In this document: in pieces, positions 1-64,000 of the stretch
Position numbering within the stretch: the first letter of the stretch is position 1
Layout: each line of letters starts with the position of its first letter
Assembly: GCA_011049545.1 (NCBI GenBank)
Contig: DRHQ01000161.1
Location: forward strand, 17,032-81,031
Length of the DNA stretch: 64,000 nucleotides
Direction of reading: 5' to 3'
From: Candidatus Aminicenantes bacterium
Lineage (GTDB): Bacteria; Acidobacteriota; Aminicenantia; Aminicenantales; Aminicenantaceae
Notes under the pieces: model-generated
What the model saw: the letters and a program-made list of their open reading frames with translations, nothing else
Database searches by the model: none
What the model was told of the DNA's origin: nothing
Translations under genes and position numbers: made by a program

Positions 1-84
1 CATTGAAATCCTCAACTTATTCAATCTTGTATAGGAGATTCAGTCCATAGGCCCTATTGAATCAGTATAACAAAATCCGTTATA

Positions 85-1125
85 ATGAAAAAACTATTCT
101 TATCAATTCAATTCTTGGAGGAAACCTCTGTGGAGAAAAAAGATAGTCACACTTCAATAAATCGCCGTGAGTTTATCAAGCTTTTAACCGTGAGTGCGGT
201 TGGAGGCAAGGCAATATTATTCCAAGAAAAGCCGCCCATGACTTATCGTAAGCTGGGCCGGACCGGCTTTATGTCCAGCAGATTGGTTTTTGGGGGTGGG
301 GCAGCACTGGCAGGGGGAAAAGCTGTGCGGCTTCTGGACCGTGCCCTCGAAGCTGGGATCAACCATTTCGACCTTGGTTCAAACGTTTATTACCGAGGTG
401 CGGAACGAAGTTTCGCTCCATTCTTAAAGATAAATCGCAGGAAAATCTGGGTAGCCTCGAAAGCTCCTCTGATGATTAGAGTGAAACCTGAGGACACGAT
501 CACCGTGGAGCAAGCCAAATCCGCAGCCGCCAGCTGGACAAAATTGATGGATGCCAGCCTGAAAGACCTCGGAATAGACTATATCGACCTTTATTACCTA
601 ATGGCTGCTGATAATCCCTCACTTATTAGCAGTGAAGAGATCAATAATGCATTTTTGACTGCAAAAAAAGCCGGGAAAGTCGGATATTTCGGGTTGAGCA
701 CGCATAAAAATGCCCACAAAGTCCTAGAAACAGCGATAAAGACCGGATGGTATGATGTTGCCATGCTCGGGATTACGCCGGCCGGGTGGTACGATTGGGA
801 AGCTCGTGACCTGCTTTCCGGAACACCTGTTCTCAAAGAGCTAGAAGCACTGCTCAAAAAGGCCCGTACTGCCGGGATCGGACTCGTCGGCATGAAGACG
901 GTCAGACATCTGGCGCCCAAGTCGGCCATGGGAAAGGCGGATCCCAGCGCCTTTGACAAATACTACCATAAGAATTTTATGTCCTCCCCACTAACTCCAT
1001 TCCAACGTGCTTACGCCTATGTCCTGGAGCACGGATTGGATGTGGTCAATGCCGACATGCAGAATTTTAAACATCTCGAAGAAAACATAATAGCTGCAGC
1101 AACCTCGCATAAGTATTTCGCGTGA
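85..1125 (+). CDS. aldo/keto reductase family oxidoreductase with twin-arginine signal
   Basis: 346-aa ORF. N-terminal NRREFIKLL Tat-like motif plus a hydrophobic stretch. LGRTGF..S.LVFGGG and GINHFD motifs are typical of AKRs. Confidence 0.8.
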   Translation: MKKLFLSIQFLEETSVEKKDSHTSINRREFIKLLTVSAVGGKAILFQEKPPMTYRKLGRTGFMSSRLVFGGGAALAGGKAVRLLDRALEAGINHFDLGSNVYYRGAERSFAPFLKINRRKIWVASKAPLMIRVKPEDTITVEQAKSAAASWTKLMDASLKDLGIDYIDLYYLMAADNPSLISSEEINNAFLTAKKAGKVGYFGLSTHKNAHKVLETAIKTGWYDVAMLGITPAGWYDWEARDLLSGTPVLKELEALLKKARTAGIGLVGMKTVRHLAPKSAMGKADPSAFDKYYHKNFMSSPLTPFQRAYAYVLEHGLDVVNADMQNFKHLEENIIAAATSHKYFA

Positions 1126-1127
1126 GG

Positions 1128-1158
1128 GCAGATTTAAAGAATCTGCTAATTTTCTGTT
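1128..1158 (+). terminator. putative intrinsic terminator after the AKR gene
   Basis: 7-bp stem GCAGATT/AATCTGC (1128-1134 / 1140-1146) with a 5-nt loop, followed by the T-rich TAATTTTCTGTTT. Confidence 0.45.
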
Positions 1159-1805
1159 TCCTTTTGCCATCAATATTGCAAATAGTGACACTATATGCAA
1201 ATTTACTTGCATTTGGTAGCATGATTTGACAAGAAATTATTTACCATTTTTCGTGAATCTTTCTACCTAATTGATATCTTTCCAATTATAAATTCCAGGA
1301 GTTAACATAATAGTTCTTATTCGACGCAAATTTAAGCTTGGGGATTGGGAGGATTGATTATTGAGACATGAGGCTAGGCTTCATTGGTTAAACATGAAAT
1401 TCAAGAGATGTCATTCCCCTCTCCGAGAGGATTCACAAACTAATTGATCCATTTTTCAACCTGTGATTACAGTACACAACCATATTCGATCGTTATTCAA
1501 GGCCGATTCATGAAGGATTTTTGTAGAAACGATAAGACAATGAAAAGGTAATAAAAGCGGTCAAGATAGTGACAAAGTTGGTGACAATCGAGAATCAGTC
1601 CAAGCTAATCAACTGAAAATAAAAGAGATGTTATAGAGTGAGCGAGGGGTCACGCATCCCTTGAATGAAAAATATTGGTCTGAATCTCCTTGAGTTATTG
1701 CAAGTATTGCCTGAGAGATGCTGTCTGTTTAGAGAGAGGGAGTAAAAATCGGGAACAAAAGATTTATTGAATTATTGGGAGTGAATTAATCAATGCTTCT
1801 CTTCG

Positions 1806-2237
1806 CTATCCCCCTCCAATCCTTCTAATTTCTTCCCAGGCTTTTTTAACCATTTCATTTCGTTTTCTGTGATGCATAGCAAGGGGACTTTTACTTATTG
1901 CTGGTATTTTTTGGATAAGATTAAATAATTCGCTCATTTCCTTTTTGGTATCCATACTAGCAAATTCAATTAATCCTTCCGCTAAGGCAAGATAAGCTCT
2001 TGTTTTAATTCTCATAGCAATATAGAGAAGCCTTTTACTTAGTTCATATAATTCTTTGCTAGGAGGAGTCATAATTTCATCTATATAACGTCGCATCTCA
2101 AGTAAAATCTCTTCTGCCTGATGGAAAAGCTCTATATCTCGCCTCCTTTGATCAAGGTGGCTTTGGTAGTATAAGTTAATAAAACCTCCTCCCATTGCTA
2201 ATAATGCTCCAAGTAATATTAAAAGAGCTTGTTCCAT
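1806..2237 (-). CDS. hypothetical protein, N-terminal transmembrane helix (island ORFan)
   Basis: 143-aa ORF with a strong SD (AAGGGAGG) 6 nt upstream of the ATG. Hydrophobic N-terminus LLILLGALLAMGGGF. No domain recognised. Confidence 0.6.
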   Translation of the reverse strand: MEQALLILLGALLAMGGGFINLYYQSHLDQRRRDIELFHQAEEILLEMRRYIDEIMTPPSKELYELSKRLLYIAMRIKTRAYLALAEGLIEFASMDTKKEMSELFNLIQKIPAISKSPLAMHHRKRNEMVKKAWEEIRRIGGG

Positions 2238-2272
2238 TTATTGACCTCCCTTAGCTTGACATACTTATCCTG

Positions 2273-2306
2273 ATTCTATGCTCAGGTGTCCGTTCCGTGA
2301 AGTCAA
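2273..2306 (-). promoter_or_regulatory. promoter-like module, paralogous to 3352-3380, with an over-long spacer
   Basis: On the minus strand, TTGACT (2306-2301) and TAGAAT (2278-2273). The spacer is 22 nt because of a 5-nt TCCGT tandem duplication relative to the copy at 3359-3380. Confidence 0.35.
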
Positions 2307-2495
2307 GGAAGACTGTTTTGTCAGGAATACTGTCTGGAACGGCGGTGCGGAGCTAAATGTTAAGAAATTCCGAAGGCAGTTTTACTTTGCTTCCCTTTAA
2401 AATAACGCTCTTCTTACTTCCTCTCAATACCAGAAAAATTATGAAAATAGCTACACATATAATAAGCGTTATCAGAAACACCCAAAATAAAGTGG

Positions 2496-2729
2496 TTAAT
2501 ACGGCAGTAACTTCTGTTGCGTATTGTTATATACAGCTTTTGTTAAAATTACTGTCAGTAAACCGCCTGCCAATAACGAAGCAAAGGAGAGAAATATCTC
2601 AGTGAATATAGTCATAGTTGCAATATCATCAATCTCAGCTTTAGTTACATGATACAAATCTATTTCTCGTGTATGTACTGTGACTTCAATAGACCTGATT
2701 TCACCTAATTGGTTTTGATTTTCAGGCAT
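2496..2729 (-). CDS. hypothetical small membrane protein
   Basis: 77-aa ORF starting 4 nt after the stop of the upstream ORF (operon-like). C-terminal hydrophobic helix FLSFASLLAGGLLTVIL. Confidence 0.5.
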   Translation of the reverse strand: MPENQNQLGEIRSIEVTVHTREIDLYHVTKAEIDDIATMTIFTEIFLSFASLLAGGLLTVILTKAVYNNTQQKLLPY

Positions 2730-2733
2730 GATA

Positions 2734-2943
2734 TTACATTAACGCGATATCAGATTTAGGATATTTCTTTTTCAAATCTTCAACTACAGCGCTCTTTATT
2801 CCATTAACATCATCTCCGCTTGGAATCCTCAACATAGGCGTATTATTATTTGCAATCATCTCAACAATTTTTTCTAACACCGCCAATCTGAACTCATTTT
2901 GAAGAATCTGAGAAGCATCAATTTCTCCGAATTTGATTCCCAT
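2734..2943 (-). CDS. hypothetical small protein
   Basis: 69-aa ORF with SD AAGGAGG upstream of the ATG. No recognisable domain. Confidence 0.5.
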   Translation of the reverse strand: MGIKFGEIDASQILQNEFRLAVLEKIVEMIANNNTPMLRIPSGDDVNGIKSAVVEDLKKKYPKSDIALM

Positions 2944-2979
2944 TTTGAAACCTCCTTTTTTATTAAATTTTTCATTTAA

Positions 2980-3012
2980 CTCAAAACCAAGGCTCTCAGA
3001 TTGCCTGAGAGC
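2980..3012 (-). terminator. possible intrinsic terminator/attenuator after the zinc-ribbon gene
   Basis: 8-bp stem GCTCTCAG/CTGAGAGC (2992-2999 / 3005-3012). On the minus strand it is followed by CTTGGTTTTGA. Confidence 0.35.
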
Positions 3013-3067
3013 GACGAATTAAAGCTATCGCAATAGAGTGAAACCTAGCTTGCTGTTTTAACCAGAT

Positions 3068-3304
3068 TTAACCTCCAACGCCCTTTGCTTCTGCACCCAT
3101 TAGGTTCATTTTGAAAAAGCCCTCTTCTCCGCATTCTGGGCATTCTACTTCAAAGCCAAGTATAGTGATGTTTTTTAAATCTGTAGAAGGATTAGGCTCG
3201 TCTGGGCGTATGGTTACGAGCTTCGCCCCCTTCTTACATTTGCCACAGGTAAAAGTTATGTATTCACTCGACTCGGCTGATACATAAATTAATTCTGTCT
3301 CCAT
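3068..3304 (-). CDS. hypothetical zinc-ribbon protein
   Basis: 78-aa ORF with two CxxC pairs (CGKC, CPEC) and SD AGGGAGG upstream. Confidence 0.6.
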   Translation of the reverse strand: METELIYVSAESSEYITFTCGKCKKGAKLVTIRPDEPNPSTDLKNITILGFEVECPECGEEGFFKMNLMGAEAKGVGG

Positions 3305-3351
3305 TTTAACCTCCCTTTACTGAGATTTTACTTATTTGCAATCTCAGAGTG

Positions 3352-3380
3352 ATTTTACGCTCAGGTGTCCGTGAAGTCAA
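3352..3380 (-). promoter_or_regulatory. sigma70-type promoter for the zinc-ribbon gene
   Basis: On the minus strand, TTGACT (3380-3375), an exactly 17-nt spacer, then TAAAAT (3357-3352). A 5' UTR hairpin CTGAGATT/AATCTCAG follows. Confidence 0.55.
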
Positions 3381-3455
3381 TGGAGATTCGGAGGCTTTTG
3401 TTTTCTAGTAGCTTTCTGTACAATAGACACATATCCTAATAAAAGGGAGTCGATA

Positions 3456-3989
3456 ATGTGCGTAGTGAATTTCTTTGAAAGCTACGGTCATATAATTTCT
3501 ACTACAGCTTTGCTTATAACTCTCGGAGTGCTAATTTGGTACGCATGGGAGACTAGAGGATTAAGAAAGGAGGCCGTTAGGCAAACAGAATTAAGTCAAA
3601 GACCTTATGTTATCCTCATTCATACTGGCTCTGGTCTTCTCAGTTTCGAAAATATTGGTCTCAGCCACGCTCTTGACGTTTCTGTTGACGTACAGCATAT
3701 GGACGTATTTCTTGTTCGGCTTCAACCATGTCATCTTGTCAGGAAGGGTCAAAAAGTGAAAGCAGGATTTCTGTTAGAAGGTAAAGATGCAGAGGCTGAC
3801 GAAATAATAAGGGGTTTTGGTAGTGGAAACATAGGATTTCCCTTTTTTGAAACCCATGAGAATATTAAAGATTATCCTTTGACCGTACACTACGAAAACA
3901 TTGAGGGTACACGTTACTACACACAATTAGAGGTAAGAGTAAAAGAGAGAAGGGTTGTAGTATTAAAATCTGAAAAAAGCAAAGTTTGA
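3456..3989 (+). CDS. hypothetical protein, N-terminal transmembrane helix
   Basis: 177-aa ORF with SD AGGGAG upstream. Hydrophobic stretch TTALLITLGVLIWYAW. No domain recognised. Confidence 0.55.
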   Translation: MCVVNFFESYGHIISTTALLITLGVLIWYAWETRGLRKEAVRQTELSQRPYVILIHTGSGLLSFENIGLSHALDVSVDVQHMDVFLVRLQPCHLVRKGQKVKAGFLLEGKDAEADEIIRGFGSGNIGFPFFETHENIKDYPLTVHYENIEGTRYYTQLEVRVKERRVVVLKSEKSKV

Positions 3990-4269
3990 AGTCAAATGAA
4001 AAAAGAACAGACCTCCCCCTTTGTCACCATTTGTCACTAAGTTTGCTTACTATCGCCTACTTACGGCTACGATTGCTAACGGCTTTTCCCGAGAAAAATA
4101 AAATACCCCTGTTAAAAAAGAGGATTCGAGATCCCTCGCTCACCCAACCTTTGGATCCACAATCCGAGGCTCTAAGTCTCTGCCTTTCCTGTGCCATATA
4201 AGGATTGAAAATAGAGGAATAGTGTTGAATTCAGAACTCCTCTAAGTTGCTGATTTTTCAGGGAAAATC

Positions 4270-4345
4270 TGGCACGCCCGGAGGGATTCGAACCCCCGAC
4301 CTTCGGATTCGAAGTCCACTGCTCTATCCGCTGAGCTACGGGCGC
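4270..4345 (-). tRNA. tRNA-Arg (anticodon TCG), CCA encoded
   Basis: The reverse complement folds as a cloverleaf. Acceptor GCGCCCG/CGGGCGT, D arm GCTC..GAGC, anticodon loop CTTCGAA, T arm GGGGG-TTCGAAT-CCCTC, 3' GCCA. Confidence 0.9.
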
Positions 4346-4358
4346 ACCACATTTATTT

Positions 4359-4607
4359 TCAATGGGTTACAATACGGGAGGTCTGCTTTCCGTCCTCAGT
4401 TGTAACCAAATTGTGACCATTCACTCTGTATTTTTTCTCTTCCTTTTCCATTTCCTTCTTCGAAACAAGCTGCTCCACAGCTGAATTCATGAGGCTCTTG
4501 CGCACGCGGTTATTTTTGCTCCTCTCTACTCTAATAAATCTGCGTTTAAAATCAACCTTATCCCTCCTGAGATCCAAGATCTCACTCCTCCGCATACCAG
4601 TGTTCAA
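4359..4607 (-). pseudogene. truncated tyrosine recombinase (phage-type integrase) remnant
   Basis: The 82-aa ORF keeps the box I region TGMRRSEILDLRRDKVDF..RFIRVERSKNN. It lacks the N-terminal domain and the HxxR...Y catalytic segment. It abuts the stop of the next gene by 12 nt. Confidence 0.7.
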
Positions 4608-4619
4608 CGCCAGCTCACC

Positions 4620-6710
4620 TTACTCGATGACAATGATACCCCAGACATGCAGATAAGGAACGGTGAAGGAAATGAACCCGTCCTCGATGCTGAAGGGCAG
4701 TATGCTCGGCTCGGCATAGTCCGGCGAAACCAGCGTGACCGTGGAAGCCGCGGAAACAAGCCCGGCGTCCACCTCAATTGCCAGGTAGCTCTTTTCATTA
4801 ATCTGTGCTGCGGAATAATCAAGATCGTAGTTGATAATATGCAGGTTGAGCTTGCCCTTGTTATCCCACATTACCAGTCCCATCTTGCTCTCGGATAAAA
4901 GGCGTATGGTTCTTTTGCTCAGGTTGCCGTCTATCAGGGCGGTAAAGTCGGCTATGACCTGAGACTGGTTCATAGGCGGCGGCTGTTCCTCCAGCGGCTG
5001 GTAAAACTGCGGCAGGGCTAAAGACAGATTGACCATCGCCTGATATTGAATATGCTGACCGTAGAGGTCCAATCTGGCCACCCATTCCGGCTCATAGATT
5101 ATTCCAGCCTGCACGCTCTGCTCTGCGCTGAAAGGAGACGGATTGACGTCGGTTTCACCGATATATATTATGCGGCCCCCGCCTTGACAGTAACTCAGCA
5201 GTGCCTCTTTTTCGGTGGAGGCCAAAGCGTACGTTGCAGGAAGTATAACCACATCGTACTGTGCCAAACGCTCCACCGTCAGGTCGTCGCCGTGGCTGAA
5301 TACCACGTCATACTGATATTGGCTGTCGTTAAGCAGTTGCCCCAAGTTAAAAAACTGATTGTGCGTCTGGCTGTAAAACTCCTCGCCGGCCATCGTCGTC
5401 AGCGAATACAGCAGCCCGATGCGTGATTTGCTTTCCCAATCGGCAAAATTGAAGATATCGGAGTGGCTCAAAATGAAATCGTTGTACTCTGCCGGGCTGC
5501 CCCGGCCTGGAAACGCCACCAGTTGCGCCTTATTGGCGTAGCTTTCGGCTATGTATATGGAGTAAAGGTCAGCGATATCGTAGTGGTTCATCAGTGCCTC
5601 GGTGTCCCCCAGCCAGGCAATCATGGGTGTGCTGTTGACCGCCACAACAAGTTTGTAAGCGGCAATATGCTGCCAGTACCTTTCCTTGCCGTACAATGCC
5701 CCCGCCGATAAAGCGTTGAAGTACGGTCTTATATACTTTGCAGTGCAGTCCCGGTACTCGCAGCATTCGGTGACCATCAGCTTCCGGCCGTACTGCTGTT
5801 GCGCATACTCCTTTGCCGTCTGCATAATGAAGTCGGCAAACTCGGCGGTCGCCTTGGCCTGAAAATCAAAGAAGTCGTCGTAAAGGGGAAAAGCGGCGTG
5901 GTAAGGATATTCTTCCAGCCTGATACTGTCCACCGTCCAGCCGTAATACGCAAGGAAATCGGAGTAGTCGAAGCTGTCGATATCGGCGATTCCCATGCCG
6001 CTGAGCTCGGCAATTGAATATTTGTTTTTCAAATAAGCTCTGAATCCAGCTTCGCTTGACGGGTTGAAGCTGCCCCAACCGTTCTCCACCCACCAGCGGT
6101 TGCCGTTGATATCATCAATGTTGATTCCGTCGGCACCGGCATCGACCGCGGCCAGCGCCTGCTCCTTAATGTACTGGCGCCAATCGGGGTGGTTGATGTC
6201 ATAGGCGTACTGCGTAGCATCAGGGTCACCCCCGAAATTATCGATTATTACAAAGGGAGAGCCATCCAGCTTGAGCACAGCGGCCTGCATCATCGCGGCG
6301 GACACCTCCTTTATCACGCTTAAATCGGTGTGATCCTCAATGTCAAACAGGGATATGGGGACAATGTACCTGATGCTCTTATCATGGCAGGCGTCTATCT
6401 CGTCCTTTATTTCGGTGCGAATTTTCTCGGGGGAGGTCAGCCCGTTGCCCCACCAGACAACGGAACTGTTTTCGCTCAGCATCTGATCGATATCGGTCAG
6501 ATAGGTGTAGCTTTGTGCTTTCAGCCACCACTCCTCTTGGGGATCAAACTCTGAACTCGGCTCCGGGTCTGGTTCCGTATCCAGGCCGTTGGGCTCTGTG
6601 CCCGGCTCACTGCACGAACTGAACGATAGTAGAAGTACTAGAAATAGCACTGTTACGATAGAACATTTCACGCACTCTATCTTCTTATACCCGGATACAA
6701 CTGTCAACAT
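4620..6710 (-). CDS. secreted lipoprotein, possibly a glycoside-hydrolase-like TIM-barrel protein (family uncertain)
   Basis: 696-aa ORF. Signal peptide with lipobox LLSFSSC. The DAGADGINIDD segment is reminiscent of GH-like TIM barrels. The functional call is weak. Confidence 0.35.
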   Translation of the reverse strand: MLTVVSGYKKIECVKCSIVTVLFLVLLLSFSSCSEPGTEPNGLDTEPDPEPSSEFDPQEEWWLKAQSYTYLTDIDQMLSENSSVVWWGNGLTSPEKIRTEIKDEIDACHDKSIRYIVPISLFDIEDHTDLSVIKEVSAAMMQAAVLKLDGSPFVIIDNFGGDPDATQYAYDINHPDWRQYIKEQALAAVDAGADGINIDDINGNRWWVENGWGSFNPSSEAGFRAYLKNKYSIAELSGMGIADIDSFDYSDFLAYYGWTVDSIRLEEYPYHAAFPLYDDFFDFQAKATAEFADFIMQTAKEYAQQQYGRKLMVTECCEYRDCTAKYIRPYFNALSAGALYGKERYWQHIAAYKLVVAVNSTPMIAWLGDTEALMNHYDIADLYSIYIAESYANKAQLVAFPGRGSPAEYNDFILSHSDIFNFADWESKSRIGLLYSLTTMAGEEFYSQTHNQFFNLGQLLNDSQYQYDVVFSHGDDLTVERLAQYDVVILPATYALASTEKEALLSYCQGGGRIIYIGETDVNPSPFSAEQSVQAGIIYEPEWVARLDLYGQHIQYQAMVNLSLALPQFYQPLEEQPPPMNQSQVIADFTALIDGNLSKRTIRLLSESKMGLVMWDNKGKLNLHIINYDLDYSAAQINEKSYLAIEVDAGLVSAASTVTLVSPDYAEPSILPFSIEDGFISFTVPYLHVWGIIVIE

Positions 6711-6925
6711 CGCTTACTTTGAAATATAAGAATTTGGTTTTTGGAGCTGCATCGAATCCCGTCCGACTTTCCCTAATATCCACCCACTGGCATTCTCAAA
6801 TAAGATTATCACGCCCAAAACGACCAAGTCAACGGCTGGAAAAGAGCAACAAACAACCAAAAGCTCAAACCATCAAGTTTAAGATAGGCTCGGCCCCCAA
6901 ATCATAAAAAAGCAGCCACAGAGCG

Positions 6926-7702
6926 CTAATCTGCAGTCCCACCTCCGTCTATGACAAGATTTGCTCCTGTCATGAAGGATGAGTCATCTGAGGCCAGAAA
7001 GAGTGCGGCTTTGGCTATCTCCTCGGGCGTCCCCATCCGGCCCATCGGACGTTGATCGACATCTTGCTTGTGGTACTCTTCCCATGTCATTCCGCGCATC
7101 CTGGCATCCTCATCAAGCATCGGGGTTTTGACGTCACCGGGACAGAGGCAGTTCACCCGGATGCCCTGGGTTGCATGATCGATGGCCATAGCCTTTGTCA
7201 TGATAACAACACCGCCTTTGGACGCACAATAGGAGACGCCTTCGTTGCCGCCCACAATCCCCCATCCGGAACCGTTGTTGATAATCACACCGCTCTTTTG
7301 GGCAACCATGTGAGGCAAAGCGAACTTGGACATTAAAAATGTGCCTTTGAGATTGATATCGATGGTGAGATTCCACTCTTCTTCCGAACAGTCTATAGCA
7401 TTGTTCGGGAAATACACACCAGCGTTGTTGAAGAGAATATCCAGCTGGCCGAAAGCCTTCATCGTTGTCTCTACAGTTTTCTGGCACTCAGCGGAAGATC
7501 GAACATCTGCGATGACGTATATAGCTTGGCCGCCTCCCTCTTTTATCTCTTCGATGACCTTTTTACACCTTGTCTCATTGCGGCCGGTAAGGCAAATTTT
7601 AGCACCCTCCCTGGCAAAAAGAATAGCTGTTGCTTTCCCAATTCCGGAGTTTCCTCCCGTTATTAAAGCGACCTTGTCAATAAGTTTCATTCTGTTCTCC
7701 AT
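6926..7702 (-). CDS. SDR family oxidoreductase
   Basis: 258 aa. TGGNSGIGKA cofactor motif, NNAG, and the YCASK catalytic motif. Confidence 0.9.
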   Translation of the reverse strand: MENRMKLIDKVALITGGNSGIGKATAILFAREGAKICLTGRNETRCKKVIEEIKEGGGQAIYVIADVRSSAECQKTVETTMKAFGQLDILFNNAGVYFPNNAIDCSEEEWNLTIDINLKGTFLMSKFALPHMVAQKSGVIINNGSGWGIVGGNEGVSYCASKGGVVIMTKAMAIDHATQGIRVNCLCPGDVKTPMLDEDARMRGMTWEEYHKQDVDQRPMGRMGTPEEIAKAALFLASDDSSFMTGANLVIDGGGTAD

Positions 7703-7913
7703 TCATTTTTTCATGTGAAGTAAGCGCCTTATATCCCCATTGCTAAAGCAAGGGGCTTTACGGCGTTCTCTGGTAAAAAATCTTAACTCTTCCATTTTAA
7801 TTTTTCAACCTTTATCATTAACATCAGAACGATTCTAAAGAAAGTCATGTCTTTGGTTTCGTTGCAAGAGGAAAAAAACTAAGATAAAATACATCTATGA
7901 TGAGAGGAAAATC

Positions 7914-9386
7914 ATGATTAAAACACATAGACCAAAACTTGAGCTTTTAAGCAATGAATTGATCCAAAAAATCATAGATGAGGCATACATCATCCTTGAA
8001 AATCAAGGAGTTTTTATCGAGAACAAAGAGGCCCTGGCTCTGTTTCGAGAGGCGGGAATGAGGGTCGACACCTCCTCGCAGAGAGTTCAAATCACCGCAC
8101 AGCTCGTTGAAGACTCTCTTTCATCAACACCTCCCTCTCTGAAAATGTACGACAGGGACGGAGAAACTGAGTATCTCCTCGGTGGTGATGAAGTCCATTT
8201 TGATCCAGGCTCTGGGGCAGTCACCTTACTGGATTCCGAAACTCAGCAGGAAAGAAAGGCTATCACTGATGATTTGATCCGGTTTACTCATCTGACAGAT
8301 TGCCTCGAGCATCTCCACTTCCAGAGCACCGGAATTGTAAGCACCGATGTCTCCGAGATCATTTCGGACAGCTATCGACTTTATATCGGACTCTTATTCT
8401 CCAAAAAACCCATAGTCACCGGGACATTTCGGGTAGAAGGGTTCGAACCCATGCGCAGAATGCTCGTCGCCGTAAGGGGAAGTGAAAGGAATCTTGCGGA
8501 AAAACCTCTGGCAATATTCGACGCTTGCCCCTCCCCTCCTCTGAAATGGAGCAATTTGACAGCACAGAGCTTGATCGATAGCGCCCGGGCGGGAATTCCG
8601 TCCGAGCTGATTTCTATGGGGATGACGGGAGCCACTTCTCCCATCACGATCACAGGTACACTCGTCCAGCATGTCGCTGAAAACCTATCGGGACTGGTGA
8701 TCTGCCAGCTCGCAAAAAAAGGTGCGCCTGTTATTTTCGGCGGCTGTCCGGTGAGCTTCGACATGCGGACGGGCACAACTCCTATCGGCGCTATAGAGAC
8801 GATGATGATCGACTCAGCGCACACACAGATCGGCAAACATTTCAACCTTCCTACACACGCGTACATGGGAATGAGTGACGCCAAGATCAACGATGCCCAG
8901 GGAGGTTTTGAAACCGGGATAGGCGTGATTATGGCCGCGCTTTCAGGTGTTAACGTGATATCCGGGGCAGGGATTTTAGATTTCGTCAGGTGCCAGAGTC
9001 TGGAAAAGCTGGTCGTGGACAATGAGATCTGCGGGATGGCTTATCGATTGATAGACGGAATAGCACAGCGCGATGAACCGATCGCCCTGAATCTTTTTAA
9101 AGATTTCTCTGCCGAAACACAGTTTCTATCTATGCCCCATACGAGAAAATGGTACAGGGAAGAACATACATTTCCCAAGTTGATCGATCGAGATCCGTAT
9201 GATACCTGGGTATCCAAAGGGAGAAAATCAATAACTGCCCGGGCCAAAGAAGAGGTCAAAAATCTGTTGCAAAAGAATGCCCCCCCTCTTCCAGATAAGG
9301 AAACACAAAAGGCTCTCAGAGAAATCATGATGTCCGATGCCCGGACAAACGACACGCCTTCTTTACCTGACATCAGCTTCCCCTAA
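7914..9386 (+). CDS. MttB-superfamily methyltransferase (non-pyrrolysine member)
   Basis: 490 aa with an N-terminus and length typical of trimethylamine/glycine-betaine methyltransferase family proteins. The reading frame is uninterrupted, with no in-frame TAG. Confidence 0.7.
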   Translation: MIKTHRPKLELLSNELIQKIIDEAYIILENQGVFIENKEALALFREAGMRVDTSSQRVQITAQLVEDSLSSTPPSLKMYDRDGETEYLLGGDEVHFDPGSGAVTLLDSETQQERKAITDDLIRFTHLTDCLEHLHFQSTGIVSTDVSEIISDSYRLYIGLLFSKKPIVTGTFRVEGFEPMRRMLVAVRGSERNLAEKPLAIFDACPSPPLKWSNLTAQSLIDSARAGIPSELISMGMTGATSPITITGTLVQHVAENLSGLVICQLAKKGAPVIFGGCPVSFDMRTGTTPIGAIETMMIDSAHTQIGKHFNLPTHAYMGMSDAKINDAQGGFETGIGVIMAALSGVNVISGAGILDFVRCQSLEKLVVDNEICGMAYRLIDGIAQRDEPIALNLFKDFSAETQFLSMPHTRKWYREEHTFPKLIDRDPYDTWVSKGRKSITARAKEEVKNLLQKNAPPLPDKETQKALREIMMSDARTNDTPSLPDISFP

Positions 9387-9511
9387 CACAATGATCTTGT
9401 TGAAATTGAACGCTGTCCAATGGAATTGGCCAGCAGTTCTTTGGTGGTGACTGGTTTTGCTTGACCCTGAGAATCAAAATCGAAGTGGTAAAAGGATATC
9501 CTCAATCTAAC

Positions 9512-11581
9512 TCAGATATCTTTTTTTTTCAGGATTATTACCTTTTCCTCAACATCAGGTTGATGGTCGTTGATTTCCAATGATTTCTCCCACGCGGCCA
9601 GGGCTTCATCCCATATCCCCAGGCGGTAATAACATTCTCCTATTGAATTCAGAAGGCTTGAATTTATCCCATAATGGGAGAGAGCCTTGTTGTAGACGGT
9701 AATGGCCTGATCGAATTCCCCCAAAGCCTGATGGGATTTTCCCAAAAGAAAATAGAGCTGATATGGAACCTCTGACACATCAGAGAAAGCCATCAGCACC
9801 TGCTTAACCTGGTGGTGTTTTTTTAGAACAGAATAGACTTGGGCCAGATTCACGGCAAAATCTAAGGAACCGGGCTTCTTCTGGAAAGCTTCCTCTAATC
9901 TGGCCTGTGCTTTATTGACTTCTCCCTTGCTGAACAATTGCTTTCCCAAGAGGAAGGAATAGACAGGGTGATCTGGGGGCGGCAGTGTTTTGGTGTGAAT
10001 CCAGGGGCGGGGGAACGCTGAGACAGAGGAAATCCCGAAATTCTCTTCCTCAGAAAGGATTTCCTGTTCACCATCCCACAACCCAACCTGAAGGCGGTAG
10101 TAGCCTGGAGGAAATTCCTGGAGAGAGAATTCATGTTTAAAATTCACCCCTCCTTCATATTGGTTGACTTTTCTGGTGAAATTTAAAAACGGCTCATCGT
10201 CTTTGAAAAATTCATATTTCAACTGACCTTTTTGCCTCAAATCAGAAGATAAACTGGTGATCTGGAAGGCCAGGAAGAGTGTATCTTGTGGACGAAAGAT
10301 ATTTTTAGGTTGATGAAGAATTTGAAAAGAGCCTAATTTGAAGGCCTTAAGATTCTGCGCCTCAGATGAGACCTGGTCCATCTTATAACCTAATACCAAA
10401 GAACTCATGCCCAGTGCAGAATCATCCTTAGGAATGATAATATCCTTTTCTACCGAGGTGAATTCTTTAGATACTTCATTCTTTATGATCACCGAAAATT
10501 TGTAGGAGCCAGCAATCAAAGGGAACATATCATAAATAGCGAAGGGCTTGTAGGCGATGCTCTTAAGCTGGTCTTCATCCAATTCTATAGAAATGGATCC
10601 CTCATATTGGTAAATTGTATTTCCCTCTGAATCGGAAACATTTCCGTTTATTTTCAAATGGGTAGAATATTTATCTTGATACTGCTGCATTGAAAATTTC
10701 ATGATTTCCACAATATAGTGAACAAAATAAACTCCCGGAGGATTTTGAAGGATTTTGATCGAAGAGTCGTTATCTATGTAATTGGCAGAATATTCCACTT
10801 CCACCTTGTCTTTATAAGCCAAAAACTTCTGGGCATATTTGTCCTTCAATTCCTTTTGGGGAACGGTATAAATATTCTGGATCAGCATATCAGAAGCCAA
10901 CGAGGGGCGACCATATAGAGATGATTCTCCGGGAATAAGGGAAAAAGAAACTTTAGCCAGGGTGGGGTTTATTTTCTTTAAAGTTTTGAAGGCTTGGATA
11001 TAATCCCCCTGGTCGCCAAAATAGGATGTGAGCAGAGCCTGAGGGCCATCAGCACTAGGGCTATAAAGAACATACTCTCCCACCCCATCTTTCTGGAAAA
11101 AAACCAGATTAAACCCGGCGGGAAGACCGTATTGGGTTAAGCCTTGATAAAACCAGACTTCAGAGTTGTATATCTCAGAGTCGCCGGTGTGGCGATCGAC
11201 ACCCCTGGGTTCACCAAGAATGATATAAATCCTTCCCCGGTCGGTTTCCCAGCCAGGCCAGGGGACACTTCTCCCGAATTGATGATTGGCATGCTTAATG
11301 CGACGATAATGCTCTTCCTTGAATTCATTTGCTGGCGTTCCTGACGTCGGATCCCTGTGTTTCCAGAATGCTTCTATAAAAAAATCTCTTTCTCGATCTG
11401 TCTGAAGCTGGAGAAAAACCTCTTTCTCTATAGGCGTGATAATATAGTTTACCTCCTGTTCCAGCCAGTTTTTGAATCGGGGAGGGAGCTCTCCTTCTGA
11501 CTGGATACCGGATGAAACCTCCAGTGGGAAAGCCAGTAAAGATATGAACAGAATTAGTATGTATTTTTTTATTATATTCAA
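9512..11581 (-). CDS. GWxTD domain protein with C-terminal TPR repeats
   Basis: 689 aa. Signal peptide. PGWETDRGRIYIILGEP matches the GWxTD motif. The C-terminal region has TPR-like repeats (ALGEFDQAITVYNKAL, WDEALAAWEKSL). Confidence 0.8.
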   Translation of the reverse strand: MNIIKKYILILFISLLAFPLEVSSGIQSEGELPPRFKNWLEQEVNYIITPIEKEVFLQLQTDRERDFFIEAFWKHRDPTSGTPANEFKEEHYRRIKHANHQFGRSVPWPGWETDRGRIYIILGEPRGVDRHTGDSEIYNSEVWFYQGLTQYGLPAGFNLVFFQKDGVGEYVLYSPSADGPQALLTSYFGDQGDYIQAFKTLKKINPTLAKVSFSLIPGESSLYGRPSLASDMLIQNIYTVPQKELKDKYAQKFLAYKDKVEVEYSANYIDNDSSIKILQNPPGVYFVHYIVEIMKFSMQQYQDKYSTHLKINGNVSDSEGNTIYQYEGSISIELDEDQLKSIAYKPFAIYDMFPLIAGSYKFSVIIKNEVSKEFTSVEKDIIIPKDDSALGMSSLVLGYKMDQVSSEAQNLKAFKLGSFQILHQPKNIFRPQDTLFLAFQITSLSSDLRQKGQLKYEFFKDDEPFLNFTRKVNQYEGGVNFKHEFSLQEFPPGYYRLQVGLWDGEQEILSEEENFGISSVSAFPRPWIHTKTLPPPDHPVYSFLLGKQLFSKGEVNKAQARLEEAFQKKPGSLDFAVNLAQVYSVLKKHHQVKQVLMAFSDVSEVPYQLYFLLGKSHQALGEFDQAITVYNKALSHYGINSSLLNSIGECYYRLGIWDEALAAWEKSLEINDHQPDVEEKVIILKKKDI

Positions 11582-12126
11582 CCTTCCGTCACTTTATTGA
11601 GCTTATCTCACTCATATTCATAAATCATTGTATTACTAATATTTGAGAAATTGCAAATAAGTGAACTCCTTCATGGGACTAGTGACGCTCAGGATAAATT
11701 AATTGCATAATTATACTACACGCATCCAATTTAGATGGATAAATTACCAGATTGATACATTAAATCCATAAGGGAGTTCGGAGTAAGCAATTTCTTCAAT
11801 TTATTGGATTGAAGTTCAATTATTTGAATTTTTGCATGAAAAGTAATATCTCAGAATAATTTATCCTATTGAAAATAATATAATTACAAAACAGACTACT
11901 TTGGCATATTTTTTGCTATAAGTATTTTATAAAATGCACATGACAAAGGATTTGGAGGGAAGATAATCCTGATCGTTCTGAATCCAAACATATTAATGGA
12001 GATGGAATGTCGGTGAACCTTTTTGCTGCTTTCGGAATTGACAAGCAAGCAAACCTGTGATAATTACAAAAAAGATAATAGACAAATTCCATCATCAATA
12101 TATAAAAAATTAAAAGGAGGAGAATT

Positions 12127-14808
12127 ATGAGAAGAACAATCAAATCAATGGTAGCTATTTCTACAGTTCTTTTACTCATGGGTAGCATGAGCTATGCCCA
12201 GACAAGAACTGGAAGTATAAGAGGAATAGTCACAGATACAGAAGGAGAGTTTCTTCCAGGGGCGACTGTCGAATTATCAGGTGAGAAGCTTATGGGGGGT
12301 GTGCGTTCTCTTATAACAAGTGAGAAAGGGAAGTTCAGGTTTCCAAGCCTAACGCCTGGAGAATATGAGGTGACTGTGACGATGGAAGGCTTCCAGCCTT
12401 CCAAAAGGACAGAACTCAAGGTAAACCTCGGTGGAACTGTTACTGTGGATGTCACCTTGAATTTAGCCACCTTAGAGGAAAGCGTCACAGTATCGGCGGA
12501 ATCTCCCATAGTGGATGTGAAAAAGTCGATTATCTCCACCAATATCACTTCAGAATTGATGGAAGTCCTCCCATCGCGCCGTTTTACCTTCTTCGATTAT
12601 GTGGGAATGACGCCAGGTGTCACAAACTCTGGATCTGACGTCTCGGCTAATTGGCAATCGGCCATGGGATCTAGTAGCAGTGCAAACACCTATTACTGGG
12701 AAGGGGTCGAAACCACCAGCCCGGAAAACGCAGGTTCCTGGTTATGGGCAAACCCCGATCAGATCGAAGAAATAGATGTTATCATATCAGGAGCTCCGGC
12801 TGAATACGGGAACTTTCAGGGCATGGTTGTCAACCTCGTCAGCAAAACTGGTTCCAATACATTTACAGGCAACCTCAATTTTTATTATCGTGCTAACTGG
12901 CTAGTAGGAAATAATACGCCCGACGAAGAATTTCCTTTCTATCGCGATAAGTATAATGAGCTGACTGCTACTTTAGGGGGCCCCATAGTAAAGGATAAAC
13001 TTTGGTTTTTCTGGGCCGGACAGCTCATGACTGATCAATTAGTTGGGGTGGGGGCCGATCCATCTTTTGGAGCTGGCCTGTATCGCTATCATTCCACGTT
13101 CGGGAGACTTGACTGGCAGATCAATAAAAATAATAAGTTCACCATTTCAACTGACTTAGCCCTTTATAGATGGGAAGATACGCCTAATGAATTTGCACCT
13201 TATGAAACCATGATTTCTGAAGATTATGACCCCTTTAATACTACAATAAGTGCCTACTGGACATCAGTCCTCAGTCAAAATACATTTTTTGAGCTCAAAT
13301 ATACCGGATGGTGGGTCTTACTCGTAATTGAAGCTGCAGATGGAGACAGGGAGACTCCCGCACACTATGATGGTTATACTGGGATGTATTCAGAAAACTA
13401 TTATTATTGGGGTGATTGGCCCCAATACCAGCATTCAGTCCAGGGCACAGTTTCCCATTTTGCCGATGATTTTCTCGGGGGCGACCACGAGTTTAAATTT
13501 GGGGCTGTTTACCAACACGCCTATGCGGAATGGCAATGGGGCTACCACGGCGGCGTGTATTATTACGATTGGGATGGGGAACCTTATTATGCCTTTTTTA
13601 TGGACCCTGAAGAATATGGAGGAATTCAAAACAGGTTAAGTACCTTTCTCGATGATAGTTGGTCTATAGGTGACCGCTTAACCTTGAACTTGGGTCTCAG
13701 ATTTGATCGTGTTCGAGGCGGCTACCCCGAGTTCAATAAACTGGATACAGACGGAAACCCAACAGGAGAAACATTTGCGGAGAATAGGGACCTTATCAAA
13801 TGGGACTCATGGTCACCAAGGCTGGGACTTGTTTACCAATTGACTGCGGATAGGAAAACAGTATTTAAAGCAAGCTATGGTCGGTATTATGGCCATTTGC
13901 TAACACGAATCATGTATGGTAGCTCCCCATCGAGATCCCATAAATACTGGTATTGGTGGGACCCGGCCACACAAGATTATACTTGGCAAACCGAACATAT
14001 AGATCCCATAGCTGATAGAGGTTTTGACGAGAATTTGAAAAATCCGTATTCTGACCAAATTTCCTTAGGAATTGAAAGGGAAATATTCCCTGATTTCTCT
14101 CTTTCTTTAACGGGTATCTATAAGGTATCAAAGGATAGTACCGGCAACTATAATCTTAGTGCAGAATATGAGCTTGTAGATTACTACGATGCATTTGGGG
14201 ACCAGACGATTCAGATCTACAATCAGACAAATGACAGTTTTTATACAACCACCAATCAAGAAGGTAAAACGACTTATAAAGCATTGATGTTTACTTTCAA
14301 TAAGCGTCTCTCCAACAACTGGCAGGTGAGGGGGAGTTTTACCCTGTCTAAGGGACTGAACTTCCCCATAAGCTATTGGGATAAAAATGATTTAATCAAT
14401 ATGTACAATGTCCTGGGCAATTATGACCGAGGATATCAGTTCAAGTTCAATGGGACCTACATCTTTCCTGCCGGAATAATGGTCAGCGCCTATTTTGCTC
14501 ATGAGCAAGGGAGACCTTTTAACCGCGAGATAAATGTAGGGCTGGATCAGGGACGTCGAGATATAGCAGCTGAAGAAAGAGGCAGCCAAAGATATCCGAA
14601 CCAGACATATTTGGACCTGAGACTGGAAAAAGAATTTAGACTAGGGGGAAATCTTAGATTAAAATTCTTGATAGACGTATGGAACATCTTTAATACCGAC
14701 TACCACGCTTGGGTCGGATCAACTGATGCAGATAGCAGCGCCTACTTGGCACCAGGAGGTCGGATTTTGCCCAGGAGAGCTCAGCTAGGTATTCGCGTCG
14801 TTTTCTAA
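12127..14808 (+). CDS. TonB-dependent receptor with carboxypeptidase-regulatory-like N-terminal domain
   Basis: 893 aa. Signal peptide. GSIRGIVTD..G..LPGATVEL motif. Long beta-barrel region ending in a C-terminal aromatic residue (..GIRVVF). Confidence 0.85.
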   Translation: MRRTIKSMVAISTVLLLMGSMSYAQTRTGSIRGIVTDTEGEFLPGATVELSGEKLMGGVRSLITSEKGKFRFPSLTPGEYEVTVTMEGFQPSKRTELKVNLGGTVTVDVTLNLATLEESVTVSAESPIVDVKKSIISTNITSELMEVLPSRRFTFFDYVGMTPGVTNSGSDVSANWQSAMGSSSSANTYYWEGVETTSPENAGSWLWANPDQIEEIDVIISGAPAEYGNFQGMVVNLVSKTGSNTFTGNLNFYYRANWLVGNNTPDEEFPFYRDKYNELTATLGGPIVKDKLWFFWAGQLMTDQLVGVGADPSFGAGLYRYHSTFGRLDWQINKNNKFTISTDLALYRWEDTPNEFAPYETMISEDYDPFNTTISAYWTSVLSQNTFFELKYTGWWVLLVIEAADGDRETPAHYDGYTGMYSENYYYWGDWPQYQHSVQGTVSHFADDFLGGDHEFKFGAVYQHAYAEWQWGYHGGVYYYDWDGEPYYAFFMDPEEYGGIQNRLSTFLDDSWSIGDRLTLNLGLRFDRVRGGYPEFNKLDTDGNPTGETFAENRDLIKWDSWSPRLGLVYQLTADRKTVFKASYGRYYGHLLTRIMYGSSPSRSHKYWYWWDPATQDYTWQTEHIDPIADRGFDENLKNPYSDQISLGIEREIFPDFSLSLTGIYKVSKDSTGNYNLSAEYELVDYYDAFGDQTIQIYNQTNDSFYTTTNQEGKTTYKALMFTFNKRLSNNWQVRGSFTLSKGLNFPISYWDKNDLINMYNVLGNYDRGYQFKFNGTYIFPAGIMVSAYFAHEQGRPFNREINVGLDQGRRDIAAEERGSQRYPNQTYLDLRLEKEFRLGGNLRLKFLIDVWNIFNTDYHAWVGSTDADSSAYLAPGGRILPRRAQLGIRVVF

Positions 14809-14826
14809 ATAGCTCAAGCAGTCTAC

Positions 14827-14862
14827 AAAAAAAGGGGAAGCTCGCAAGCTTCCCCTTTTTTC
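14827..14862. terminator. bidirectional intrinsic terminator between convergent genes
   Basis: 9-bp stem GGGGAAGCT/AGCTTCCCC (14834-14855) with a 4-nt loop, flanked by an A-run on one side and a T-run on the other. Confidence 0.75.
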
Positions 14863-14873
14863 ATGCGATTTTG

Positions 14874-16667
14874 TCAGGATGCCAGCCTCAGTCTTTTCCA
14901 GGCTTTGGTCAAAACGTAAGTTGAGACGAGCGCTATTACAGTCAGAATATTTGCTAAGGTGTGTCTGCCATAAATCCAGTATCCTGTGGCGAAAAGCGCA
15001 CTATACACGGCAAAGCACCCCAGAACCATACACAATATGCCGGTAGGAACATCCCAAGCCTGTTTGGCTGCTTCAAGGAATTCGCCTTCCTTTTTTGCCT
15101 TATCGATTACTCTTTTCCAGCCGGGTCCACCGGGCTGGACCAAACGGTAGAAAGAGCGCAATGTCTTTGATTCCGTTGGTTTGGTCAGGAGAGTTACGGT
15201 AATCCAGCAGAATGTGGTGATACCAACACCCACAGCCAACCGGACAGGAGTGGAAATTTCTGGTAAACCTGTCCTCGGGTGTATCAACTGTAAATAGACA
15301 GCTACGACAAACGAAACAACCATGGCGGTAATCTCGCTGTACGGATTGATCCGCCACCAGAACCAGCGCAGGATAAAAAGCAATCCTGTCCCAGCTCCGA
15401 TTTGAAGCAAAATGTTAAAGGCCTGCAAGGCATTACTTAACACTAAGGCTATAAGACCGGCCAGTATCATCAGGCCGACAGTTGATAAACGCCCAACGAG
15501 AACCTGCCTTTTTTCGCTCGCTTCAGGATTTATGAAGCGTTTATAAAAATCGTTGACTATATAAGAAGAACCCCAGTTCAAATGCGTAGAGATTGTGGAC
15601 ATAAAAGCTGCGATCAAAGAGGCGACAACGAGCCCCAGAAGACCGTGAGGGAGAAACGTCAACATGGCAGGATAGGCAAGGTCATGACCTACCACGCTTG
15701 GATCAACATGCGGAAATGCAGCCCGCAGGGAATCCAGAGTGGGAAAGACCAGGAGGGAACATAAGGCCACGATTATCCAGGGCCAGGGACGGAGAGCATA
15801 ATGGGCGGCATTAAAAAGCAAGGTAGCACCCACTGCGTGTTTTTCTGACTTTGCAGACAGCATGCGCTGGGCAATGTAACCTCCACCTCCCGGTTCTGCT
15901 CCCGGATACCAAACGCTCCACCACTGCACTGCCAGAGGAAGAATGAAGATTGCTAACAATGCCTCCGTGTTAGAAAAGTCAGGAAGAAGATTCAATTTTG
16001 AAACTACATTCTCATTTGCTAATAATCCGCCTAATCCTCCAACCTGGGGCAGCCTGAGCGCAATGATAGCGGCACCGATCGCACCAACCATAGCAATTGC
16101 AAACTGGAAGAAGTCCGTGATTAAAACACCGCGCAATCCTCCGAGGGCGCTGTAGATAACCGTTACCAGCGAGGCAATTAAAAGGATTTGAATCGGCGTC
16201 AAATTAAACATGACACCGCCGATCTTTATGATTGCCAGGGAAACCGTGGCCATGATGAGAACGTTAAAAAACACGCCCAGGTACAGAGCCCGGAAACCCC
16301 GCAGGAAAGCAGCAGCTTTTCCGCTGTAGCGCAGTTCATAAAATTCGAGGTCGGTCAGAACGTTTGAGCGGCGCCAGAGTTTGGCATAGACAAAGACGGT
16401 CAGCATTCCGGTCAGGAGAAATGCCCACCAGACCCAGTTCCCGGCAACGCCATTCTGGCGGACTATATCTGTAACCAAATTCGGTGTGTCGCTGGAAAAA
16501 GTAGTGGCGACCATAGAGATCCCCAACAGCCACCAGGGCATATTTCTGCCTGAGAGAAAGAATTCTGAGGAACTCCTCCCCGCTTTTCTGGAAACAGCCA
16601 GTCCTATGGCCAGGGATAAGATAAAAAATCCGACTACAAATCCCCAGTCAATTGCCTGCAATATCAT
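14874..16667 (-). CDS. sodium:solute symporter (SSS) family transporter
   Basis: 597-aa polytopic membrane protein with SSS-like motifs. It lies 22 nt downstream of the M14 peptidase gene on the same strand. Confidence 0.85.
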   Translation of the reverse strand: MILQAIDWGFVVGFFILSLAIGLAVSRKAGRSSSEFFLSGRNMPWWLLGISMVATTFSSDTPNLVTDIVRQNGVAGNWVWWAFLLTGMLTVFVYAKLWRRSNVLTDLEFYELRYSGKAAAFLRGFRALYLGVFFNVLIMATVSLAIIKIGGVMFNLTPIQILLIASLVTVIYSALGGLRGVLITDFFQFAIAMVGAIGAAIIALRLPQVGGLGGLLANENVVSKLNLLPDFSNTEALLAIFILPLAVQWWSVWYPGAEPGGGGYIAQRMLSAKSEKHAVGATLLFNAAHYALRPWPWIIVALCSLLVFPTLDSLRAAFPHVDPSVVGHDLAYPAMLTFLPHGLLGLVVASLIAAFMSTISTHLNWGSSYIVNDFYKRFINPEASEKRQVLVGRLSTVGLMILAGLIALVLSNALQAFNILLQIGAGTGLLFILRWFWWRINPYSEITAMVVSFVVAVYLQLIHPRTGLPEISTPVRLAVGVGITTFCWITVTLLTKPTESKTLRSFYRLVQPGGPGWKRVIDKAKKEGEFLEAAKQAWDVPTGILCMVLGCFAVYSALFATGYWIYGRHTLANILTVIALVSTYVLTKAWKRLRLAS

Positions 16668-16689
16668 ATTGTTTTCTTCTTAATATGAT

Positions 16690-19224
16690 TTACAGCTCAC
16701 CAAGAGAAGAAGGACCATAGTGGATTGAATTGAAAAGTAACTTAAAGGTGCTGTGGGACTGGCCTCTATACAGAGCAGAAAAGCCTATAATGATAATCTT
16801 CCCGTCACCCAAAGGCACATCAACAAGGGCACTTTTGTTGTAAAAATAGTCTTCTCCATTAATCCAGCCGCTTAACAAGGGATTATGAGGAGGATAGGCG
16901 ACAATACTCTTTCCCTCCTTGGCAGCAAGAACAGGGCTTCTCCTGAAAAAAACAGCTCCTTCCCTTTCATAGCCGTAGGCAATCGGATGGGTCGTGTCGA
17001 TTAAAACCTTAAGCAGGGAGCCCGGCACAAAGAAGCTCTTCCTGTCCGCTTTCTCCACACTGTTCTCTATGGTGAGGGAAAATTGTTTCAAAGGAAAATC
17101 GGCAGCTGAGTTCAGCGTGATTAAAGTGCCTCCTTTTTGAACAAATTCTTTTATATTTTTTACTCCTATTTCACCTATGCCGCCAGAATATTCAGGAGGG
17201 ATGGATTCTTTAGGCGCACCGTTTATTATTGTGTTCGTCTTCAAATCCGGAAAAATGATGACATCAAAATTCTTATTGAGGTTTCCTTTTCTTATTTCTT
17301 TGTCGTGGATGCTCTTGTAGGGAAATTCATACTGCTCAAGAACCCATCTTGTCCATCCCTCATCCATCGAGGCATCCCAGCTCTTGTAAAGGCCGAGCCT
17401 GACAGAGTTTAGGGCGTATGCTTTTATCTCAGGTCTTGCCAATAATCCTTCGAAGTGAACATCCAGATCATTGACAATGGACTTCATGTCCTCAGCCAGA
17501 CCTTTTTTATTCCGGACGATCATCGTCCCCGAAGGATAGGTCTTTCCTTTCGCCGGAAAATCCTCCGAAGACCAGAAGGCGCTGTATCCTTTTTTCACCA
17601 GCCTGTTTAAAGCAACAATATCATCATTCGTTGCATGTCCCCAGGCGTATCCAAAGGCATTATCCACTGTTTCAATTTTGCCTTTTGGCCTGGAGAGTTT
17701 ATCAACCTGAACTGATTTAGCCTTAAAAGGATCTTTTATTTGAATGGCCTCGACACCCATTAGAAGAGGCAAAGTGTGAGCAACCACATCATAAGGACTT
17801 TTAAGCGGAGCACCTGGATATTCTCTTATTTCCGGATACACCTGATTTTCAAGCAGGGTTTTTGCGTATCCCCCATAGGGCTGGGCTAGAAAAACAATGT
17901 ATGTTCCTTCAGGATATTCATGGCCGTCAGCCATAATGGATTCGCTGGCTCTGTGAATTTCAACTCCTCCCATCTGCAAAACAGTCATCATCTTTATTGT
18001 CGTTGACAGGTCTTTCTGTTTGGCTGGAATGATGTAAGCGAAGGGGGGTTCTGTCCGGTTAACAGCTTTTTTATGTATTCGGTAGAAATTTCGGAGCCAG
18101 TTTTCTCTAAGTCTTGCTGCATTGGTTAAAGCAGCCTTGGCAGCAGAATAATTATAATCCACAAGGTCTCTCAGTGCCCATCTTCCCCCTTTCCAGGGCA
18201 TGGGCATTTTAACCGATGGCTCTTTTGCGTAGGCGGCAAGGTCCTCAAATTTAACCGTAACAGGAGTGGCCAGCTTAATGCTGGCTACCTCGGTTAGTAT
18301 CCTTATTCCTCCATGATAATGATGGTAAGCTCTGGCCGGTGTCCAGGCATCATACATGTTGCTGTGGATGACACCTGCTTTTCCTTCTGCTGTCATTTCA
18401 GAGGCGATGAAAGTCCCCATCATGGCCACTTGCTGCCTGAGTATCGGGTCGATGTTGGGCTCATAGGGATCAACGAAAGGAGGCACAAATATTCTTGCTC
18501 CCTTTCCTCCCATCTGATGCATATCCAGGATGACCTGGGGATGCCAGGCGTTGTGGACCTTAATCGTCAGGCGGGATTCGACCTGGGTAAACATATACCA
18601 GTCTCTGTTGTTATCGTGGCCTACATACTTATGATAAAGCCAGGGCATGCGCGATCCTTCATACTTTGTTCCAAGATTCTTTTTATACCAATCAACAACC
18701 ATTTGGGTCCCGTCCGGATTGTGCATGGGCACAAGAAGCAAAATCACGTTATCCAGAATTTCTTTTGTCTTTTTGTCATTTTTTGCGGCGAGGTCATAGG
18801 CAAGCTCCATGGACATCATGAACGCCCCGATCTTGGTGGCATGGAGGGAACAATTGATCATCACTACGGCTTTGCCCTGAGAGATGATTCCTTCCGCTTC
18901 TTTGTCTGTGATTTTCCGGGGGTCGGCAAGCAGCTGCTGATACTTGCGGTATTTTTCCAGGTTTTTATGGTTTTCTGCTGAGGTTATGAAGGCTACTATG
19001 AATGGATTTCCCATAGTGGTTTTACCGACTTCTTTTACAACTATTCTCTCGCTCGCCTTATCAAGTTTGGCGAAATAATCAAGAATCTGATGCATATCCG
19101 CAACTTTCCTGTCCGTTCCTATCTTAAATCCAAGAACTTCTTCAGGTTTAGGAATTTTTGCGAAAACTGCCTGACTTATAAAAAGAAATGACAGCCCTAT
19201 ACAGAATATTTTTGCCCTTCTCAT
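16690..19224 (-). CDS. M14-family metallocarboxypeptidase-like protein (long form)
   Basis: 844 aa. Signal peptide. M14 landmarks are HNPDG, GHDNNRDW and DMHQMG. The first zinc motif reads HATK instead of HxxE. Confidence 0.75.
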   Translation of the reverse strand: MRRAKIFCIGLSFLFISQAVFAKIPKPEEVLGFKIGTDRKVADMHQILDYFAKLDKASERIVVKEVGKTTMGNPFIVAFITSAENHKNLEKYRKYQQLLADPRKITDKEAEGIISQGKAVVMINCSLHATKIGAFMMSMELAYDLAAKNDKKTKEILDNVILLLVPMHNPDGTQMVVDWYKKNLGTKYEGSRMPWLYHKYVGHDNNRDWYMFTQVESRLTIKVHNAWHPQVILDMHQMGGKGARIFVPPFVDPYEPNIDPILRQQVAMMGTFIASEMTAEGKAGVIHSNMYDAWTPARAYHHYHGGIRILTEVASIKLATPVTVKFEDLAAYAKEPSVKMPMPWKGGRWALRDLVDYNYSAAKAALTNAARLRENWLRNFYRIHKKAVNRTEPPFAYIIPAKQKDLSTTIKMMTVLQMGGVEIHRASESIMADGHEYPEGTYIVFLAQPYGGYAKTLLENQVYPEIREYPGAPLKSPYDVVAHTLPLLMGVEAIQIKDPFKAKSVQVDKLSRPKGKIETVDNAFGYAWGHATNDDIVALNRLVKKGYSAFWSSEDFPAKGKTYPSGTMIVRNKKGLAEDMKSIVNDLDVHFEGLLARPEIKAYALNSVRLGLYKSWDASMDEGWTRWVLEQYEFPYKSIHDKEIRKGNLNKNFDVIIFPDLKTNTIINGAPKESIPPEYSGGIGEIGVKNIKEFVQKGGTLITLNSAADFPLKQFSLTIENSVEKADRKSFFVPGSLLKVLIDTTHPIAYGYEREGAVFFRRSPVLAAKEGKSIVAYPPHNPLLSGWINGEDYFYNKSALVDVPLGDGKIIIIGFSALYRGQSHSTFKLLFNSIHYGPSSLGEL

Positions 19225-19317
19225 ATTTTCCTCCTTCCGTATTTATTTATAGTCTATTGAAACTGGGAGTAAGTCTTGACTCTTGACATTCAGTCACGAT
19301 GGAAAGCTTATAACACA

Positions 19318-19465
19318 GGATTTGATAAATCAAACCTCTACACAAGAAAAACCAAACGCTTACATAAGAAAAATTAAAACCGTTCAGTTTATTTACATAA
19401 TCGAAAAGGTGGGCTTGATAAATCAAGCCCTTACAGAAGAAGAATCAAAATCCTACAGAACAATC
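19318..19465 (-). repeat. GTAG-hairpin (REP-like) element, one full and one degenerate copy
   Basis: Hairpin GGGCTTGA-TAAA-TCAAGCCC (19411-19430) followed by TTAC, preceded by the conserved AAAACCGTTCAGTTTATTTACATAATCGAAAAGGT. Same family as the arrays at 33.5 and 42.5 kb. Confidence 0.8.
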
Positions 19466-19475
19466 AAACATCTTG

Positions 19476-19497
19476 GGGGTCAGGTCTTGTTTTTTGC
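19476..19497 (+). repeat. solo copy of the 22-bp GGGGTCAGGTCTTGTTTTTTGC end sequence
   Basis: Exact match to the inverted ends that bracket the RAYT gene at 60.8-61.8 kb. No inverted partner is nearby. Confidence 0.8.
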
Positions 19498-19503
19498 TTA
19501 TTT

Positions 19504-20355
19504 TTAAAAAATGTAAGATAAACCCCAGGCAAGATGATGGGCAGGAAATCTCATCTGAATTGTGCCTTCTTCTCCATTATCAAAGCGCATCCCCCTCAAA
19601 TAGGACTGCGTGTATTTATACTCAAAATACATGCCGAAATGTTTTGAAAATTGAAAGCGCGCTCCCAAATTTGCTCCGAAATTGAAATTTGAAAAATCCG
19701 CTTGATAGGAAAAGGCCTTAGATTCCGCACTCCCGACCAATCTCAGCTGAGGATGAGGGATGCACGTTCCAGCACTGACTGCGAAATAGGGTTGCAGTTT
19801 TCCTGCAAGAATTTTTTCTGTCGGGAACAGCATAATCCTGTAAACCAAGGATAAACTCAGATGATTGACACCATGTGATACATTAAAAGAACTGATATAC
19901 TCATGAGCAGACTTCCATTCGTCCACTGGTCCATTTTCATCCACTCCCGTTGTATAAACCTGCTGATCTTCATCCGGTATAAAAACCTTTAAATGAACAA
20001 ACTCAAACCCTATTCCAAAATTCGGCTTCTTTTTAAAGAAGTGATAGAACCGAATCCCATAATACGGTTCGGTAAACGCACCGATGGCATCTCCGATCTT
20101 CCCCTGTAAAAGTGGAGACAAGAATGCATTGGGCAGGATTGAATCATCAGGATAGAATGAGTAACCTTTCATATACACATCGTGAAAAGTCAGATCAAAG
20201 TATCCGGGATAGTTTATCCTGATCCAGGCTCGAGTGGGAAAGGACATTCCTCGGTTGTATTCAACATAATTCAATGTCATCTTATGAACGTCTTTTTTGA
20301 CGGGCGATGGGAATAAAATGATGAATGTGCTGAGGAATGATAAAAGAATGTTCAT
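19504..20355 (-). CDS. outer-membrane beta-barrel protein (family uncertain)
   Basis: 283 aa. Signal peptide. Alternating beta-strand pattern. C-terminal ..WGLSYIF is typical of OMP termini. Confidence 0.6.
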   Translation of the reverse strand: MNILLSFLSTFIILFPSPVKKDVHKMTLNYVEYNRGMSFPTRAWIRINYPGYFDLTFHDVYMKGYSFYPDDSILPNAFLSPLLQGKIGDAIGAFTEPYYGIRFYHFFKKKPNFGIGFEFVHLKVFIPDEDQQVYTTGVDENGPVDEWKSAHEYISSFNVSHGVNHLSLSLVYRIMLFPTEKILAGKLQPYFAVSAGTCIPHPQLRLVGSAESKAFSYQADFSNFNFGANLGARFQFSKHFGMYFEYKYTQSYLRGMRFDNGEEGTIQMRFPAHHLAWGLSYIF

Positions 20356-20451
20356 CTATACCCTTAAAAGGAGTATCTCGTTTATAATCTAAATCAGGAA
20401 AATTGTAAATATCTTTTATTAAAAATAAGGTGATTCTTTCTAATAATCGTG

Positions 20452-20545
20452 GATTTATCATTGACAGGGTATATTTCTTCTATCTATTATTATCTAAAGA
20501 GAATGTCAGGAGGTGGAAATTGAATAAAAATGAGCCGAAATCAAT
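20452..20545 (+). repeat. 94-bp direct repeat copy 1 (promoter + RBS + first codons)
   Basis: 83/94 identical, without indels, to 23012-23105. It contains TTGACA (20461-20466), an 18-nt spacer, TATTAT (20485-20490), AGGAGG, and TTG AAT AAA AAT GA. Confidence 0.9.
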
Positions 20546-22253
20546 GCAGTCCCAAAAACCAATTTCCTATGTTTTTACCAGAACCAGAAGGTCAAGTTGT
20601 GGTGGATCGACGTCGGCTACCGCTCCGTCTCGACGCTCATTATCAAGATTATCCTGGGTATCTGGCCGTAGGGCAGGCCGGGGGCGTTCCGGCTTCGTTG
20701 CCGGAGCGCTGGTAGCGCTCCTGGCGATCACCGGCTGCTCGGGCAGACCATCATACGATCTGATCATCCGTGGTGGCCGGGTGCTGGACGGCAGCGGCAA
20801 TCCCTGGTATTACGCCGATATCGGCGTGCGGGGTGACCGTATCGCGGCTGTGGGCGATCTCTCCACGGCACGAGCCGCCCGGATCGTCGACGCCGGCGGG
20901 CTCTACGTGGCACCAGGATTCGTAGACGTGCACACCCACGTCGGTTCGGGTCTCGACACGCCCGACCGGAGTGCCGGGCAACCCCTGCTGGCCCAGGGCA
21001 TCACCACGGTCCTTGTGAACCCGGATGGCGGCGGCCCGGTTGATCTGGCGCAGCAGCGCCGGGACCTGCTGGAGGACGGCCTCGGGGTCAATGTCGGGAT
21101 GCAGATCGGGCACAACGTGATCCGATCGCGGGTGATCGGCAGCGAGGACCGCGATCCGACTCCCGCCGAACTGGATTCGATGAAACTGCTGGTGCGCGCC
21201 GGGATGGAAGAGGGGGCGTTCGGCCTTTCCAGCGCGCCATTCTACTCGCCCGGCAGCTTCTCCAAGACGGAAGAGATCGTGGCGCTGGCCGCGGTAGCCG
21301 CTGAGTTCGGTGGCACGCACCAGAGTCACGTGCGCGACGAATCCGACTATACGATCGGGCTCCTCGATGCGGTGGAAGAGGTGATCACAGTATCAAGGGA
21401 AACAGGCGTGCGCGGCATCGTCACCCACATCAAGGCGCTCGGCCCACATGTGTGGGGCTATTCGGAGGCTGTGGTGGAACGCATCAAGGCCGCCCGGGCC
21501 GAGGGACTCGAGATCTTCGCCGACCAGTACCCTTACGAGGCCTCCAGTACCGGCCTATCGGCGGCGCTTCTGCCTCGCTGGGCGCAGGCTGGCGGTCCGC
21601 GGGCACTGCGGGCCCGGCTCGACGACCCGGAGATCATGGCGCGCATCCGGAGTGCAATGGTAAAGAACCTGGACCGCCGGGGCGGGGCCGGCCGGATTCA
21701 GTTCCGCCGGTTCGAGCCCGACTCGACCATTGAGGGCAGAACTTTGCAGATGGTTGCCGATGACATGGGTTTGAGGGCGGTGGACGCGGCGGTGGCCCTG
21801 TTCAAGAAAGGCAGCCCCTCAATTGTCTCATTTAATATGAACGAGGACGACATCCGGACGTTCATGCGGCAGACCTGGACCATGACAGCCTCGGACGGAT
21901 CGCTGCCCCGCATGAACGTCGGCGTGCCGCACCCCCGGGCATATGGTACCTTTCCCCGGAAGATCCGGAAGTATGCAGTGGAGGAGGGCGTGATCGACCT
22001 GCCGTTCGCGATCCGCAGCATGACCAGCCTGCCGGTCACCGTATTCCGGATCCCCGACCGCGGATCGATCCGGCCCGGTGCATTTGCCGATCTGGTCGTT
22101 TTCGACCTGAATCGCCTGCGGGATACGGCTATCTATAGCGCCCCGCATCAACTGGCGGAAGGGATGGTGCATGTCCTCGTGAACGGCCGGTTCGCCATCC
22201 GGGATGGTGCGTTCACCGGCGATCTGGCCGGACGCGTTCTTTCCAGAAGGTAG
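20520..22253 (+). CDS. N-acyl-D-amino-acid deacylase (D-aminoacylase) family amidohydrolase, lipoprotein
   Basis: DLIIRGGRVLDGSG..ADIGVRGDRIAAVG..GFVDVHTH are amidohydrolase motifs. Lipobox LAITGC. Start placed at TTG 20520 (or ATG 20544) after the AGGAGG; the longer ORF from 20430 runs through the promoter. Very GC-rich. Confidence 0.8.
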   Translation: MNKNEPKSMQSQKPISYVFTRTRRSSCGGSTSATAPSRRSLSRLSWVSGRRAGRGRSGFVAGALVALLAITGCSGRPSYDLIIRGGRVLDGSGNPWYYADIGVRGDRIAAVGDLSTARAARIVDAGGLYVAPGFVDVHTHVGSGLDTPDRSAGQPLLAQGITTVLVNPDGGGPVDLAQQRRDLLEDGLGVNVGMQIGHNVIRSRVIGSEDRDPTPAELDSMKLLVRAGMEEGAFGLSSAPFYSPGSFSKTEEIVALAAVAAEFGGTHQSHVRDESDYTIGLLDAVEEVITVSRETGVRGIVTHIKALGPHVWGYSEAVVERIKAARAEGLEIFADQYPYEASSTGLSAALLPRWAQAGGPRALRARLDDPEIMARIRSAMVKNLDRRGGAGRIQFRRFEPDSTIEGRTLQMVADDMGLRAVDAAVALFKKGSPSIVSFNMNEDDIRTFMRQTWTMTASDGSLPRMNVGVPHPRAYGTFPRKIRKYAVEEGVIDLPFAIRSMTSLPVTVFRIPDRGSIRPGAFADLVVFDLNRLRDTAIYSAPHQLAEGMVHVLVNGRFAIRDGAFTGDLAGRVLSRR

Positions 22254-22354
22254 CACAGAACAAAACGCTACGCTCGATTGCCGCCAGTAAACTTTGTCGT
22301 TAGGCAGCGGCGGCGCTTGCAGATTTGGGTTTCAGAAAAGACTTGGAGGAGAAC

Positions 22355-22846
22355 ATGGTATTCTCGGCTTCTAGATCGGAAAGAATATCAAGGACGAGCG
22401 TCATAACTTTGAATGCTCCGTTGAAAAGAGTGTTTCCCTTATTCGGTCCTATAAGAGAAAAAGAATGGGCCGCTGGGTGGGAGCCTCAAGTACTTTACCT
22501 GACCACCGACTTTGTGGAAGAGCATATGGTCTTCAAGACGCAGTCCAATCTTGGACATGAACCTGATTTTACGTGGACAGTATCGAAATACCGCCCTGAC
22601 CAAGCGTTCATTGAGTATACAGTTTTCGCGCCGGAAAGGCTGTGGTGGATAACGATCCAATGTCGTGAAGGCATTGGGGAAGAAACAACCAAGGCGGAGA
22701 TTACCTACACGTACACAGGATTAACAAAGAAAGGCAACGCAACCAATGTAAAAGCTCTGGAGACGATGTTTCGTCGAGATCTGAAGGACTGGGAAGAGGC
22801 TATCAATCACTATCTAGAGACGGGAGAGCGACTGGAACCCGGCTAG
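22355..22846 (+). CDS. hypothetical protein, possibly SRPBCC-fold
   Basis: ORF with GGAGGAG SD before ATG 22355. About 163 aa. The fold assignment is only an impression from the sequence pattern. Confidence 0.4.
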   Translation: MVFSASRSERISRTSVITLNAPLKRVFPLFGPIREKEWAAGWEPQVLYLTTDFVEEHMVFKTQSNLGHEPDFTWTVSKYRPDQAFIEYTVFAPERLWWITIQCREGIGEETTKAEITYTYTGLTKKGNATNVKALETMFRRDLKDWEEAINHYLETGERLEPG

Positions 22847-22861
22847 AGACATTTATCGCTT

Positions 22862-22995
22862 GGGGTCAGGTCTTGTTTTTTGCTTTTTGTCACAATATTT
22901 CTTAGCTAATGCTATCAATTTCAGTTCAATGCCCTCTTTTCCCGTCTTATTACTGCATGTCAAAAGTTGAAAAGCAAAAAACAAGACTTGATCCC
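22862..22995 (+). mobile_element. 134-bp MITE/REPIN-like element with 22-bp terminal inverted repeats
   Basis: Left end GGGGTCAGGTCTTGTTTTTTGC, right end GCAAAAAACAAGACTTGATCCC. About 88% identical over its full length to the inverted element at 28238-28371. Confidence 0.8.
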
Positions 22996-23011
22996 ATTTA
23001 CTGCATCCGTA

Positions 23012-23105
23012 GATTTTTCATTGACAGGGTATGTTTCCTCTATCTATTATTATCTACAGAGCAGGTCAGAAGGTAGAAATTGAATAAAAATGAACTGAAC
23101 TCAAT
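23012..23105 (+). repeat. 94-bp direct repeat copy 2 (native promoter/5' end of the 23080 gene)
   Basis: Partner of 20452-20545. TTGACA 23021-23026 and TATTAT 23045-23050. Confidence 0.9.
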
Positions 23106-24252
23106 CACTGGGGGGATAAAATTGCTTTTTGCGGGATGCATGATTCTTCTCTTGCAGAAAACAACCTTGCCACAAACCTTCGAGCTCAAGGGTCTTGTTT
23201 CTGGATGGACAACCGTCAATGCTGCCAGCATCACCGAACCACAGCTTGGCCTGCGTTACATTCCCGAATTTTCAATCGAAAAATCCCTTTCACAAAACTA
23301 TTCCCTTTACTTTGACCTTTCCCTGAATTCCTATGGAACGGCTCATGTACATTCCCTGGATGAGGTCCAAACGGATGGAGATATTAAACTTTACAGGATG
23401 TGGGGCCGATTTTCATCCTCCCAGTTCGAGGCCAGGCTGGGGCTTCAGAAGATAAATTTCGGTTCAGCAACCCTGTTGAGGCCTTTGATGTGGTTTGACC
23501 GCATCGATCCTCGTGACCCCCTGCAGCTTACAGACGGCGTCTACGGCCTTCTGCTGAGGTACTATTTCCTGAATAATGCCAACATCTGGGTCTGGGGGCT
23601 TTACGGCAACGACGACCTGAGAGGATGGGAATTCCTACCTTCTGAAGCTGAATCCGTTGAATTCGGAGGACGTTTCCAGTACCCAATCGGGAAGGGGGAA
23701 TTGGCCTTCACCTATCATCACCGGCAAACCGATCCGAGCCGGGGCCCTTTCGCTCTGGATGTTGCGGGTGATTCCCAGATTCCTGAGAACCGTTATGCGC
23801 TGGACGGCAAATGGGATATTGGAATCGGTTTCTGGTTCGAGGGGATGCTTATTCATCAGCGCAGCGAATGGCTGCCCTTCCCCTGGCAAAGAGCACTTAA
23901 TATTGGCCTTGATTATACGTTCAGCCTGGGGAATGGCTTGAATCTAATCGGGGAGTATTTTATTTTCGAAAGCAGCCAAGACGCCTTCGGATCGGGAGAG
24001 GGCATCAAATTTTCAGCGCTATCCCTGAGTTACCCTCTGAGCCTTCTGGACAACCTGAGCTGCATTTTCTATTATGATTTGGAAAACAGGGATCTCTACA
24101 GCTTCGTGAACTGGAAGCGAACCTATGATCAATGGATTATCAATGTCATCGGCTTCTGGAACCCGGAACACTTTCAGATCTACCAGAACTTACCGGAGAA
24201 TAACCTGTTTGCGGGAAAGGGGATTCAGATCATGGTCATTTTTAACTACTGA
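23080..24252 (+). CDS. putative outer-membrane (porin-like) protein, first gene of the ABC/LolA-like cluster
   Basis: 390 aa with a TTG start. Hydrophobic N-terminus, beta-rich and aromatic-rich sequence, C-terminal aromatic residue (..VIFNY). Confidence 0.5.
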   Translation: MNKNELNSITGGIKLLFAGCMILLLQKTTLPQTFELKGLVSGWTTVNAASITEPQLGLRYIPEFSIEKSLSQNYSLYFDLSLNSYGTAHVHSLDEVQTDGDIKLYRMWGRFSSSQFEARLGLQKINFGSATLLRPLMWFDRIDPRDPLQLTDGVYGLLLRYYFLNNANIWVWGLYGNDDLRGWEFLPSEAESVEFGGRFQYPIGKGELAFTYHHRQTDPSRGPFALDVAGDSQIPENRYALDGKWDIGIGFWFEGMLIHQRSEWLPFPWQRALNIGLDYTFSLGNGLNLIGEYFIFESSQDAFGSGEGIKFSALSLSYPLSLLDNLSCIFYYDLENRDLYSFVNWKRTYDQWIINVIGFWNPEHFQIYQNLPENNLFAGKGIQIMVIFNY

Positions 24253-24299
24253 GGATTTCTGTGATGAAAAATCAGCATATATATTAAAGTGAGGTCAAG

Positions 24300-25019
24300 A
24301 TGGAAAACTCGTTTTTAATTAAAACAAAAGATCTTGTTAAAACCTATCCGGTGGGTCACACAACGCTTTTCGCCCTCAATCGAGTGAGCCTCGGTTTTAA
24401 GCCGGGAGAGTTTGCCGGCCTTGTGGGTCCCAGCGGTTCGGGAAAAACAACATTTCTCAACATCATTGGTTCTCTGGATTCGCCTACGGAAGGGAGTGCG
24501 GTTGTGATGGGAAAGAATGTCGAAGACCTCTCGCATAAACAGGCAGCCGAGCTGCGCAATCGGAGCATCGGGTTTATTTTTCAAACCTTTAACCTGCTTC
24601 CTGTCTATACTGTTTATGAAAACGTCGAGTTTCCTTTGCTTCTCCTTAATCTGCCTCCGAAAGAACGCAAAGAAAAGGTCATGAAAGCTCTGGAGTGGGT
24701 CAGACTGGCGGACAGAGCCAAATCCAAGCCCGCCCAGTTATCCGGAGGAGAAAGCCAGAGGGTGGCCGTGGCCCGGGCTATTGTCAAGAAGCCATCCATC
24801 ATCCTTGCCGATGAGCCCACAGCCAACCTGGATGCGGAGAACTCATTCAACATTCTGGATACGATGGAAGAGCTGAACCACGAGCTGAACACAACTTTTA
24901 TTTTCGCCACTCATGACGAAAAGGTCATCAAGTACCTGCGGCGGAAGATCACTCTGGTTGACGGGAAAGTGACCAAGGATGAGGTCTATGAACAGAAAAA
25001 CAGCAAAGGAGATATCTGA
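24300..25019 (+). CDS. ABC transporter ATP-binding protein (LolD/MacB-like)
   Basis: Walker A GPSGSGKTT, signature LSGGESQRVAVARA, Walker B ILADEPT. Confidence 0.95.
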   Translation: MENSFLIKTKDLVKTYPVGHTTLFALNRVSLGFKPGEFAGLVGPSGSGKTTFLNIIGSLDSPTEGSAVVMGKNVEDLSHKQAAELRNRSIGFIFQTFNLLPVYTVYENVEFPLLLLNLPPKERKEKVMKALEWVRLADRAKSKPAQLSGGESQRVAVARAIVKKPSIILADEPTANLDAENSFNILDTMEELNHELNTTFIFATHDEKVIKYLRRKITLVDGKVTKDEVYEQKNSKGDI

Positions 25020-26191
25020 TGATTATCCCAAAATTGGCACTCCGGAATTTGCTGGGAGCGGGACTCAGGACCTGGTTGAATGTGGTGGTGCTGTCCCTTT
25101 CTTTCGTGCTCATCATCTGGCTTCAGGGCTTGTATATAGGAATGGGCGATCAAATCAAAGAAGCCCAAATCGATGTTGACTACGGGGGGGGCCAGTACTG
25201 GCATGAAAGTTATGATCCCTATGACCCTCTCACACTGGAGGATGCCCATGGAGCCGTTCCCGATCCCATACAGAATAAAATCGACAAGGGTGAAGCAACG
25301 CCCATTCTTATAGCTCAAGCGACAATTTATCCTGAAGGCCGTCTGCAGGTTATTCTCCTTAAAGGGATCGATCCTGCACAGACGGTGGTTAATTTCCCCT
25401 CACAATTTCTGGTCCAGGAAAATGGCGAAATTCCTGCTCTGATTGGAACCCGGATGGCAAAAAGCGCGGGATTAAAAATTGGGGATAAGGTCATCGTGCG
25501 CTGGCGGGATGCGCAGGGGACCTTTGATGCCAGGGACGTCTACATCGCGCAGATCATGAAAACCATTGTCCCTGCGGTCGATCAGAGCCAGATATGGATC
25601 CCTCTTGAGACAATGAGAGAATTGATGGGAATGCAAAACGAGGCGAGTCTTGTGGTTATGGCCAAGGATATCGAAGAATTGCCTGTTGTCTCAGGATGGA
25701 ATTTTAAGTCATTAAAATTCCTGCTTGCAGACGTTGAATACCTGATTAAGACAAAAAAAACCGGTGGTTCGATCATATACATGTTCTTGCTCTTGCTCGC
25801 CATGCTGGCTATCTTCAACACACAGGTTTTATCCATTTTCCGTCGCAAAAAAGAAATGGGCTCTATGATGGCCATGGGCTTTACCAGGGGCAAAATTATT
25901 CAGCTATTCACCCTGGAAGGAGCGTTCCATTCCGTTTTGGCAGGAATCGTTGCCGCTATTTATGGGATTCCGTTTCTGGTCTGGTTTGCTAAGAAAGGCT
26001 GGGCCATGCCAGAGGGTTACGACGACTTCGGTATTGCGCTGGGAGAAAAGCTTTTTCCCATTTACACTGCAGGTTTGGTGTTTGGAACCGTGATGCTGAT
26101 CCTGATTGTCACCACAATCGTCAGTTTCCTGCCCACGCGTAAAATCGCTAAACTCAAACCTACCGATGCGTTGAGAGGAAGGTTGTCATGA
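25019..26191 (+). CDS. ABC transporter permease, FtsX-like
   Basis: 390 aa. N-terminal TM helix, large extracytoplasmic domain, three C-terminal TM helices. Start overlaps the upstream stop. Confidence 0.85.
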   Translation: MIIPKLALRNLLGAGLRTWLNVVVLSLSFVLIIWLQGLYIGMGDQIKEAQIDVDYGGGQYWHESYDPYDPLTLEDAHGAVPDPIQNKIDKGEATPILIAQATIYPEGRLQVILLKGIDPAQTVVNFPSQFLVQENGEIPALIGTRMAKSAGLKIGDKVIVRWRDAQGTFDARDVYIAQIMKTIVPAVDQSQIWIPLETMRELMGMQNEASLVVMAKDIEELPVVSGWNFKSLKFLLADVEYLIKTKKTGGSIIYMFLLLLAMLAIFNTQVLSIFRRKKEMGSMMAMGFTRGKIIQLFTLEGAFHSVLAGIVAAIYGIPFLVWFAKKGWAMPEGYDDFGIALGEKLFPIYTAGLVFGTVMLILIVTTIVSFLPTRKIAKLKPTDALRGRLS

Positions 26192-27462
26192 TCAAATTCA
26201 TATTCAAAGGAATAATCCGCGACCGGTCCCGCTTTTTATTTCCTGTTTTGACCATAACCTTCGGAGTGGCACTTTCAGTCCTGGGCTACTGCTATTTTAG
26301 CGGAGTTATGACCAGCTGGATTCAGACCAGTGCTAAATTTGAATCCGGGCATTTAAAGATCATGTCCCGGGCTTATGCTGAAATCGCCGACCAGGTGCCA
26401 AATGATCTGGCCTTCATCGGCGCCAAAAATCTTACTGCAGATCTAAAAAAGGATTTCCCCGAACTCATTTTCGTCAACAGAATCCGGTTTGGAGGGCTTT
26501 TTGATGTCCCCGATGAAAACGGAGAGACAAAGGCTCAAGGTCCTGTGATGGGACTTGCCGTAGACCTTCTTTCCGAAGAGAGCCCGGAGAGGGAAATGTT
26601 AAATCTTGAAAACGCGGTGGTGCGAGGGCGTCTGCCTGAAAAACATGGAGAAATGCTGATAAGCGATGAATTCGCCCGCCGCTTGAATGTTCAACTTGGA
26701 CAGTCCGCGACTCTCATCGGATCGACGATGTATGGAAATATGGCGACTGCAAACTTCACGGTCGTCGGAACTCTTCGCTTCGGTATTGCAGCCATGGACC
26801 GCGGGACCATGGTGGCAGACATAGCCGATATCCAGGCGGCTCTGGATATGGAAGATGCTGCAGGGGAGATCTTGGTTTTCTTCAATGACTATGTCTACCG
26901 GGAAGAAGAGGCCGAAATCATCGCCGAAACGTTCAATGCAAAATATTCCGATGAAAACGATGAGTTTTCACCAGTGATGAATTCTCTCAGCAGCCAGGGA
27001 GGGATGGCAGACACCATGGGCATGGTGGACTCCATGATGGGTATAATGATTTTCTCTTTTATCGCCATTATGTCTATTGTTCTGTGGAACGCTGGATTGG
27101 TGGGCAGCCTCAGACGCTATGGAGAGATCGGTGTGCGCCTGGCTATGGGAGAAAGCAAAGGACATCTTTACCGGTCTATGATCACAGAATCCTTGATGAT
27201 CGGGGCTGTCGGTTCAATCATTGGGACTGCCTTAGGCCTGGCATTCTCCTATTATCTTCAGGTCAAAGGAATAAATATTGGAAGCATGATGCAGAATGCC
27301 TCCATGATGATAAATGACGTTATAAGGGCGAAAGTCACCCCCTTCAGTTTTGTGATCGGGTTTATCCCCGGCCTTATAGCCACATTTCTCGGGACATCCA
27401 TCTCCGGCATTGGCATTTATAAACGACAGACATCCCAATTGATTAAGGAGTTGGAAGTATGA
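26188..27462 (+). CDS. ABC transporter permease, FtsX-like (second copy)
   Basis: 424 aa with the same architecture as the first permease. 4-nt overlap with the upstream gene. Confidence 0.85.
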   Translation: MIKFIFKGIIRDRSRFLFPVLTITFGVALSVLGYCYFSGVMTSWIQTSAKFESGHLKIMSRAYAEIADQVPNDLAFIGAKNLTADLKKDFPELIFVNRIRFGGLFDVPDENGETKAQGPVMGLAVDLLSEESPEREMLNLENAVVRGRLPEKHGEMLISDEFARRLNVQLGQSATLIGSTMYGNMATANFTVVGTLRFGIAAMDRGTMVADIADIQAALDMEDAAGEILVFFNDYVYREEEAEIIAETFNAKYSDENDEFSPVMNSLSSQGGMADTMGMVDSMMGIMIFSFIAIMSIVLWNAGLVGSLRRYGEIGVRLAMGESKGHLYRSMITESLMIGAVGSIIGTALGLAFSYYLQVKGINIGSMMQNASMMINDVIRAKVTPFSFVIGFIPGLIATFLGTSISGIGIYKRQTSQLIKELEV

Positions 27463-28205
27463 AAAGAATCATATGCTATATAAGTTTTGTTTGCCTGTTG
27501 ACAGCTGCTGTCACGGCTCAAGAACCACCATCTGGAGAAGACATCCTCAAACAAGTGGATGCCAATATCGGTTCGGATAACAAGATATCTGTTGCCGAGA
27601 TGACCATCCATGGACGTCGGGGAAGCCGGACGGTCAAGTCAAAATCATGGCTTCGAGGACAAGACGAGTCTTTCACCGAATACCTTGCCCCAGCCCGCGA
27701 AAAAGGAACCAAGATGCTTAAACTCGGCGATCAGTTGTGGATATACTTGCCCTCGACGAATCGAACGATAAAAATCTCAGGACACATGATGCGACAGTCT
27801 GTTATGGGATCGGATCTTTCCTACGAAGATATGATGGAAGATCAGGATTTACAAAAGATATATGACGCTCAAGTTGCTGCCGAAGAGGTAATCCTTGAAC
27901 GCCCCTGCTGGGTGCTAGAGCTGACTTCCAAGGGAGGCAATATTGCCTACCATTCAAGGAAAATCTGGGTGGACAAGGAAAGGTTCGTTTCTCTAAGGGA
28001 GGATCGCTTTGCCAGGAGCGGGAAACTTCTCAAGACCTTTGAAGCGAAGGAGGTCAGCCGGATCCAAAACCGTTGGGTTCCGACCCGCATGGTCTTCAAA
28101 GATGTACTTAAAAGTGGGAAGGGCACGGAGTTTATCCTCGAATCCATCGAGTTTAACGCCGACATCCCGGAGCATGTTTTTACTAAAGCATCACTGCGGA
28201 AATAG
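27459..28205 (+). CDS. LolA-like outer membrane lipoprotein-sorting protein
   Basis: 248 aa. Signal peptide. Sequence pattern of the LolA-like family that commonly follows FtsX-type ABC systems. 4-nt overlap with the permease gene. Confidence 0.65.
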   Translation: MKRIICYISFVCLLTAAVTAQEPPSGEDILKQVDANIGSDNKISVAEMTIHGRRGSRTVKSKSWLRGQDESFTEYLAPAREKGTKMLKLGDQLWIYLPSTNRTIKISGHMMRQSVMGSDLSYEDMMEDQDLQKIYDAQVAAEEVILERPCWVLELTSKGGNIAYHSRKIWVDKERFVSLREDRFARSGKLLKTFEAKEVSRIQNRWVPTRMVFKDVLKSGKGTEFILESIEFNADIPEHVFTKASLRK

Positions 28206-28237
28206 AACTTATTTTTTGACTCCCATTTGTATCCTTG

Positions 28238-28371
28238 GGGGTCAGGTCTTGTTTTTTGCATCTCAACTTTTGAAATATAGTAATAAGACGAGAAAAGAGG
28301 GCATCGAAAAGAAATTGCTAGCATTCGCTAAATAATATTATGACAAAAAGCAAAAAACAAGACCTGACCCC
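28238..28371 (-). mobile_element. 134-bp MITE/REPIN-like element (inverted copy of 22862-22995)
   Basis: Perfect 22-bp TIRs at 28238-28259 and 28350-28371. The core aligns without indels to the other copy. It ends 2 nt from the ADH stop codon. Confidence 0.85.
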
Positions 28372-28373
28372 AA

Positions 28374-29510
28374 TTAAGCAGCTTTTTTTAGGATTTCTAA
28401 ATAATCTTCAACTCCTGCCTCTCTCGGATTAGAAGGATTTGAATTATTCTCGAACGACTTTTGGGCAATTTCAGGAAACTGATTCTCTTTTATACCCAAT
28501 TCCTTGAAGGAAGGAATATTCAAAGAGCTGGACAAGAATTTAATCATCCGGATCAATTCCCGTGCTGCAGTCTCGTTATCTTTCTCTTCAACTCCTGCTA
28601 TCTTAGCTATTTCAGCATAGCGATCTTTGGCGACCGGAAGGTTAAACTCCATAACGAAGGGAAGAAAGATTGAGTTGGCAACGCCATGGGGAGTATCAAA
28701 AAGGGAGCCGACAGCTTCAGCTACACAGTGAACAGCCCCGACATCGCTGTTGCAGAAAGCTGGTCCGGCAAGTGTGCTGCCCAGCATTATTTTCTCCCTT
28801 GCCTCTTTATCACCTTTTATATTTCCGTAAGCTCTCTCAAGCGATTCGAAAATGAGCTTCAGGGACTCACGAGCAAAAATATCCGTGAGAAAAGTCGCAG
28901 GTTTTACAGTATAAGCTTCTACCGCATGGGTTAGAGCATCTAAACCGGTTGAGGCAACGAGAGGAGGAGGAAGCGTAATGAGCAGATCAGGGTCGACGAG
29001 AGCCACTGCAGGAAACATATGAGGACCTTTTATGCTCATCTTAAACATCCGTTCGGTGTGGGTTATTACAGAAACCCAGGTCACTTCACTTGCCGTGCCG
29101 CAGGTCGTGGGAATGGCGAGAACCGGAAGAGGAGGTGATTTATATTTTCCCTTTCCTTCATAATCTTCTATTTTACCGGGATTGGTTGCCAGCAAAGCTA
29201 TGGCTTTGGCAGCATCCAGGGAACTCCCTCCGCCGAGACCGATCACCAGATCTGGCTTTATCTTGCGGACTATTTCTCCAGCCCTGTTGATCGTGGTGTG
29301 TTTAGGGTTTTGCTCAACTTCATCGAATACGGGAATCCCCGGAAAATGGCTGAGGGCTTTATCGGCGATGCCTGCTTCTCTAATCCCTTTATCAGTGACC
29401 AGAAAAAGACTGGCATCTTTAAAGTCCTCCTCAACTATTTCTTTAATCCGGGAAATCATACCCGAGCCGAAAAAGATCCTGGTAGGAAGATGAAATCTCA
29501 TTTCAGACAC
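28374..29510 (-). CDS. iron-containing alcohol dehydrogenase
   Basis: 378 aa. GGGSSLDAAKA motif and conserved His cluster (H..E..H). Confidence 0.9.
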   Translation of the reverse strand: MSEMRFHLPTRIFFGSGMISRIKEIVEEDFKDASLFLVTDKGIREAGIADKALSHFPGIPVFDEVEQNPKHTTINRAGEIVRKIKPDLVIGLGGGSSLDAAKAIALLATNPGKIEDYEGKGKYKSPPLPVLAIPTTCGTASEVTWVSVITHTERMFKMSIKGPHMFPAVALVDPDLLITLPPPLVASTGLDALTHAVEAYTVKPATFLTDIFARESLKLIFESLERAYGNIKGDKEAREKIMLGSTLAGPAFCNSDVGAVHCVAEAVGSLFDTPHGVANSIFLPFVMEFNLPVAKDRYAEIAKIAGVEEKDNETAARELIRMIKFLSSSLNIPSFKELGIKENQFPEIAQKSFENNSNPSNPREAGVEDYLEILKKAA

Positions 29511-29513
29511 CTA

Positions 29514-31022
29514 TCATTTTCTGAAATCAAGCGAATCCTGATTGGCCATATCAAGCGTTGCTATAAACAGGAGCTGAGCCAGGTCTTGCATGATTTCTGG
29601 AGTTATCATGTCTACATCATCTTTTGTTATGTGGTAGTAAGAGCGAGATCCGTAGGCGCTGAAGGATATGCTTGGAACGTCTTTCCACATGAAACGGGCT
29701 GCATCGAGCCTTGGCCGAGCTATGTTGGCAAAATAACCAGGATTTACGACACGATGGATATATTTTTGATTTGCCTTTTCAATAAACTTCCAGAACTCAG
29801 GGTAATTTTTTGCGGCTAAGGCTTCTAATTTATCCCCACAGCCAACGCCATCTATGTTAACAAAAGCCAGAGTTTTCTCAAGAGGCACGACAGGATGCTC
29901 GAGGTAATACCCGGACCCGACAATACCTTGCTCTTCAGCACCAAAGCAAAGGAACATCACAGAGCGACGGGGCTTGATGGGGCATTTAGACATAGCCTCT
30001 GCAATTCCCATTATGACTGAGACTGCCGAAGCATTATCACTAGCCCCGGGCATGATTTCATAGCAGCGACCGAGGTGGTCAAGATGCCCGCCCAGAATGA
30101 TCACCTCTTCTTTGAGAACAGGATCAGATCCCTCAAGAATGCCGATTACATTATAGCCAACGCCTTCAGGGTGATGCTCGGTAATATTCTTTATGGTGAA
30201 GGTCTTACCAGTCGCAAAAGACTGAGGCTTTAATGTCTTTTTAATTTTGGCGACAACATTCTTGTGTTTCCGCCCTGTGCCCGAAAAAACATCCGAGACA
30301 ACCGCGCTGCCGACATGGCTGTATATAAAACCTTTGTCGTATGAATTATTCGGATTGGAGATAGGGCCATAGTTATAAAGCATCCCTTTTGCGCCGTGCG
30401 CAACGGCGTTCTCCATTTTATACTGATGGAAGGAATAAGGACGCCATTTCTTGAATAGCTCCGGATCCTTATCAGGAGAAACAGGAGCCTCCCTTTCCAT
30501 CAAAATTATCTTCCCTTTTACATCCACTCCTTTGTAATCGTCATAGCCAAGCTCTGGAGCAGTGGCTCCATAACCGACATAAATGACTTCAGCAGTCACT
30601 TCGCCCGAACCAGAAGTTGAGCCGGGGATGAATTCACTTTCATACTGATAGTACTTTTTTATGGCAGATCCTTTGCTGGGAAGGTGAAGGTAAACCTCGC
30701 AGCCTTTAAAGACCAGAGTATAAGGAATAGGAAATGCCTGTAAGTAGGAGTTCTGGCTTAAGGCAGGAGCAATCCCCCACTTTTTAAAATGAGAAACCAC
30801 CCATTCAGCACTGGCATTGTATTCTTCTGTCCCGGTTAGCCGGCCAGCGTACTTATCAGAAGCTAACTCTTTCACATAATCAAAGAGGTTGTGGCTGGAA
30901 ATAGAATGCATACTCTGAAGAAGTTTTTCCTCTTCTTTCTCTTCTGCTGGTAAGCTCTGGACAGCAAGAAAATAACCAAGGCCCAATAAAAATAAAAAAG
31001 AAAAAAGCTTTTTATTCTTCAT
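29514..31022 (-). CDS. M28 family aminopeptidase with PA domain
   Basis: 502 aa. Signal peptide. GGHLDH and FGAEEQG zinc-ligand motifs. Confidence 0.85.
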   Translation of the reverse strand: MKNKKLFSFLFLLGLGYFLAVQSLPAEEKEEEKLLQSMHSISSHNLFDYVKELASDKYAGRLTGTEEYNASAEWVVSHFKKWGIAPALSQNSYLQAFPIPYTLVFKGCEVYLHLPSKGSAIKKYYQYESEFIPGSTSGSGEVTAEVIYVGYGATAPELGYDDYKGVDVKGKIILMEREAPVSPDKDPELFKKWRPYSFHQYKMENAVAHGAKGMLYNYGPISNPNNSYDKGFIYSHVGSAVVSDVFSGTGRKHKNVVAKIKKTLKPQSFATGKTFTIKNITEHHPEGVGYNVIGILEGSDPVLKEEVIILGGHLDHLGRCYEIMPGASDNASAVSVIMGIAEAMSKCPIKPRRSVMFLCFGAEEQGIVGSGYYLEHPVVPLEKTLAFVNIDGVGCGDKLEALAAKNYPEFWKFIEKANQKYIHRVVNPGYFANIARPRLDAARFMWKDVPSISFSAYGSRSYYHITKDDVDMITPEIMQDLAQLLFIATLDMANQDSLDFRK

Positions 31023-31095
31023 CTTGACCTCCTCTCCATTTTTCTCCTTTTATGTTATGATAAATTTTGAAAAAGTAAAGGAAATATAAGTTCAA

Positions 31096-32310
31096 TTGAA
31101 AAGAATTGCCATTCCTGTCTTTCTTTTCCTTTTATTGGCCCTGCCCTGTGCTAAAAACCTCTTATGTCTTAAACAGGAAAAAGAGTCCTATTCTCAAAAA
31201 AAAGACGCCCCTACTATGGAGAAGGATCTTTTTAATCTGGTTAACATAGAAAGGCAAAAACTTGATCTCGCCCCAGTTATATTTTCTCCGCCTCTGCGCC
31301 TTCATGCGCGAAAACACAGCCAGAATATGGCTCTTCGCGGAGATATATCTCATCTTTCAACCTCTGGCGAAACCTACAGCGAGCGTCTGGTGGAAGGAGG
31401 ATTCTATTTTATAAAAAGTGGAGAGAACGTAGCTTACAGCGAAACGTTTATATCTGAGTTCATCCACCAAGGTTTCATGGACAGTCCCGGGCACAGGGCA
31501 AATATTGTGGATCCGGACTTTGATGAATTAGGAATCGGAGTAGTCTTCATAAAGGATAAGGGATATTACGTTACTCAGGATTTCATCCGAGCCCTGGCAC
31601 CTAAGGGGAGAATAGAGGCAGAAGTGGAAGTCGAAGAGAATATAAATAGGATAAGACGGGTGAATTCTCTTCCTCCTATTTTGTTCTTAGCAGAAGCTAA
31701 TAGATTTGCTCAACAATGCTCGACAAATGAAGCTAAAGATAGGTCTCGTCCGCCCATTCCATCTCATTTTGGAGAAACCCACGTTTTTTATAGCAGGACT
31801 CCTTCCTTTGATCATGTTTATTCTAAGTACAAAGATAAACTTTTAGATAAGAATTATGAGACTGCAGGCTTGGGGATTGATTTTAGCCGTCATGAAAAAT
31901 CCCCTGGGGGCGCTTATTTTATTACTCTACTCCTCTTCCCAGAAAGTGAGTATAAGTCAAGGAGTAATAAAGATCTTAAGGAGATTGTCCTCAGCACTAT
32001 AAATAATACAAGAAAGAACAAGGGTCTTCTCCTCTTGAAAGAGGATATAGGGCTCGCAACCAATGCAAAGAAAGCATTAAAAATGATCTACGCCCAGAAG
32101 AATACTTCATCAATAGCCATACCGAGATTCGGGAGAGCAGTAGTAATCTCCTACGTCACAGAAAACCCTACCCTTTTACCCGGGGGATTAAAATCACAAT
32201 TTGAAGAGAATTTTATCTACTATAAAAGAATCGGGATAGGCATTCGCTTCGAAAAAGATTCTAAATATCCAAGAGGCGCTTTCTGGGTAGTTATTCTTAT
32301 CATGGAGTAA
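31096..32310 (+). CDS. CAP (SCP/PR1-like) domain protein, tandem domains
   Basis: 404 aa. Signal peptide. N-terminal CAP motifs (..HSQNMA.., GENVAY, SPGHRANI). A second, more degenerate CAP-like half. Confidence 0.7.
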   Translation: MKRIAIPVFLFLLLALPCAKNLLCLKQEKESYSQKKDAPTMEKDLFNLVNIERQKLDLAPVIFSPPLRLHARKHSQNMALRGDISHLSTSGETYSERLVEGGFYFIKSGENVAYSETFISEFIHQGFMDSPGHRANIVDPDFDELGIGVVFIKDKGYYVTQDFIRALAPKGRIEAEVEVEENINRIRRVNSLPPILFLAEANRFAQQCSTNEAKDRSRPPIPSHFGETHVFYSRTPSFDHVYSKYKDKLLDKNYETAGLGIDFSRHEKSPGGAYFITLLLFPESEYKSRSNKDLKEIVLSTINNTRKNKGLLLLKEDIGLATNAKKALKMIYAQKNTSSIAIPRFGRAVVISYVTENPTLLPGGLKSQFEENFIYYKRIGIGIRFEKDSKYPRGAFWVVILIME

Positions 32311-32313
32311 AAA

Positions 32314-33534
32314 ATGTCGAAAATATCAAGAAGGAATTTTTTGCTAATCTCAGGAATAGGCTCAACTTCTCTTTATGCTCATGCCATAGATAGGCGGAGA
32401 ACTCTTCAGAAATCTCGGGGAAAATCGGCTGCGCAGCAAACCTGTGATCCGTGGATTGAACTAAATCTGGAAAATATGACCTGGAACCTGAGCCAAATAA
32501 GGAAGGTAGCCAAAGTGCCTGTAATGGCTGTAATAAAAGCTAATGCTTACGGTCATGGATTAGTCAAGATAGGAAGACACCTGGAAGAGGCCGGCATTGC
32601 TCATCTTATGGTAGGTAAGCTGCAGGAAGCCCTTTTGTTGAGGGAAAAGGGAGTTTCCACTCCTGTCCTAAATTTTGGTCCTTTCGGCAGCGGGAATGCT
32701 AAGATAATCGTTCAGAACAATATCTCTCAATCCGTGTTTAACAAAAATGTCTTGAGCCTCAGCGAGGCTGCCCTCAAGCTTGGAAAGCAGGCTAAAGTCC
32801 ATATCCATGTGGATACAGGCATGGGAAGAATGGGAATTTCCTACAAAGATGCTCTTCCTTATATAAAAACTGTCTCTTCGCTGAAGGGAATTCTGGTAGA
32901 GGGTATCTCGACAGCCTTGACCGAAGATGACGATTTTGACAAAGAACAGCTCAAGCGATTTATGAACATTTGTAAACAAGCAGAAAAAGAAGGGATTTCT
33001 TTAGGGCTTAAACATGCTGCAAGCAGTGATGGAACCCTGGACTTACCCTCTTCCCATCTCGATATGGTGAGGCCGGGGATAGCGCTTTATGGTTACTACC
33101 CTTCGGAGAAAACTCAGAAGGAAGACAGACTCGCCCTTAAGCCCGTTCTTCAACTAAAATGCCGGGTTGTGGACGTTAAAACTCTCCATCCCGGAGATTC
33201 CGTATCCTACCACCGAAAATACACCGCCCAAAAGATGGAAAAAATCGCCATTATTCCTGTAGGCTATTCAGACGGCTACCCTCACCATGTCGTCAATAAG
33301 GCTTTTGTTTTAATCAAGGGAAAAAGATTTCCTCTGATTGCTGCTGTTACTGCCAACCACTGCGCTGCCCTTCTGGAAGAAAACACGCCCGTTTCTCCCA
33401 GAGATGAAGTCGTTCTGCTCGGCAATCAGGGAAAAGAGAAAATTACGGCAGAGGAAATCGCCGGCTGGGCAGAAGTTTCATCTTACAAAATATTGATCAG
33501 CCTCAGCCCCTTCCTACCAAAAATAACAATATAA
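32314..33534 (+). CDS. alr: alanine racemase family protein with Tat signal peptide
   Basis: 406 aa. SRRNFLL twin-arginine motif with an AHA cleavage site. PLP-lysine motif AVIKANAYGHG. Confidence 0.85.
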   Translation: MSKISRRNFLLISGIGSTSLYAHAIDRRRTLQKSRGKSAAQQTCDPWIELNLENMTWNLSQIRKVAKVPVMAVIKANAYGHGLVKIGRHLEEAGIAHLMVGKLQEALLLREKGVSTPVLNFGPFGSGNAKIIVQNNISQSVFNKNVLSLSEAALKLGKQAKVHIHVDTGMGRMGISYKDALPYIKTVSSLKGILVEGISTALTEDDDFDKEQLKRFMNICKQAEKEGISLGLKHAASSDGTLDLPSSHLDMVRPGIALYGYYPSEKTQKEDRLALKPVLQLKCRVVDVKTLHPGDSVSYHRKYTAQKMEKIAIIPVGYSDGYPHHVVNKAFVLIKGKRFPLIAAVTANHCAALLEENTPVSPRDEVVLLGNQGKEKITAEEIAGWAEVSSYKILISLSPFLPKITI

Positions 33535-33537
33535 TAT

Positions 33538-33865
33538 TGTAGGGGCTTGATTCTTATGTATGTATTCTTCTGTAGGGGCTTGATTCATCAAGCCCACCTG
33601 TCGATTCCGTATCGATTGATTAATGAAATCCAAATTGATTGTATGGATTTGATTCTTCTGTAGGGGCTTGATTCATCAAGCCCACCTGTTTGAATATATC
33701 AATAAACTGAACGGTTTTAATTTTTCTTATATATACATTTGGTTTTTCTTCTGTATGGATTCTCCTGTAGGGGCTTGATTCATCAAGCCCACCTGTTTGA
33801 ATATATCAATAAACTGAACGGTTCTGATCCTTCTCATGTATGGATTCTTCTGTAGGGGTTTGAGA
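33538..33865 (+). repeat. tandem array of GTAG-hairpin (REP-like) elements
   Basis: Three full copies with GTAG followed by GGGCTTGA-TTCA-TCAAGCCC (hairpins 33576-33595, 33664-33683, 33771-33790), plus two partial copies. Period 85-107 bp. Confidence 0.9.
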
Positions 33866-33940
33866 AAAAAGTAGCCTGTCCCCTTTTTTTATGATATCTT
33901 GATTTCGCCAATTCTGTAAAACATCATTAAGGAGAATTTC

Positions 33941-34528
33941 ATGTTTAAAAAGCTTTTTTTGATCATTTCAATATTGGGGGTGCTCATGGCCTTTGCAACA
34001 ACAATCCAAGCTAACAAGACCAATCCAAAAGTAATCATGAAAACAAGCATGGGAGATATAACCATCGAACTCTATCCAGATAAAGCTCCCATAACTGTCA
34101 AGAATTTTTTCTCCTACGTTGATGAGAAATTCTTTGATGGAACAATATTTCACCGGGTGATGAAAGGATTCATGATTCAGGGTGGCGGACTAACCCCGGA
34201 TTTTACAGAAAAATCAACCAAGCCTACCATAAAGAACGAAGCTGCGAATAAGCTAAAAAACAAAAGAGGAACGATTGCCATGGCTCGAATGCCTGACAAA
34301 GACAGTGCCACTTCCCAGTTCTTTATAAACCACGTGGACAATCCTGGCCTGGATCACAGAAACAATACTCCTGAAGGATACGGGTATGCTGTCTTCGGAA
34401 AAGTTATAAATGGCATGGACGTCGTTGATGCCATAGCTAACGTTACAATAATGACAAAAAGCGGCCGGGCGAATGTTCCGAAGGAAACCATAACCATTAT
34501 CTCCATCCGCCGGGTGGAAAACGATTAG
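33941..34528 (+). CDS. ppiA: peptidyl-prolyl cis-trans isomerase (cyclophilin type), secreted
   Basis: 195 aa. Signal peptide. FHRV..GFMIQGG and QFFI motifs. Confidence 0.9.
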   Translation: MFKKLFLIISILGVLMAFATTIQANKTNPKVIMKTSMGDITIELYPDKAPITVKNFFSYVDEKFFDGTIFHRVMKGFMIQGGGLTPDFTEKSTKPTIKNEAANKLKNKRGTIAMARMPDKDSATSQFFINHVDNPGLDHRNNTPEGYGYAVFGKVINGMDVVDAIANVTIMTKSGRANVPKETITIISIRRVEND

Positions 34529-34582
34529 TTTTTTGGCTGATAATTCCGTCATCTTCGGAGTTCCGAACTTCTCCTGACTGCA

Positions 34583-34780
34583 ATGTTCGACTGGATATTC
34601 ACCTTCTTTCACCTTTTTGCTTTCCTTGCTACTTTTGTTTATGCTGTCTACTCTCTCCTTCAAGGAGATGTTTCAAGATTCATCCTTCTTATTATTCTTT
34701 TAGGCTCTTGGTACTTTTTCATGCTCCATTCTGCGGTAATAAAGGAAATCCAAAGAAAAAAGAATAAAAAAAAGACTTGA
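34583..34780 (+). CDS. possible small membrane protein
   Basis: 65-aa ORF with two hydrophobic helices and a lysine-rich tail. No clear SD. Confidence 0.3.
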   Translation: MFDWIFTFFHLFAFLATFVYAVYSLLQGDVSRFILLIILLGSWYFFMLHSAVIKEIQRKKNKKKT

Positions 34781-34953
34781 AAGGAAACTAATCCTCTATG
34801 CCAGTTTTTTTGCTTTCTCGGATGAATCAGGAAAACATAAAAAAGAAAGGACCGATAAATTTATCTTAAAGGAATCCTGGGGAAAATTTTTGCCACAGAG
34901 GAAAAGAATTATCGTGTGCGCTTAGACACAAAGTTGAAATAGGAAAAAGAGAT

Positions 34954-36324
34954 ATGGACTTTTTTGAGAACGCCCTCCGCACCATGGCCACTATAGTCTG
35001 GGGCCCTCAGACGGTTATCCTCCTCTTAGGAGTAGGATTTTTTCTAACCATCCGCCTGCGCTTTGTTCAGATTCGCCGTCTGGGACTTTCTTTCCGCTTT
35101 GGTCTTGGGCAGAAGGATTTTGGGGAAACCGCAAAGGAGCGCAAGGGCGATATTACGCCTTTCCAGTCCTTAACCACCTCTTTGGCCTGCACGGTTGGAA
35201 ACGGAAATATCGCAGGAGTCTGCACTGCAATCGCCATGGGCGGTCCCGGAGCAGTTTTCTGGATGTGGATCCTTGCCTTTGTCGGCATGGCCACAAAGCT
35301 TGTTGAAGCTGTTTTGGGGCAGAAATTTAAAACAATCGCTCCAGATGGCTCTGTGGCGGGTGGTCCCATGTACTACATAAGAGATGGGTTGAAACTCCCC
35401 TGGCTGGCAGGCATATATGCTTTCTTTATGGGCTGTAAGCCTCTTTTTGCAACCACTTCCATCCAATCCAACTCAATAGCCCTGGCTTTAAAGACACAAT
35501 TCGGATTAGAACCGTGGATTTCTGGCCTTGGCCTGGCTGTTCTGACCTGGCTGGTAATCGTCGGAGGAATTAAATCCATAGCTAAGGTGACAACATTTTT
35601 AAGCCCTTTTATGGTCTTCTTGTACATCTTTGGGGCCCTTTTTACCTTAATAGCCTTTGCCCCTCAGCTCCCCCACGCTTTCTACCTCATTTTCGTCGGA
35701 GCCTTCAAACCCTCAGCTATCGCAGGAGGAGTGGCAGGTATGACAGTAGCACGGGCTATCCGTTACGGCCTGGCCAGAGGCGCTTATTCCAACGAAGCCG
35801 GAACCGGAACAGCTGCTACCTTTCATGCCTCCTCCCAAACCAGCGAACCTGTACGGCAAGGATTAATCGCTTCTTTAGATGTTTTTATTGATACAATCGT
35901 TATCTGTTCCCTTACGGCTTTAGCAGTTCTTGTAACCGGAGTCTGGAACACAGGAATCACCAGCACAGCGATGACCGCTGCTGCTTTTAACGCCGCCTTG
36001 CCGAAGTACGGAGGCCTTATCGTAGCTGCGAGCTCTCTTCTTTTCGGATATTCCAGCTTGATTACAGTTCCTTACTATGGAGAAATTTCCTTTAAATATC
36101 TCCTGGGTTCCTGGATAAAGAAACCATTCCGCTGGATTTTTTGCCTCGTCATTTTCGCCGGAGCTGTGATGAAGGTTGAGGAGGCCTGGTCTATCGGTGA
36201 TGTATTCAATGGAATGATGGCTTTTACAAACCTAATCGGCCTGGTAGGATTGTCAGGAATGGCGCTTATGTTGGTAAAAAGCTATTTAAAAAAATTGGAC
36301 GCCGATAAAAATAAAAAATATTGA
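34954..36324 (+). CDS. alanine/glycine:cation symporter (AGCS family)
   Basis: 456 aa, polytopic. The TVGNGNIAGV motif is typical of sodium:alanine symporters. Confidence 0.9.
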   Translation: MDFFENALRTMATIVWGPQTVILLLGVGFFLTIRLRFVQIRRLGLSFRFGLGQKDFGETAKERKGDITPFQSLTTSLACTVGNGNIAGVCTAIAMGGPGAVFWMWILAFVGMATKLVEAVLGQKFKTIAPDGSVAGGPMYYIRDGLKLPWLAGIYAFFMGCKPLFATTSIQSNSIALALKTQFGLEPWISGLGLAVLTWLVIVGGIKSIAKVTTFLSPFMVFLYIFGALFTLIAFAPQLPHAFYLIFVGAFKPSAIAGGVAGMTVARAIRYGLARGAYSNEAGTGTAATFHASSQTSEPVRQGLIASLDVFIDTIVICSLTALAVLVTGVWNTGITSTAMTAAAFNAALPKYGGLIVAASSLLFGYSSLITVPYYGEISFKYLLGSWIKKPFRWIFCLVIFAGAVMKVEEAWSIGDVFNGMMAFTNLIGLVGLSGMALMLVKSYLKKLDADKNKKY

Positions 36325-36386
36325 TAAAGCTTATCCCTTAGCAATATTTGTCGTTGCGTACGCAGCCCGACAATCTAATAGGATAT

Positions 36387-36506
36387 GTCATTGCGAGGTG
36401 CACAGCGACGCGGCAATCTCAACCTTTTTTTATGAGATTGCCACGCTCCCTTCGGTCGCTCGCAATGACAGGCGAAGGAATCTTCCGCGTCCCTCGCAAT
36501 GACAGG
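36387..36506. repeat. nested palindromic repeat element (CTCGCAATGAC family)
   Basis: GTCATTGCGAGG (36387-36398) is inverted relative to CTCGCAATGACAGG at 36459-36472 and 36493-36506. The inner 10-bp hairpin is GGCAATCTCA/TGAGATTGCC (36412-36442). Confidence 0.7.
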
Positions 36507-36667
36507 CTAAGGAATCTCATAAAAAATACTGAGCTATCCGCCACTCTGGGTGTTTGCTTGGGAGCTGATACTCCGCTTAAAGTAATTTAGACAACTCCCA
36601 ATGTTGACTAAAGGTGCGAAATAAACTATTTTTTTTATTTAGGACTTCCTCCAAATAATTATACTTC

Positions 36668-37963
36668 ATGCAAGTCAAGATAAAGACATATAAGAAAAAA
36701 AGAAAAACTCGGCGTATACATCTTTTATTATTTATATTCCTCTCTTTCTCGCTATTCATTATTTTGACCTTCCTTCATAAGGAAAAACCTTTGCTCGAAG
36801 AGGAAAAAGATGCTCAGCAACAAGAAGTTTTTTTTGTCCTCCCGCCTTTGGAAGAAAAAAAAGAGGTCATCCGAAGAGGGATGACCCTGACAGATATTTT
36901 GAAGCCCTACAATCTCTCCACCGCTGAAATACATGCATTGATAAAAGATGTAAAACCTGTCTATGACCTGGCCAAAATAAGAGCTGGCCAAGAGCTCAGA
37001 ATTTTTTCCTCTCCACAGGGAGATTTCTTTTCCTTAGAGTACGATATCAATGAGGAAAATTATCTTCACATCAAGAAAAAAGAGGGCACCTATGGAGCTG
37101 AAATAAAAAAAACTCCCTATGATATAAGGGTCAAGGCGATCTGGGGGATCATCGAGGAGAATCTCATCTTTGCCGTACGAGATAAAAACGAGGGAGTTAT
37201 CCTGGCTCTTAACCTCGCTGAACTTTTTGCCTGGGATATCGATTTTTATGCTGATCTTCGCCGCGGTGACTCGTTCAAAATCATATTCGAGAAGAAATAT
37301 CTCAACGGCGAATTTGTCGGCTACGAAAATATTCTAGCTGCAGAATTTGTCAATCAAGGCAAGAAATCCCTGGCTTTCCACTACACCTACCCTGACACTA
37401 AAAGCTCGGATTATTTCGATCTTGAAGGCGGGTCTTTAAGGAAACAATTCCTGAAATCTCCGATAAGGTACAGCCGGATCACTTCCCGCTTCAGCCGCAG
37501 GAGGCTGCATCCGATTCGCAAGGTTTACCGCCCCCACTACGGAGTGGATTATGCGGCCAGCGTCGGAACCTCGGTCCAGGTAACTGCAGACGGAACCGTC
37601 ACTTTTGCCGGACGGAGAGGAGCTTCAGGCCGCATGATCAGCGTCCGTCATAAAAACAGGTATGAAACCATGTACCTCCATCTTAGAGGTTATGCAGCAG
37701 GGGTAAGAAAGGGGAAAAAAGTCAAGGGAGGGCAGGAAATCGGGTACGTGGGTTCATCGGGGGAGTCGACCGGCCCCCATCTGGACTACAGAATCAAGAA
37801 AGACGGAAGATACATCAATCCTCTACTCTTCAATCCCGAACCCGTAAAACCCCTAAGAGCAGAATTTCTGGATGATTTTAAGAAAAAAGCCGGGAGTTAT
37901 TCTCTTTGTTTCGAGGCCCCTCAGATCATATTTTCATGTTTCAGCAATTTTTTTATCCCATAA
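36668..37963 (+). CDS. M23 family peptidoglycan metalloendopeptidase
   Basis: 431 aa. N-terminal TM anchor. HYGVDYAA and GESTGPHLDY motifs. Confidence 0.9.
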   Translation: MQVKIKTYKKKRKTRRIHLLLFIFLSFSLFIILTFLHKEKPLLEEEKDAQQQEVFFVLPPLEEKKEVIRRGMTLTDILKPYNLSTAEIHALIKDVKPVYDLAKIRAGQELRIFSSPQGDFFSLEYDINEENYLHIKKKEGTYGAEIKKTPYDIRVKAIWGIIEENLIFAVRDKNEGVILALNLAELFAWDIDFYADLRRGDSFKIIFEKKYLNGEFVGYENILAAEFVNQGKKSLAFHYTYPDTKSSDYFDLEGGSLRKQFLKSPIRYSRITSRFSRRRLHPIRKVYRPHYGVDYAASVGTSVQVTADGTVTFAGRRGASGRMISVRHKNRYETMYLHLRGYAAGVRKGKKVKGGQEIGYVGSSGESTGPHLDYRIKKDGRYINPLLFNPEPVKPLRAEFLDDFKKKAGSYSLCFEAPQIIFSCFSNFFIP

Positions 37964-37995
37964 CTCATCCAAATGGGGTCAGAGTTGTTCTGTTC

Positions 37996-40035
37996 CTATT
38001 TTTTCACAGCGCCGCCGCTTGAGGCTCCTTTGGAGCTGCTTCCAGAGCTTTTGCTGCCTGAAGAGCCCGTGCTCTGGGAGAACCCAGAGGAGGATCCTGA
38101 CGAAGAAGAGGACGCTCCTGAATTTGAGAAAGAGCCGCTTCCTGAGGAAGAAAAACTCCCTTTGCGACCGATAGAACCGCGGCTACCCACATTCTTTGAA
38201 GACAGGAGCAGTTCCGGACAGCGGATTTCATTGTTTCTGCTGAAATACTTGATAGTAACTCCTATTCTGCGGGCCATTCCAACATCAGGATTCCAATCTC
38301 TGAAACGCATGGAAGAGCCAAGGCTAGTCGATTTTGAGATGTTTGATATACTCTTTTCCACTTTGTGAAGTGAAGTCTTTTTCGCGGGCGAAGTGATTCT
38401 TGGTTTGCTTACTTTAATTTTGGAACCAACTGGCATCTTTTGAGTCTTAAGGCTTCCTGCTTTATCAAAGGCGGACTTCTTATTCTTGTTCAATGAAGAA
38501 GTTATATAACCCCTGTAATAAGATTCTATCTGACCTTTATTATCCCTAAGAGAACCTCTGAAGGCATTCAGCTTGAAAGTATCAACTGCCTCTTGATAAG
38601 CGTTTTTAGAGGATTTCCTAGAAAGGAATTCTTTTTGTTCTTTTAAGGGAATTTCTCGAAGCTTTAGGGCTTTCTCCTGGATTCTCCTTGAATTTAAATC
38701 TTGTTTTTTTACTATAACTATATGTTCAGGAATTTTACCCAAGGAATCGAGAACTCTCGTATCTCCCCTCTTTAATGCCGAGATTGCCTTTTTGTAGACT
38801 CTCTTTAATTCTTTTGGCATTGTGTAGGTAGGGTCTCCTTTCTTTTTCAACTGTTTCTTACTAATGACTGTAATCTTTTTTACGCTTTTTCCCGTGGCCG
38901 AAATCGTACCAATCCCTCCCCCGTAGCCATAATAAGAGGAATTCCAATCCCATAACGTCCAGGGCCTCCAGCTATAATAATCCATGGTGAGGTCCCAAGT
39001 CGCCCAGGCTGGAGCAAAGGCAGATCCAGGCATCCATACCCAGCCATATTTCTTGCTCCATAACCAGACTCCCAGATGATAGGGAACCCAGCCCCACTTC
39101 TCTTCAGGCACCCAGAAGAGCTGGCCGTTAAGTTCTCTCCAACTCCCATAATAGTAAGGTTGCCAGTTTCCCCAGGGGTAATAATCGTTGTAAGAGGACC
39201 GCCAGACATAGCCGCAAAAATCGTCCCAAACCCATTCTCCATAGAGGTTCGAGTATTTTTGAGCAAAATAGATGACAGCCTTGGGATATCTATGGATGGG
39301 TTTGGGGATAGGACTTACTCCTTCATGAAGGTCTTCGAAATTGGTATTCACCCATTCATTCCAAAGCTCAAAATCAACATCCTCCTTGTATTCTCCTTCA
39401 AGAGCCTGGTGCTTTTTGGTGATAGTTAATTTCCCTAACTTTTTTATCTTTTTTTCGTCGATGTTTTGCTCATCAGGTCCGTAGACCACATAGGCCCTCC
39501 CCAGCTTGACCTGGATGTCTGTGCTTTCATCTTCTCTGACATTTATCATGGTCACTGTCCGGTTTTTCATTTTCACAGCAGCGGTAGGAGTTATCACCTG
39601 AAAAATCTCAGGAATTCTATACCTTTTATACATGATGTAGACCTGGCCTTTATTAAGAACAAAATTGGTGAGCTTCTTCGATGAACTGAGGCTCTGGGCC
39701 AGAATGGTTTCAATCTTCAGTTCCGTCGCCACGTCAAGCCTTATGATTGTTCCTGTGTCAAATTGAATTTCGCATCTTCTCCTCTCAGTCGTCCTGATAA
39801 TATCTCCGGGGGCTAGAGGAAAATTAAGGACAGCAACTTCAGCCTCTTTCGCCCCCACTCTCAGGACTACCGGGTCTTTTCCATCATGCATGACCTCAGT
39901 GTAGCTAATGTGTCCGAAATAGATATCTGTTTCAGGCGAATAGACATATTTATAATTGGATTTGGAATAAGTGAAACAGGGGATAAAAAGGATTAAAACA
40001 AAAACTCCGAGAGAAACAAGTTTCTTTGTTCTCAT
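37996..40035 (-). CDS. secreted FecR-like domain protein with Trp/Tyr-rich repeats and a Ser/Gly-rich tail
   Basis: 679 aa. Signal peptide. The N-terminal beta-rich region resembles a FecR domain. A central W/Y-rich segment (YGEWVWDD..WGWVPYHLGVWLW). About 55 aa of S/G low complexity at the C-terminus. Confidence 0.5.
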   Translation of the reverse strand: MRTKKLVSLGVFVLILFIPCFTYSKSNYKYVYSPETDIYFGHISYTEVMHDGKDPVVLRVGAKEAEVAVLNFPLAPGDIIRTTERRRCEIQFDTGTIIRLDVATELKIETILAQSLSSSKKLTNFVLNKGQVYIMYKRYRIPEIFQVITPTAAVKMKNRTVTMINVREDESTDIQVKLGRAYVVYGPDEQNIDEKKIKKLGKLTITKKHQALEGEYKEDVDFELWNEWVNTNFEDLHEGVSPIPKPIHRYPKAVIYFAQKYSNLYGEWVWDDFCGYVWRSSYNDYYPWGNWQPYYYGSWRELNGQLFWVPEEKWGWVPYHLGVWLWSKKYGWVWMPGSAFAPAWATWDLTMDYYSWRPWTLWDWNSSYYGYGGGIGTISATGKSVKKITVISKKQLKKKGDPTYTMPKELKRVYKKAISALKRGDTRVLDSLGKIPEHIVIVKKQDLNSRRIQEKALKLREIPLKEQKEFLSRKSSKNAYQEAVDTFKLNAFRGSLRDNKGQIESYYRGYITSSLNKNKKSAFDKAGSLKTQKMPVGSKIKVSKPRITSPAKKTSLHKVEKSISNISKSTSLGSSMRFRDWNPDVGMARRIGVTIKYFSRNNEIRCPELLLSSKNVGSRGSIGRKGSFSSSGSGSFSNSGASSSSSGSSSGFSQSTGSSGSKSSGSSSKGASSGGAVKK

Positions 40036-40165
40036 GGTTCCCTCCGTAAACAGGATCTTTTGCTGGACATTCTATATAAAGCTTCTGCAATCTTTATGCC
40101 AAATAGTATTAGGCTAAAGCGAAGCTTCTAAGTTGTTTTTTTGTCCTCTTTTACAGCCAGCTGTA

Positions 40166-40508
40166 TCCAAACGGGGTCAGGCTTGCGAAACTTGTCCAAA
40201 CGGGGTCAGGCTTGCGAAACTTGTATAACTAATAATCGGCTGAGTCAGACTTTCAAAATCTTGGTAATTCTGCTCGACCTTTAAGGCAGGGGCAAAATAA
40301 TGCAAGTCCAAACGGGGTCAGACCTTGAAAACTTGGATTTTCAATTTTCGAAAAAAATCTAAGTTACAGAAGTTTGGGAGGCCTGACCCCACTTATGTGG
40401 AGACCTGACCCCCAATTCGGCAAAATAATGCAAGTTTTGCAAGTCTGACCCCACTTATTTCAATTCGGCAAAATAATGCAAGTTTTGCAAGTCTGACCCC
40501 ACTTATTT
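40166..40508. repeat. cluster of family-2 GGGGTCAGRCTTGCRAAACTTG repeats in convergent orientation
   Basis: Tandem 29-bp copies at 40166-40194 and 40195-40223, with further forward copies near 40240 and 40308. Inverted copies run from 40377 on and include tandem 48-bp units at 40413-40460 and 40461-40508. Confidence 0.85.
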
Positions 40509-40518
40509 CCACTTATTG

Positions 40519-40547
40519 TTGACTTTTGAGGAGCGAGAAATTAGAAT
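40519..40547 (+). promoter_or_regulatory. sigma70-type promoter for fbp
   Basis: TTGACT (40519-40524), 17-nt spacer, TAGAAT (40542-40547). AGGAGGAGG SD before ATG 40590. Confidence 0.55.
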
Positions 40548-40589
40548 GATTTTTCCCCCAAAAAAATATATGCCTAGGAGGAGGTTTCT

Positions 40590-41690
40590 ATGAAAATCAC
40601 CCTTAGTGTGATAAAAGCAGACATAGGCAGCATTGGCGGTCACATAACACCCAGCCAGGCCCTTCTTGATGAAGTCAAGAACTTTGTTAAGGAGAACGGC
40701 AAGAATCTTATTATTGATTTCTTCATAAGTCATACTGGAGATGATATCGCAATTTTAAGCACTCATGAGAGAGGCGTCTCTGATGAAAAAATACATAAAA
40801 TGGCCTGGGACGCATTTATTTCCGGGACCGAAGTTGCCAAAAAACAAGGACTTTATGGGGCAGGACAGGACCTGTTGAAAGATTCCTTCAGCGGAAACAT
40901 AAAAGGAATGGGCCCTGCTGTTGCCGAGATGGAATTTGAAGAGCGGCCCAACGAGCCCTTCCTCTTTTTTGCCGCTGACAAAACTGATCCTGGTGCCTAC
41001 AACCTTCCTTTCTACTTAGGCTTTGTTGATCCCATGTACTGCGCAGGGCTAATTTTAAGCCCTAAAATGAGTGACGGGTTCACTTTCCATATTATCGATG
41101 TCGAACACACGGAAAAGGATAAAATTGTTGAACTGAACGCTCCTGAAGAAATTTATGATATCGCAGCTTTACTCCGGGACAATGAAAGATATGTCATCGA
41201 GAGTATCTACTCCCGGAACACTGGAAATCAAGGTGTAGCTATTTCCACAACGCGCCTCCACAACATCGCTGGAAAATATACTGGGAAAGATGATCCGGTG
41301 GCTTTATGCCGTGTTCAGGGAGAATTCCCTGCAACTGGAGAGGTGCTGGCTCCTTATCAAATCGGTCACTATGTAGCCGGATTTATGAGAGGAAGTCACA
41401 TTGGACCTCTCATGCCCTGCAAGCAGAATGCAACCATCTCCTTTTTTGACGGACCTCCAGTCGTAACAGCAGCAGCTTTTTGTGTCAAAGAAGGAAAGCT
41501 TACAGAACCTGCTGATGCCTTCGATCATCCTTATTGGGATTATGTGAGAGATCAGGTATCTGAAAAAGCAACTGCCATAAGACGGCAAGGTTTCTCCGGA
41601 GCAGCAATGCTTCCTTACAGCGAGCTTGAATACGGAGGCATTGTCGAGAAGTTAGAAAAGCTGGAAAAGAAATTCAAAATTCGAGATTAA
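40590..41690 (+). CDS. fbp: fructose-1,6-bisphosphate aldolase/phosphatase (class V FBPase)
   Basis: 366 aa. The N-terminus MKITLSVIKADIGSIGGH is characteristic of the archaeal-type bifunctional enzyme. Confidence 0.9.
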   Translation: MKITLSVIKADIGSIGGHITPSQALLDEVKNFVKENGKNLIIDFFISHTGDDIAILSTHERGVSDEKIHKMAWDAFISGTEVAKKQGLYGAGQDLLKDSFSGNIKGMGPAVAEMEFEERPNEPFLFFAADKTDPGAYNLPFYLGFVDPMYCAGLILSPKMSDGFTFHIIDVEHTEKDKIVELNAPEEIYDIAALLRDNERYVIESIYSRNTGNQGVAISTTRLHNIAGKYTGKDDPVALCRVQGEFPATGEVLAPYQIGHYVAGFMRGSHIGPLMPCKQNATISFFDGPPVVTAAAFCVKEGKLTEPADAFDHPYWDYVRDQVSEKATAIRRQGFSGAAMLPYSELEYGGIVEKLEKLEKKFKIRD

Positions 41691-41772
41691 AAAAGCTCTG
41701 AAACTGTAATTCGCTCCAAACGGTCATATTTCTCTTAAGGTCCTCAGCAATATAAATCTAATTAGAATCATC

Positions 41773-42195
41773 ATGAAAAAAAACAAGTGCCCAATCCCCA
41801 CCGTAGATATTATCATCGAAATCACAAGAAAGAACGGGCAGGAAGGGATTATTCTTATTAAAAGGAAAAATCCTCCTCATGGTTGGGCTCTGCCAGGAGG
41901 ATTTGTTGACGTCGGTGAATCCTTAGAAGAAGCAGCTGTTCGGGAGGCTAAGGAAGAAACATCTCTTGATATCAAACTAAAAAACCAGTTCCACACCTAT
42001 TCGGACCCGAAGCGCGATCCCCGGAAGCATACAATTTCAACAGTATATGTGGCCACGGCTCAGGGAAGGCCGAGAGCTCAGGATGATGCCCTGGATATCC
42101 GGATATTCACCCAGGAGGAAATCAACTTTCCTCTTGCCTTCGACCATAAAAAGATATTAGCTGACTATTTCAATCAAATAAATGAATATTATTAA
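41773..42195 (+). CDS. NUDIX hydrolase
   Basis: Nudix box [24 protein letters not shown]. Confidence 0.9.
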
Positions 42196-42255
42196 TACAT
42201 TCTTATGCTCAATCACGCTCCTTCGATCACAATGACAAAAGAATAGAAAAGGGAA

Positions 42256-42507
42256 ATGGATAAAATAAAAGAAAAAGAGAAAAAATCAGAAGAAGATTTA
42301 GGGCTAAAAGAAGTTCATACAGTCTGGGGCCCGGTTGAAGCTGATGTGATTAAAAGTTTTCTCCAAAGCAACGGAATTTCCTGCCTTCTTAGAGGAAGAG
42401 TGGTTCAATCTGTCCATCCGTTTTCCACGGATGGCCTGGGAGAGGTAAAAATTCTTGTCCCCAAAAAAGACTATGCCCTTGCCAAAAAACTCCTTAAAAA
42501 CAAATAA
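42256..42507 (+). CDS. DUF2007-like small protein
   Basis: 83 aa. The pattern ..EADVIKSFLQSNGI.. and the length resemble the putative signal-transducing DUF2007 family. Confidence 0.5.
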   Translation: MDKIKEKEKKSEEDLGLKEVHTVWGPVEADVIKSFLQSNGISCLLRGRVVQSVHPFSTDGLGEVKILVPKKDYALAKKLLKNK

Positions 42508-42534
42508 GGGGATAGCTCAGGGAATCAATATTGA

Positions 42535-43040
42535 CTGTAGGAACATTATTTATCAAGCCCCTACAGAAGAAGAATCCCGCCAGATGAATCAAAACCTTTC
42601 AGTTTATTTATATATTTGAAAAGGTGGGTTTGATGAATCAAACCCCTACAAGAATCAAGCCCCTACATAAAAATCCCAACCTAAGAAGAATCAAAACCTT
42701 TCAGTTTATTGATATATTTGAAAAGGCGGGTTTGATGAATCAAACCCCTACAGAAGAAAAACCCCATCAATAGAAGAAACATCCGCACAGATAAATCAAA
42801 TCCAGACATAAGAAAAACCAAAACCTTTCAGTTTATTTATATATTTACAAAGGTGGGTTTGATGAATCAAACCCCTACAGAAGAATCCCAACAGAAGAAG
42901 GATCCGGACAGATGAATCCGTATATAAGAAGAACCAAATACAGACATAAGAAAAATAAAAAACCTTTCAGTTTATTGATATATTCAAAAAGGTGGGTTTG
43001 ATGAATCAAACCCCTACAGAAGAATATGTACATAAGAATA
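42535..43040 (-). repeat. tandem array of GTAG-hairpin (REP-like) elements, opposite orientation
   Basis: Four full copies with hairpin GGGTTTGA-TGAA-TCAAACCC followed by CTAC (42626-42649, 42728-42751, 42855-42878, 42994-43017). Two partial copies near 42553 and 42655. Confidence 0.9.
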
Positions 43041-43183
43041 AAATTCCCACAAAACCCACTACATAATATAAACCAAACATCCACAGAACAACCAAAATAT
43101 AACTCTCTATATAGTAGCCAATCATAAATTCCCACAATATATAGAAAACAAAAAAATATATGGTTTTTTTTTGAATTATTTCC

Positions 43184-43212
43184 TTGACAACAGACAGTAT
43201 CTCCCCTATATT
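43184..43212 (+). promoter_or_regulatory. sigma70-type promoter of the dcw cluster (Pmra-like)
   Basis: TTGACA (43184-43189), 17-nt spacer, TATATT (43207-43212). Confidence 0.6.
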
Positions 43213-43220
43213 TTACAAAA

Positions 43221-43245
43221 TGGGATAAAACGGGACAAAATGGGA
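43221..43245 (+). promoter_or_regulatory. putative MraZ operator: three YGGGA boxes at 10-bp spacing
   Basis: TGGGA-TAAAA-CGGGA-CAAAA-TGGGA. It lies just downstream of the -10 and overlaps the mraZ ATG. Confidence 0.55.
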
Positions 43246-43707
43246 AATTTCTTATTAGGAAGCTACACAGTAAGGGTCGATAAAAGCGGCCGAATAAAGA
43301 TACCAGAAAAATTCCGCCTCGTTCTGGAAGAAGAATACGGAAAAGAAATATTCATAACTTCTCTAACGGATGAATCCGTCCAGGTTTACCCTCTCCCAGT
43401 CTGGGAAGAGTTGTCAGGCGTTTCAGAAGAGGTAGCCCTTCACCTCCAACCCACGGTGAGAAAATTCATGCTCCGGGTTAACAGAAAAGGCAACCAAATT
43501 CGTATTGACTCAAAAGGACGAATCTTGATCAGCCAGACTTTGAGAGAAAAGGCAAAACTGGAAGATGAAGTTGAAGTTATCGGTCTTTCCAATCACTTAG
43601 AAATTTGGAACAAATATAAGCTCGACGGGACAATCGAAGAGAAGCCTCTAACAAACGAAGATTTTGAAAAAATCGCAGAACTCATGCCCCGGGGAAAACC
43701 TAAATGA
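43240..43707 (+). CDS. mraZ: transcriptional regulator MraZ
   Basis: Two SpoVT/AbrB-like halves (VDKSGRIKIPEKFR and IDSKGRILISQTLR). Start placed at ATG 43240, because the longer TTG ORF covers the promoter. Confidence 0.9.
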   Translation: MGNFLLGSYTVRVDKSGRIKIPEKFRLVLEEEYGKEIFITSLTDESVQVYPLPVWEELSGVSEEVALHLQPTVRKFMLRVNRKGNQIRIDSKGRILISQTLREKAKLEDEVEVIGLSNHLEIWNKYKLDGTIEEKPLTNEDFEKIAELMPRGKPK

Positions 43708-44600
43708 GCGGGAACGGCCATCTCCCGGTTCTTGTAGAAGAAGTTATGGAATACCTGGATATAAAGAGAGAAGGGATTTATGTAGACTGCACTCTTGGCC
43801 TGGGCGGGCATGCCCTCGAAATAGTCAAGAGAAATCCTAAGGCTTCTCTCATCGGTTTCGACATCGATGAAATGTCTCTTCTTAAAGCAGAAGAGAAGCT
43901 TAATCCATATGCAGATAGAGTGACGCTTTATCACTCAGACTTCAGGTATATCCCAGATCTTAAAATAGAATTTTCCAACATCAGGGGAGTTTTGCTGGAC
44001 TTAGGAATGTCCTCTTTTCAGCTTGATTCTCCAGAAAGGGGATTCAGCTTTAACCAGGATGGCCCTCTCGATATGAGGATGGACCTCCGGAACAAAACAA
44101 CGGCTTATAAAATAATCAATAAGTATTCAGAAAACAAACTCGCCCAAATTTTTCGAGAATACGGCGAACTCAGGCAGGCAAAAAGACTCGGCAAAGAAAT
44201 TGTTTCAAGAAGAAAATCAGAAAAAATCGAAACAACAACCCAGCTTCGACGCATTATCGAGGGAATCTGTGGCTGGAGACCACAGAGAGGAAAGATTCAT
44301 CCAGCTGCCAAAGTCTTTCAGGCATTACGCATTGAAATCAACCAGGAGTTAAAAAGCCTTTCCGGTTTTTTAGAAAGGATCACTCAAATAATTCCCAAAA
44401 AAGCCCATATCATCGCGATTTCCTTTCATTCCTTAGAAGATAGAATAATCAAGCATACTTTTGTCCACCTTGCTGCTACAAACAATTCCCATCCTTTCCT
44501 TAAAATTTTGACAAAAAAACCCGTGACTGCCTCCCAAGAGGAGATTGCCATCAATTCCAGATCAAGATCAGCCAAGCTTAGAGCGGCTGAGAGAATTTAG
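43704..44600 (+). CDS. rsmH: 16S rRNA (cytosine1402-N4)-methyltransferase
   Basis: HLPVL.EEV motif, SAM-binding DCTLGLGGH, and position after mraZ. Confidence 0.95.
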   Translation: MSGNGHLPVLVEEVMEYLDIKREGIYVDCTLGLGGHALEIVKRNPKASLIGFDIDEMSLLKAEEKLNPYADRVTLYHSDFRYIPDLKIEFSNIRGVLLDLGMSSFQLDSPERGFSFNQDGPLDMRMDLRNKTTAYKIINKYSENKLAQIFREYGELRQAKRLGKEIVSRRKSEKIETTTQLRRIIEGICGWRPQRGKIHPAAKVFQALRIEINQELKSLSGFLERITQIIPKKAHIIAISFHSLEDRIIKHTFVHLAATNNSHPFLKILTKKPVTASQEEIAINSRSRSAKLRAAERI

Positions 44601-44894
44601 ATGGTAAGAAAAAAATACAACACAAAAGAGATAATGCTTTTTGTATCCTGCACAATTATCGTTATTTCTATTCTGACTTTCTACATCTGGCATCAGATGG
44701 AATCCATCAGAATAGGTTATGAAATAGGCACACTCGAGGAGAAAGTTCTTACTCTCGGGAGACAAGTTGATGAACTGCAAACAGAGAAATCCTACCTCCT
44801 GTCTCTTGACAGAGTCGAAAAAATTGCCAAAGAAGAACTGAATCTTGTCGAGCCAAAAAAAGAGCAGCTTGTCTACGATGAGTTTATTCCCTAA
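44601..44894 (+). CDS. ftsL: cell division protein FtsL
   Basis: 97 aa. Single TM helix plus coiled coil. Canonical position between rsmH and ftsI. Confidence 0.8.
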   Translation: MVRKKYNTKEIMLFVSCTIIVISILTFYIWHQMESIRIGYEIGTLEEKVLTLGRQVDELQTEKSYLLSLDRVEKIAKEELNLVEPKKEQLVYDEFIP

Positions 44895-44911
44895 CTTTAA
44901 AAAAAGAATTT

Positions 44912-46663
44912 ATGAGCATTTTCTATCAAAAAAAAGCACGAATAAGAATTATCGTTCTGGGTTTTTTCTTTATGATCTGGTTGGTAGGACTCACAATTCG
45001 CCTTCTTCAGCTTCAGGTTTTTGAACATCCCCGCCTGAAAACAGAGGTTCTTGAGCAAAATCAAAACAGGAATACTATCCATCCCAAAAGAGGAACGATC
45101 TACGACTGCACGGGCAATATTCTAGCCCGCAGCCTCCCGATCCAATCCATCTTTTTTTCTCCTTTTAAAGGCGAGCCCCCTCGTCTTCAGTTCGAAAAAA
45201 TAAAGAAGCTCAGGAAAATTTTAAACTTATCCGAGAACGAGCTTAAGAATATATATAAGAGAATAGAAAGAAATGCTTCTTTTATCTGGATAAAAAGAAA
45301 AGTTGACCCAGGAAAAGAAGAAAAAGTGAGGAGACTCTCCTTGAGCGGGATTTATTTTTTGGAGGAAAACAAAAGGTTCTACCCGCACGGAAAGCTCGCC
45401 GCCCATCTCCTGGGAAGAGTAAACATTGACGATATCGGAGCCAGCGGGATTGAGTACAAATACAATTCAGTATTAGAAGGAAAAAAAGGGGAACATCTTA
45501 TCCTGAGAGACGCCAAAAAGAGAGAGTACCGCTTTGAGATCTTGAAAGAACCAGAAGCCGGCAAAGACCTGGTCCTAACAATAGATGAAACCATCCAGTA
45601 TTACGCAGAAAAAGAGCTAAAAAAAGCTATGCTCAAAACCGGAGCTAGCTGGGGAACCGTTATCCTTTCTCAACCTTCAACAGGAGAAATCCTGGCTATG
45701 GCGAATTATCCCACCGGCAACCTGAACAATCCTCCCCCGGGGCCGCTTTCACTCGATAGAAATAAAGCCATCCACCACAATTTCGAACCCGGCTCCACTT
45801 TTAAGATCATCACGGCCTCGGCAGCCCTGGAAGCAAGAAAAGTAAACCTCAACGACTCCTTTGACTGCAGTAAAGGATTCATCCGTGTTGCAGGGAAGAC
45901 AATCAGAGACCATGAACTATTCGGAATTCTCTCTTTTCCTGAAGTCATCATCCATTCTTCCAATGTGGGGACAATTCAATTCGGCCAATTAATAGGAGAA
46001 GAAATCTTCTTCAAGACGATACGAGCCTTTGGTTTCGGCCAAAAGACAGGAATTGATCTCCCTGCTGAGGAAAAGGGGATTTTCAGGCCGCTCGACAACT
46101 GGACCAATATTTCCGTCTCTTCACTTTCCATCGGCTACGAAATCTCAGTAACAGCAACCCAAATGCTCCAAGCAATAAACGCTATCGCTAATAAAGGTTT
46201 TATCATCAGCCCCAGGGTTGTAAAAAAAATCCTGGATTCCCGTGACGTTGCGACAGAAAAGCCTTATAGACGAAGAAGGATAATATCAGAAAGAACAGCT
46301 TTATTATTAACCTCCATTCTTCAAAAAGTTGTCCAAAGAGGAACAGGGACAACCGCCCGGATTAGAGGCTATAAAGTTGCCGGAAAGACTGGAACAACCC
46401 AGAAATTCGATCCTTCCATCGGAGGCTATTCCTCCGACGCTCATACCTCCTCTTTCGCCGGTTTTGTTCCCGCAGACAATCCCGTTCTCTCCATGGTTGT
46501 TGTTATTGATGAACCCAAAGGTCCATACTCCGGAGGGGAAGTTGCCGCTCCTGTCTTCCGGGAAATTGCCAGCCTGGTTCTCCGCCAGCTGCGCATTCCC
46601 AAGCAAGAAGAACAACTAAATACTATTATCGCCGAACGCCCCTTGAGGCAGGTCGAAAGATGA
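44912..46663 (+). CDS. ftsI: penicillin-binding protein (FtsI/PBP3-type transpeptidase)
   Basis: SxxK (GSTFK), SSN and KTGT motifs. N-terminal TM anchor. Confidence 0.9.
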   Translation: MSIFYQKKARIRIIVLGFFFMIWLVGLTIRLLQLQVFEHPRLKTEVLEQNQNRNTIHPKRGTIYDCTGNILARSLPIQSIFFSPFKGEPPRLQFEKIKKLRKILNLSENELKNIYKRIERNASFIWIKRKVDPGKEEKVRRLSLSGIYFLEENKRFYPHGKLAAHLLGRVNIDDIGASGIEYKYNSVLEGKKGEHLILRDAKKREYRFEILKEPEAGKDLVLTIDETIQYYAEKELKKAMLKTGASWGTVILSQPSTGEILAMANYPTGNLNNPPPGPLSLDRNKAIHHNFEPGSTFKIITASAALEARKVNLNDSFDCSKGFIRVAGKTIRDHELFGILSFPEVIIHSSNVGTIQFGQLIGEEIFFKTIRAFGFGQKTGIDLPAEEKGIFRPLDNWTNISVSSLSIGYEISVTATQMLQAINAIANKGFIISPRVVKKILDSRDVATEKPYRRRRIISERTALLLTSILQKVVQRGTGTTARIRGYKVAGKTGTTQKFDPSIGGYSSDAHTSSFAGFVPADNPVLSMVVVIDEPKGPYSGGEVAAPVFREIASLVLRQLRIPKQEEQLNTIIAERPLRQVER

Positions 46664-48126
46664 AACTCAAAGACTTGCTCGAAGGAGTTCCTTATGTGCG
46701 CTTTAACGGAAACGAGAGAGAAGAAATTCAAGGAATTGCCTACTCTTCAAAGGATGTCCAGCCAGGCTTTCTATTTGCCGCTTTAAAAGGAGAGAAAAAA
46801 AACGGCTTTGAATTTATCGATGAAGCTCTCCTCAACGGTGCCGCTGTCTTTCTTTCAGAAAAGCCCAAACCAAAAACTTTCGGGAAAACCTGGCTTCAAG
46901 CCTCTGACGCCCGAGAAGCACTCGCCCTGTGCTCGGCCAATTTTTATTCTCAACCCTCCCAAAAAATGAAAGTTGTCGGCATCACAGGGACAAAAGGAAA
47001 AACCACAATCACCTACTTGCTCGAGGAAATACTAAAAAAATCTCATTTCCTTCCTGCGGTAATCGGAACAATCTCCTACCGAGGTCCCAGTATAAAAATC
47101 TCCGCCGAAAGAACCACTCCCGAAGCTCCTGATTTGCAGAGAATGCTGGCGGAAATGCTTGCTCAGGGAGTGACACACTGTTTGATTGAAGTTTCCTCTC
47201 ACGCCTTAGACCTCCGGAGGGTCCTGGGCATAGGATTTGATATTGCCCTTTTCACAAACCTAAGCGGTGACCATCTGGACTACCATCACACCATGGAAAG
47301 ATATTTCGAAGCCAAAAAAAAGCTTTTCTTCCTCAACCATAATAAAAGAGCTGCAGTAATCAACTCCGATGATCCATGGGGAAAAAAGCTGATATCAGAG
47401 CTTCCCTCAGGAGCAGTCACCTATGGCCTCGGGCCAGGCGCGCACATAAGAGGCGAAAATTTCAAACTCACCGAAAAAGGAATAGAGTTTTCGGCTAAAT
47501 ATCCAGCAGGAGAGCTCCCTGTTTCCTCGCCTCTTCTGGGTAAGCCTAACCTCTACAACATCCTGGCCTCGATTGCCGTGGCTCTATCATTGAAAATACC
47601 TGTATCTGCGATAAAAGAAGGCATAGCCTCACTTCAAGAGGTACCGGGAAGGTTTGAGAAAATCAAAAATACCCGTGGACTCCATATCTTTGTCGATTAT
47701 GCCCATACTGACGAGGCCCTCAAGAATTTACTGGAAACCGTTCGCGAACTTAATCCCAAGCGCATCATTTTAATCTTCGGAGCAGGTGGAGACCGGGACA
47801 AAACAAAAAGACCAAGGATGGGGGAAGTAGCCGGAAACCTTGCTGACTGGACCATTCTCACCTCTGATAATCCCCGTTCAGAAGATCCCCTGGCTATAAT
47901 CTCAGATATAGAAAAAGGTATTAAAAAAACCGGGGCAAAGAATTACAAAATTCTGCCAGATAGAGAAGAAGCCATCGAACATGCTCTCTCCTTTGGAGAA
48001 AAAGGAGATTACATCCTTGTTGCCGGAAAAGGACACGAAAACTACCAAATCATCAAGGATGAAATCATTCCTTTCAAGGATGCCGATGTCATAAAAGGCA
48101 TTCTTGGAATAAAGGAGTCAACCTGA
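46660..48126 (+). CDS. murE: UDP-MurNAc-L-Ala-D-Glu:meso-diaminopimelate ligase
   Basis: GITGTKGKTT P-loop and the DNPR motif (meso-DAP type). Confidence 0.95.
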   Translation: MKLKDLLEGVPYVRFNGNEREEIQGIAYSSKDVQPGFLFAALKGEKKNGFEFIDEALLNGAAVFLSEKPKPKTFGKTWLQASDAREALALCSANFYSQPSQKMKVVGITGTKGKTTITYLLEEILKKSHFLPAVIGTISYRGPSIKISAERTTPEAPDLQRMLAEMLAQGVTHCLIEVSSHALDLRRVLGIGFDIALFTNLSGDHLDYHHTMERYFEAKKKLFFLNHNKRAAVINSDDPWGKKLISELPSGAVTYGLGPGAHIRGENFKLTEKGIEFSAKYPAGELPVSSPLLGKPNLYNILASIAVALSLKIPVSAIKEGIASLQEVPGRFEKIKNTRGLHIFVDYAHTDEALKNLLETVRELNPKRIILIFGAGGDRDKTKRPRMGEVAGNLADWTILTSDNPRSEDPLAIISDIEKGIKKTGAKNYKILPDREEAIEHALSFGEKGDYILVAGKGHENYQIIKDEIIPFKDADVIKGILGIKEST

Positions 48127-48128
48127 AA

Positions 48129-49511
48129 TTGGTTAATCTCCGCTTGAGCGAAACAGCAAAAAAAATAGGGGGGAAAATCCTTCAGGGCTCGCCCTCTCTT
48201 TCATTTCATAAATTCAATATAGATTCTCGTCTAACAGAGCCTGGCGAACTTTTTTTTGCTTTAGTTTCCGAGCGGAACGGCCATGATTTTATCCCCGCAG
48301 CAGTCAAGAAAGGAGCTTCAGGTGCTGTTATTTCCAATAAGATAACCATTCCCGACAAGGACATCGCTCTGATTCAGGTCAAGGACACTCTCAAAGCCCT
48401 CCATAAGCTCGCTGGACAGGTCCTCTCCGAGCATCCTGTCAAAGTGATCGGGATTACAGGAAGCATAGGAAAAACAACAGCCAAAGAGTTCACCTGGCGC
48501 CTCCTTTCTCGAAATTTAAACGTCCTCAAGTCTGAAGGAAACTTTAACAACCAGTTGGGCGTTCCCCTTTCCCTTCTTAAACTGACAGATACACATGATG
48601 TCGCAGTACTGGAAATGGCCATGTCCGCTCCAGGTGAAATAAAAACTCTGACAAAGATTGCTCCTCCAGACATCGCTGTCATAACTAACATCAAACCTGT
48701 TCACCTCAAGTTTTTCAACTCCTTAGAAGAGATCGCCTTAGCCAAAAAAGAGATTCTCGATGGGGCCAAAAATGACGCAATAGCGGTCATCAACGGAGAT
48801 GATCCCCTGGTCAAAAAAATAGCAGAAGATTGGAAGGGCAAGAAGATCTTATTCGGTCTTTCTGCGGGATGTGAAGTTCGTGCCCAGAACATCCAACAAG
48901 TTGGCTGGGAAAGAATGTCTTTCGAGCTAAGATACGGAAACAGGGAGGAGAAAATAAGCCTTCCTTTCTTCTATAAAAGCCACCTCTATAATTTCCTGGC
49001 AGCTACGGCCGCAGCAAAAGCTCTATCCGTCCCCTTCGAGGATATTCTCCCTCAAATAATAACACTCAAGCTATTATCCAATAGAGGTGCCCTCGTTTGC
49101 TTAGCAAAAAACATCAGGCTTATAGACGATTCTTACAACTCAAACCCGGCAGCACTCGAAGCAGCTTTGAAGGCGCTGGCTCCTCTCCCCTCCAAGAGAA
49201 AAATAGCGGTCTTGGGCGATATGCTGGAGCTTGGAGGAAAAGAGATTGAATACCATATTCAGGCGGGAAAACAAGTTGCAGAATCGGGATGGGACTTCCT
49301 GGTAACAGTGGGTATTCTTAGCCAGCATATGGCTGAAGGAGCTCTTTCTTCAGGAATGAGGGCAGACCAAATCTTCTCTTTTAAAAATTCAAAAGAGGCT
49401 GCAAAAGAAATATTATCTCTCATCCAAGAAGGAGATCTTATCCTGGTCAAAAGCTCAAGAAAAATAGAAATAGAAAAAATTATCGAAAGATTAAAAATGG
49501 AAAGGCAATAA
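48129..49511 (+). CDS. murF: UDP-MurNAc-tripeptide:D-Ala-D-Ala ligase
   Basis: GITGSIGKTT P-loop, position in the cluster, TTG start. Confidence 0.9.
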   Translation: MVNLRLSETAKKIGGKILQGSPSLSFHKFNIDSRLTEPGELFFALVSERNGHDFIPAAVKKGASGAVISNKITIPDKDIALIQVKDTLKALHKLAGQVLSEHPVKVIGITGSIGKTTAKEFTWRLLSRNLNVLKSEGNFNNQLGVPLSLLKLTDTHDVAVLEMAMSAPGEIKTLTKIAPPDIAVITNIKPVHLKFFNSLEEIALAKKEILDGAKNDAIAVINGDDPLVKKIAEDWKGKKILFGLSAGCEVRAQNIQQVGWERMSFELRYGNREEKISLPFFYKSHLYNFLAATAAAKALSVPFEDILPQIITLKLLSNRGALVCLAKNIRLIDDSYNSNPAALEAALKALAPLPSKRKIAVLGDMLELGGKEIEYHIQAGKQVAESGWDFLVTVGILSQHMAEGALSSGMRADQIFSFKNSKEAAKEILSLIQEGDLILVKSSRKIEIEKIIERLKMERQ

Positions 49512-49512
49512 C

Positions 49513-50601
49513 GTGCTTTATTATCTTCTGGTTCCGTTGAGAGAATACTTTATTTTCTTCAATGTGTTCCGCTACATCACAGTAAGAACAGCCCTGGCCG
49601 GAATAACAGCTTTTCTTATATGCCTTATTCTTGGCCCATGGGTCATCAGGATGCTTGATAAATACCAGATAGGAGAGGAGATCAGCCCTGACGGACCCGC
49701 ATCTCACCTGGAAAAAAGAGGGACTCCCTCAATGGGAGGAATTCTTATCATCGGGGCAACGATAATCCCTGCGTTTCTCTGGGGAGATATGAGTAATTCT
49801 TATGTGAAACTTGCAATGAGCACCATGCTGTTATTTGGTCTTCTCGGTTTCTGGGACGATTTCCTGAAAATCAAAAGGAAAAAACCTAAAGGACTCATCA
49901 TCCGCCATAAGCTTTTTTTTCAAATTGGCATATCTGCAGTCATCGGACTTATTCTTATTTATCTTGGCTTTACAGGGGGATTCAGCCTTCATTTGAGTCT
50001 TCCTTTCTTTAAGAAATGGTTTCCTTATTTTGGTTGGTTTTATCTCCCCTGGATTATGCTTATTCTGGTGGGATCATCAAATTCGGTCAACCTTGCTGAC
50101 GGACTTGATGGACTGGCCATCGGTCTTACTCTCATCAGTTCCAGCGCCTTTATAGTTCTTTGCTATATCGTGGGCCGCGCTGACTGGTCTGAATTCCTGA
50201 ATATAGTCCGGGTTCCTGCTGCAGCCGAACTCACGGTGTTTGCGGGAGCTATGGCCGGCGCTTGCTTAGGCTTTCTCTGGTTTAACTGCCATCCCGCCCA
50301 AATATTTATGGGAGACGCCGGAGCATTATCTCTGGGAGGCACCATCGGTATCATCGCTATCCTGATAAAACAAGAATTTCTTCTTTTCATGGTTGCTGGA
50401 GTCTTCATCCTGGAAGCAATATCTGTTCTTCTTCAAGTTTCTTATTTCAAACTGACCGGAGGAAAAAGAATTTTCAAGATGGCCCCAATCCATCATCACT
50501 TCGAGCTCATAGGATGGTCTGAGGAGAAGATCGTCATTCGGTTCTGGATCGCTGGAATCGTCTTTGCCCTCTTCAGCCTCACCGCTCTGAAACTGAGGTA
50601 A
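49513..50601 (+). CDS. mraY: phospho-N-acetylmuramoyl-pentapeptide transferase
   Basis: Polytopic. NSVNLADGLDGLA and HHHFE motifs. GTG start. Confidence 0.95.
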   Translation: MLYYLLVPLREYFIFFNVFRYITVRTALAGITAFLICLILGPWVIRMLDKYQIGEEISPDGPASHLEKRGTPSMGGILIIGATIIPAFLWGDMSNSYVKLAMSTMLLFGLLGFWDDFLKIKRKKPKGLIIRHKLFFQIGISAVIGLILIYLGFTGGFSLHLSLPFFKKWFPYFGWFYLPWIMLILVGSSNSVNLADGLDGLAIGLTLISSSAFIVLCYIVGRADWSEFLNIVRVPAAAELTVFAGAMAGACLGFLWFNCHPAQIFMGDAGALSLGGTIGIIAILIKQEFLLFMVAGVFILEAISVLLQVSYFKLTGGKRIFKMAPIHHHFELIGWSEEKIVIRFWIAGIVFALFSLTALKLR

Positions 50602-50602
50602 A

Positions 50603-51970
50603 ATGAATCTGGAAGGAAAAAGAGTTTTGGTCGTAGGCTTAGGTAGTACAGGAGAAGCTCTCTGCACTTTTCTTCTCCATCACGGAGCCCGGGTAAAGGT
50701 CAGCGAAAAGAAGAAGCCGGAAGAAATGGGTCAGAAAATCTCATTATGGGAGGAAAAAGGCGTTGCAGTAGAAACCGGAACGCACAATCAAAAATCCTTC
50801 ATGGAAGCTGATTTGATAGTGCCCAGCCCAGGAGTTCCCTGGCTCCCCGAGCTTGAAGCCGCCAGAACGAACGGAGTAAAAATCATCTCCGAAATAGAGC
50901 TGGCCTACAAATTCTTAAAGGGAAAAATTGTGGGGATAACTGGATCGAACGGGAAATCCACCACAGCTACACTAACCCAAAAAATCCTGGAAGAAGGGGG
51001 ACTCAAAACTTATCTTGCCGGCAATATAGGAACACCTTTGATAAGTTTTGTCGATAACAGCGCCGACGATCATATTTATGTTACGGAAATCTCAAGCTTC
51101 CAGCTTGAACATATCGAAGAATTCAGAGTCTCAATCTCAGTTCTTCTCAACATCTCTCCGGATCACCTGGACTGGCATCCTTCCTTCGCAGATTATTACG
51201 AGGCAAAAAAGAAACTCATAGTCTCTCAGAGAGAGAACGATATAGCTATTCTTAATCGAGATGATCCGCTGGTCTGGGCATTAAAAGAGGAAGGGGAATT
51301 TCAGGTTTACGCTTTCAGCCGAAACGGAAAAGTTTCCCCAGGATGTTTTCTTAACGGAGATTGGATCTTTCTCTCTAACAAAGAAGAGGAGAAGCTCATA
51401 AAAACTTCTGCTATTCCTCTTCTCGGAATCCACAACCAGGAAAACATCATGGCCAGTGCCCTGGTGGGTCATATCCTGGGTATCCCGCCCTCCATAATAA
51501 AAGATCCGATCAAAAACTTTCGAGGTCTTGAGCACAGGCTTGAGAAAGTTGCAACTATAAGAGGAGTTGATTTTTATAATGATTCCAAAGCCACAAACGT
51601 GGACGCTACCTCAAAATCTATCCAGAGCTTTGACCGCAAAATCATTCTCATCTTAGGAGGAAGGGATAAGGGAGGTGATTTTAAAAAATTAAGAAAACCT
51701 GTCAAAGAAAACATAAAAAGGATCATCCTCCTTGGCGAGGCCACGGAAAAAATAAGAACTACCCTCAAGGGAATTGTCCCGATGGAAACTGTCTCCTCTA
51801 TCGAAGAGGCAGTGAGACTCGGCTATTCACGAGCGAAACCGCAAGAAGTGATGCTTCTTGCGCCGGCCTGCACAAGCTTTGACATGTTTCAAAACTTTGA
51901 AGAAAGGGGCAAGGTTTTCAAGCGCGAAGTACTATCCCTTGCCAAAGAGCTCGGGAAAGAGAGGCCATAA
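50603..51970 (+). CDS. murD: UDP-MurNAc-L-alanine:D-glutamate ligase
   Basis: GLGSTG Rossmann motif and GITGSNGKST P-loop. Confidence 0.95.
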   Translation: MNLEGKRVLVVGLGSTGEALCTFLLHHGARVKVSEKKKPEEMGQKISLWEEKGVAVETGTHNQKSFMEADLIVPSPGVPWLPELEAARTNGVKIISEIELAYKFLKGKIVGITGSNGKSTTATLTQKILEEGGLKTYLAGNIGTPLISFVDNSADDHIYVTEISSFQLEHIEEFRVSISVLLNISPDHLDWHPSFADYYEAKKKLIVSQRENDIAILNRDDPLVWALKEEGEFQVYAFSRNGKVSPGCFLNGDWIFLSNKEEEKLIKTSAIPLLGIHNQENIMASALVGHILGIPPSIIKDPIKNFRGLEHRLEKVATIRGVDFYNDSKATNVDATSKSIQSFDRKIILILGGRDKGGDFKKLRKPVKENIKRIILLGEATEKIRTTLKGIVPMETVSSIEEAVRLGYSRAKPQEVMLLAPACTSFDMFQNFEERGKVFKREVLSLAKELGKERP

Positions 51971-51975
51971 GAATT

Positions 51976-53118
51976 ATGGAAATATTCAGACCCTACGGCT
52001 TTGATAAACCTCTTTTTTTCACGACTCTCATCATGATCGCCATGGGGCTAATTATGGTTTACAGTTCATCAGCCATTTTAGCCAGTGAAAAATATGATAA
52101 TTCTTTCCATTTCTTCATAAATCAAAGCATTGCGGCTGGGATTGGAATAATCCTTATTTTTCTGATGATGCCCATAAGGAAGCCATTTTTCCAAAATTTT
52201 TACTTTGTCCATGGACTTCTTATCTTCTCTTTTGCTCTCTTGGTGCTCTGCTTACTCATGCCAGCTGTGGCTAACACAAACCGCTGGGTCCAGTTCTTCG
52301 GCCTCAGGTTCCAACCATCGGAACTGGCAAAAATCAGTCTTATTTTGTTTTTTGCTTCCTATTTTAACCGGAAAAAAGAAAAATTGAATGAATTTCAAAC
52401 CCTTATTTTCCCGCTGACAGTTCTTTTTCTGTTTATCCTCTTAATCATAAAAGAGCCTGATTACGGCACTGCCCTTCTCATCTTTATCATCTGCTCGATA
52501 ATGCTCTTCATCGGGGGAGTGAAGTTCAAACACCTATGTTACCTGGGAACCCTGTTTTTGGGTCTTTTTGCCTTTTATCTTTTCCAGGCTTCATACAGAA
52601 TAGACAGAGTCTTTACCTTTTTATCGCCTGCAAAAGATCCCCAGGGCGCTGGTTTCCAGAGTATCCAATCAAAGCTAGCAGTCGGCTCAGGAGGTTTATT
52701 CGGGGTAAGTATCGGAGAAAGCACCCAAAAACTTTTCTTTCTTCCCTGCGCTCACACCGATTACATATATGCCATCCTGGGGGAAGAAATAGGTTTTATT
52801 GGCGCCATATTCACCCTGCTTCTCTTCTTTGTTTTTTTCTGGAGAGGACTGGTGATTTCCCAAAGGGCACCCAATTTCTCCTCGCAAATTGTCGCCGCAG
52901 GACTAACGATGGCCATCTTTTCTCAAGCTTTGCTGAACATAAGCATTGTCCTGGGCTTGGGTCCACCGACCGGCATCCCTCTTCCTCTGATCAGCTTCGG
53001 AAGGTCTTCCCTGATATGTACTCTTTTCAGCATAGGAATTCTTCTCAATATCTCGCAGAGAAGGAGTACCAGTCGAATAAGAAAAGGCGGATTTGATAAA
53101 TCGAACCCTTACGGATAA
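51976..53118 (+). CDS. ftsW: SEDS-family peptidoglycan glycosyltransferase FtsW
   Basis: 380 aa, polytopic. QPSELAK and EPDYGT motifs. Confidence 0.9.
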   Translation: MEIFRPYGFDKPLFFTTLIMIAMGLIMVYSSSAILASEKYDNSFHFFINQSIAAGIGIILIFLMMPIRKPFFQNFYFVHGLLIFSFALLVLCLLMPAVANTNRWVQFFGLRFQPSELAKISLILFFASYFNRKKEKLNEFQTLIFPLTVLFLFILLIIKEPDYGTALLIFIICSIMLFIGGVKFKHLCYLGTLFLGLFAFYLFQASYRIDRVFTFLSPAKDPQGAGFQSIQSKLAVGSGGLFGVSIGESTQKLFFLPCAHTDYIYAILGEEIGFIGAIFTLLLFFVFFWRGLVISQRAPNFSSQIVAAGLTMAIFSQALLNISIVLGLGPPTGIPLPLISFGRSSLICTLFSIGILLNISQRRSTSRIRKGGFDKSNPYG

Positions 53119-53124
53119 TTAAAA

Positions 53125-54204
53125 ATGAAGGAGAAAAAAATCATCATAAGCGGCGGAGGAACTGCGGGCCATCTTTACCCGGCCTTAGCTGTGGGAGATA
53201 AATTAAAAGAAAAAGATCCTGCTCTTCATTTGACTTTTATCGGAAGCAGGAGGGAAGTGGAAAAAAACATAATGAAGCATTATCAGGTGAATTTTGTCGC
53301 CTTGAAAATCGAGGGAATTAAGGGAAGAGGCCTGAAAGCCGTAAAATCTCTTCTTCTCCTTCCTCTCTCCTTCTTGAAATCTTTCGTTATTCTCCTCCGA
53401 TTAAGACCCGGGCTGGTCATAGGGGCAGGTGGTTATAGTTCAGGACCCATTGTGCTTCTTGCCTCCTTGATGAAAATCCCAACACTTATCCTTGAACAGA
53501 ATCTTTATCCCGGTTTCACCAACCGCCTTCTTATTCCCTGGGTGCGCCAGGCAGTAGTTTCTTTTAAAAGCTCTCTTCCCTCTTTCAAGAAAAAAGGGAT
53601 ATTCATAGGAAATCCTGTAAGAGAGGCGTTCTACAATCTCTCTCCCAAGGAAAAATCGGAAAAATTCACAGTCCTTATCTTCGGAGGAAGCCAGGGATCT
53701 CATTTCTTGAACAAGACCTTGATAGCCTCTCTTCCTCTTCTAAAAAAAGAAATAAAGAATTTAAGAATCTTCCATCAGACTGGAAAAAAAGATTATGAAT
53801 GGGTCAAAAAAAATTATGCTCAAAACGGGTTTAAGGAAGTAACCGTCGCACCCTATTTTTTTGAAATGGCCGATTATTTTCAGAAATCAGATTTAATCAT
53901 ATGCCGAGCAGGTGCGACCACCATAGCCGAGCTCATCGCTTCTCAAAAGGCATCTTTGCTGATTCCTTTTTCTCAAGCTACGGATAATCACCAGTATTTT
54001 AATGCCAGGGAATTGGAAAAAATAAGGGGTGCTGAGATCATTCTTGAAAAGGAATTCACGCCCGATATCTTTGCCGATAAAATATTTTCTTTTCTGCGAA
54101 ACAGGGACAAGATAACCCTAATGGAAAAAAACTTGGTTCGGCTGAAAACAGAAAAAGTGTCAGAGAAAATCTCGAATCTCTGTTTTAAACTTATGGAGGC
54201 ATAG
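53125..54204 (+). CDS. murG: lipid II synthase MurG
   Basis: GGGTAGHLYPALAV motif and C-terminal GATTIAEL motif. Confidence 0.95.
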   Translation: MKEKKIIISGGGTAGHLYPALAVGDKLKEKDPALHLTFIGSRREVEKNIMKHYQVNFVALKIEGIKGRGLKAVKSLLLLPLSFLKSFVILLRLRPGLVIGAGGYSSGPIVLLASLMKIPTLILEQNLYPGFTNRLLIPWVRQAVVSFKSSLPSFKKKGIFIGNPVREAFYNLSPKEKSEKFTVLIFGGSQGSHFLNKTLIASLPLLKKEIKNLRIFHQTGKKDYEWVKKNYAQNGFKEVTVAPYFFEMADYFQKSDLIICRAGATTIAELIASQKASLLIPFSQATDNHQYFNARELEKIRGAEIILEKEFTPDIFADKIFSFLRNRDKITLMEKNLVRLKTEKVSEKISNLCFKLMEA

Positions 54205-54220
54205 CTAAAGGAGTGTACCA

Positions 54221-55609
54221 GTGGTAAAACGCGTTTACAAAAAGCTCAATAACATTCACATGGTCGGCATCGGAGGCACGGGCATGAGCGGTATAGCAGA
54301 GGTGCTCTTGAACATGGATTACAATATCTCAGGAACAGATATTGAGGAGAGCGACGTTACTCAACGCCTCGCTCGCTTTGGAGCAAAGATATCTATCGGT
54401 CATAGCGCAGAAAAAGTGGAGGGGGCTGATGTAGTTGTTATCTCTTCGGCCATAAAAAAGAACAATGTCGAAGTCGAAGAAGCAAGGCACCGCAAAATAC
54501 CTGTTATTCCCAGGGCAGAAATGCTGGCAGAGTTGATGCGGATGAAGTATGGAATTGCTGTAGCAGGATCCCACGGCAAAACATCTGCTACCTCGATGAT
54601 TGCTCAGGTCCTCGAAACGGGCGGCTTTGACCCGACCATTATCGTCGGCGGCCGTCTGAGCACAATCGGCTCCCACGGAAAACTGGGAAGTGGGGATTTC
54701 ATCGTAGCCGAAGCAGATGAAAGCGACAGATCATTCCTCTATTTATCTCCTTTTATCGCTGTGCTTACTAATCTGGATGAGGAACATTTAGATCAATACA
54801 CGACAGTGGATGAGGTCAAAAAAGCATTTATCAATTTTGCCAACAAAGTTCCGTTTTATTGCCCTATAATTCTCTGCTTTGACGACTCAAATCTCAAAAA
54901 TTTGATTCCCTCGCTTGATCGGAGAATAATCAACTATGGATTCTCTCCCTACGCCGATATTTATGCCAGATACAGACACTTTGATAACTTCTCGACCACT
55001 TCTACACTCTACTGGAAGGGCAAGGAATTGGGGAAGCTGAGGCTCAACGTCCCCGGGAATCACAATATTTACAATGCAATGGCAGCCGTGGCTGTCGGGT
55101 TGGATTTAGATATCCCCCCGCGCCTTATCCTGCAGGCTTTAGAAAATTTTAAAGGCACCGGCCGCCGTTTTGAATTAAAGAAAATAGTTCAGGATATCAT
55201 GATCGTCGATGACTATGCCCATCACCCAACAGAAATAATGGCCACTTTAGAGGCGGCGAAGAGAGGCTGGAAACGAAGGCGTGTTGTAGTCTTCCAGCCA
55301 CATCGCTTCAGCCGCCTCTCTCTTCTCATGGAAAGCTTTGCTGCAGCCTTCACCGACGCAGATGTTCTCATCACTACAGAAATATACGCGGCAGGAGAAA
55401 AATCCATTGCCGGCGTCTCCGGCAGAGTTCTTTATCAGGAAATTAAACAGTCCGGGCATAAAAATGTTTATTTTGAACATAATATGAAAAATATCCCCCC
55501 ACTCGTAGGCAAAGTTGCTCAGAGCGGGGATTTAATTCTTGTCCTGGGAGCAGGAAACATCTACAAGATTATTCCGGATATCATAAAAATCCTGGAGGGA
55601 AGAGGATAA
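54221..55609 (+). CDS. murC: UDP-N-acetylmuramate:L-alanine ligase
   Basis: GIGGTGMSGIA and GSHGKTS motifs. GTG start with AAAGGAG SD. Confidence 0.95.
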   Translation: MVKRVYKKLNNIHMVGIGGTGMSGIAEVLLNMDYNISGTDIEESDVTQRLARFGAKISIGHSAEKVEGADVVVISSAIKKNNVEVEEARHRKIPVIPRAEMLAELMRMKYGIAVAGSHGKTSATSMIAQVLETGGFDPTIIVGGRLSTIGSHGKLGSGDFIVAEADESDRSFLYLSPFIAVLTNLDEEHLDQYTTVDEVKKAFINFANKVPFYCPIILCFDDSNLKNLIPSLDRRIINYGFSPYADIYARYRHFDNFSTTSTLYWKGKELGKLRLNVPGNHNIYNAMAAVAVGLDLDIPPRLILQALENFKGTGRRFELKKIVQDIMIVDDYAHHPTEIMATLEAAKRGWKRRRVVVFQPHRFSRLSLLMESFAAAFTDADVLITTEIYAAGEKSIAGVSGRVLYQEIKQSGHKNVYFEHNMKNIPPLVGKVAQSGDLILVLGAGNIYKIIPDIIKILEGRG

Positions 55610-55611
55610 CA

Positions 55612-56481
55612 GTGGCTTCTTACCTTAATCCGCCTTTGAAGACAAGAGCAGGGCCCTTCTTTTCCCAGCATATGCAGTTCCAGCGAAAAGAAGGGAAAAC
55701 AAAGACAAAAAAAGCCCAGAAAAAAGCGAAGCTCAAATTCTGGCACATCTTTTTCTATCTCCTTCTTATAGGCGGAATTTTCTATTTCGTCCAGAAATCT
55801 TATCTTTTCCTGATTTCATGGGATAATCTGGAAGTAGAAGATATGATAATCGTGTGCCGCAATCCTGTCGTAAAAGAAGAAATCCAACAAAATTTAGAGA
55901 ATATAAACTGGGGAAATATTCTTCTTTTAGATATCGAGCATCTTCAGGAGGCGTTGACAGCTCACAGGTGGGTTAAAGAGGTCCGTATAAGGAAAATTTT
56001 ACCTTCTACTCTAAAGATCGAAATAAAAGATAGAACGCCCCTTGCCCTGCTGAAAAGAGAAAATCTTTATCTTATTGACGAAGAAGGTATTCATCTCGAG
56101 AAGATCGAATCAATAGCAAAATTAGATCTTCCCCTTCTCGTCGATTCGAATAATTTTCAAAAAGACTATAAGGAAAAACTAAAATTAGCCTGGGAATGTC
56201 TTCGCAGCTTATCTCCTTCGGAGAAAGAGCAGCTTGAGGTTCTGGACCTTAGTGAGTACGAAAATATTACTGTTCAACTTAAAAAGAAAAAGACAAAACT
56301 AATTCTTGGCAATGATAATTTTTCTCAGAAGCTCAAAACGTTCCAAAACTACAGCGCCAAGTTAGGAAAGTTTGGATACCTCGAATATGTTGATCTCCGC
56401 TTTCCTGATCGGTTCATCATCAAACCAGAGAAAAATCCGTACAAAGCACGCATTCCCAAGCCTAAGAAGGAGGCAAACTAA
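55612..56481 (+). CDS. ftsQ: cell division protein FtsQ (POTRA domain)
   Basis: Basic N-terminus, TM helix, then a POTRA-like region. Position before ftsA. The start is uncertain (GTG 55612 or ATG 55672). Confidence 0.8.
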   Translation: MASYLNPPLKTRAGPFFSQHMQFQRKEGKTKTKKAQKKAKLKFWHIFFYLLLIGGIFYFVQKSYLFLISWDNLEVEDMIIVCRNPVVKEEIQQNLENINWGNILLLDIEHLQEALTAHRWVKEVRIRKILPSTLKIEIKDRTPLALLKRENLYLIDEEGIHLEKIESIAKLDLPLLVDSNNFQKDYKEKLKLAWECLRSLSPSEKEQLEVLDLSEYENITVQLKKKKTKLILGNDNFSQKLKTFQNYSAKLGKFGYLEYVDLRFPDRFIIKPEKNPYKARIPKPKKEAN

Positions 56482-57704
56482 TGCCTAAAAATAATTATAT
56501 TGTCGGACTTGATATAGGGACAAAAAAAACCGCAGTTATTATCAGTGAAATCGCAGAGGATAAAAAAATCGAGATTATAGGCATAGGGACAACCGACTCC
56601 AGAGGACTCAGAAAAGGAGTTGTGGTCAACTTGGAAGGCACAGTGAGTGCGATCAAAAAAGCCCAGGAAGAGGCGGAGCTAATGGCAGGAGTCGAAATAG
56701 ATTCGGCCTTTGTTGGAATTTCCGGAGCACATATAAAAAGTTTTAACAGCAGAGGAGTTGTTGCTGTCTCGGGCAAAAACAAAGAGATAACCCCGGAAGA
56801 CATCGAACGAGTTATCGACCAATCCAAGGCTGTCTCCATCCCTCCTGATAGAGAAATCATTCATATTATTCCTCAAGAATTTGTTGTTGATGAACAAGAT
56901 GGAATAAAAGACCCACTCGGCATGAGCGGAATAAAGCTCGAAGTCAATGTTCACATCGTGACCAGCGCAACGACTTCTGTTCAAAACCTGAAAACATGCA
57001 TCGAAAGAGCTGGGATTGAAATCGAGCGAATTGTTCTCAACCAGATCGCAGCGAGCAGCTCTACCCTTACACATGACGAAATGGAGCTTGGAGTGGGCAT
57101 GATCGATATGGGCGGAGGAACAACGGAAGTAGCCATTTTTGAACGAGGAAGCTTGTGGTACACATCCATAATCCCAATCGGAGGAGATAATTTCACCAAT
57201 GACATCGCTGTCGGACTCCGCACACCAATCCCTGAAGCAGAAAGGATAAAGAAGAAATTTGGCTGTGTATCCAGCCCCCCCATGGAGGAGGAAGATACTA
57301 TTGAAGTCCCTTCAGTGGGCAGGGGGAAAAAGCCCCGTATACTATCCAGACAGTTATTAGCTGATATCATTCATCCCCGGGCAGAGGAGATCTTCCGTTT
57401 GGTTGATAATGATATCAAAAGGATGGGATACGAGAAATCTCTTAATTCTGGAATAGTCCTCACAGGCGGAACAGCGCTGCTGGAAGGACTGGAAGAAGTC
57501 GCAGAGGAAATTTTTGATTTACCTGTGCGGCGCGGAGATCCAAGCGGCATAGGAGGGTTGGCAGAAAGAGTCAACACCCCGGATTATGCCGCTTCAGTTG
57601 GTCTTATCCTGTTCGGGTATGACCAGTGGAAAGAAAAATCCCTATCTAAGGATAGAAAAAGAAGTCTTTGGGTCAAATTTAAAGAGTGGCTCAAAGAGGC
57701 ATAG
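56481..57704 (+). CDS. ftsA: cell division protein FtsA
   Basis: Actin-fold motifs GLDIGT and DMGGGTT. Amphipathic C-terminus. Confidence 0.95.
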   Translation: MPKNNYIVGLDIGTKKTAVIISEIAEDKKIEIIGIGTTDSRGLRKGVVVNLEGTVSAIKKAQEEAELMAGVEIDSAFVGISGAHIKSFNSRGVVAVSGKNKEITPEDIERVIDQSKAVSIPPDREIIHIIPQEFVVDEQDGIKDPLGMSGIKLEVNVHIVTSATTSVQNLKTCIERAGIEIERIVLNQIAASSSTLTHDEMELGVGMIDMGGGTTEVAIFERGSLWYTSIIPIGGDNFTNDIAVGLRTPIPEAERIKKKFGCVSSPPMEEEDTIEVPSVGRGKKPRILSRQLLADIIHPRAEEIFRLVDNDIKRMGYEKSLNSGIVLTGGTALLEGLEEVAEEIFDLPVRRGDPSGIGGLAERVNTPDYAASVGLILFGYDQWKEKSLSKDRKRSLWVKFKEWLKEA

Positions 57705-57713
57705 GAGGTAAGA

Positions 57714-58922
57714 ATGAGTGAAGAAGTAAAAGGTAAATTAAAATTTCGCTTGGTAGAAGAACGTTATGGGGCCAAAATAAAAGTTGTTGGTATCGGTGGG
57801 GGTGGTGGAAATGCCATAAACAGAATGATCGAGGCAGGAATCGAAGGAGTGAAATTCATCACAGTCAATACAGACCTTCAGGCTCTCAACAACACCAAAG
57901 CAGGGACTCAGATCCAGATTGGGGAGCAGCTTACAAAAGGACTGGGATCCGGCGGAAGGCCGGATATCGGAAAACAAGCGGCCCTGGAAGATACGGAAAA
58001 ATTAGCCAGTATCCTTGAAGATTCAGACATGGTCTTTCTGACCGCTGGCTTAGGCGGAGGCACAGGAACAGGCGCGACTCCGGTCCTGGCAAATCTCGCC
58101 TCAGAAATGGACATTCTGGCAATTGCCATAGTAACCCTGCCCTTTCAATTTGAAGGAAAAATCAGATCTAAGCAAGCAGAAGAAGGCCTGGCGGAATTAA
58201 AAACCACTGTTGACACGGTTATTTCCATACCAAATGAAAGGCTGCTCGAGACAGTCATGCTGGATACTTCTATCCAGGATGCTTTCAAAATGGCTGACGA
58301 CATATTACGGCAGGCAGCCCAGGGAATTTCTGACCTCATCACCAAGCCCGGGCTGATCAACCTGGACTTTGCTGATGTCAAATCCATCATGAAAGGCATG
58401 GGTATGGCCTTCATGGGGACAGGATTAGCATCCGGCGAAAACAGAGCTGTAGATGCTGCCGAAAAGGCAATATCCAGTCCTCTTCTAATTGATACCTCGA
58501 TCGAGGGAGCTCAAGGAGTCCTGATCAATATAACCGGCGGGAGAGATCTCACTCTTCACGAAGTCTCTAAAGCTTCGCAGCTTATCCACAGCCAGGCTCA
58601 TCCAGAAGCCAATATCATTTTTGGCACAGTGATCGATGAAAGCATGAAAGAAACGGCTAAAGTTACTGTCATCGCCACAGGTTTTGGGCTTGCACCACGG
58701 AGGGAAATTGCACCTCATACAGACATCTCTTCCCTTTCACAAGAAGCTCCTTCCCCCACGGTTAAGAGTGATACGCCTCCTTATTTATTCGAGCCTAAGG
58801 GAAGCGAGGTTCTCTGGAACAGACCGGCCTGGGAAAAGCAATGGGAACCTTACGAAACGCCCTCTTTCATCCGAAAAAACAAACAAGCCCCTATAAGGAA
58901 AATCCCTCGTGAAATCAGCTGA
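57714..58922 (+). CDS. ftsZ: cell division GTPase FtsZ
   Basis: GIGGGGGNA and the tubulin signature GGGTGTG. C-terminal PSFIRK peptide. Confidence 0.97.
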
Positions 58923-59093
58923 CCTTGCAGTTGTAAACTATGAGCAACTTCTCGATACCGTTCCCTCCTTTTAAACATGTCATAAAGAACGGGAAAATTG
59001 TAGTCAGGGATGGGGGCATTTTGGTTCAAGAGAGAAAAGTTTGAAAGAAGAATTAAATCTCCTTCTCCTTAACCTCCTTTTTTTTTACTTGTT

Positions 59094-59171
59094 GGGGTCA
59101 GCCTTATTATTGAAGAGAAAAACCCATCAACTTCTGATTTTTCAAGCTTCATTTTGATAAGTGCTGACCCC
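59094..59171. repeat. 78-bp mini inverted-repeat element (GGGGTCAGC ... GCTGACCCC)
   Basis: The ends are GGGGTCAGCCTTATTATTGAAG and its imperfect complement CTTCATTTTGATAAGTGCTGACCCC. Confidence 0.6.
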
Positions 59172-59227
59172 ATTCTCCTCTATTCTCTTCGTACAGCCTC
59201 ATCAGCATATACTTATCAACAACACTT

Positions 59228-59452
59228 GGGGTCAGGTCTTGTTTTTTGCTTTTTGCCTTTACTCATACAAACGCCATTTATACTAATGCATTATATTGCG
59301 TACGATCCAGCTCTTTTTATAAATGGGAAGAAGAGCGTGGCAGAATCTCATACTGAGGATAGAAAATATCTATGTCATTTTCATCCTTGCAATGAAATTT
59401 CAAGGCGTTTGTATGAGATTTTTGAGAAAAGCAAAAAACAAGACCTGACCCC
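59228..59452. mobile_element. 225-bp MITE/REPIN-like element with the 22-bp GGGGTCAGGTCTTGTTTTTTGC TIRs
   Basis: Perfect TIRs at 59228-59249 and 59431-59452. A second nested inverted repeat CTCATACAAACGCC / GGCGTTTGTATGAG. The core is unrelated to the 134-bp elements. Confidence 0.8.
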
Positions 59453-59478
59453 ATCATATGACAAGGCAAGGACAAAGT

Positions 59479-59507
59479 TTGACATTCATTTATTACTGCT
59501 GTATAAA
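59479..59507 (+). promoter_or_regulatory. sigma70-type promoter for the aminotransferase gene
   Basis: TTGACA (59479-59484), 17-nt spacer, TATAAA (59502-59507). AAAGGAG SD before ATG 59611. Confidence 0.45.
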
Positions 59508-59610
59508 TCTGAAACATGTCAGGGGCTGAAATCCAAGCAAAATAACAAAAAGATTTATTGGATTAATCCCCATTCTCCCAATAATATTTGCTTAAAAAGG
59601 AGTAAGACTC

Positions 59611-60756
59611 ATGGCAAACCTAAAAATATCCCGGAGAAATTTCATCGGAAGCATTGCAGCCAGTGCTGCAGTCCTTCCCCTGAGCAGTTATTCCTGGGCT
59701 CACCCTTCAAAAATAGCCCTTGCCTCTGAGAAAAAGATTGACTGGGGTTATCCTGAAGGAGCTATTCGACTGAATGCAAACGAAAACCCGTATGGCCCTT
59801 CTCTAAGCACCATAAAAGCTATGGAAAAAGGCCTCGCTGAGGGTCACCGTTACACCCGGGCCACCCAGCTTACAAAAGAATTGGCCTCCTACCATGGAAT
59901 CTCCACAGATATGATCCTTGCAGGCTGTGGCTCTACAGAATTCTTAAGAATAGCTCCCTGGGCATTCCTCCGTGATGGCGGTGAACTGGTAACAACCCTG
60001 CAAACATTTAAAACTTTACCCAGGGAAGCAAAAAAGATAGGGGCAAAGGTCAACGAGATTCCCCTCGACAAGAATTTCTATTTTGACCTCCAATCCTTAA
60101 AAAAAGCTCTGACTCCGAAGACAAAAATGGTTTACCTCGTTAACCCGAACAATCCTACTGGCACTCGCCACGACTTCGAGGCAATTCGAAACTTCTGTGC
60201 ATCCCTTCCTAAGTCGATAATTGTCTTCATCGATGAAGCCTATTCGCACTTCCTCGAAGATAAGCAGGGAAGGGATGGGCTAACCCTGATCAAGAAGGGA
60301 TACAACGTGCTAGTCAGCCGAACCTTTTCAAAGGTCTATGGACTGGCAGGGATGCGCCTGGGCTACGCCATCGCCGATCCATCAATCATCAAAGAACTCA
60401 GGGCATTCGGCTTCAGGAACTTGGGGATTAACCAGGCAGTCTTTGCCGGGGGCCTTGCCTCACTTGAAGATGAAAAACACGTCCAGAAATACAAGAAGCT
60501 TGTCAACGAGGGCCTGGAATATTTCTATCATCAGTTTGATTCCATGGGCTTAAAATACATCCCCAGCACAACCCCCTTCTTAATGGTCAAGGTGAATATG
60601 GCGTCTAAGGTAGCTATAAAAAAACTGGCCTCAAAAAATGTTTTTGTTCGCAAAGGTGAAGACTGGCAGATGCCCAGCTATCTGCGCATAACCATGGGCT
60701 TCCCCGAAGAAAACAAAGCGTGCATCTCCGCCCTTAAAAAAGTTTTGAATTTGTAA
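59611..60756 (+). CDS. class I/II PLP-dependent aminotransferase (HisC-like) with Tat signal
   Basis: 381 aa. SRRNFIGS twin-arginine motif. NENPYGPS and SRTFSKVYGLAGMRLGY (PLP lysine). Confidence 0.8.
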   Translation: MANLKISRRNFIGSIAASAAVLPLSSYSWAHPSKIALASEKKIDWGYPEGAIRLNANENPYGPSLSTIKAMEKGLAEGHRYTRATQLTKELASYHGISTDMILAGCGSTEFLRIAPWAFLRDGGELVTTLQTFKTLPREAKKIGAKVNEIPLDKNFYFDLQSLKKALTPKTKMVYLVNPNNPTGTRHDFEAIRNFCASLPKSIIVFIDEAYSHFLEDKQGRDGLTLIKKGYNVLVSRTFSKVYGLAGMRLGYAIADPSIIKELRAFGFRNLGINQAVFAGGLASLEDEKHVQKYKKLVNEGLEYFYHQFDSMGLKYIPSTTPFLMVKVNMASKVAIKKLASKNVFVRKGEDWQMPSYLRITMGFPEENKACISALKKVLNL

Positions 60757-60789
60757 AGATTAAAGATTGAAAAAATTAAATCTCCAATT

Positions 60790-61848
60790 GGGGTCAGGTC
60801 TTGTTTTTTGCAATGGGTGCAATAGGGATCATACAATAGGGATCAGGCATTGTTTTTTGCCTTTTTTGCGATTTTACCTACGCAAGAATAATGCAATCCT
60901 ACAAACTTACCTACATCTTCTAAGCTATACCTCCACCGGTTAATGGCGATTGCAATGCCTTCATCCCGTTCTTTCCCAGTAAATATGTCTTTCAGATTCA
61001 GCTTACTAACATACTTCTCCCTTTTAGCAATTTCTTCACAATCTATAATTTTGTTTTTTTCCATCACACTCTTTACAAACTTTTCTCCGCCTAAAATAAA
61101 TCCTCCATGCGCCTCTTTGAATGGACTTTCTTTCCCTATTCCTTCTCTAACATATGTCATGTATCCTTTTTGGGCATCGGCTAAAGAGTTGGAAAAAAAC
61201 GATAGGATTAAATCCGGATATAAATATATGTAACGCTTTCTATCTTCAAAGGTTTTTCTGTATGAAGAATATTCCCATTCTAAAGGGTCATGAACAATCC
61301 CAGCTCGAACTGGATTAAGAACAATATAGCGACAAACTTCTAAAAGATAGCTCTCTTTTTCTATCAGATAAGCTTTGAATCTTCCTTGAAAGAGATGTCC
61401 AATTCTCCCATGTTTCTTATTGAAACTTTGAGTATAAACACCATTTAATTGTCTCATCCCCGCTGATAAATTTTTCAGAGGAGTCTCAATAACCAGATGA
61501 TAATGATTACCCATCAAACAATAAGCGTGCACAATCCATCTATACTTTTCTGCCACAGATTCTAAGATCTTAATAAACCTATTTCTATCAACATCATTTG
61601 TAAATATATCTTTCTTTTCATTACCCCTTGCAGTTATATGATAAAATGCTCCCTCATATTGGATTCTTAAAGGTCTCGCCATTTTAAAATATCAAGAACT
61701 TAGAACTAAAACAGATTCTATTATCTATGATCTATGAGAATGACGAGGTTTATAACGAAAATTGCTCAAATCTTCTTTAATTTCTGCTGGAAACAAAATT
61801 GATTCTAAAACCAATATTTAATAAATGCAAAAAACAAGACCTGACCCC
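60790..61848 (-). mobile_element. RAYT-bearing element bracketed by 22-bp inverted repeats (REPtron-like)
   Basis: GGGGTCAGGTCTTGTTTTTTGC at 60790-60811 and its exact complement at 61827-61848 flank the Y1 transposase gene. Confidence 0.8.
60843..61682 (-). CDS. REP-associated tyrosine transposase (RAYT / IS200-like Y1 HUH) with C-terminal HTH
   Basis: 279 aa. HUH motif in GNHYHLVIE and catalytic Tyr region CRYIVLNPVRAG. The C-terminal region (..VGKFVGLHYSCVGKI..) looks like a DnaA-type HTH. Confidence 0.85.
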   Translation of the reverse strand: MARPLRIQYEGAFYHITARGNEKKDIFTNDVDRNRFIKILESVAEKYRWIVHAYCLMGNHYHLVIETPLKNLSAGMRQLNGVYTQSFNKKHGRIGHLFQGRFKAYLIEKESYLLEVCRYIVLNPVRAGIVHDPLEWEYSSYRKTFEDRKRYIYLYPDLILSFFSNSLADAQKGYMTYVREGIGKESPFKEAHGGFILGGEKFVKSVMEKNKIIDCEEIAKREKYVSKLNLKDIFTGKERDEGIAIAINRWRYSLEDVGKFVGLHYSCVGKIAKKAKNNA

Positions 61849-61894
61849 AAATCAATATTTGACCCCCAAATCATGTTCCTGAGTTTAAGAGCGC

Positions 61895-63019
61895 CTAATA
61901 TGTCACTCTATAGATTATGGCGTCTCGATGACCGGTTATAACCTTAAAATAGTCATTTAACAGTCGATCAGTTGCTTTATCCCCTGTATCGACTAATAAG
62001 GGACGACCATACAGTGAATTTATTTTATGCTTTGTCGCTACTATGATTATATTATCCTTTCCAACTTGCTTAATAACTTCCGGGCTTATTTGCTGATTTC
62101 CTCTTCCGAATAGATAGCCCTGGCCGCCGATTGGTGTAATAATCAGTTTAGTTTTTTTCCCTTTAATTTTCTCGAGTAAATCTGACTCATTCAAATCTTT
62201 CCCCACAAGCTTTTTCTTAAGAATAACGTCTATTCCTAACAAGGTATCACTTAAATTGAGCTTTTCCATTATTGACCTGGTAGTGGTTCCGGGTCCGACG
62301 ATATAATAAAACTCATCGGACATATTTTCTGTAACGTCATGCGCGATGGCTTCCTGAGAATATTGTTCACTGACAGGACTCCCTGCTTTTACTCTCTGAA
62401 GGTATCTTCTTTCAAAGGGTATTTTTAAATACCCGTATAATTTAGCTTGTAACCTTCCTTTTCTATAATCTTCTTCGTCGATATCCATCACTTCAGCATC
62501 CAGGATATTTTTTGCCTTGCCCTGAAGGAATAAAAGGGCCAACTCCCCTGCCCTCATCGGATTACAGGCATACACAGCAGAATGAATCTTAACCCCTGTA
62601 GGTATTCCTAAAACTACCATTGAATCGCCAACAGCAGTGTATATATCCCTTGCCGTTCCATCCCCTCCGGCAAAAAGCAGTAAATCTACTTTCAAATCCA
62701 GCATTTCTTTGGCCGCTTTTCTGGTATCGGAAGCAGTTGTCGTGGGGTCTGTTATGGTTCCGATGATATTAGGAGAAAAGCCACACCGAATGGCTGCTTT
62801 TTCTCCCATTTTATCGGGATAGGTTATTAATTCTATATCATCTTTGAGTGGCTTAAGTTTTTCGAGGACTTCTACTGTACGGTTCTGAGATTGAGGTGTT
62901 GCGCCGAGCTCTATAGCCTTTTCCAGAATATCTAAACCATCTGTTCCCTTCAGACCAACGCGCCCCCCCATTCCAGCGATAGGATTGACGATCAGCCCTA
63001 ATTTTTTCAAATGCGACAA
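61895..63019 (-). CDS. ATP-NAD kinase family protein (COG3199-like)
   Basis: 374 aa. The N-terminal [21 protein letters not shown] and GGDGT motifs are typical of this family. Confidence 0.75.
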
Positions 63020-63026
63020 ACCCCTG

Positions 63027-64000
63027 TTATTTTTCCTTGTGTTTTTTTAGGTAAGCCCTCCAGGTTATAGCCCACTTTTCAGGATCATCTAAAGTGCTGT
63101 GATCAATTTTGTGGACAACACTGTTGTAAGGCGCGTTTTTCACTTTTTCAGGATCCTTGTATGCCTCTTCAACGATTTTCTCCAGACCGGCGATATATTC
63201 ATCAATCTCGTCCTTGGAGTAGGATTCAGTCGGCTCAATCGTGAAGGGTTCTGGAACTATAAAAGGATGATGGCTTGACCATAGATGGAAACCAAAATCA
63301 GCCATCCTGTAGGCCACATCTTCTGTGGTTACTCCTGTTTCTTTGGTGAGTGTTTCCCAGCTATACCTAACCTGTTCTATACGATGTCTTCCTCTGGCAT
63401 AAGGCGCACTGGCGCCTTTTATCTTCTTTATCTTCTCTAAGATATAGTTATTGTTTAATACAGCAACGTTTGCAGCTTCTTTGAGTCCTTCAGCTCCCAA
63501 GCTCATAACCCATGAATATGCTCTTAAAACAGCGGGGAAAACTCCGTAGAACGCTCTTACTTTACCAATAGTATGAGGAAGATCGTAGTTTAAAAAGTAT
63601 CTATCACCATCAAATTCCACTGTCGGGACTGGCAAATAGCCAATAAGCTCTTCTGTTGCACCGAGTGCTCCTGCTCCAGGCCCGCCGCAGCCATGGGGAG
63701 AAGAAAAGGTTTTGTGCAGATTAAAGAAACAAAGATCAAAACCAGCTTCATTGGCTCTTGTAATGCCTAATATTCCGTTTGCATTGGCCTGATCATATCC
63801 GCATAAACCTCCTGCCTCATGAACTATGCTAACAAACTCAGCTATTTTAGGGTTGAAAATCCCCGTATCTTCCGGATTCGTTATTAATAATCCTGCAGTA
63901 CGCTCGGAAACCGCTTTTTTCAGAGCCTCGACATCAGGCAGCCCGTCTTCATTTTGATAGAGGGTAATCACTTTATAGCCTTTTACAGCAGCAGCGGCAG
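63027..64000 (-). CDS. gcvPB: glycine dehydrogenase (decarboxylating) subunit 2, partial (5' end outside the window)
   Basis: The frame stays open to the window edge. PLP-lysine motif [17 protein letters not shown]-like ([16 protein letters not shown]). Confidence 0.9.

Follow-up and report, generated by a model that had tools for sequence, protein, structure and literature searches.

The direct repeat that frames a D-aminoacylase-type gene in this 64,000-nt stretch of Candidatus Aminicenantes DNA (the window) is probably the decayed right (oriIS) end of an IS91-family rolling-circle insertion sequence, and as a whole this explains the locus best. The identity of the repeat, the foreign origin of the enclosed gene, the reality of its junction with the repeat and the replacement of the native start of the next gene are the firm parts of this explanation. 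The direct copies bracket a 2.56-kb unit situated between an SSF transporter gene and a gene encoding 390 aa. The features of the locus were as follows.

19504-20355, - strand: divergent OMP beta-barrel gene, 283 aa (ORF; Pfam OMP_b-brl, E = 2e-7), the left flank of copy 1
20429-20574, + strand: probable IS91-family oriIS-end fragment, copy 1, 5'-truncated, without transposase, 3' end intact
Signals of copy 1, + strand: -35 TTGACA at 20461-20466, -10 TATTAT at 20485-20490, AGGAGGTGG at 20508-20516 and TTG at 20520
3' end of copy 1, + strand: ...CCAATTTCCTAT at 20570, then the conserved flanking GTTT at 20571-20574
20520-22253, + strand: N-acyl-D-amino-acid deacylase-type amidohydrolase gene, 577 aa (Pfam Amidohydro_3; gene caller start 20520)
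20575-22348, no strand: deacylase-specific DNA, ~1.77 kb (GC profile, tetranucleotide outlier, limit of homology to locus L130)
22355-22846, + strand: small SRPBCC-type gene, 163 aa (PF10604 in its homologues; host-like composition)
22862-22995, no strand: MITE, 134 bp, terminal inverted repeats of ~22-27 nt (GGGGTCAGGTCTTGTTTTTTGC), of a family resident in the genome
23008-23105, + strand: probable oriIS-end fragment, copy 2, truncated on both sides; -35 at 23021-23026, -10 at 23045-23050, TTG at 23080
23080-24252, + strand: resident 390-aa gene, first gene of its operon, no Pfam match; first 8 codons (MNKNELNS) IS-derived
24300-28205, + strand: downstream operon with an ABC ATPase, two FtsX-type permeases and a LolA-like protein (Pfam; synteny)

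When 20452-20545 was aligned with 23012-23105, 83 of 94 positions were identical with 0 indels. The binomial chance of at least 83 matches in 94 at p = 0.3 is ~6e-32. The repeat finder widened the pair to 20448-20545 and 23008-23105 (98 nt, 88%), and a 36-nt core pattern of the repeat had only two sites in the window, both in the repeat copies, where 0 were expected. As determined by the promoter scan, both copies contain TTGACA-N18-TATTAT (20461-20490 and 23021-23050), which agrees with the sigma-70 consensus at 11 of 12 positions, together with a Shine-Dalgarno-like GGAGGTGG/AAGGTAG and TTG AAT AAA AAT GA. The Amidohydro_3 ORF, the 163-aa ORF and the 134-bp MITE are enclosed by the two repeats. 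An earlier reading of the DNA made from its letters (the sequence-only reading) had described the same repeat with its promoter-like site, Shine-Dalgarno site and TTG start, and the same three elements between the copies, and we confirmed all of these. The true extent of copy 1 was found to be larger, from 20429 on the left to 20570 on the right (20574 with the GTTT).

Copies of this module were identified 62 times in ~38 distinct contexts, comprising the window, L002, L082-84 and 51 metagenome loci. The family has a sharp 3' boundary at ...CCAATTTCCTAT followed by GTTT; GTTT was present in 32 of the 37 distinct flanks and T at position 2 of the flanking tetranucleotide in 35 of 37, and the GTTT may be target or element sequence. 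The constant 3' end was combined with heterogeneous 5' ends over the ~38 contexts, all copies examined being either 5'-truncated or at contig ends. Many copies ran upstream into a transposase C-terminus, and the longer ones were unbroken from this C-terminus (..AAEERAEYL and stop) via ~215 nt to ..CCTAT. Transposase fragments adjoined module copies in many loci. In L116/L125 the ORF immediately upstream of the module matched Zn_Tnp_IS91 (PF14319, E = 3e-20) and Y2_Tnp (PF04986, E = 1e-10), and copy 1 shared 92% identity along 146 nt with the L125 copy, which is downstream of this ORF. Full-length relatives of 421-422 aa, named 'IS91 family transposase [Candidatus Aminicenantes]' by NCBI, were followed by a homologous tip ~210 nt past the stop of the transposase gene (L137, L138 and L139). 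Both domains, PF14319 and PF04986, were found in all 120 transposase relatives among the matches listed, some of which are named IS91 family transposase, and the HPHIH and RYYG motifs were seen in the relative P0122. The oriIS in the related loci lay downstream of the gene for the transposase, oriented alike and at the far right end. Neither a transposase gene nor a fragment of one was detected within the window, and thus the IS identity of the window copies rests on these related loci, among which no intact autonomous copy of exactly this IS subfamily was recovered. The closest full-length transposase among the matches listed was 80% identical, with an oriIS ~70% identical.

The tip of the module, ATTTCCTAT, resembles the ISCR1 tip ACTTCCTAT(ACCC), and ATTTCCTAT / ACTTCCTAT is common to the module and the ISCR1 oriIS GTGGTTTATACTTCCTATACCC (PMC13023784), including the motif TTCCTAT. 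An 8-bp subterminal inverted repeat (GGAAATTG/CAATTTCC) was present and folded no better than shuffled sequences (z = +0.5 to -0.7). The IS91 family is characterised by distinct ends, an oriIS downstream of tnpA and a target tetranucleotide with T at position 2, the flanking tetranucleotide of the characterised members being CTTG, GTTC or GTCC (PMC13181058). The elements described here share with IS91, IS801 and IS1294 a Zn_Tnp_IS91 + Y2_Tnp transposase of ~422 aa, presumably dissimilar ends, a specific tetranucleotide at oriIS with T at position 2, and a constant oriIS end with a variable distal end that is reminiscent of one-ended transposition products (PMC13181058). They differ in the flanking tetranucleotide, which is GTTT here (AAAT/ATTT in relatives) instead of CTTG, GTTC or GTCC, in the weak subterminal palindrome and in having no orf121. 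Furthermore, most copies are shorter than the IS (5'-truncated), not longer as in classical one-ended transposition. We propose that an IS91-family element proliferated in this marine-sediment Aminicenantes lineage. In its oriIS region, ~215 nt from transposase stop to tip, a sigma-70-like promoter faces outward, together with a ribosome-binding-like site (GGTGG/GGAGG) and a TTG. The transposase portions of both window copies would have been lost.

An outward promoter of an insertion sequence is a known bacterial means of switching on acquired genes. Here the IS end, with its promoter, Shine-Dalgarno-like site and TTG, probably forms translational fusions with the deacylase and with the 390-aa gene and drives both. 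Promoter activity and use of the TTG as a start are predicted; the arrangement is much like the POUT promoters of ISCR1. The first downstream gene was co-oriented with the module in 26 of 33 contexts (79%, p = 0.0007); for ISCR1, whose POUT promoters have been experimentally proven, 84% of the downstream genes are co-oriented (PMC6218425). The -35 TTGAC was kept in divergent relatives. All deacylase-linked copies showed a change from AGAAGG to AGGAGG, a better Shine-Dalgarno site, and the same base change was found elsewhere only in L087, in another sequence context (AGGAAATGG). The 577-aa fused frame was intact in all five other deacylase-bearing assemblies for which the length of the gene was read (L082, L083, L084, L141 and L142), with 92-100% identity. 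No further in-frame start precedes the lipobox, so the deacylase would be read from the IS-derived TTG or from an ATG 8 codons further on. The GGTGGAAATT motif was kept also where divergent relatives lack the TTG; it may therefore serve for recognition by the transposase and resemble a ribosome-binding site only incidentally.

The 577-aa ORF matched Pfam Amidohydro_3 with E = 6e-24 (PF07969 spans residues 151-588). It shares the Amidohydro_3 fold with, and aligned at full length to, the D-aminoacylase of Alcaligenes faecalis DA1 (PDB 1M7J, E = 7e-70); N-acyl-D-glutamate deacylase (3GIP) followed with E = 1e-63. Close homologues are named D-aminoacylase or N-acyl-D-amino-acid deacylase by their sources, and the NCBIfam score was subfamily-level only, below cutoff. 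The H-x-H (DVHTH), HxRDE, the next His and the Asp of SDG all aligned to 1M7J; the identities of the metal ligands are assumed here. An Asp (NPDG) was found where 1M7J has the Cys of GNCG, presumably a zinc ligand, and NPDG was also present in all 7 high-GC homologues whose displayed alignment reaches that position. N-terminal alignment with homologues showed that residues 1-19 are IS-derived and that ~36 more are encoded by GC-rich sequence that precedes the native signal peptide and lipobox (..LLAITGC). Compared with 1M7J, the window protein has a lipoprotein-type signal peptide and a non-native N-terminal extension of 57 residues.

On composition and homology the deacylase is a xenolog, evidently acquired horizontally from a high-GC (Gemmatimonadota/Latescibacteria-like) lineage. 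In composition it deviates most strongly of all genes in the window: its GC content was 0.62-0.64 and its GC3 0.727 (z = 3.8 against the 38 other ORFs of at least 200 aa), and its tetranucleotide distance of 0.677 was the largest in the window (median 0.263). GC was 0.58-0.70 across 20600-22300 in 200-nt windows compared with ~0.44 for the whole window; the GC-rich sequence starts right at the IS boundary and the foreign composition extends up to ~22300. The protein was 62-72% identical to proteins source-named Gemmatimonadota or Latescibacteria and ~35% to AT-rich paralogs, which together with the outlying composition indicates a foreign gene. The closest non-fused homologue was encoded on a contig of 67.5% GC. 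The sequence-only reading had considered the gene GC-rich and foreign and had suggested a homology search for the donor lineage; the first point held, and the search led to these high-GC proteins.

The 163-aa ORF had no Pfam match of its own. Its homologues, some of them source-named Aminicenantia or KSB1, carry the SRPBCC-type domain PF10604. The gene has a GC content of 0.47, and strain L130 has it but not the deacylase. The element of 134 bp at 22862-22995 is a MITE, being short, non-coding, multi-copy and polymorphic for insertion: its 27-nt terminal inverted repeats were 93% identical, its termini recurred 10 times in the window (expected 0), full copies were also located at 28238-28371 and 59228-59452, and it was absent from this site in L130. 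No target-site duplication was evident around the MITE copies. An integron gene-cassette array was also considered and rejected: no integrase-family Pfam match was found among the called genes within 10 kb on either side or the scanned ORFs, and the repeated units were IS ends 5' of genes and MITEs. The terminal inverted repeats of the MITE do not match what we take to be the attC R''/R' core.

Whether the inter-repeat segment is present or absent depends on the strain, and the locus is a strain-variable plasticity zone. The right limit of the deacylase segment was placed at window position 22349, where homology to the deacylase-free L130 resumes. Relatives of the 390-aa gene were found in 80 genome loci, and the synteny downstream of it was kept in the 7 related loci examined (L002, L003, L005, L006, L008, L010 and L011); the 24300-28205 operon is probably co-transcribed with it. 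The native leader of the 390-aa gene, TTTCTTTTTTTACGGAAT...GGAGGA..GTG, was present in L003, L004 and L005, and the sister locus L002 keeps this leader behind a shorter IS fragment. In the window lineage the native leader, Shine-Dalgarno site and start of the gene have been replaced by IS sequence. Copy 2 was without the last 25 nt of the element and the flanking GTTT, hence without the nick site, and was fused in frame to the 390-aa gene where ...CTCAAT meets CACTGG. The same fusion junction was detected in L098, L106, L108, L122, L123 and L130. The sequence-only reading had pointed to sister genomes with an empty site. L130 is free of the deacylase, and L003, L004 and L005 are free of the IS.

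We propose that copy 2 was the older insertion and went in ahead of the resident 390-aa/ABC-transporter operon. The IS tip, together with the native leader and first few codons of the 390-aa gene, would later have been deleted, and the operon would now begin on IS-derived signals. Copy 1, with its IS tip intact, abuts at GTTT a GC-rich stretch of ~110 bp that precedes the native signal peptide of the deacylase. The canonical rolling-circle model does not provide for mobilisation of DNA on the right of oriIS, so the IS mechanism alone leaves the arrival of the deacylase unexplained. As to how the unit came to be here, we infer two candidate routes, insertion of the IS beside an already acquired gene or homologous recombination between IS copies.

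Recombination, with the IS copies serving as homology for entry of an oriIS-deacylase unit, is possible, if somewhat doubtful. Examples would be a single crossover between circular or incoming DNA with one IS copy on it and the resident IS copy before the 390-aa gene, or strain exchange. Loci with at least two module copies (the window, L002, L098, L116, L122 and L129) always had them in direct orientation. The hot spot carries different oriIS-headed genes in different strains, namely a polysaccharide deacetylase and a 187-aa ORF in L002 and a CAAX protease in L098, and L083 has the oriIS-deacylase-SRPBCC unit before another downstream gene. This route would be analogous to the presumed rescue of circles with ISCR1, which recombine into the 3'-CS of class 1 integrons; a circle-plus-recombination model for ISCR1 has been described (PMC13023784). 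However, copies ~88% identical over ~100 bp would be a poor substrate, and both the SRPBCC gene and the MITE, which separate the deacylase from copy 2, look resident and not imported. The single crossover with a circular molecule suggested in the sequence-only reading is retained as a route only with IS copies as the homology, and not with the host promoter.

It is very improbable that the repeat is instead a dispersed regulatory cassette, a promoter with a leader peptide (MNKNEPNSMQSQKPISYV) acting by uORF or attenuation control, that lies near transposase relics by chance. A short ORF from the TTG was present in nearly all copies, that of L002 ends in an ATGA overlap with the downstream start, and downstream genes were mostly co-oriented. 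However, it was the nucleotide sequence that was conserved, up to a fixed position that is no stop codon; the peptide runs on for 11-92 residues into arbitrary sequence or fuses to genes, and in divergent relatives the tip and the -35 are kept whereas TTG and reading frame are not. No Rfam family matched the region, and the longer copies were contiguous with the transposase C-terminus.

We give still less credence to the proposal that the repeats represent the promoter and start of the 23080 gene itself, duplicated by integration of a circle or by duplication-mediated capture. The geometry had suggested this, with direct repeats around a foreign gene and with promoter, Shine-Dalgarno site and identical first codons in both of them. 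The proposal fails because the sequence is a dispersed IS-end family that occurs in ~38 unrelated contexts, downstream of IS91-type transposase genes, and the native leader and start of the 390-aa gene are different and are retained in L002-L005. Copy 1 also continues 25 nt further, to the family-wide boundary missing from copy 2, and the two copies diverge as much as random family members (identity 0.878 compared with a family median of 0.888).

A metagenome assembly chimera, with the contig of a high-GC organism joined through the repeat, had been named as the main alternative; the multi-copy repeat, the short contigs that break inside the module (L083 and L084 begin within it) and the abrupt jump in composition would suit it, but it is rejected as hardly credible because the oriIS/deacylase junction recurs in five assemblies from other accessions, with the OMP flank on its left in L082 (ERZ25747235), L141 (GCA_004196295.1) and L142 (SRR7787913) and also in L083 (GCA_044344285.1) and L084 (SRR20755637), at 93-100% identity (L082, L083, L084, L122/L141 and L142) with real sequence divergence, because joining through the repeat would still need an AT-rich IS end beside a GC-rich gene in some molecule, and because a MITE and an SRPBCC gene, both resident, follow beyond the deacylase.

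The decayed IS91-type end that we favour can be compared with other elements that carry outward promoters. ISEcp1 and IS1999 likewise have a complete outward -35/-10 pair near the tip, upstream of an acquired gene; their transposition chemistry is DDE, in contrast to HUH here. Such promoter-bearing elements are usually intact, whereas only the promoter-bearing tip survives at this locus. ISCR1 has in common with the present family an HUH rolling-circle-type transposase, an oriIS region of ~200-230 bp that lies downstream of the gene for the transposase and has an outward promoter (here a predicted one), a variable region past oriIS with mostly co-oriented genes, and repeated copies that bracket acquired genes. 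Unlike ISCR1, which is found in clinical Gammaproteobacteria, the family resides in uncultured marine-sediment Aminicenantes; the adjoining genes are catabolic or envelope genes and not antibiotic resistance genes, and a class 1 integron 3'-CS partner is missing. In the window the copies survive as short relics that lack a transposase, their promoter is a prediction, and the IS end is predicted to give also a ribosome-binding site and start codon, resulting in translational fusions to two genes.

A broader reading, which we consider rather unlikely, is that in this lineage the oriIS tip is a portable expression module of promoter, ribosome-binding site and start codon that builds tandem arrays resembling those of integrons, in which each gene has its own promoter and is often foreign. 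Assembly would proceed by rolling-circle activity, by recombination between direct copies or by both, with a hot spot upstream of the 390-aa/ABC-transporter operon. If this were true, it would represent an ISCR-type gene-capture platform outside antibiotic resistance, in a deep-sediment candidate phylum.

The segments at 20452-20545 and 23012-23105 (copy 1 and copy 2) were identical at 83 of 94 positions and free of indels, exactly as the sequence-only reading had claimed, and a repeat finder reported the same pair as 98 nt at 88% identity. Both copies contained TTGACA-N18-TATTAT, matching 11 of 12 consensus positions in a promoter scan, together with a purine-rich Shine-Dalgarno-like site and TTG AAT AAA AAT GA. 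The genes and elements at the site are as follows.

14874-16667: SSF transporter gene
16690-19224: M14 carboxypeptidase gene
19504-20355 (-): beta-barrel gene left of copy 1 (OMP flank)
20520-22253: deacylase ORF starting with TTG, 577 aa, same start in the public gene call
22355-22846: small ORF, 163 aa, SRPBCC-type by homologues
22862-22995: 134-bp MITE with 27-nt terminal inverted repeats
23080-24252: 390-aa gene, heading a conserved ABC-transporter operon

The contents proposed for the interval between the repeats were likewise found. The deacylase is an Amidohydro_3 protein that aligned over its full length with D-aminoacylase 1M7J (E = 7e-70). The small ORF had many homologues with PF10604, an SRPBCC-type domain; its own 163-aa sequence gave no Pfam or NCBIfam match, and an exact-protein look-up of a 173-aa version returned nothing, the called gene being the 163-aa version. 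The 390-aa protein also had zero Pfam and zero NCBIfam matches. When 19000-24000 was searched against Rfam in E-value mode, only a chance miRNA match over the MITE was obtained, and riboswitch or leader RNA was absent.

The window derives from a 74-kb MEGAHIT contig of a marine-sediment metagenome (ENA ERZ940452, run SRR1555744). Conserved genes to the right of the cassette showed 95% DNA identity to the Candidatus Aminicenantes MAG with the sister locus L002 (SOIV01000318.1) and 72-77% identity to other Aminicenantes MAGs, indicating that the host, with a GC content of about 44-45%, is an Aminicenantes bacterium.

The sister locus L002 was decisive for recognising what the repeat represents. 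It carries a module of about 145 bp three times in direct orientation, each ahead of a different gene (a polysaccharide deacetylase, a 187-aa ORF and a homologue of the 390-aa gene). A degenerate module pattern was scanned once over JGI metagenome contigs and yielded 51 further loci; with the copies in the window and the other loci, the total was 62. In anchored alignments the 5' ends of the copies were heterogeneous and the 3' boundary was sharp, with ...CCCAAAAACCAATTTCCTAT followed by GTTT in 32 of 37 distinct flanks and then by unrelated sequence. Conserved sequence extended at least 170 nt upstream in many copies and is the 3' end of a gene for a transposase. In loci L116 and L125 the ORF preceding the module matched Zn_Tnp_IS91 and Y2_Tnp, and pieces of the same transposase adjoined module copies at many loci. 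Its database relatives were 421-422 aa long with both domains, some being named 'IS91 family transposase [Candidatus Aminicenantes bacterium]'. A homologous tip was located about 210 nt past the stop codon of full-length relatives in three contigs (..AACCAATTTCTTAT followed by ATTT, ..GGAAATTCTTAT followed by AAAT and ..GGAAATCCCTAT followed by AAAT).

These features match what has been published for IS91-family and ISCR elements, which have oriIS downstream of their transposase gene, dissimilar ends and, next to oriIS, a target tetranucleotide whose second position is T (PMC13181058). The tip of ISCR1 is GTGGTTTATACTTCCTATACCC (PMC13023784), and A-TTCCTAT is common to it and the tip of the present family. 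No transposase sequence was found within the window, which holds only two oriIS relics:

20429-20570, plus GTTT to 20574: copy 1, tip intact, 5' end truncated
23008-23105: copy 2, truncated on both sides, last 25 nt of the element missing

A search for an intact autonomous copy of the exact IS subfamily gave fragments only, the best full-length relative being 80% identical. The tip DNA folded into no structure more stable than shuffled sequences.

In three more distant Aminicenantes (L003, L004 and L005) the locus of the 390-aa gene is without the IS, and the native leader reads TTTCTTTTTTTACGGAAT..TGA...GGAGGATAAGTGAAA. L002 keeps the native leader, Shine-Dalgarno site and start (MTRTGGIKLL...) right behind a shorter IS fragment. 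In contrast, the window and the related loci L098, L106, L108, L122, L123 and L130 have the IS joined to the gene at about its codon 4-5, at ...GAACTCAAT followed by CACTGG. The host start has therefore been replaced by IS-derived sequence, and MNKNELNS of the 390-aa protein is predicted to be an IS-derived N-terminus. The single crossover between a circular molecule and the 5' region of this gene, which the sequence-only reading had proposed for the geometry, is plausible if the IS copies were the homology, but not with a host promoter in that role. The accompanying proposal that the repeats duplicate a host promoter and gene start fits the geometry but is contradicted, because they belong to a multicopy IS end, the native leader is different, the family-wide tip is reached by copy 1 and not by copy 2, and the two copies are as similar to each other (identity 0.878) as random family pairs (median 0.888), each being 0.91-0.93 identical to the family consensus.

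An assembly chimera joined through the repeat had been named as the main alternative. However, the junction of OMP flank, oriIS and deacylase recurred in other assemblies, namely in L082 (ENA ERZ25747235) at 98% identity, in L141, which is the same contig as L122 (NCBI GCA_004196295.1), and in L142 (Logan SRR7787913), and the oriIS/deacylase/SRPBCC stretch recurred in L083 (GCA_044344285.1, 95%) and L084 (SRR20755637, 93%). These copies differ by real substitutions, and the 577-aa fused frame was kept in every junction assembly with the deacylase gene that was examined (all but L122, the contig of L141). L130 independently has the SRPBCC gene next to the IS-fused 390-aa gene. In practical terms these recurrences exclude a chimera. 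No empty site for copy 1, where the OMP flank would lack the module, was found, all contigs with the exact OMP protein carrying module and deacylase; deacylase-free variants of the larger zone exist in L108, L130, L002 and L098. A leader-peptide reading was rejected because the conserved part breaks off at a set nucleotide position rather than at a stop codon, and an integron reading because integrase was absent among the genes examined.

The compositional contrast described for the deacylase gene was evident in both checks: its GC was 0.58-0.70, with a GC3 of 0.727 (z = 3.8), and the 1.7-kb segment 20401-22100 stood furthest from the remainder of the window in tetranucleotide composition (distance 0.677, median 0.263). 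After four near-identical fused versions, the closest homologue was the protein P0004, 72% identical and encoded on a 67.5% GC contig. The next approximately 100 homologues were 58-68% identical, their names, where sources give any, being Latescibacteria, Gemmatimonadota, Longimicrobiales or 'bacterium HR33'. The deacylase is a xenolog, acquired from a high-GC lineage resembling Gemmatimonadota/Latescibacteria.

In these homologues a short signal peptide begins 20-30 residues ahead of the conserved YDLIIRGGR core. The window deacylase has 57 extra N-terminal residues, 19 from the IS and then about 36 read from GC-rich DNA, and its native lipobox-type signal (..GALVALLAITGC) comes after this extension. 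Since no in-frame ATG, GTG or TTG was found between ATG 20544 and the lipobox, expression of the exported deacylase would depend on IS-derived initiation signals. The NPDG of the deacylase aligned to GNCG of 1M7J, with Asp in place of Cys where 1M7J has a metal ligand. NPDG was also found in the seven high-GC homologues whose displayed alignment spans that position, and in this family the metal site or the substrate may differ. AT-rich Amidohydro_3 (D-aminoacylase-like) genes were observed behind the IS tip in L091 (ORF from +69) and L097 (ORF from +291), their proteins being only about 35% identical to the window deacylase; counting the window, this enzyme family occurs in 3 of about 38 IS-tip contexts.

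The 232-bp oriIS region of ISCR1 contains two experimentally verified outward promoters, and 84% of the genes adjacent to ISCR1 are co-oriented (PMC6218425). In the present family the first gene past the tip was co-oriented in 26 of 33 distinct contexts (binomial p = 0.0007), and the -35 TTGAC was conserved even in IS relatives with diverged surroundings. The adjoining genes include M14 and S15 peptidases, amidohydrolases, an APH-type kinase, LemA, phosphofructokinase and polysaccharide deacetylase. By analogy with ISCR1 the oriIS tip would act as an outward promoter, and we infer both this activity and the use of its start codon. The GGTGGAAATT motif is conserved also in IS relatives without the TTG, and it may be a recognition sequence of the transposase whose likeness to a ribosome-binding site has been exapted. 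In all deacylase-linked tips (20508-20516 and the equivalents in L082, L083, L084 and L122) AGAAGG is changed to AGGAGG, which places a canonical Shine-Dalgarno site 4 nt before the TTG. Elsewhere the same base change was found only in L087, in a different context (AGGAAATGG), and other family copies retain AGAAGG or another variant (e.g. AGAGGG in L105/L136). This pattern is consistent with selection for translation from the IS-derived start, which it suggests but does not prove.

The route of the cassette to the site is the least certain step of the explanation. Strand transfer in the rolling-circle model starts at oriIS and proceeds back across the transposase gene, leaving DNA to the right of oriIS behind (PMC13181058). 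Because that DNA is not carried along, the adjacency of oriIS and deacylase would be best explained by insertion of the IS, or a short derivative, at GTTT about 110 bp upstream of the native start of the deacylase, the transposase part being lost after that insertion. The stretch from the SSF transporter gene to the 390-aa gene was strain-variable (16690-23007 in comparison with L108, L130, L098 and L002) and forms a plasticity zone. L108 has only about 0.87 kb between the two genes. The zone of L130 holds a 65% GC S9/DPP-IV peptidase, an IS91-type transposase fragment, a sulfatase, a CAAX protease and the SRPBCC gene and lacks the deacylase, and the zones of L098 and L002 hold other IS-headed genes. 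L083 has the oriIS-deacylase-SRPBCC unit as in the window, then a different gene. This variation may plausibly be driven by recombination among the numerous direct IS relics and MITEs.

The 134-bp element at 22862-22995 is a resident MITE, its termini occurring 10 times in the window against 0 expected. Further family copies with termini GGGGTCAGGTCTTGTTTTTTGC were located at 28238-28371 (134 bp, opposite orientation) and 59228-59452 (225 bp, different internal sequence), along with several solo or tandem ends (solo termini at 19476-19497, 60790-60860 and 61827-61848); no target-site duplication was evident at the family copies in the window. MITEs of this family lie directly upstream of each IS tip in L002. 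Another short dispersed or tandem repeat family (units e.g. TTGATAAATCAAGCCCTTACAGAAGAA) was found between the M14 and OMP genes at 19298-19502 and at two other window sites, 33645-33846 and 42587-43023, and directly after the SSF gene in L108 and L130. The segment 4251-6800 ranked second in the window for tetranucleotide deviation (0.447), with GC raised to 0.50-0.53, and may be another compositionally atypical segment. An M28 peptidase (29514-31022) and an alanine racemase gene (about 32341-33534) are also encoded nearby; with the deacylase and the M14 peptidase, they hint that peptides and necromass containing D-amino acids may be used.

Among known systems, ISCR1 with its POUT promoters comes closest, within the broader IS91 family. 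The present case differs in that the host is of another phylum, the adjacent genes are not resistance genes, the tetranucleotide is GTTT, short 5'-truncated relics prevail and predicted IS-derived translation initiation is fused to two genes. In a literature search, no paper was found linking Aminicenantes with IS91 or with D-aminoacylase. The mechanism is not new, and the locus is a well-documented case in nature of probable IS-mediated activation of a gene of foreign composition in an uncultured lineage. To our knowledge, studies of ISCR-like gene activation have dealt almost exclusively with clinical resistance genes. Here an uncultured sediment phylum offers a clean example from nature of a horizontally acquired gene of very different base composition plugged into host expression signals, in which the IS91/ISCR-type end would supply the promoter and, apparently, the ribosome-binding site and start codon as well. 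For annotation, a 'duplicated promoter' beside an island can be an unannotated IS relic, and called N-termini may derive from an IS. The case suggests ISCR-like activation as a more general route of niche adaptation.

What the first reader, a model, noticed from the sequence alone, without database searches (positions are those of the whole stretch)
42535..43040. Four-copy array of the same hairpin family directly upstream of the dcw promoter
Four full units read AAAACCTTTCAGTTTATTKATATATTTGAAAAGGT-GGGTTTGA-TGAA-TCAAACCC-CTAC-AGAAGAA. Two half units are also present. All are in the opposite orientation to the 33.5-kb array. Together they fill most of a 730-bp ORF-free gap that ends about 150 bp before the mraZ -35 box. 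The intervening segments are built from degenerate ACAGAAGAA / ACATAAGAA motifs, so the whole tract is quasi-periodic (101-138 bp). An array this size abutting the main cell-division promoter could affect transcription read-in, DNA topology or nucleoid-protein binding.
Basis: seen in the sequence. Interest (0 to 1): 0.65.

Follow-up and report, generated by a model that had tools for sequence, protein, structure and literature searches.

The report
Tandem REP-element cluster upstream of mraZ
The four-copy "hairpin array" in front of the cell-division gene cluster is real, but it is a cluster of REP elements (short, selfish, palindromic intergenic repeats spread by a tyrosine transposase) whose copy number changes between closely related strains while the promoter next to it stays the same, so it is an ordinary kind of bacterial junk-like DNA in an unusual, little-studied lineage.

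Summary
Observation confirmed: four ~75-nt units lie at 42591-43024 (spacing 102/127/139 nt), with half-units and ACAKAAGAA relics. The family recurs at 19.3 kb, 33.6 kb (opposite strand) and 53.09 kb.

Identity: the invariant core, read on the minus strand, is GTAG + GGGTTTGA-TTCA-TCAAACCC. That is a GTAG-tagged, 8-bp perfect palindrome, the defining architecture of REP elements. It is strictly extragenic. Its one variable stem pair co-varies (C-G 100, T-A 46, non-Watson-Crick 8 of 154). The exact 24-mer flanks RAYT (Y1 transposase) genes as REPtrons in Endomicrobiales and Omnitrophota MAGs and occurs in MAGs labelled as many different phyla. The first "hairpin" of the unit is not a conserved structure; it is a lineage-specific A/T-rich leader co-amplified with the REP.

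Dynamics: near-identical strains assembled independently carry 4 units, 4 units + 38 bp, or 3 units. Relatives with MraZ at least 88% identical carry 0-3 REPs, always in the same orientation. More distant relatives mostly have none. The ~145-bp mraZ promoter block (43100-43245) is conserved regardless. It is not an assembly artefact.

Verdict: a new member of a known kind, a head-to-tail REP cluster in an Aminicenantes-like genome. A regulatory role at dcw is possible by analogy with E. coli REPs but is unsupported here. Interest is low to moderate.

The parts
42550..42571 (+). Half-unit 0: 3' stem arm + CTAC + tail (TCAAGCCCCTACAGAAGAAGAA), preceded by a degenerate 5' arm
42591..42656 (+). 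Unit 1: A/T-rich leader 42591-42625 plus REP 42626-42649 (GGGTTTGA-TGAA-TCAAACCC-CTAC) plus tail
42653..42675 (+). Half-unit (TCAAGCCCCTACATAAAAA), 17 nt after the CTAC of unit 1
   Evidence: (period-17 repeat 42635-42667)
42693..42758 (+). Unit 2: leader plus REP 42728-42751 plus CTACAGAAGAA
42759..42819 (+). Linker made of degenerate half-REP relics (..CCATCAATAGAAGAA / CCGCACAGATAAATCAAATCCAGACATAAGAAAAA)
42820..42885 (+). Unit 3: leader plus REP 42855-42878 plus tail
42886..42958 (+). Linker of relics. It is the site of the 38-bp insertion/duplication polymorphism (after 42919) seen in L116
42959..43024 (+). Unit 4: leader plus REP 42994-43017 plus tail. Absent, as an exact 139-bp difference, in strains L117 and L118
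43025..43099 (+). Degenerate relic tail (ACATAAGAA, CCCACTACATAA, ATCCACAGAACAA) between the last REP and the conserved promoter block
43100..43245 (+). Conserved mraZ promoter block, not part of the repeat. It holds two TATATAG motifs, an A/T tract, -35 TTGACA (43184-43189), -10 TATATT (43207-43212) and three 10-nt-spaced (A/C)GGGA MraZ-box-like repeats (43215-43245). The mraZ ATG is at 43243
19318..19460 (+). Second locus of the family: one degenerate REP (19318-19341), one full unit (leader plus REP 19411-19434) and relics. It lies between an OMP gene end and an M14 peptidase gene start
33537..33881 (-). Third locus: three REPs (33572-33595, 33660-33683, 33767-33790), two of them with the leader, plus half-units. 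It lies between the alanine racemase gene end and the cyclophilin gene start
53089..53112 (+). Solo, slightly degenerate REP (GGATTTGA-TAAA-TCGAACCC-TTAC). It overlaps the last codons of ftsW and lies 12 nt before the murG start
60843..61682 (-). Context only: a RAYT-family Y1 transposase gene in the window. It is flanked by a different inverted repeat (GGGGTCAGGTCTTGTTTTTTGC), so it is not shown to be the enzyme for this REP family

Best explanation
The tract is a head-to-tail cluster of REP elements (GTAG-tagged repetitive extragenic palindromes). It sits in the spacer between a DUF2007 gene and the conserved mraZ promoter block of an Aminicenantes-like bacterium from marine sediment.

The functional core of each unit is the 24-nt REP. 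Read on the minus strand it is GTAG + an 8-bp perfect stem + a 4-nt loop. As single-stranded DNA this is the recognition substrate of REP-associated tyrosine (Y1/HUH) transposases (RAYT). These enzymes cleave at CT/CA dinucleotides beside the hairpin.

Inferred history:
1. One REP entered this spacer in an ancestor of the clade (MraZ at least ~88% identical).
2. The REP, together with ~35 nt of A/T-rich 5' flank and its CTAC-AGAAGAA tail, was then amplified locally.
3. It has since been expanded and contracted by slippage or unequal recombination between the identical cores. This gives 0-4 copies, all in one orientation, plus a 'stutter' of 17-19-nt half-units.
4. The composite unit also reached at least two other intergenic sites.

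The cluster is most likely selectively near-neutral selfish DNA tolerated just outside the promoter block. Any effect would be secondary and of the kind documented for E. coli REPs: an RNA hairpin at the 3' end of the upstream DUF2007 transcript, or attenuation of read-through into dcw.
For: Shown here:
- Core architecture. All copies have GTAG plus a perfect 8-bp palindrome plus a 4-nt loop. Stem pairing is 100% in 19 units, with one compensatory pair (C-G 12, U-A 7). Over 154 copies from many genomes that pair is C-G 100, T-A 46 and non-Watson-Crick 8, against 67.5 expected if the two sides were independent.
- Extragenic location. 0 of 73 copies lie inside ORFs of at least 110 aa. All three arrays in the window are intergenic.
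- Link to the transposase. The exact REP flanks RAYT genes (Pfam Y1_Tnp; best NCBIfam match REP_Tyr_transpos) in L058, L200 and L016. This RAYT clade has more than 1500 homologues, several named RayT by JGI.
- Distribution. The 25-mer was found in more than 113 stretches from MAGs labelled as many different phyla, against roughly 4 chance hits expected (my own estimate).
- Dynamics. Near-identical strains carry 4 units, 4 units + 38 bp, or 3 units. The 139-bp difference is bounded by the 38-nt identical core, and the 38-bp difference by a 19-nt direct repeat. Relatives carry 0-3 REPs, always on the + strand.
- Promoter. The promoter block is conserved whether or not REPs are present.
- Arrangement. 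Head-to-tail in 13 of 13 neighbour pairs in the window and close relatives, and in 16 of 20 in Aminicenantes-like MAG loci. Half-units are lineage-specific.

From the literature:
- Definition of GTAG REPs, and clusters of singletons reiterated in tandem with flanking DNA (PMC3733652).
- RAYT binds the GTAG + palindrome as single-stranded DNA and cleaves at CT/CA (PMC8266576).
- REPs act as 3'UTR stabilisers and partial terminators in E. coli (10.64898/2026.03.23.713779).

Inferred, not shown: the order of events, the amplification mechanism and near-neutrality.
Against: - No cognate RAYT gene flanked by this REP was found in the window or in any Aminicenantes-like locus held. The only Y1 gene in the window is flanked by a different repeat. 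Mobilisation in this lineage is therefore inferred from other phyla.
- The genome-wide copy number in this organism could not be counted. The only estimate is a 14-20-fold excess of core words over the flanks in one low-coverage run.
- REPs have persisted at this one site, in one orientation, across a clade. That is also what selection for a local function would produce.
- The direction of the 3-versus-4-unit change (gain or loss) is unknown.
Confidence: 0.8

Rival explanations
1. The array is maintained by selection as a regulatory spacer. As RNA, the REP hairpins would stabilise the 3' end of the upstream FBPase-Nudix-DUF2007 transcript and attenuate read-through into dcw. As DNA, they would bind gyrase or a nucleoid protein and insulate the mraZ promoter. 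Copy-number changes would then tune dcw expression between strains. This is compatible with the repeat being a REP; it differs only on function.
For: - REPs are retained at this same spacer, in one orientation, in nearly all relatives with MraZ at least 88% identical.
- The upstream genes are co-directional, and no canonical terminator lies between DUF2007 and mraZ.
- E. coli REP325 is both a partial Rho-dependent terminator and an mRNA stabiliser.
- Gyrase, IHF and Pol I binding have been reported for BIMEs (PMC2817692).
- RNA-library contigs start at 43224 or 43245/6, that is, downstream of the array. This is consistent with dcw transcription initiating at its own promoter.
Against: - Copy number ranges from 0 to 4 with no accompanying change in the promoter block.
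- Relatives with MraZ at most 82% identical mostly have short, REP-free spacers in front of the same promoter.
- Orientation relative to transcription is not fixed in the family (GTAG-sense 21, CTAC-sense 13). The two other arrays in the window have the opposite sense.
- A single orientation at one site is expected from local duplication alone.
- No RNA 3' ends could be mapped, because only contigs were available.
Confidence: 0.15
2. The palindromes are operator sites for a dimeric DNA-binding protein (a regulator, partition protein or iteron-binding protein). The array would then be a protein-binding platform rather than a mobile-element relic.
For: The 20-bp near-perfect palindrome, the compensatory preservation of symmetry and the quasi-periodic spacing would also fit a dimer-binding site.
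Against: - The same 24-mer occurs in MAGs labelled as many different phyla, in unrelated intergenic contexts.
- It directly flanks RAYT genes.
- The asymmetric GTAG tag and the asymmetric loop (TGAA/TAAA) are conserved.
- Half-sites are amplified on their own.
- No regulator gene is linked to it in the window.
Confidence: 0.03
3. Each unit is a small-RNA gene or a structured cis-regulatory RNA (a tandem sRNA array or a leader of the dcw mRNA).
For: - Unit folds are somewhat more stable than shuffles (z -2 to -3.6).
- REP cores occur in metatranscriptome contigs.
Against: - No Rfam family matches.
- No promoter-like site lies within the units.
- Only the REP stem is conserved; helix 1 shows no covariation and changes break its pairs.
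- The leader is not conserved outside the species-level clade.
- The family occurs in either orientation relative to genes.
- RNA contigs that carry the core have other flanks, that is, they come from REPs embedded in other mRNAs.
Confidence: 0.02
4. The tandem copies are an assembly expansion or collapse artefact.
For: - Short-read contigs often break in the repeat (L119 ends in unit 1).
- Many ambiguous joints appear when unitigs are laid on the tract.
Against: - An independent assembly is identical over 6.2 kb (L115).
- Unique linkers are covered by exact unitigs, at single-copy depth in run X1.
- The longest exact repeat between units (38 nt) is shorter than the k=127 recorded in the contig names of the 3-unit assemblies. 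Those contigs also differ by SNPs elsewhere, so they are real alleles.
Confidence: 0.01

Closest known systems
GTAG-tagged REP elements / REPtrons (Nunvar 2010, PMC2817692; Di Nocera 2013, PMC3733652; Corneloup 2021, PMC8266576), especially the perfect-palindrome type exemplified by Stenotrophomonas REPs (8-bp stem, 3-nt loop)
   Same: - A terminal GTAG followed by a short perfect palindrome.
- Multicopy and extragenic.
- Stem changes are compensatory.
- The same REP flanks RAYT genes in inverted orientation (L058, L200, L016).
- Clusters are built from a singleton reiterated in tandem together with flanking DNA.
- Length differs between strains.
   Different: - The host lineage is Aminicenantes-like and uncultivated, and the stem/loop sequence was not found in the searched literature.
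- The arrangement is almost exclusively head-to-tail, which is rare or absent in most genomes surveyed by Di Nocera.
- There are abundant 17-19-nt half-unit 'stutters'.
- An identical 24-mer is shared by MAGs labelled as many different phyla.
- The cognate RAYT has not been located in this lineage.
BIMEs (bacterial interspersed mosaic elements) of E. coli and Stenotrophomonas
   Same: A composite, modular intergenic cluster of REPs with variable inter-REP segments and variation in module number between strains.
   Different: BIMEs are defined by regularly spaced REPs in alternating orientation. Here all REPs point the same way (13 of 13 neighbour pairs), so that defining feature is not met.
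REPINs (Bertels and Rainey 2011, PMC3116915)
   Same: In the other phyla the same REP occurs mainly as inverted doublets with the GTAG tags outside (50 of 79 neighbour pairs), which are REPIN-like.
   Different: In the window and its clade there are no inverted doublets, so the unit cannot form the long REPIN hairpin.
Streptococcus pneumoniae BOX elements and other modular intergenic repeats (recalled from general knowledge, not tested)
   Same: A modular structure with a variable number of an internal module, an intergenic location, and copy-number variation between strains.
   Different: No sequence relationship; BOX elements have no GTAG-tagged palindrome and no RAYT association.

Membership tests
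REP (GTAG-tagged repetitive extragenic palindrome) | Short (20-40 nt) stem-loop-forming palindrome | tested here: met
   An 8-bp perfect stem with a 4-nt loop in all four units and in 19 of 19 aligned units.
REP (GTAG-tagged repetitive extragenic palindrome) | Conserved GTAG tetranucleotide at one end of the palindrome | tested here: met
   CTAC (TTAC in 2 copies) immediately follows the stem on the + strand, which reads GTAG-stem on the - strand, in every window copy.
REP (GTAG-tagged repetitive extragenic palindrome) | Multicopy and dispersed in the genome | tested here: inconclusive
   The 64-kb window holds 8 intact REPs plus 2 degenerate ones and several half-units, at 4 loci. Core words are 14-20x deeper than the flanks in run X2. 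Closest-relative MAGs have many loci. No complete genome was available for a count.
REP (GTAG-tagged repetitive extragenic palindrome) | Extragenic location | tested here: met
   0 of 73 copies lie inside ORFs of at least 110 aa. The one window copy at 53089-53112 overlaps only the last codons of ftsW.
REP (GTAG-tagged repetitive extragenic palindrome) | Palindrome preserved by complementary changes | tested here: met
   The variable pair is C-G 100, T-A 46 and non-Watson-Crick 8 of 154, against 67.5 expected if independent. In A3 the pair shows 7 double changes and no breaks.
REP (GTAG-tagged repetitive extragenic palindrome) | Cognate RAYT gene flanked by the same REPs (REPtron) | tested here: inconclusive
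   Met in other phyla: L058, L200 and L016. Not found in the window or in Aminicenantes-like loci. The window's Y1 gene (60843-61682) is flanked by a different repeat.
REP (GTAG-tagged repetitive extragenic palindrome) | Binding and cleavage of the single-stranded REP by RAYT | not testable with these tools
   This needs a biochemical assay of the kind described in PMC8266576.
BIME | REPs regularly spaced in alternating orientation | tested here: not met
   All neighbouring REPs are head-to-tail: 13 of 13 in the window and close relatives.
REPIN | Two REPs in inverted orientation forming one long hairpin | tested here: not met
   There are no inverted doublets in the window arrays. Such doublets are present for the same REP in other phyla.
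CRISPR array | Identical repeats separated by unique spacers of constant length, usually with cas genes | tested here: not met
   The inter-palindrome segments are themselves repeated (leader, relics) and vary in length from 102 to 139 nt. No cas domains were found in the window ORFs scanned.
MITE | Terminal inverted repeats and target-site duplication | tested here: not met
   The units have no terminal inverted repeats. Target-site duplications were not looked for specifically. A different family in the window (GGGGTCAGG...) does have TIRs.
Intrinsic terminator | GC-rich hairpin followed by a U-tract on the transcribed strand | tested here: not met
   On the + (mraZ-sense) strand the stem is followed by CUACAGAAGAA. 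Only one unit scores as terminator-like, and on the - strand.
Any Rfam RNA family | Score at or above the family gathering threshold | tested here: not met
   There are no hits at gathering thresholds. Only chance-level matches (E at least 2.5) fall in 42400-43300.

The most novel reading that the evidence does not exclude
One RAYT clade (56-71% identical among the 120 best-scoring homologues) and an almost invariant 24-nt REP are shared by MAGs labelled as many different phyla: Aminicenantes, Omnitrophota, Elusimicrobia/Endomicrobiales, WOR-3, Atribacterota, Planctomycetes, Patescibacteria and possibly Altiarchaeota. That would mean either repeated horizontal transfer of a REP-RAYT module among sediment and groundwater microbes, or extreme constraint on the REP. 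This contrasts with the usual view of REP/REPIN-RAYT systems as lineage-specific and vertically inherited. Within Aminicenantes the REP would have switched to a distinct propagation mode (head-to-tail arrays with half-unit stutter), perhaps without a resident RAYT. The mraZ-proximal array would then act as a strain-variable dial on read-through into the cell-division operon.
Probability: 0.2. Interest if true: 0.55.

Novelty: new member of a known kind. Interest (0 to 1): 0.3.

Why it matters
For the dcw cluster itself it matters little. The promoter block is intact and conserved, and the array is dispensable.

The finding does three useful things:
1. It explains several 'mysterious' intergenic repeats in this window at once, as REP elements.
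2. It shows that REP/RAYT biology, studied almost only in Proteobacteria, extends to uncultivated phyla with a shared REP sequence.
3. It provides natural 0-, 1-, 2-, 3- and 4-copy alleles at one locus. These could be used to test whether REP number tunes read-through between operons.

The repeats also fragment short-read assemblies (contigs end in the REP), which is practically relevant for MAG quality in these lineages.

Tried and rejected
- Rfam at gathering and permissive thresholds found nothing relevant.
- The promoter/terminator scan found no promoter inside the units and no sense-strand terminator.
- Helix 1 of the unit (AACCKTT/AAAAGGT) was tested for covariation and rejected as a conserved structure. 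Its sequence is conserved only in the species-level clade.
- An exact look-up of the window's MraZ in public assemblies found nothing. The DUF2007 neighbour worked instead.
- A RAYT search with E. coli RayT and with the L058/L200 RAYTs over all held loci found no cognate gene in Aminicenantes-like loci.
- L030's Y1 gene is flanked by an unrelated palindrome, and the Caldatribacteriota RAYTs (L201, L202, L205) have no flanking REPs.
- Metatranscriptome runs are held only as contigs from related strains. No contig spans the unique linkers, so transcription of the array could not be decided.
- G·T versus C·A asymmetry, as a test of which strand folds, gave 4 versus 4 and is uninformative.
- A literature search for the exact REP sequence gave no hits.
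- CRISPR, MITE, iteron/operator, sRNA-array and assembly-artefact readings were considered and rejected (see rival explanations and membership tests).
Full report
**1. The observation**

The tract is as described. The 35-nt leader occurs four times with at most 2 mismatches, at 42591, 42693, 42820 and 42959 on the + strand (none expected by chance). Each leader is followed by an exact GGGTTTGATGAATCAAACCC and then by CTAC-A(G)AAGAA. Start-to-start spacing is 102, 127 and 139 nt.

Half-units, consisting of the 3' stem arm plus CTAC, lie at 42550-42571 and 42653-42675. The linkers are made of degenerate ACAKAAGAA-type relics. That motif occurs 17 times in the window against 1.4 expected, and 15 of the 17 are inside the three arrays.

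The same family occurs at three further places:
- 19318-19460 (+),
- 33537-33881 (-),
- a solo, slightly degenerate copy at 53089-53112 (+), at the ftsW/murG junction.

The gap from the DUF2007 stop (42507) to the mraZ ATG (43243) is 735 bp. The sigma-70-like promoter is TTGACA-17-TATATT at 43184-43212, followed by three 10-nt-spaced MraZ-box-like repeats.

**2. It is not an assembly artefact, and it is polymorphic**

The neighbouring DUF2007 protein was found, identical, on contigs of five independent assemblies. Their DUF2007-mraZ spacers compare as follows:
- L115 is identical to the window over 6.2 kb.
- L116 (matching the window at 99.9-100% outside the indel) has four units plus a 38-bp insertion in the unit 3/unit 4 linker, bounded by a 19-nt direct repeat.
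- L117 and L118 (marine-sediment assemblies) have three units and lack exactly 139 bp. The breakpoints fall within the 38-nt sequence shared by units 3 and 4.
- L119 ends inside unit 1.

The longest exact repeat between units is far shorter than the k=127 recorded in the names of the 3-unit contigs. Those contigs also differ by SNPs elsewhere, so they are real alleles.

Unitigs from two DNA runs cover the unique linkers exactly. In run X1 they do so at single-copy depth. The REP core words are 14-80 times deeper than the flanks.

**3. What the repeat is**

Read on the minus strand, the conserved core is GTAG followed by GGGTTTGA-TTCA-TCAAACCC. This is a GTAG tag plus a perfect 8-bp palindrome with a 4-nt loop. 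That is the defining architecture of GTAG-type REP elements (PMC3733652, PMC2817692). It is closest to the perfect-palindrome type studied in Stenotrophomonas (PMC8266576).

I estimate about 4 chance hits. The stretches come from MAGs labelled Aminicenantes, Omnitrophota, Elusimicrobia, WOR-3, Atribacterota, Planctomycetes, Thermodesulfobacteriota, Patescibacteria, Zixibacteria and others. Some labels may be binning errors. The Altiarchaeota hits, for example, are 1.7-2.2-kb contigs.

The exact REP flanks RAYT genes in three loci:
- In L058 (Endomicrobiales) a 145-aa Y1_Tnp protein is bracketed by GTAGGGGCTCGATTTATCGAGCCC upstream and GGGTTTGATAAATCAAACCCCTACA downstream. This is a textbook REPtron.
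- L200 (Omnitrophota) has four REPs upstream and more downstream of a 65%-identical RAYT, including GTAGGGGCTTGATTCATCAAGCCC.
- L016 is a third case.

This RAYT clade has more than 1500 homologues. The 120 best-scoring ones are 56-71% identical to the L058 protein, and several are named RayT by JGI.

Other REP criteria were also tested. The one variable stem pair co-varies: C-G 100, T-A 46 and non-Watson-Crick 8 of 154, against 67.5 expected if the two sides were independent. None of 73 copies in the window and Aminicenantes-like loci lies inside an ORF of at least 110 aa. Rfam has no matching family.

**4. What is and is not part of the element**

In 19 units from the window and its closest relatives only 74% of cells pair. 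No pair co-varies, and substitutions break pairs. The REP stem, by contrast, is 100% paired with one compensatory pair.

Across Aminicenantes-like genomes only a short A-rich ..AAGGT/ATGT flank precedes the REP. The 35-nt leader is confined to the window's species-level clade. The 75-nt unit is therefore a REP singleton amplified together with flanking DNA. This is the composition Di Nocera et al. describe for large REP clusters.

Because the composite unit also sits at 19.3 kb and 33.6 kb, it has moved or been copied between loci as a whole.

**5. Lineage-specific organisation**

The window is about 88-91% identical in DNA to a MAG mislabelled 'Eubacteriales' (CAYUXD01). It is 77-79% identical to an Aminicenantes MAG.

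In the window and close relatives all 13 neighbouring REP pairs are head-to-tail. In Aminicenantes-like MAG loci 16 of 20 are. In other phyla the same REP is mostly one arm of an inverted, REPIN-like doublet whose partner has a different stem (50 of 79 pairs have the GTAG tags outside).

Free half-units are also lineage-specific. There are 17 per 31 full REPs in close relatives and 36 per 65 in Aminicenantes-like loci, against 4 per 81 elsewhere. Their preferred periods are 17-19 nt.

[quoted passage not shown] BIMEs are defined by alternating orientation. The array is therefore a REP cluster but not a canonical BIME or REPIN.

**6. History at the mraZ locus**

Eighty metagenomic loci encoding MraZ relatives were compared.
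- With MraZ at least 88% identical, the spacer almost always carries 1-3 REPs, always in the + orientation. L129 and L133 keep only degenerate relics.
- At 82% identity and below, spacers are mostly short and REP-free. L146 and L150 have one REP each.

The roughly 145-bp block from AATTCTCTATATAGTAG through TTGACA-17-TATATT and the three (A/C)GGGA boxes is conserved with or without REPs. The last REP can abut it within a few nucleotides.

The simplest reading is one old insertion followed by local expansion and contraction through slippage or unequal recombination between the identical cores. The polymorphisms in section 2 are exactly of that kind.

**7. Function**

They could apply here, since the upstream genes are co-directional and no sense-strand terminator lies in the spacer.

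Nothing found here requires such a function:
- Copy number is free to vary.
- The promoter block does not co-vary with the array.
- The family shows no fixed orientation relative to transcription (21 versus 13).
- In mraZ sense the hairpin is followed by CUACAGAAGAA, not a U-tract.

RNA-library contigs from related strains show DUF2007 and mraZ/rsmH expression. Three contigs from two runs start at 43224 and two at 43245/6, just downstream of the predicted -10. REP cores also appear embedded in other transcripts, including the ftsW-REP-murG junction. These are contigs from libraries of uncertain purity, and none spans the array's unique linkers.

I therefore rate the selfish, near-neutral REP-cluster explanation at about 0.8. 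I rate a selected regulatory role at about 0.15; the two are not mutually exclusive.

**8. The transposase question**

The window does encode a RAYT-family protein at 60843-61682 (-). It matches Pfam Y1_Tnp at 8e-15 and scores 85.7 bits against NCBIfam REP_Tyr_transpos, above the cutoff of 80.

It is flanked by inverted copies of a different repeat, GGGGTCAGGTCTTGTTTTTTGC. That repeat fits the GGGGWSAS TIR motif of the 'TIRtrons' described by Di Nocera et al., who noted a well-defined acidobacterial group of the encoded transposases. It also forms MITE-like 136-230-nt elements elsewhere in the window.

This protein is only about 24% identical to the L058 RAYT. The enzyme that moves the GTAG REP in this lineage is therefore unidentified. 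It may lie elsewhere in the genome or have been lost.

**9. Verdict**

The feature is a new member of a known kind.

The aspects that go beyond the textbook are:
- the cross-phylum sharing of one REP and one RAYT clade,
- the head-to-tail and half-unit propagation mode in Aminicenantes-like genomes,
- a natural allelic series of 0-4 REPs in front of the cell-division operon.

Noticed in passing
window 60778-61860 (gene 60843-61682, - strand); also 22857-22996, 28233-28373, 59223-59453, 19471-19497: A RAYT-family Y1 transposase gene (NCBIfam REP_Tyr_transpos, 85.7 bits against a cutoff of 80) is flanked by inverted GGGGTCAGGTCTTGTTTTTTGC repeats. This matches the 'TIRtron' type (TIR motif GGGGWSAS). 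The same termini bound MITE-like elements of 136-230 nt elsewhere in the window, and a solo copy abuts the 19.3-kb REP array.
   Followed up: partly
window 40141-40520: A cluster of related repeats lies upstream of the class-V FBPase gene: a 29-nt unit x2 (+1 diverged) and a 48-nt unit x2 (+1 diverged). They carry GGGGTCAGRC/GYCTGACCCC in opposite orientations and together form a large inverted-repeat structure.
   Followed up: no
window 53089-53112: A solo REP (GGATTTGATAAATCGAACCCTTAC) supplies the last ~9 codons of ftsW and ends 12 nt before the murG start. RNA-library contigs of related strains run ftsW-REP-murG, so this copy is transcribed inside the dcw operon.
   Followed up: partly
window 43100-43245: The mraZ promoter block is conserved in relatives down to ~70% MraZ identity. 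It holds two TATATAG motifs, an A-tract/T-tract, TTGACA-17-TATATT and three 10-nt-spaced (A/C)GGGA MraZ-box-like repeats that overlap the ATG. RNA-library contigs begin at 43224 (three contigs, two runs) and at 43245/6.
   Followed up: partly
window 8871-8970 (within ORF 7914-9386): An Rfam PYLIS_3 (pyrrolysine insertion sequence, mttB) hit barely above threshold (39.7 against 38 bits) lies inside an uninterrupted 490-aa MttB-family ORF. Whether this is a non-Pyl MttB homologue with a vestigial element was not examined.
   Followed up: no
window 36386-36520 (weaker copy near 42214-42245): A third small repeat family: palindromic units of the type TGTCATTGCGAG...GCAATCTC / GAGATTGCCACG...CTCGCAATGACA, three copies in one intergenic region. 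The same motif precedes the DUF2007 gene in relatives.
   Followed up: no
window 20448-20545 and 23008-23105: A 98-nt direct repeat (88% identical) covers a TTGACA-type promoter-like site, a ribosome-binding site and the first codons of two different ORFs (an amidohydrolase at 20430 and an unannotated 390-aa ORF at 23080).
   Followed up: no
L201, L202, L205 (Caldatribacteriota-type contigs); L058, L200, L016: The RAYT clade linked to this REP is 56-71% identical (to the L058 protein) among its 120 best-scoring homologues, whose few source names include Omnitrophota, Caldatribacteriota and Nitrospinota. In Caldatribacteriota-type contigs it sits in a fixed position between pfk and mfd with no flanking REPs, which looks domesticated. 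In Endomicrobiales and Omnitrophota it is surrounded by several REP stem variants.
   Followed up: partly
L120/L121 about 2050-2120 (mraZ spacer of a 99%-MraZ relative): In this relative the REP array is interrupted by a GGCCTGACCCCATAGG-type (GGGGWSAS-like) repeat insertion. The two repeat families therefore accumulate in the same permissive spacers.
   Followed up: no
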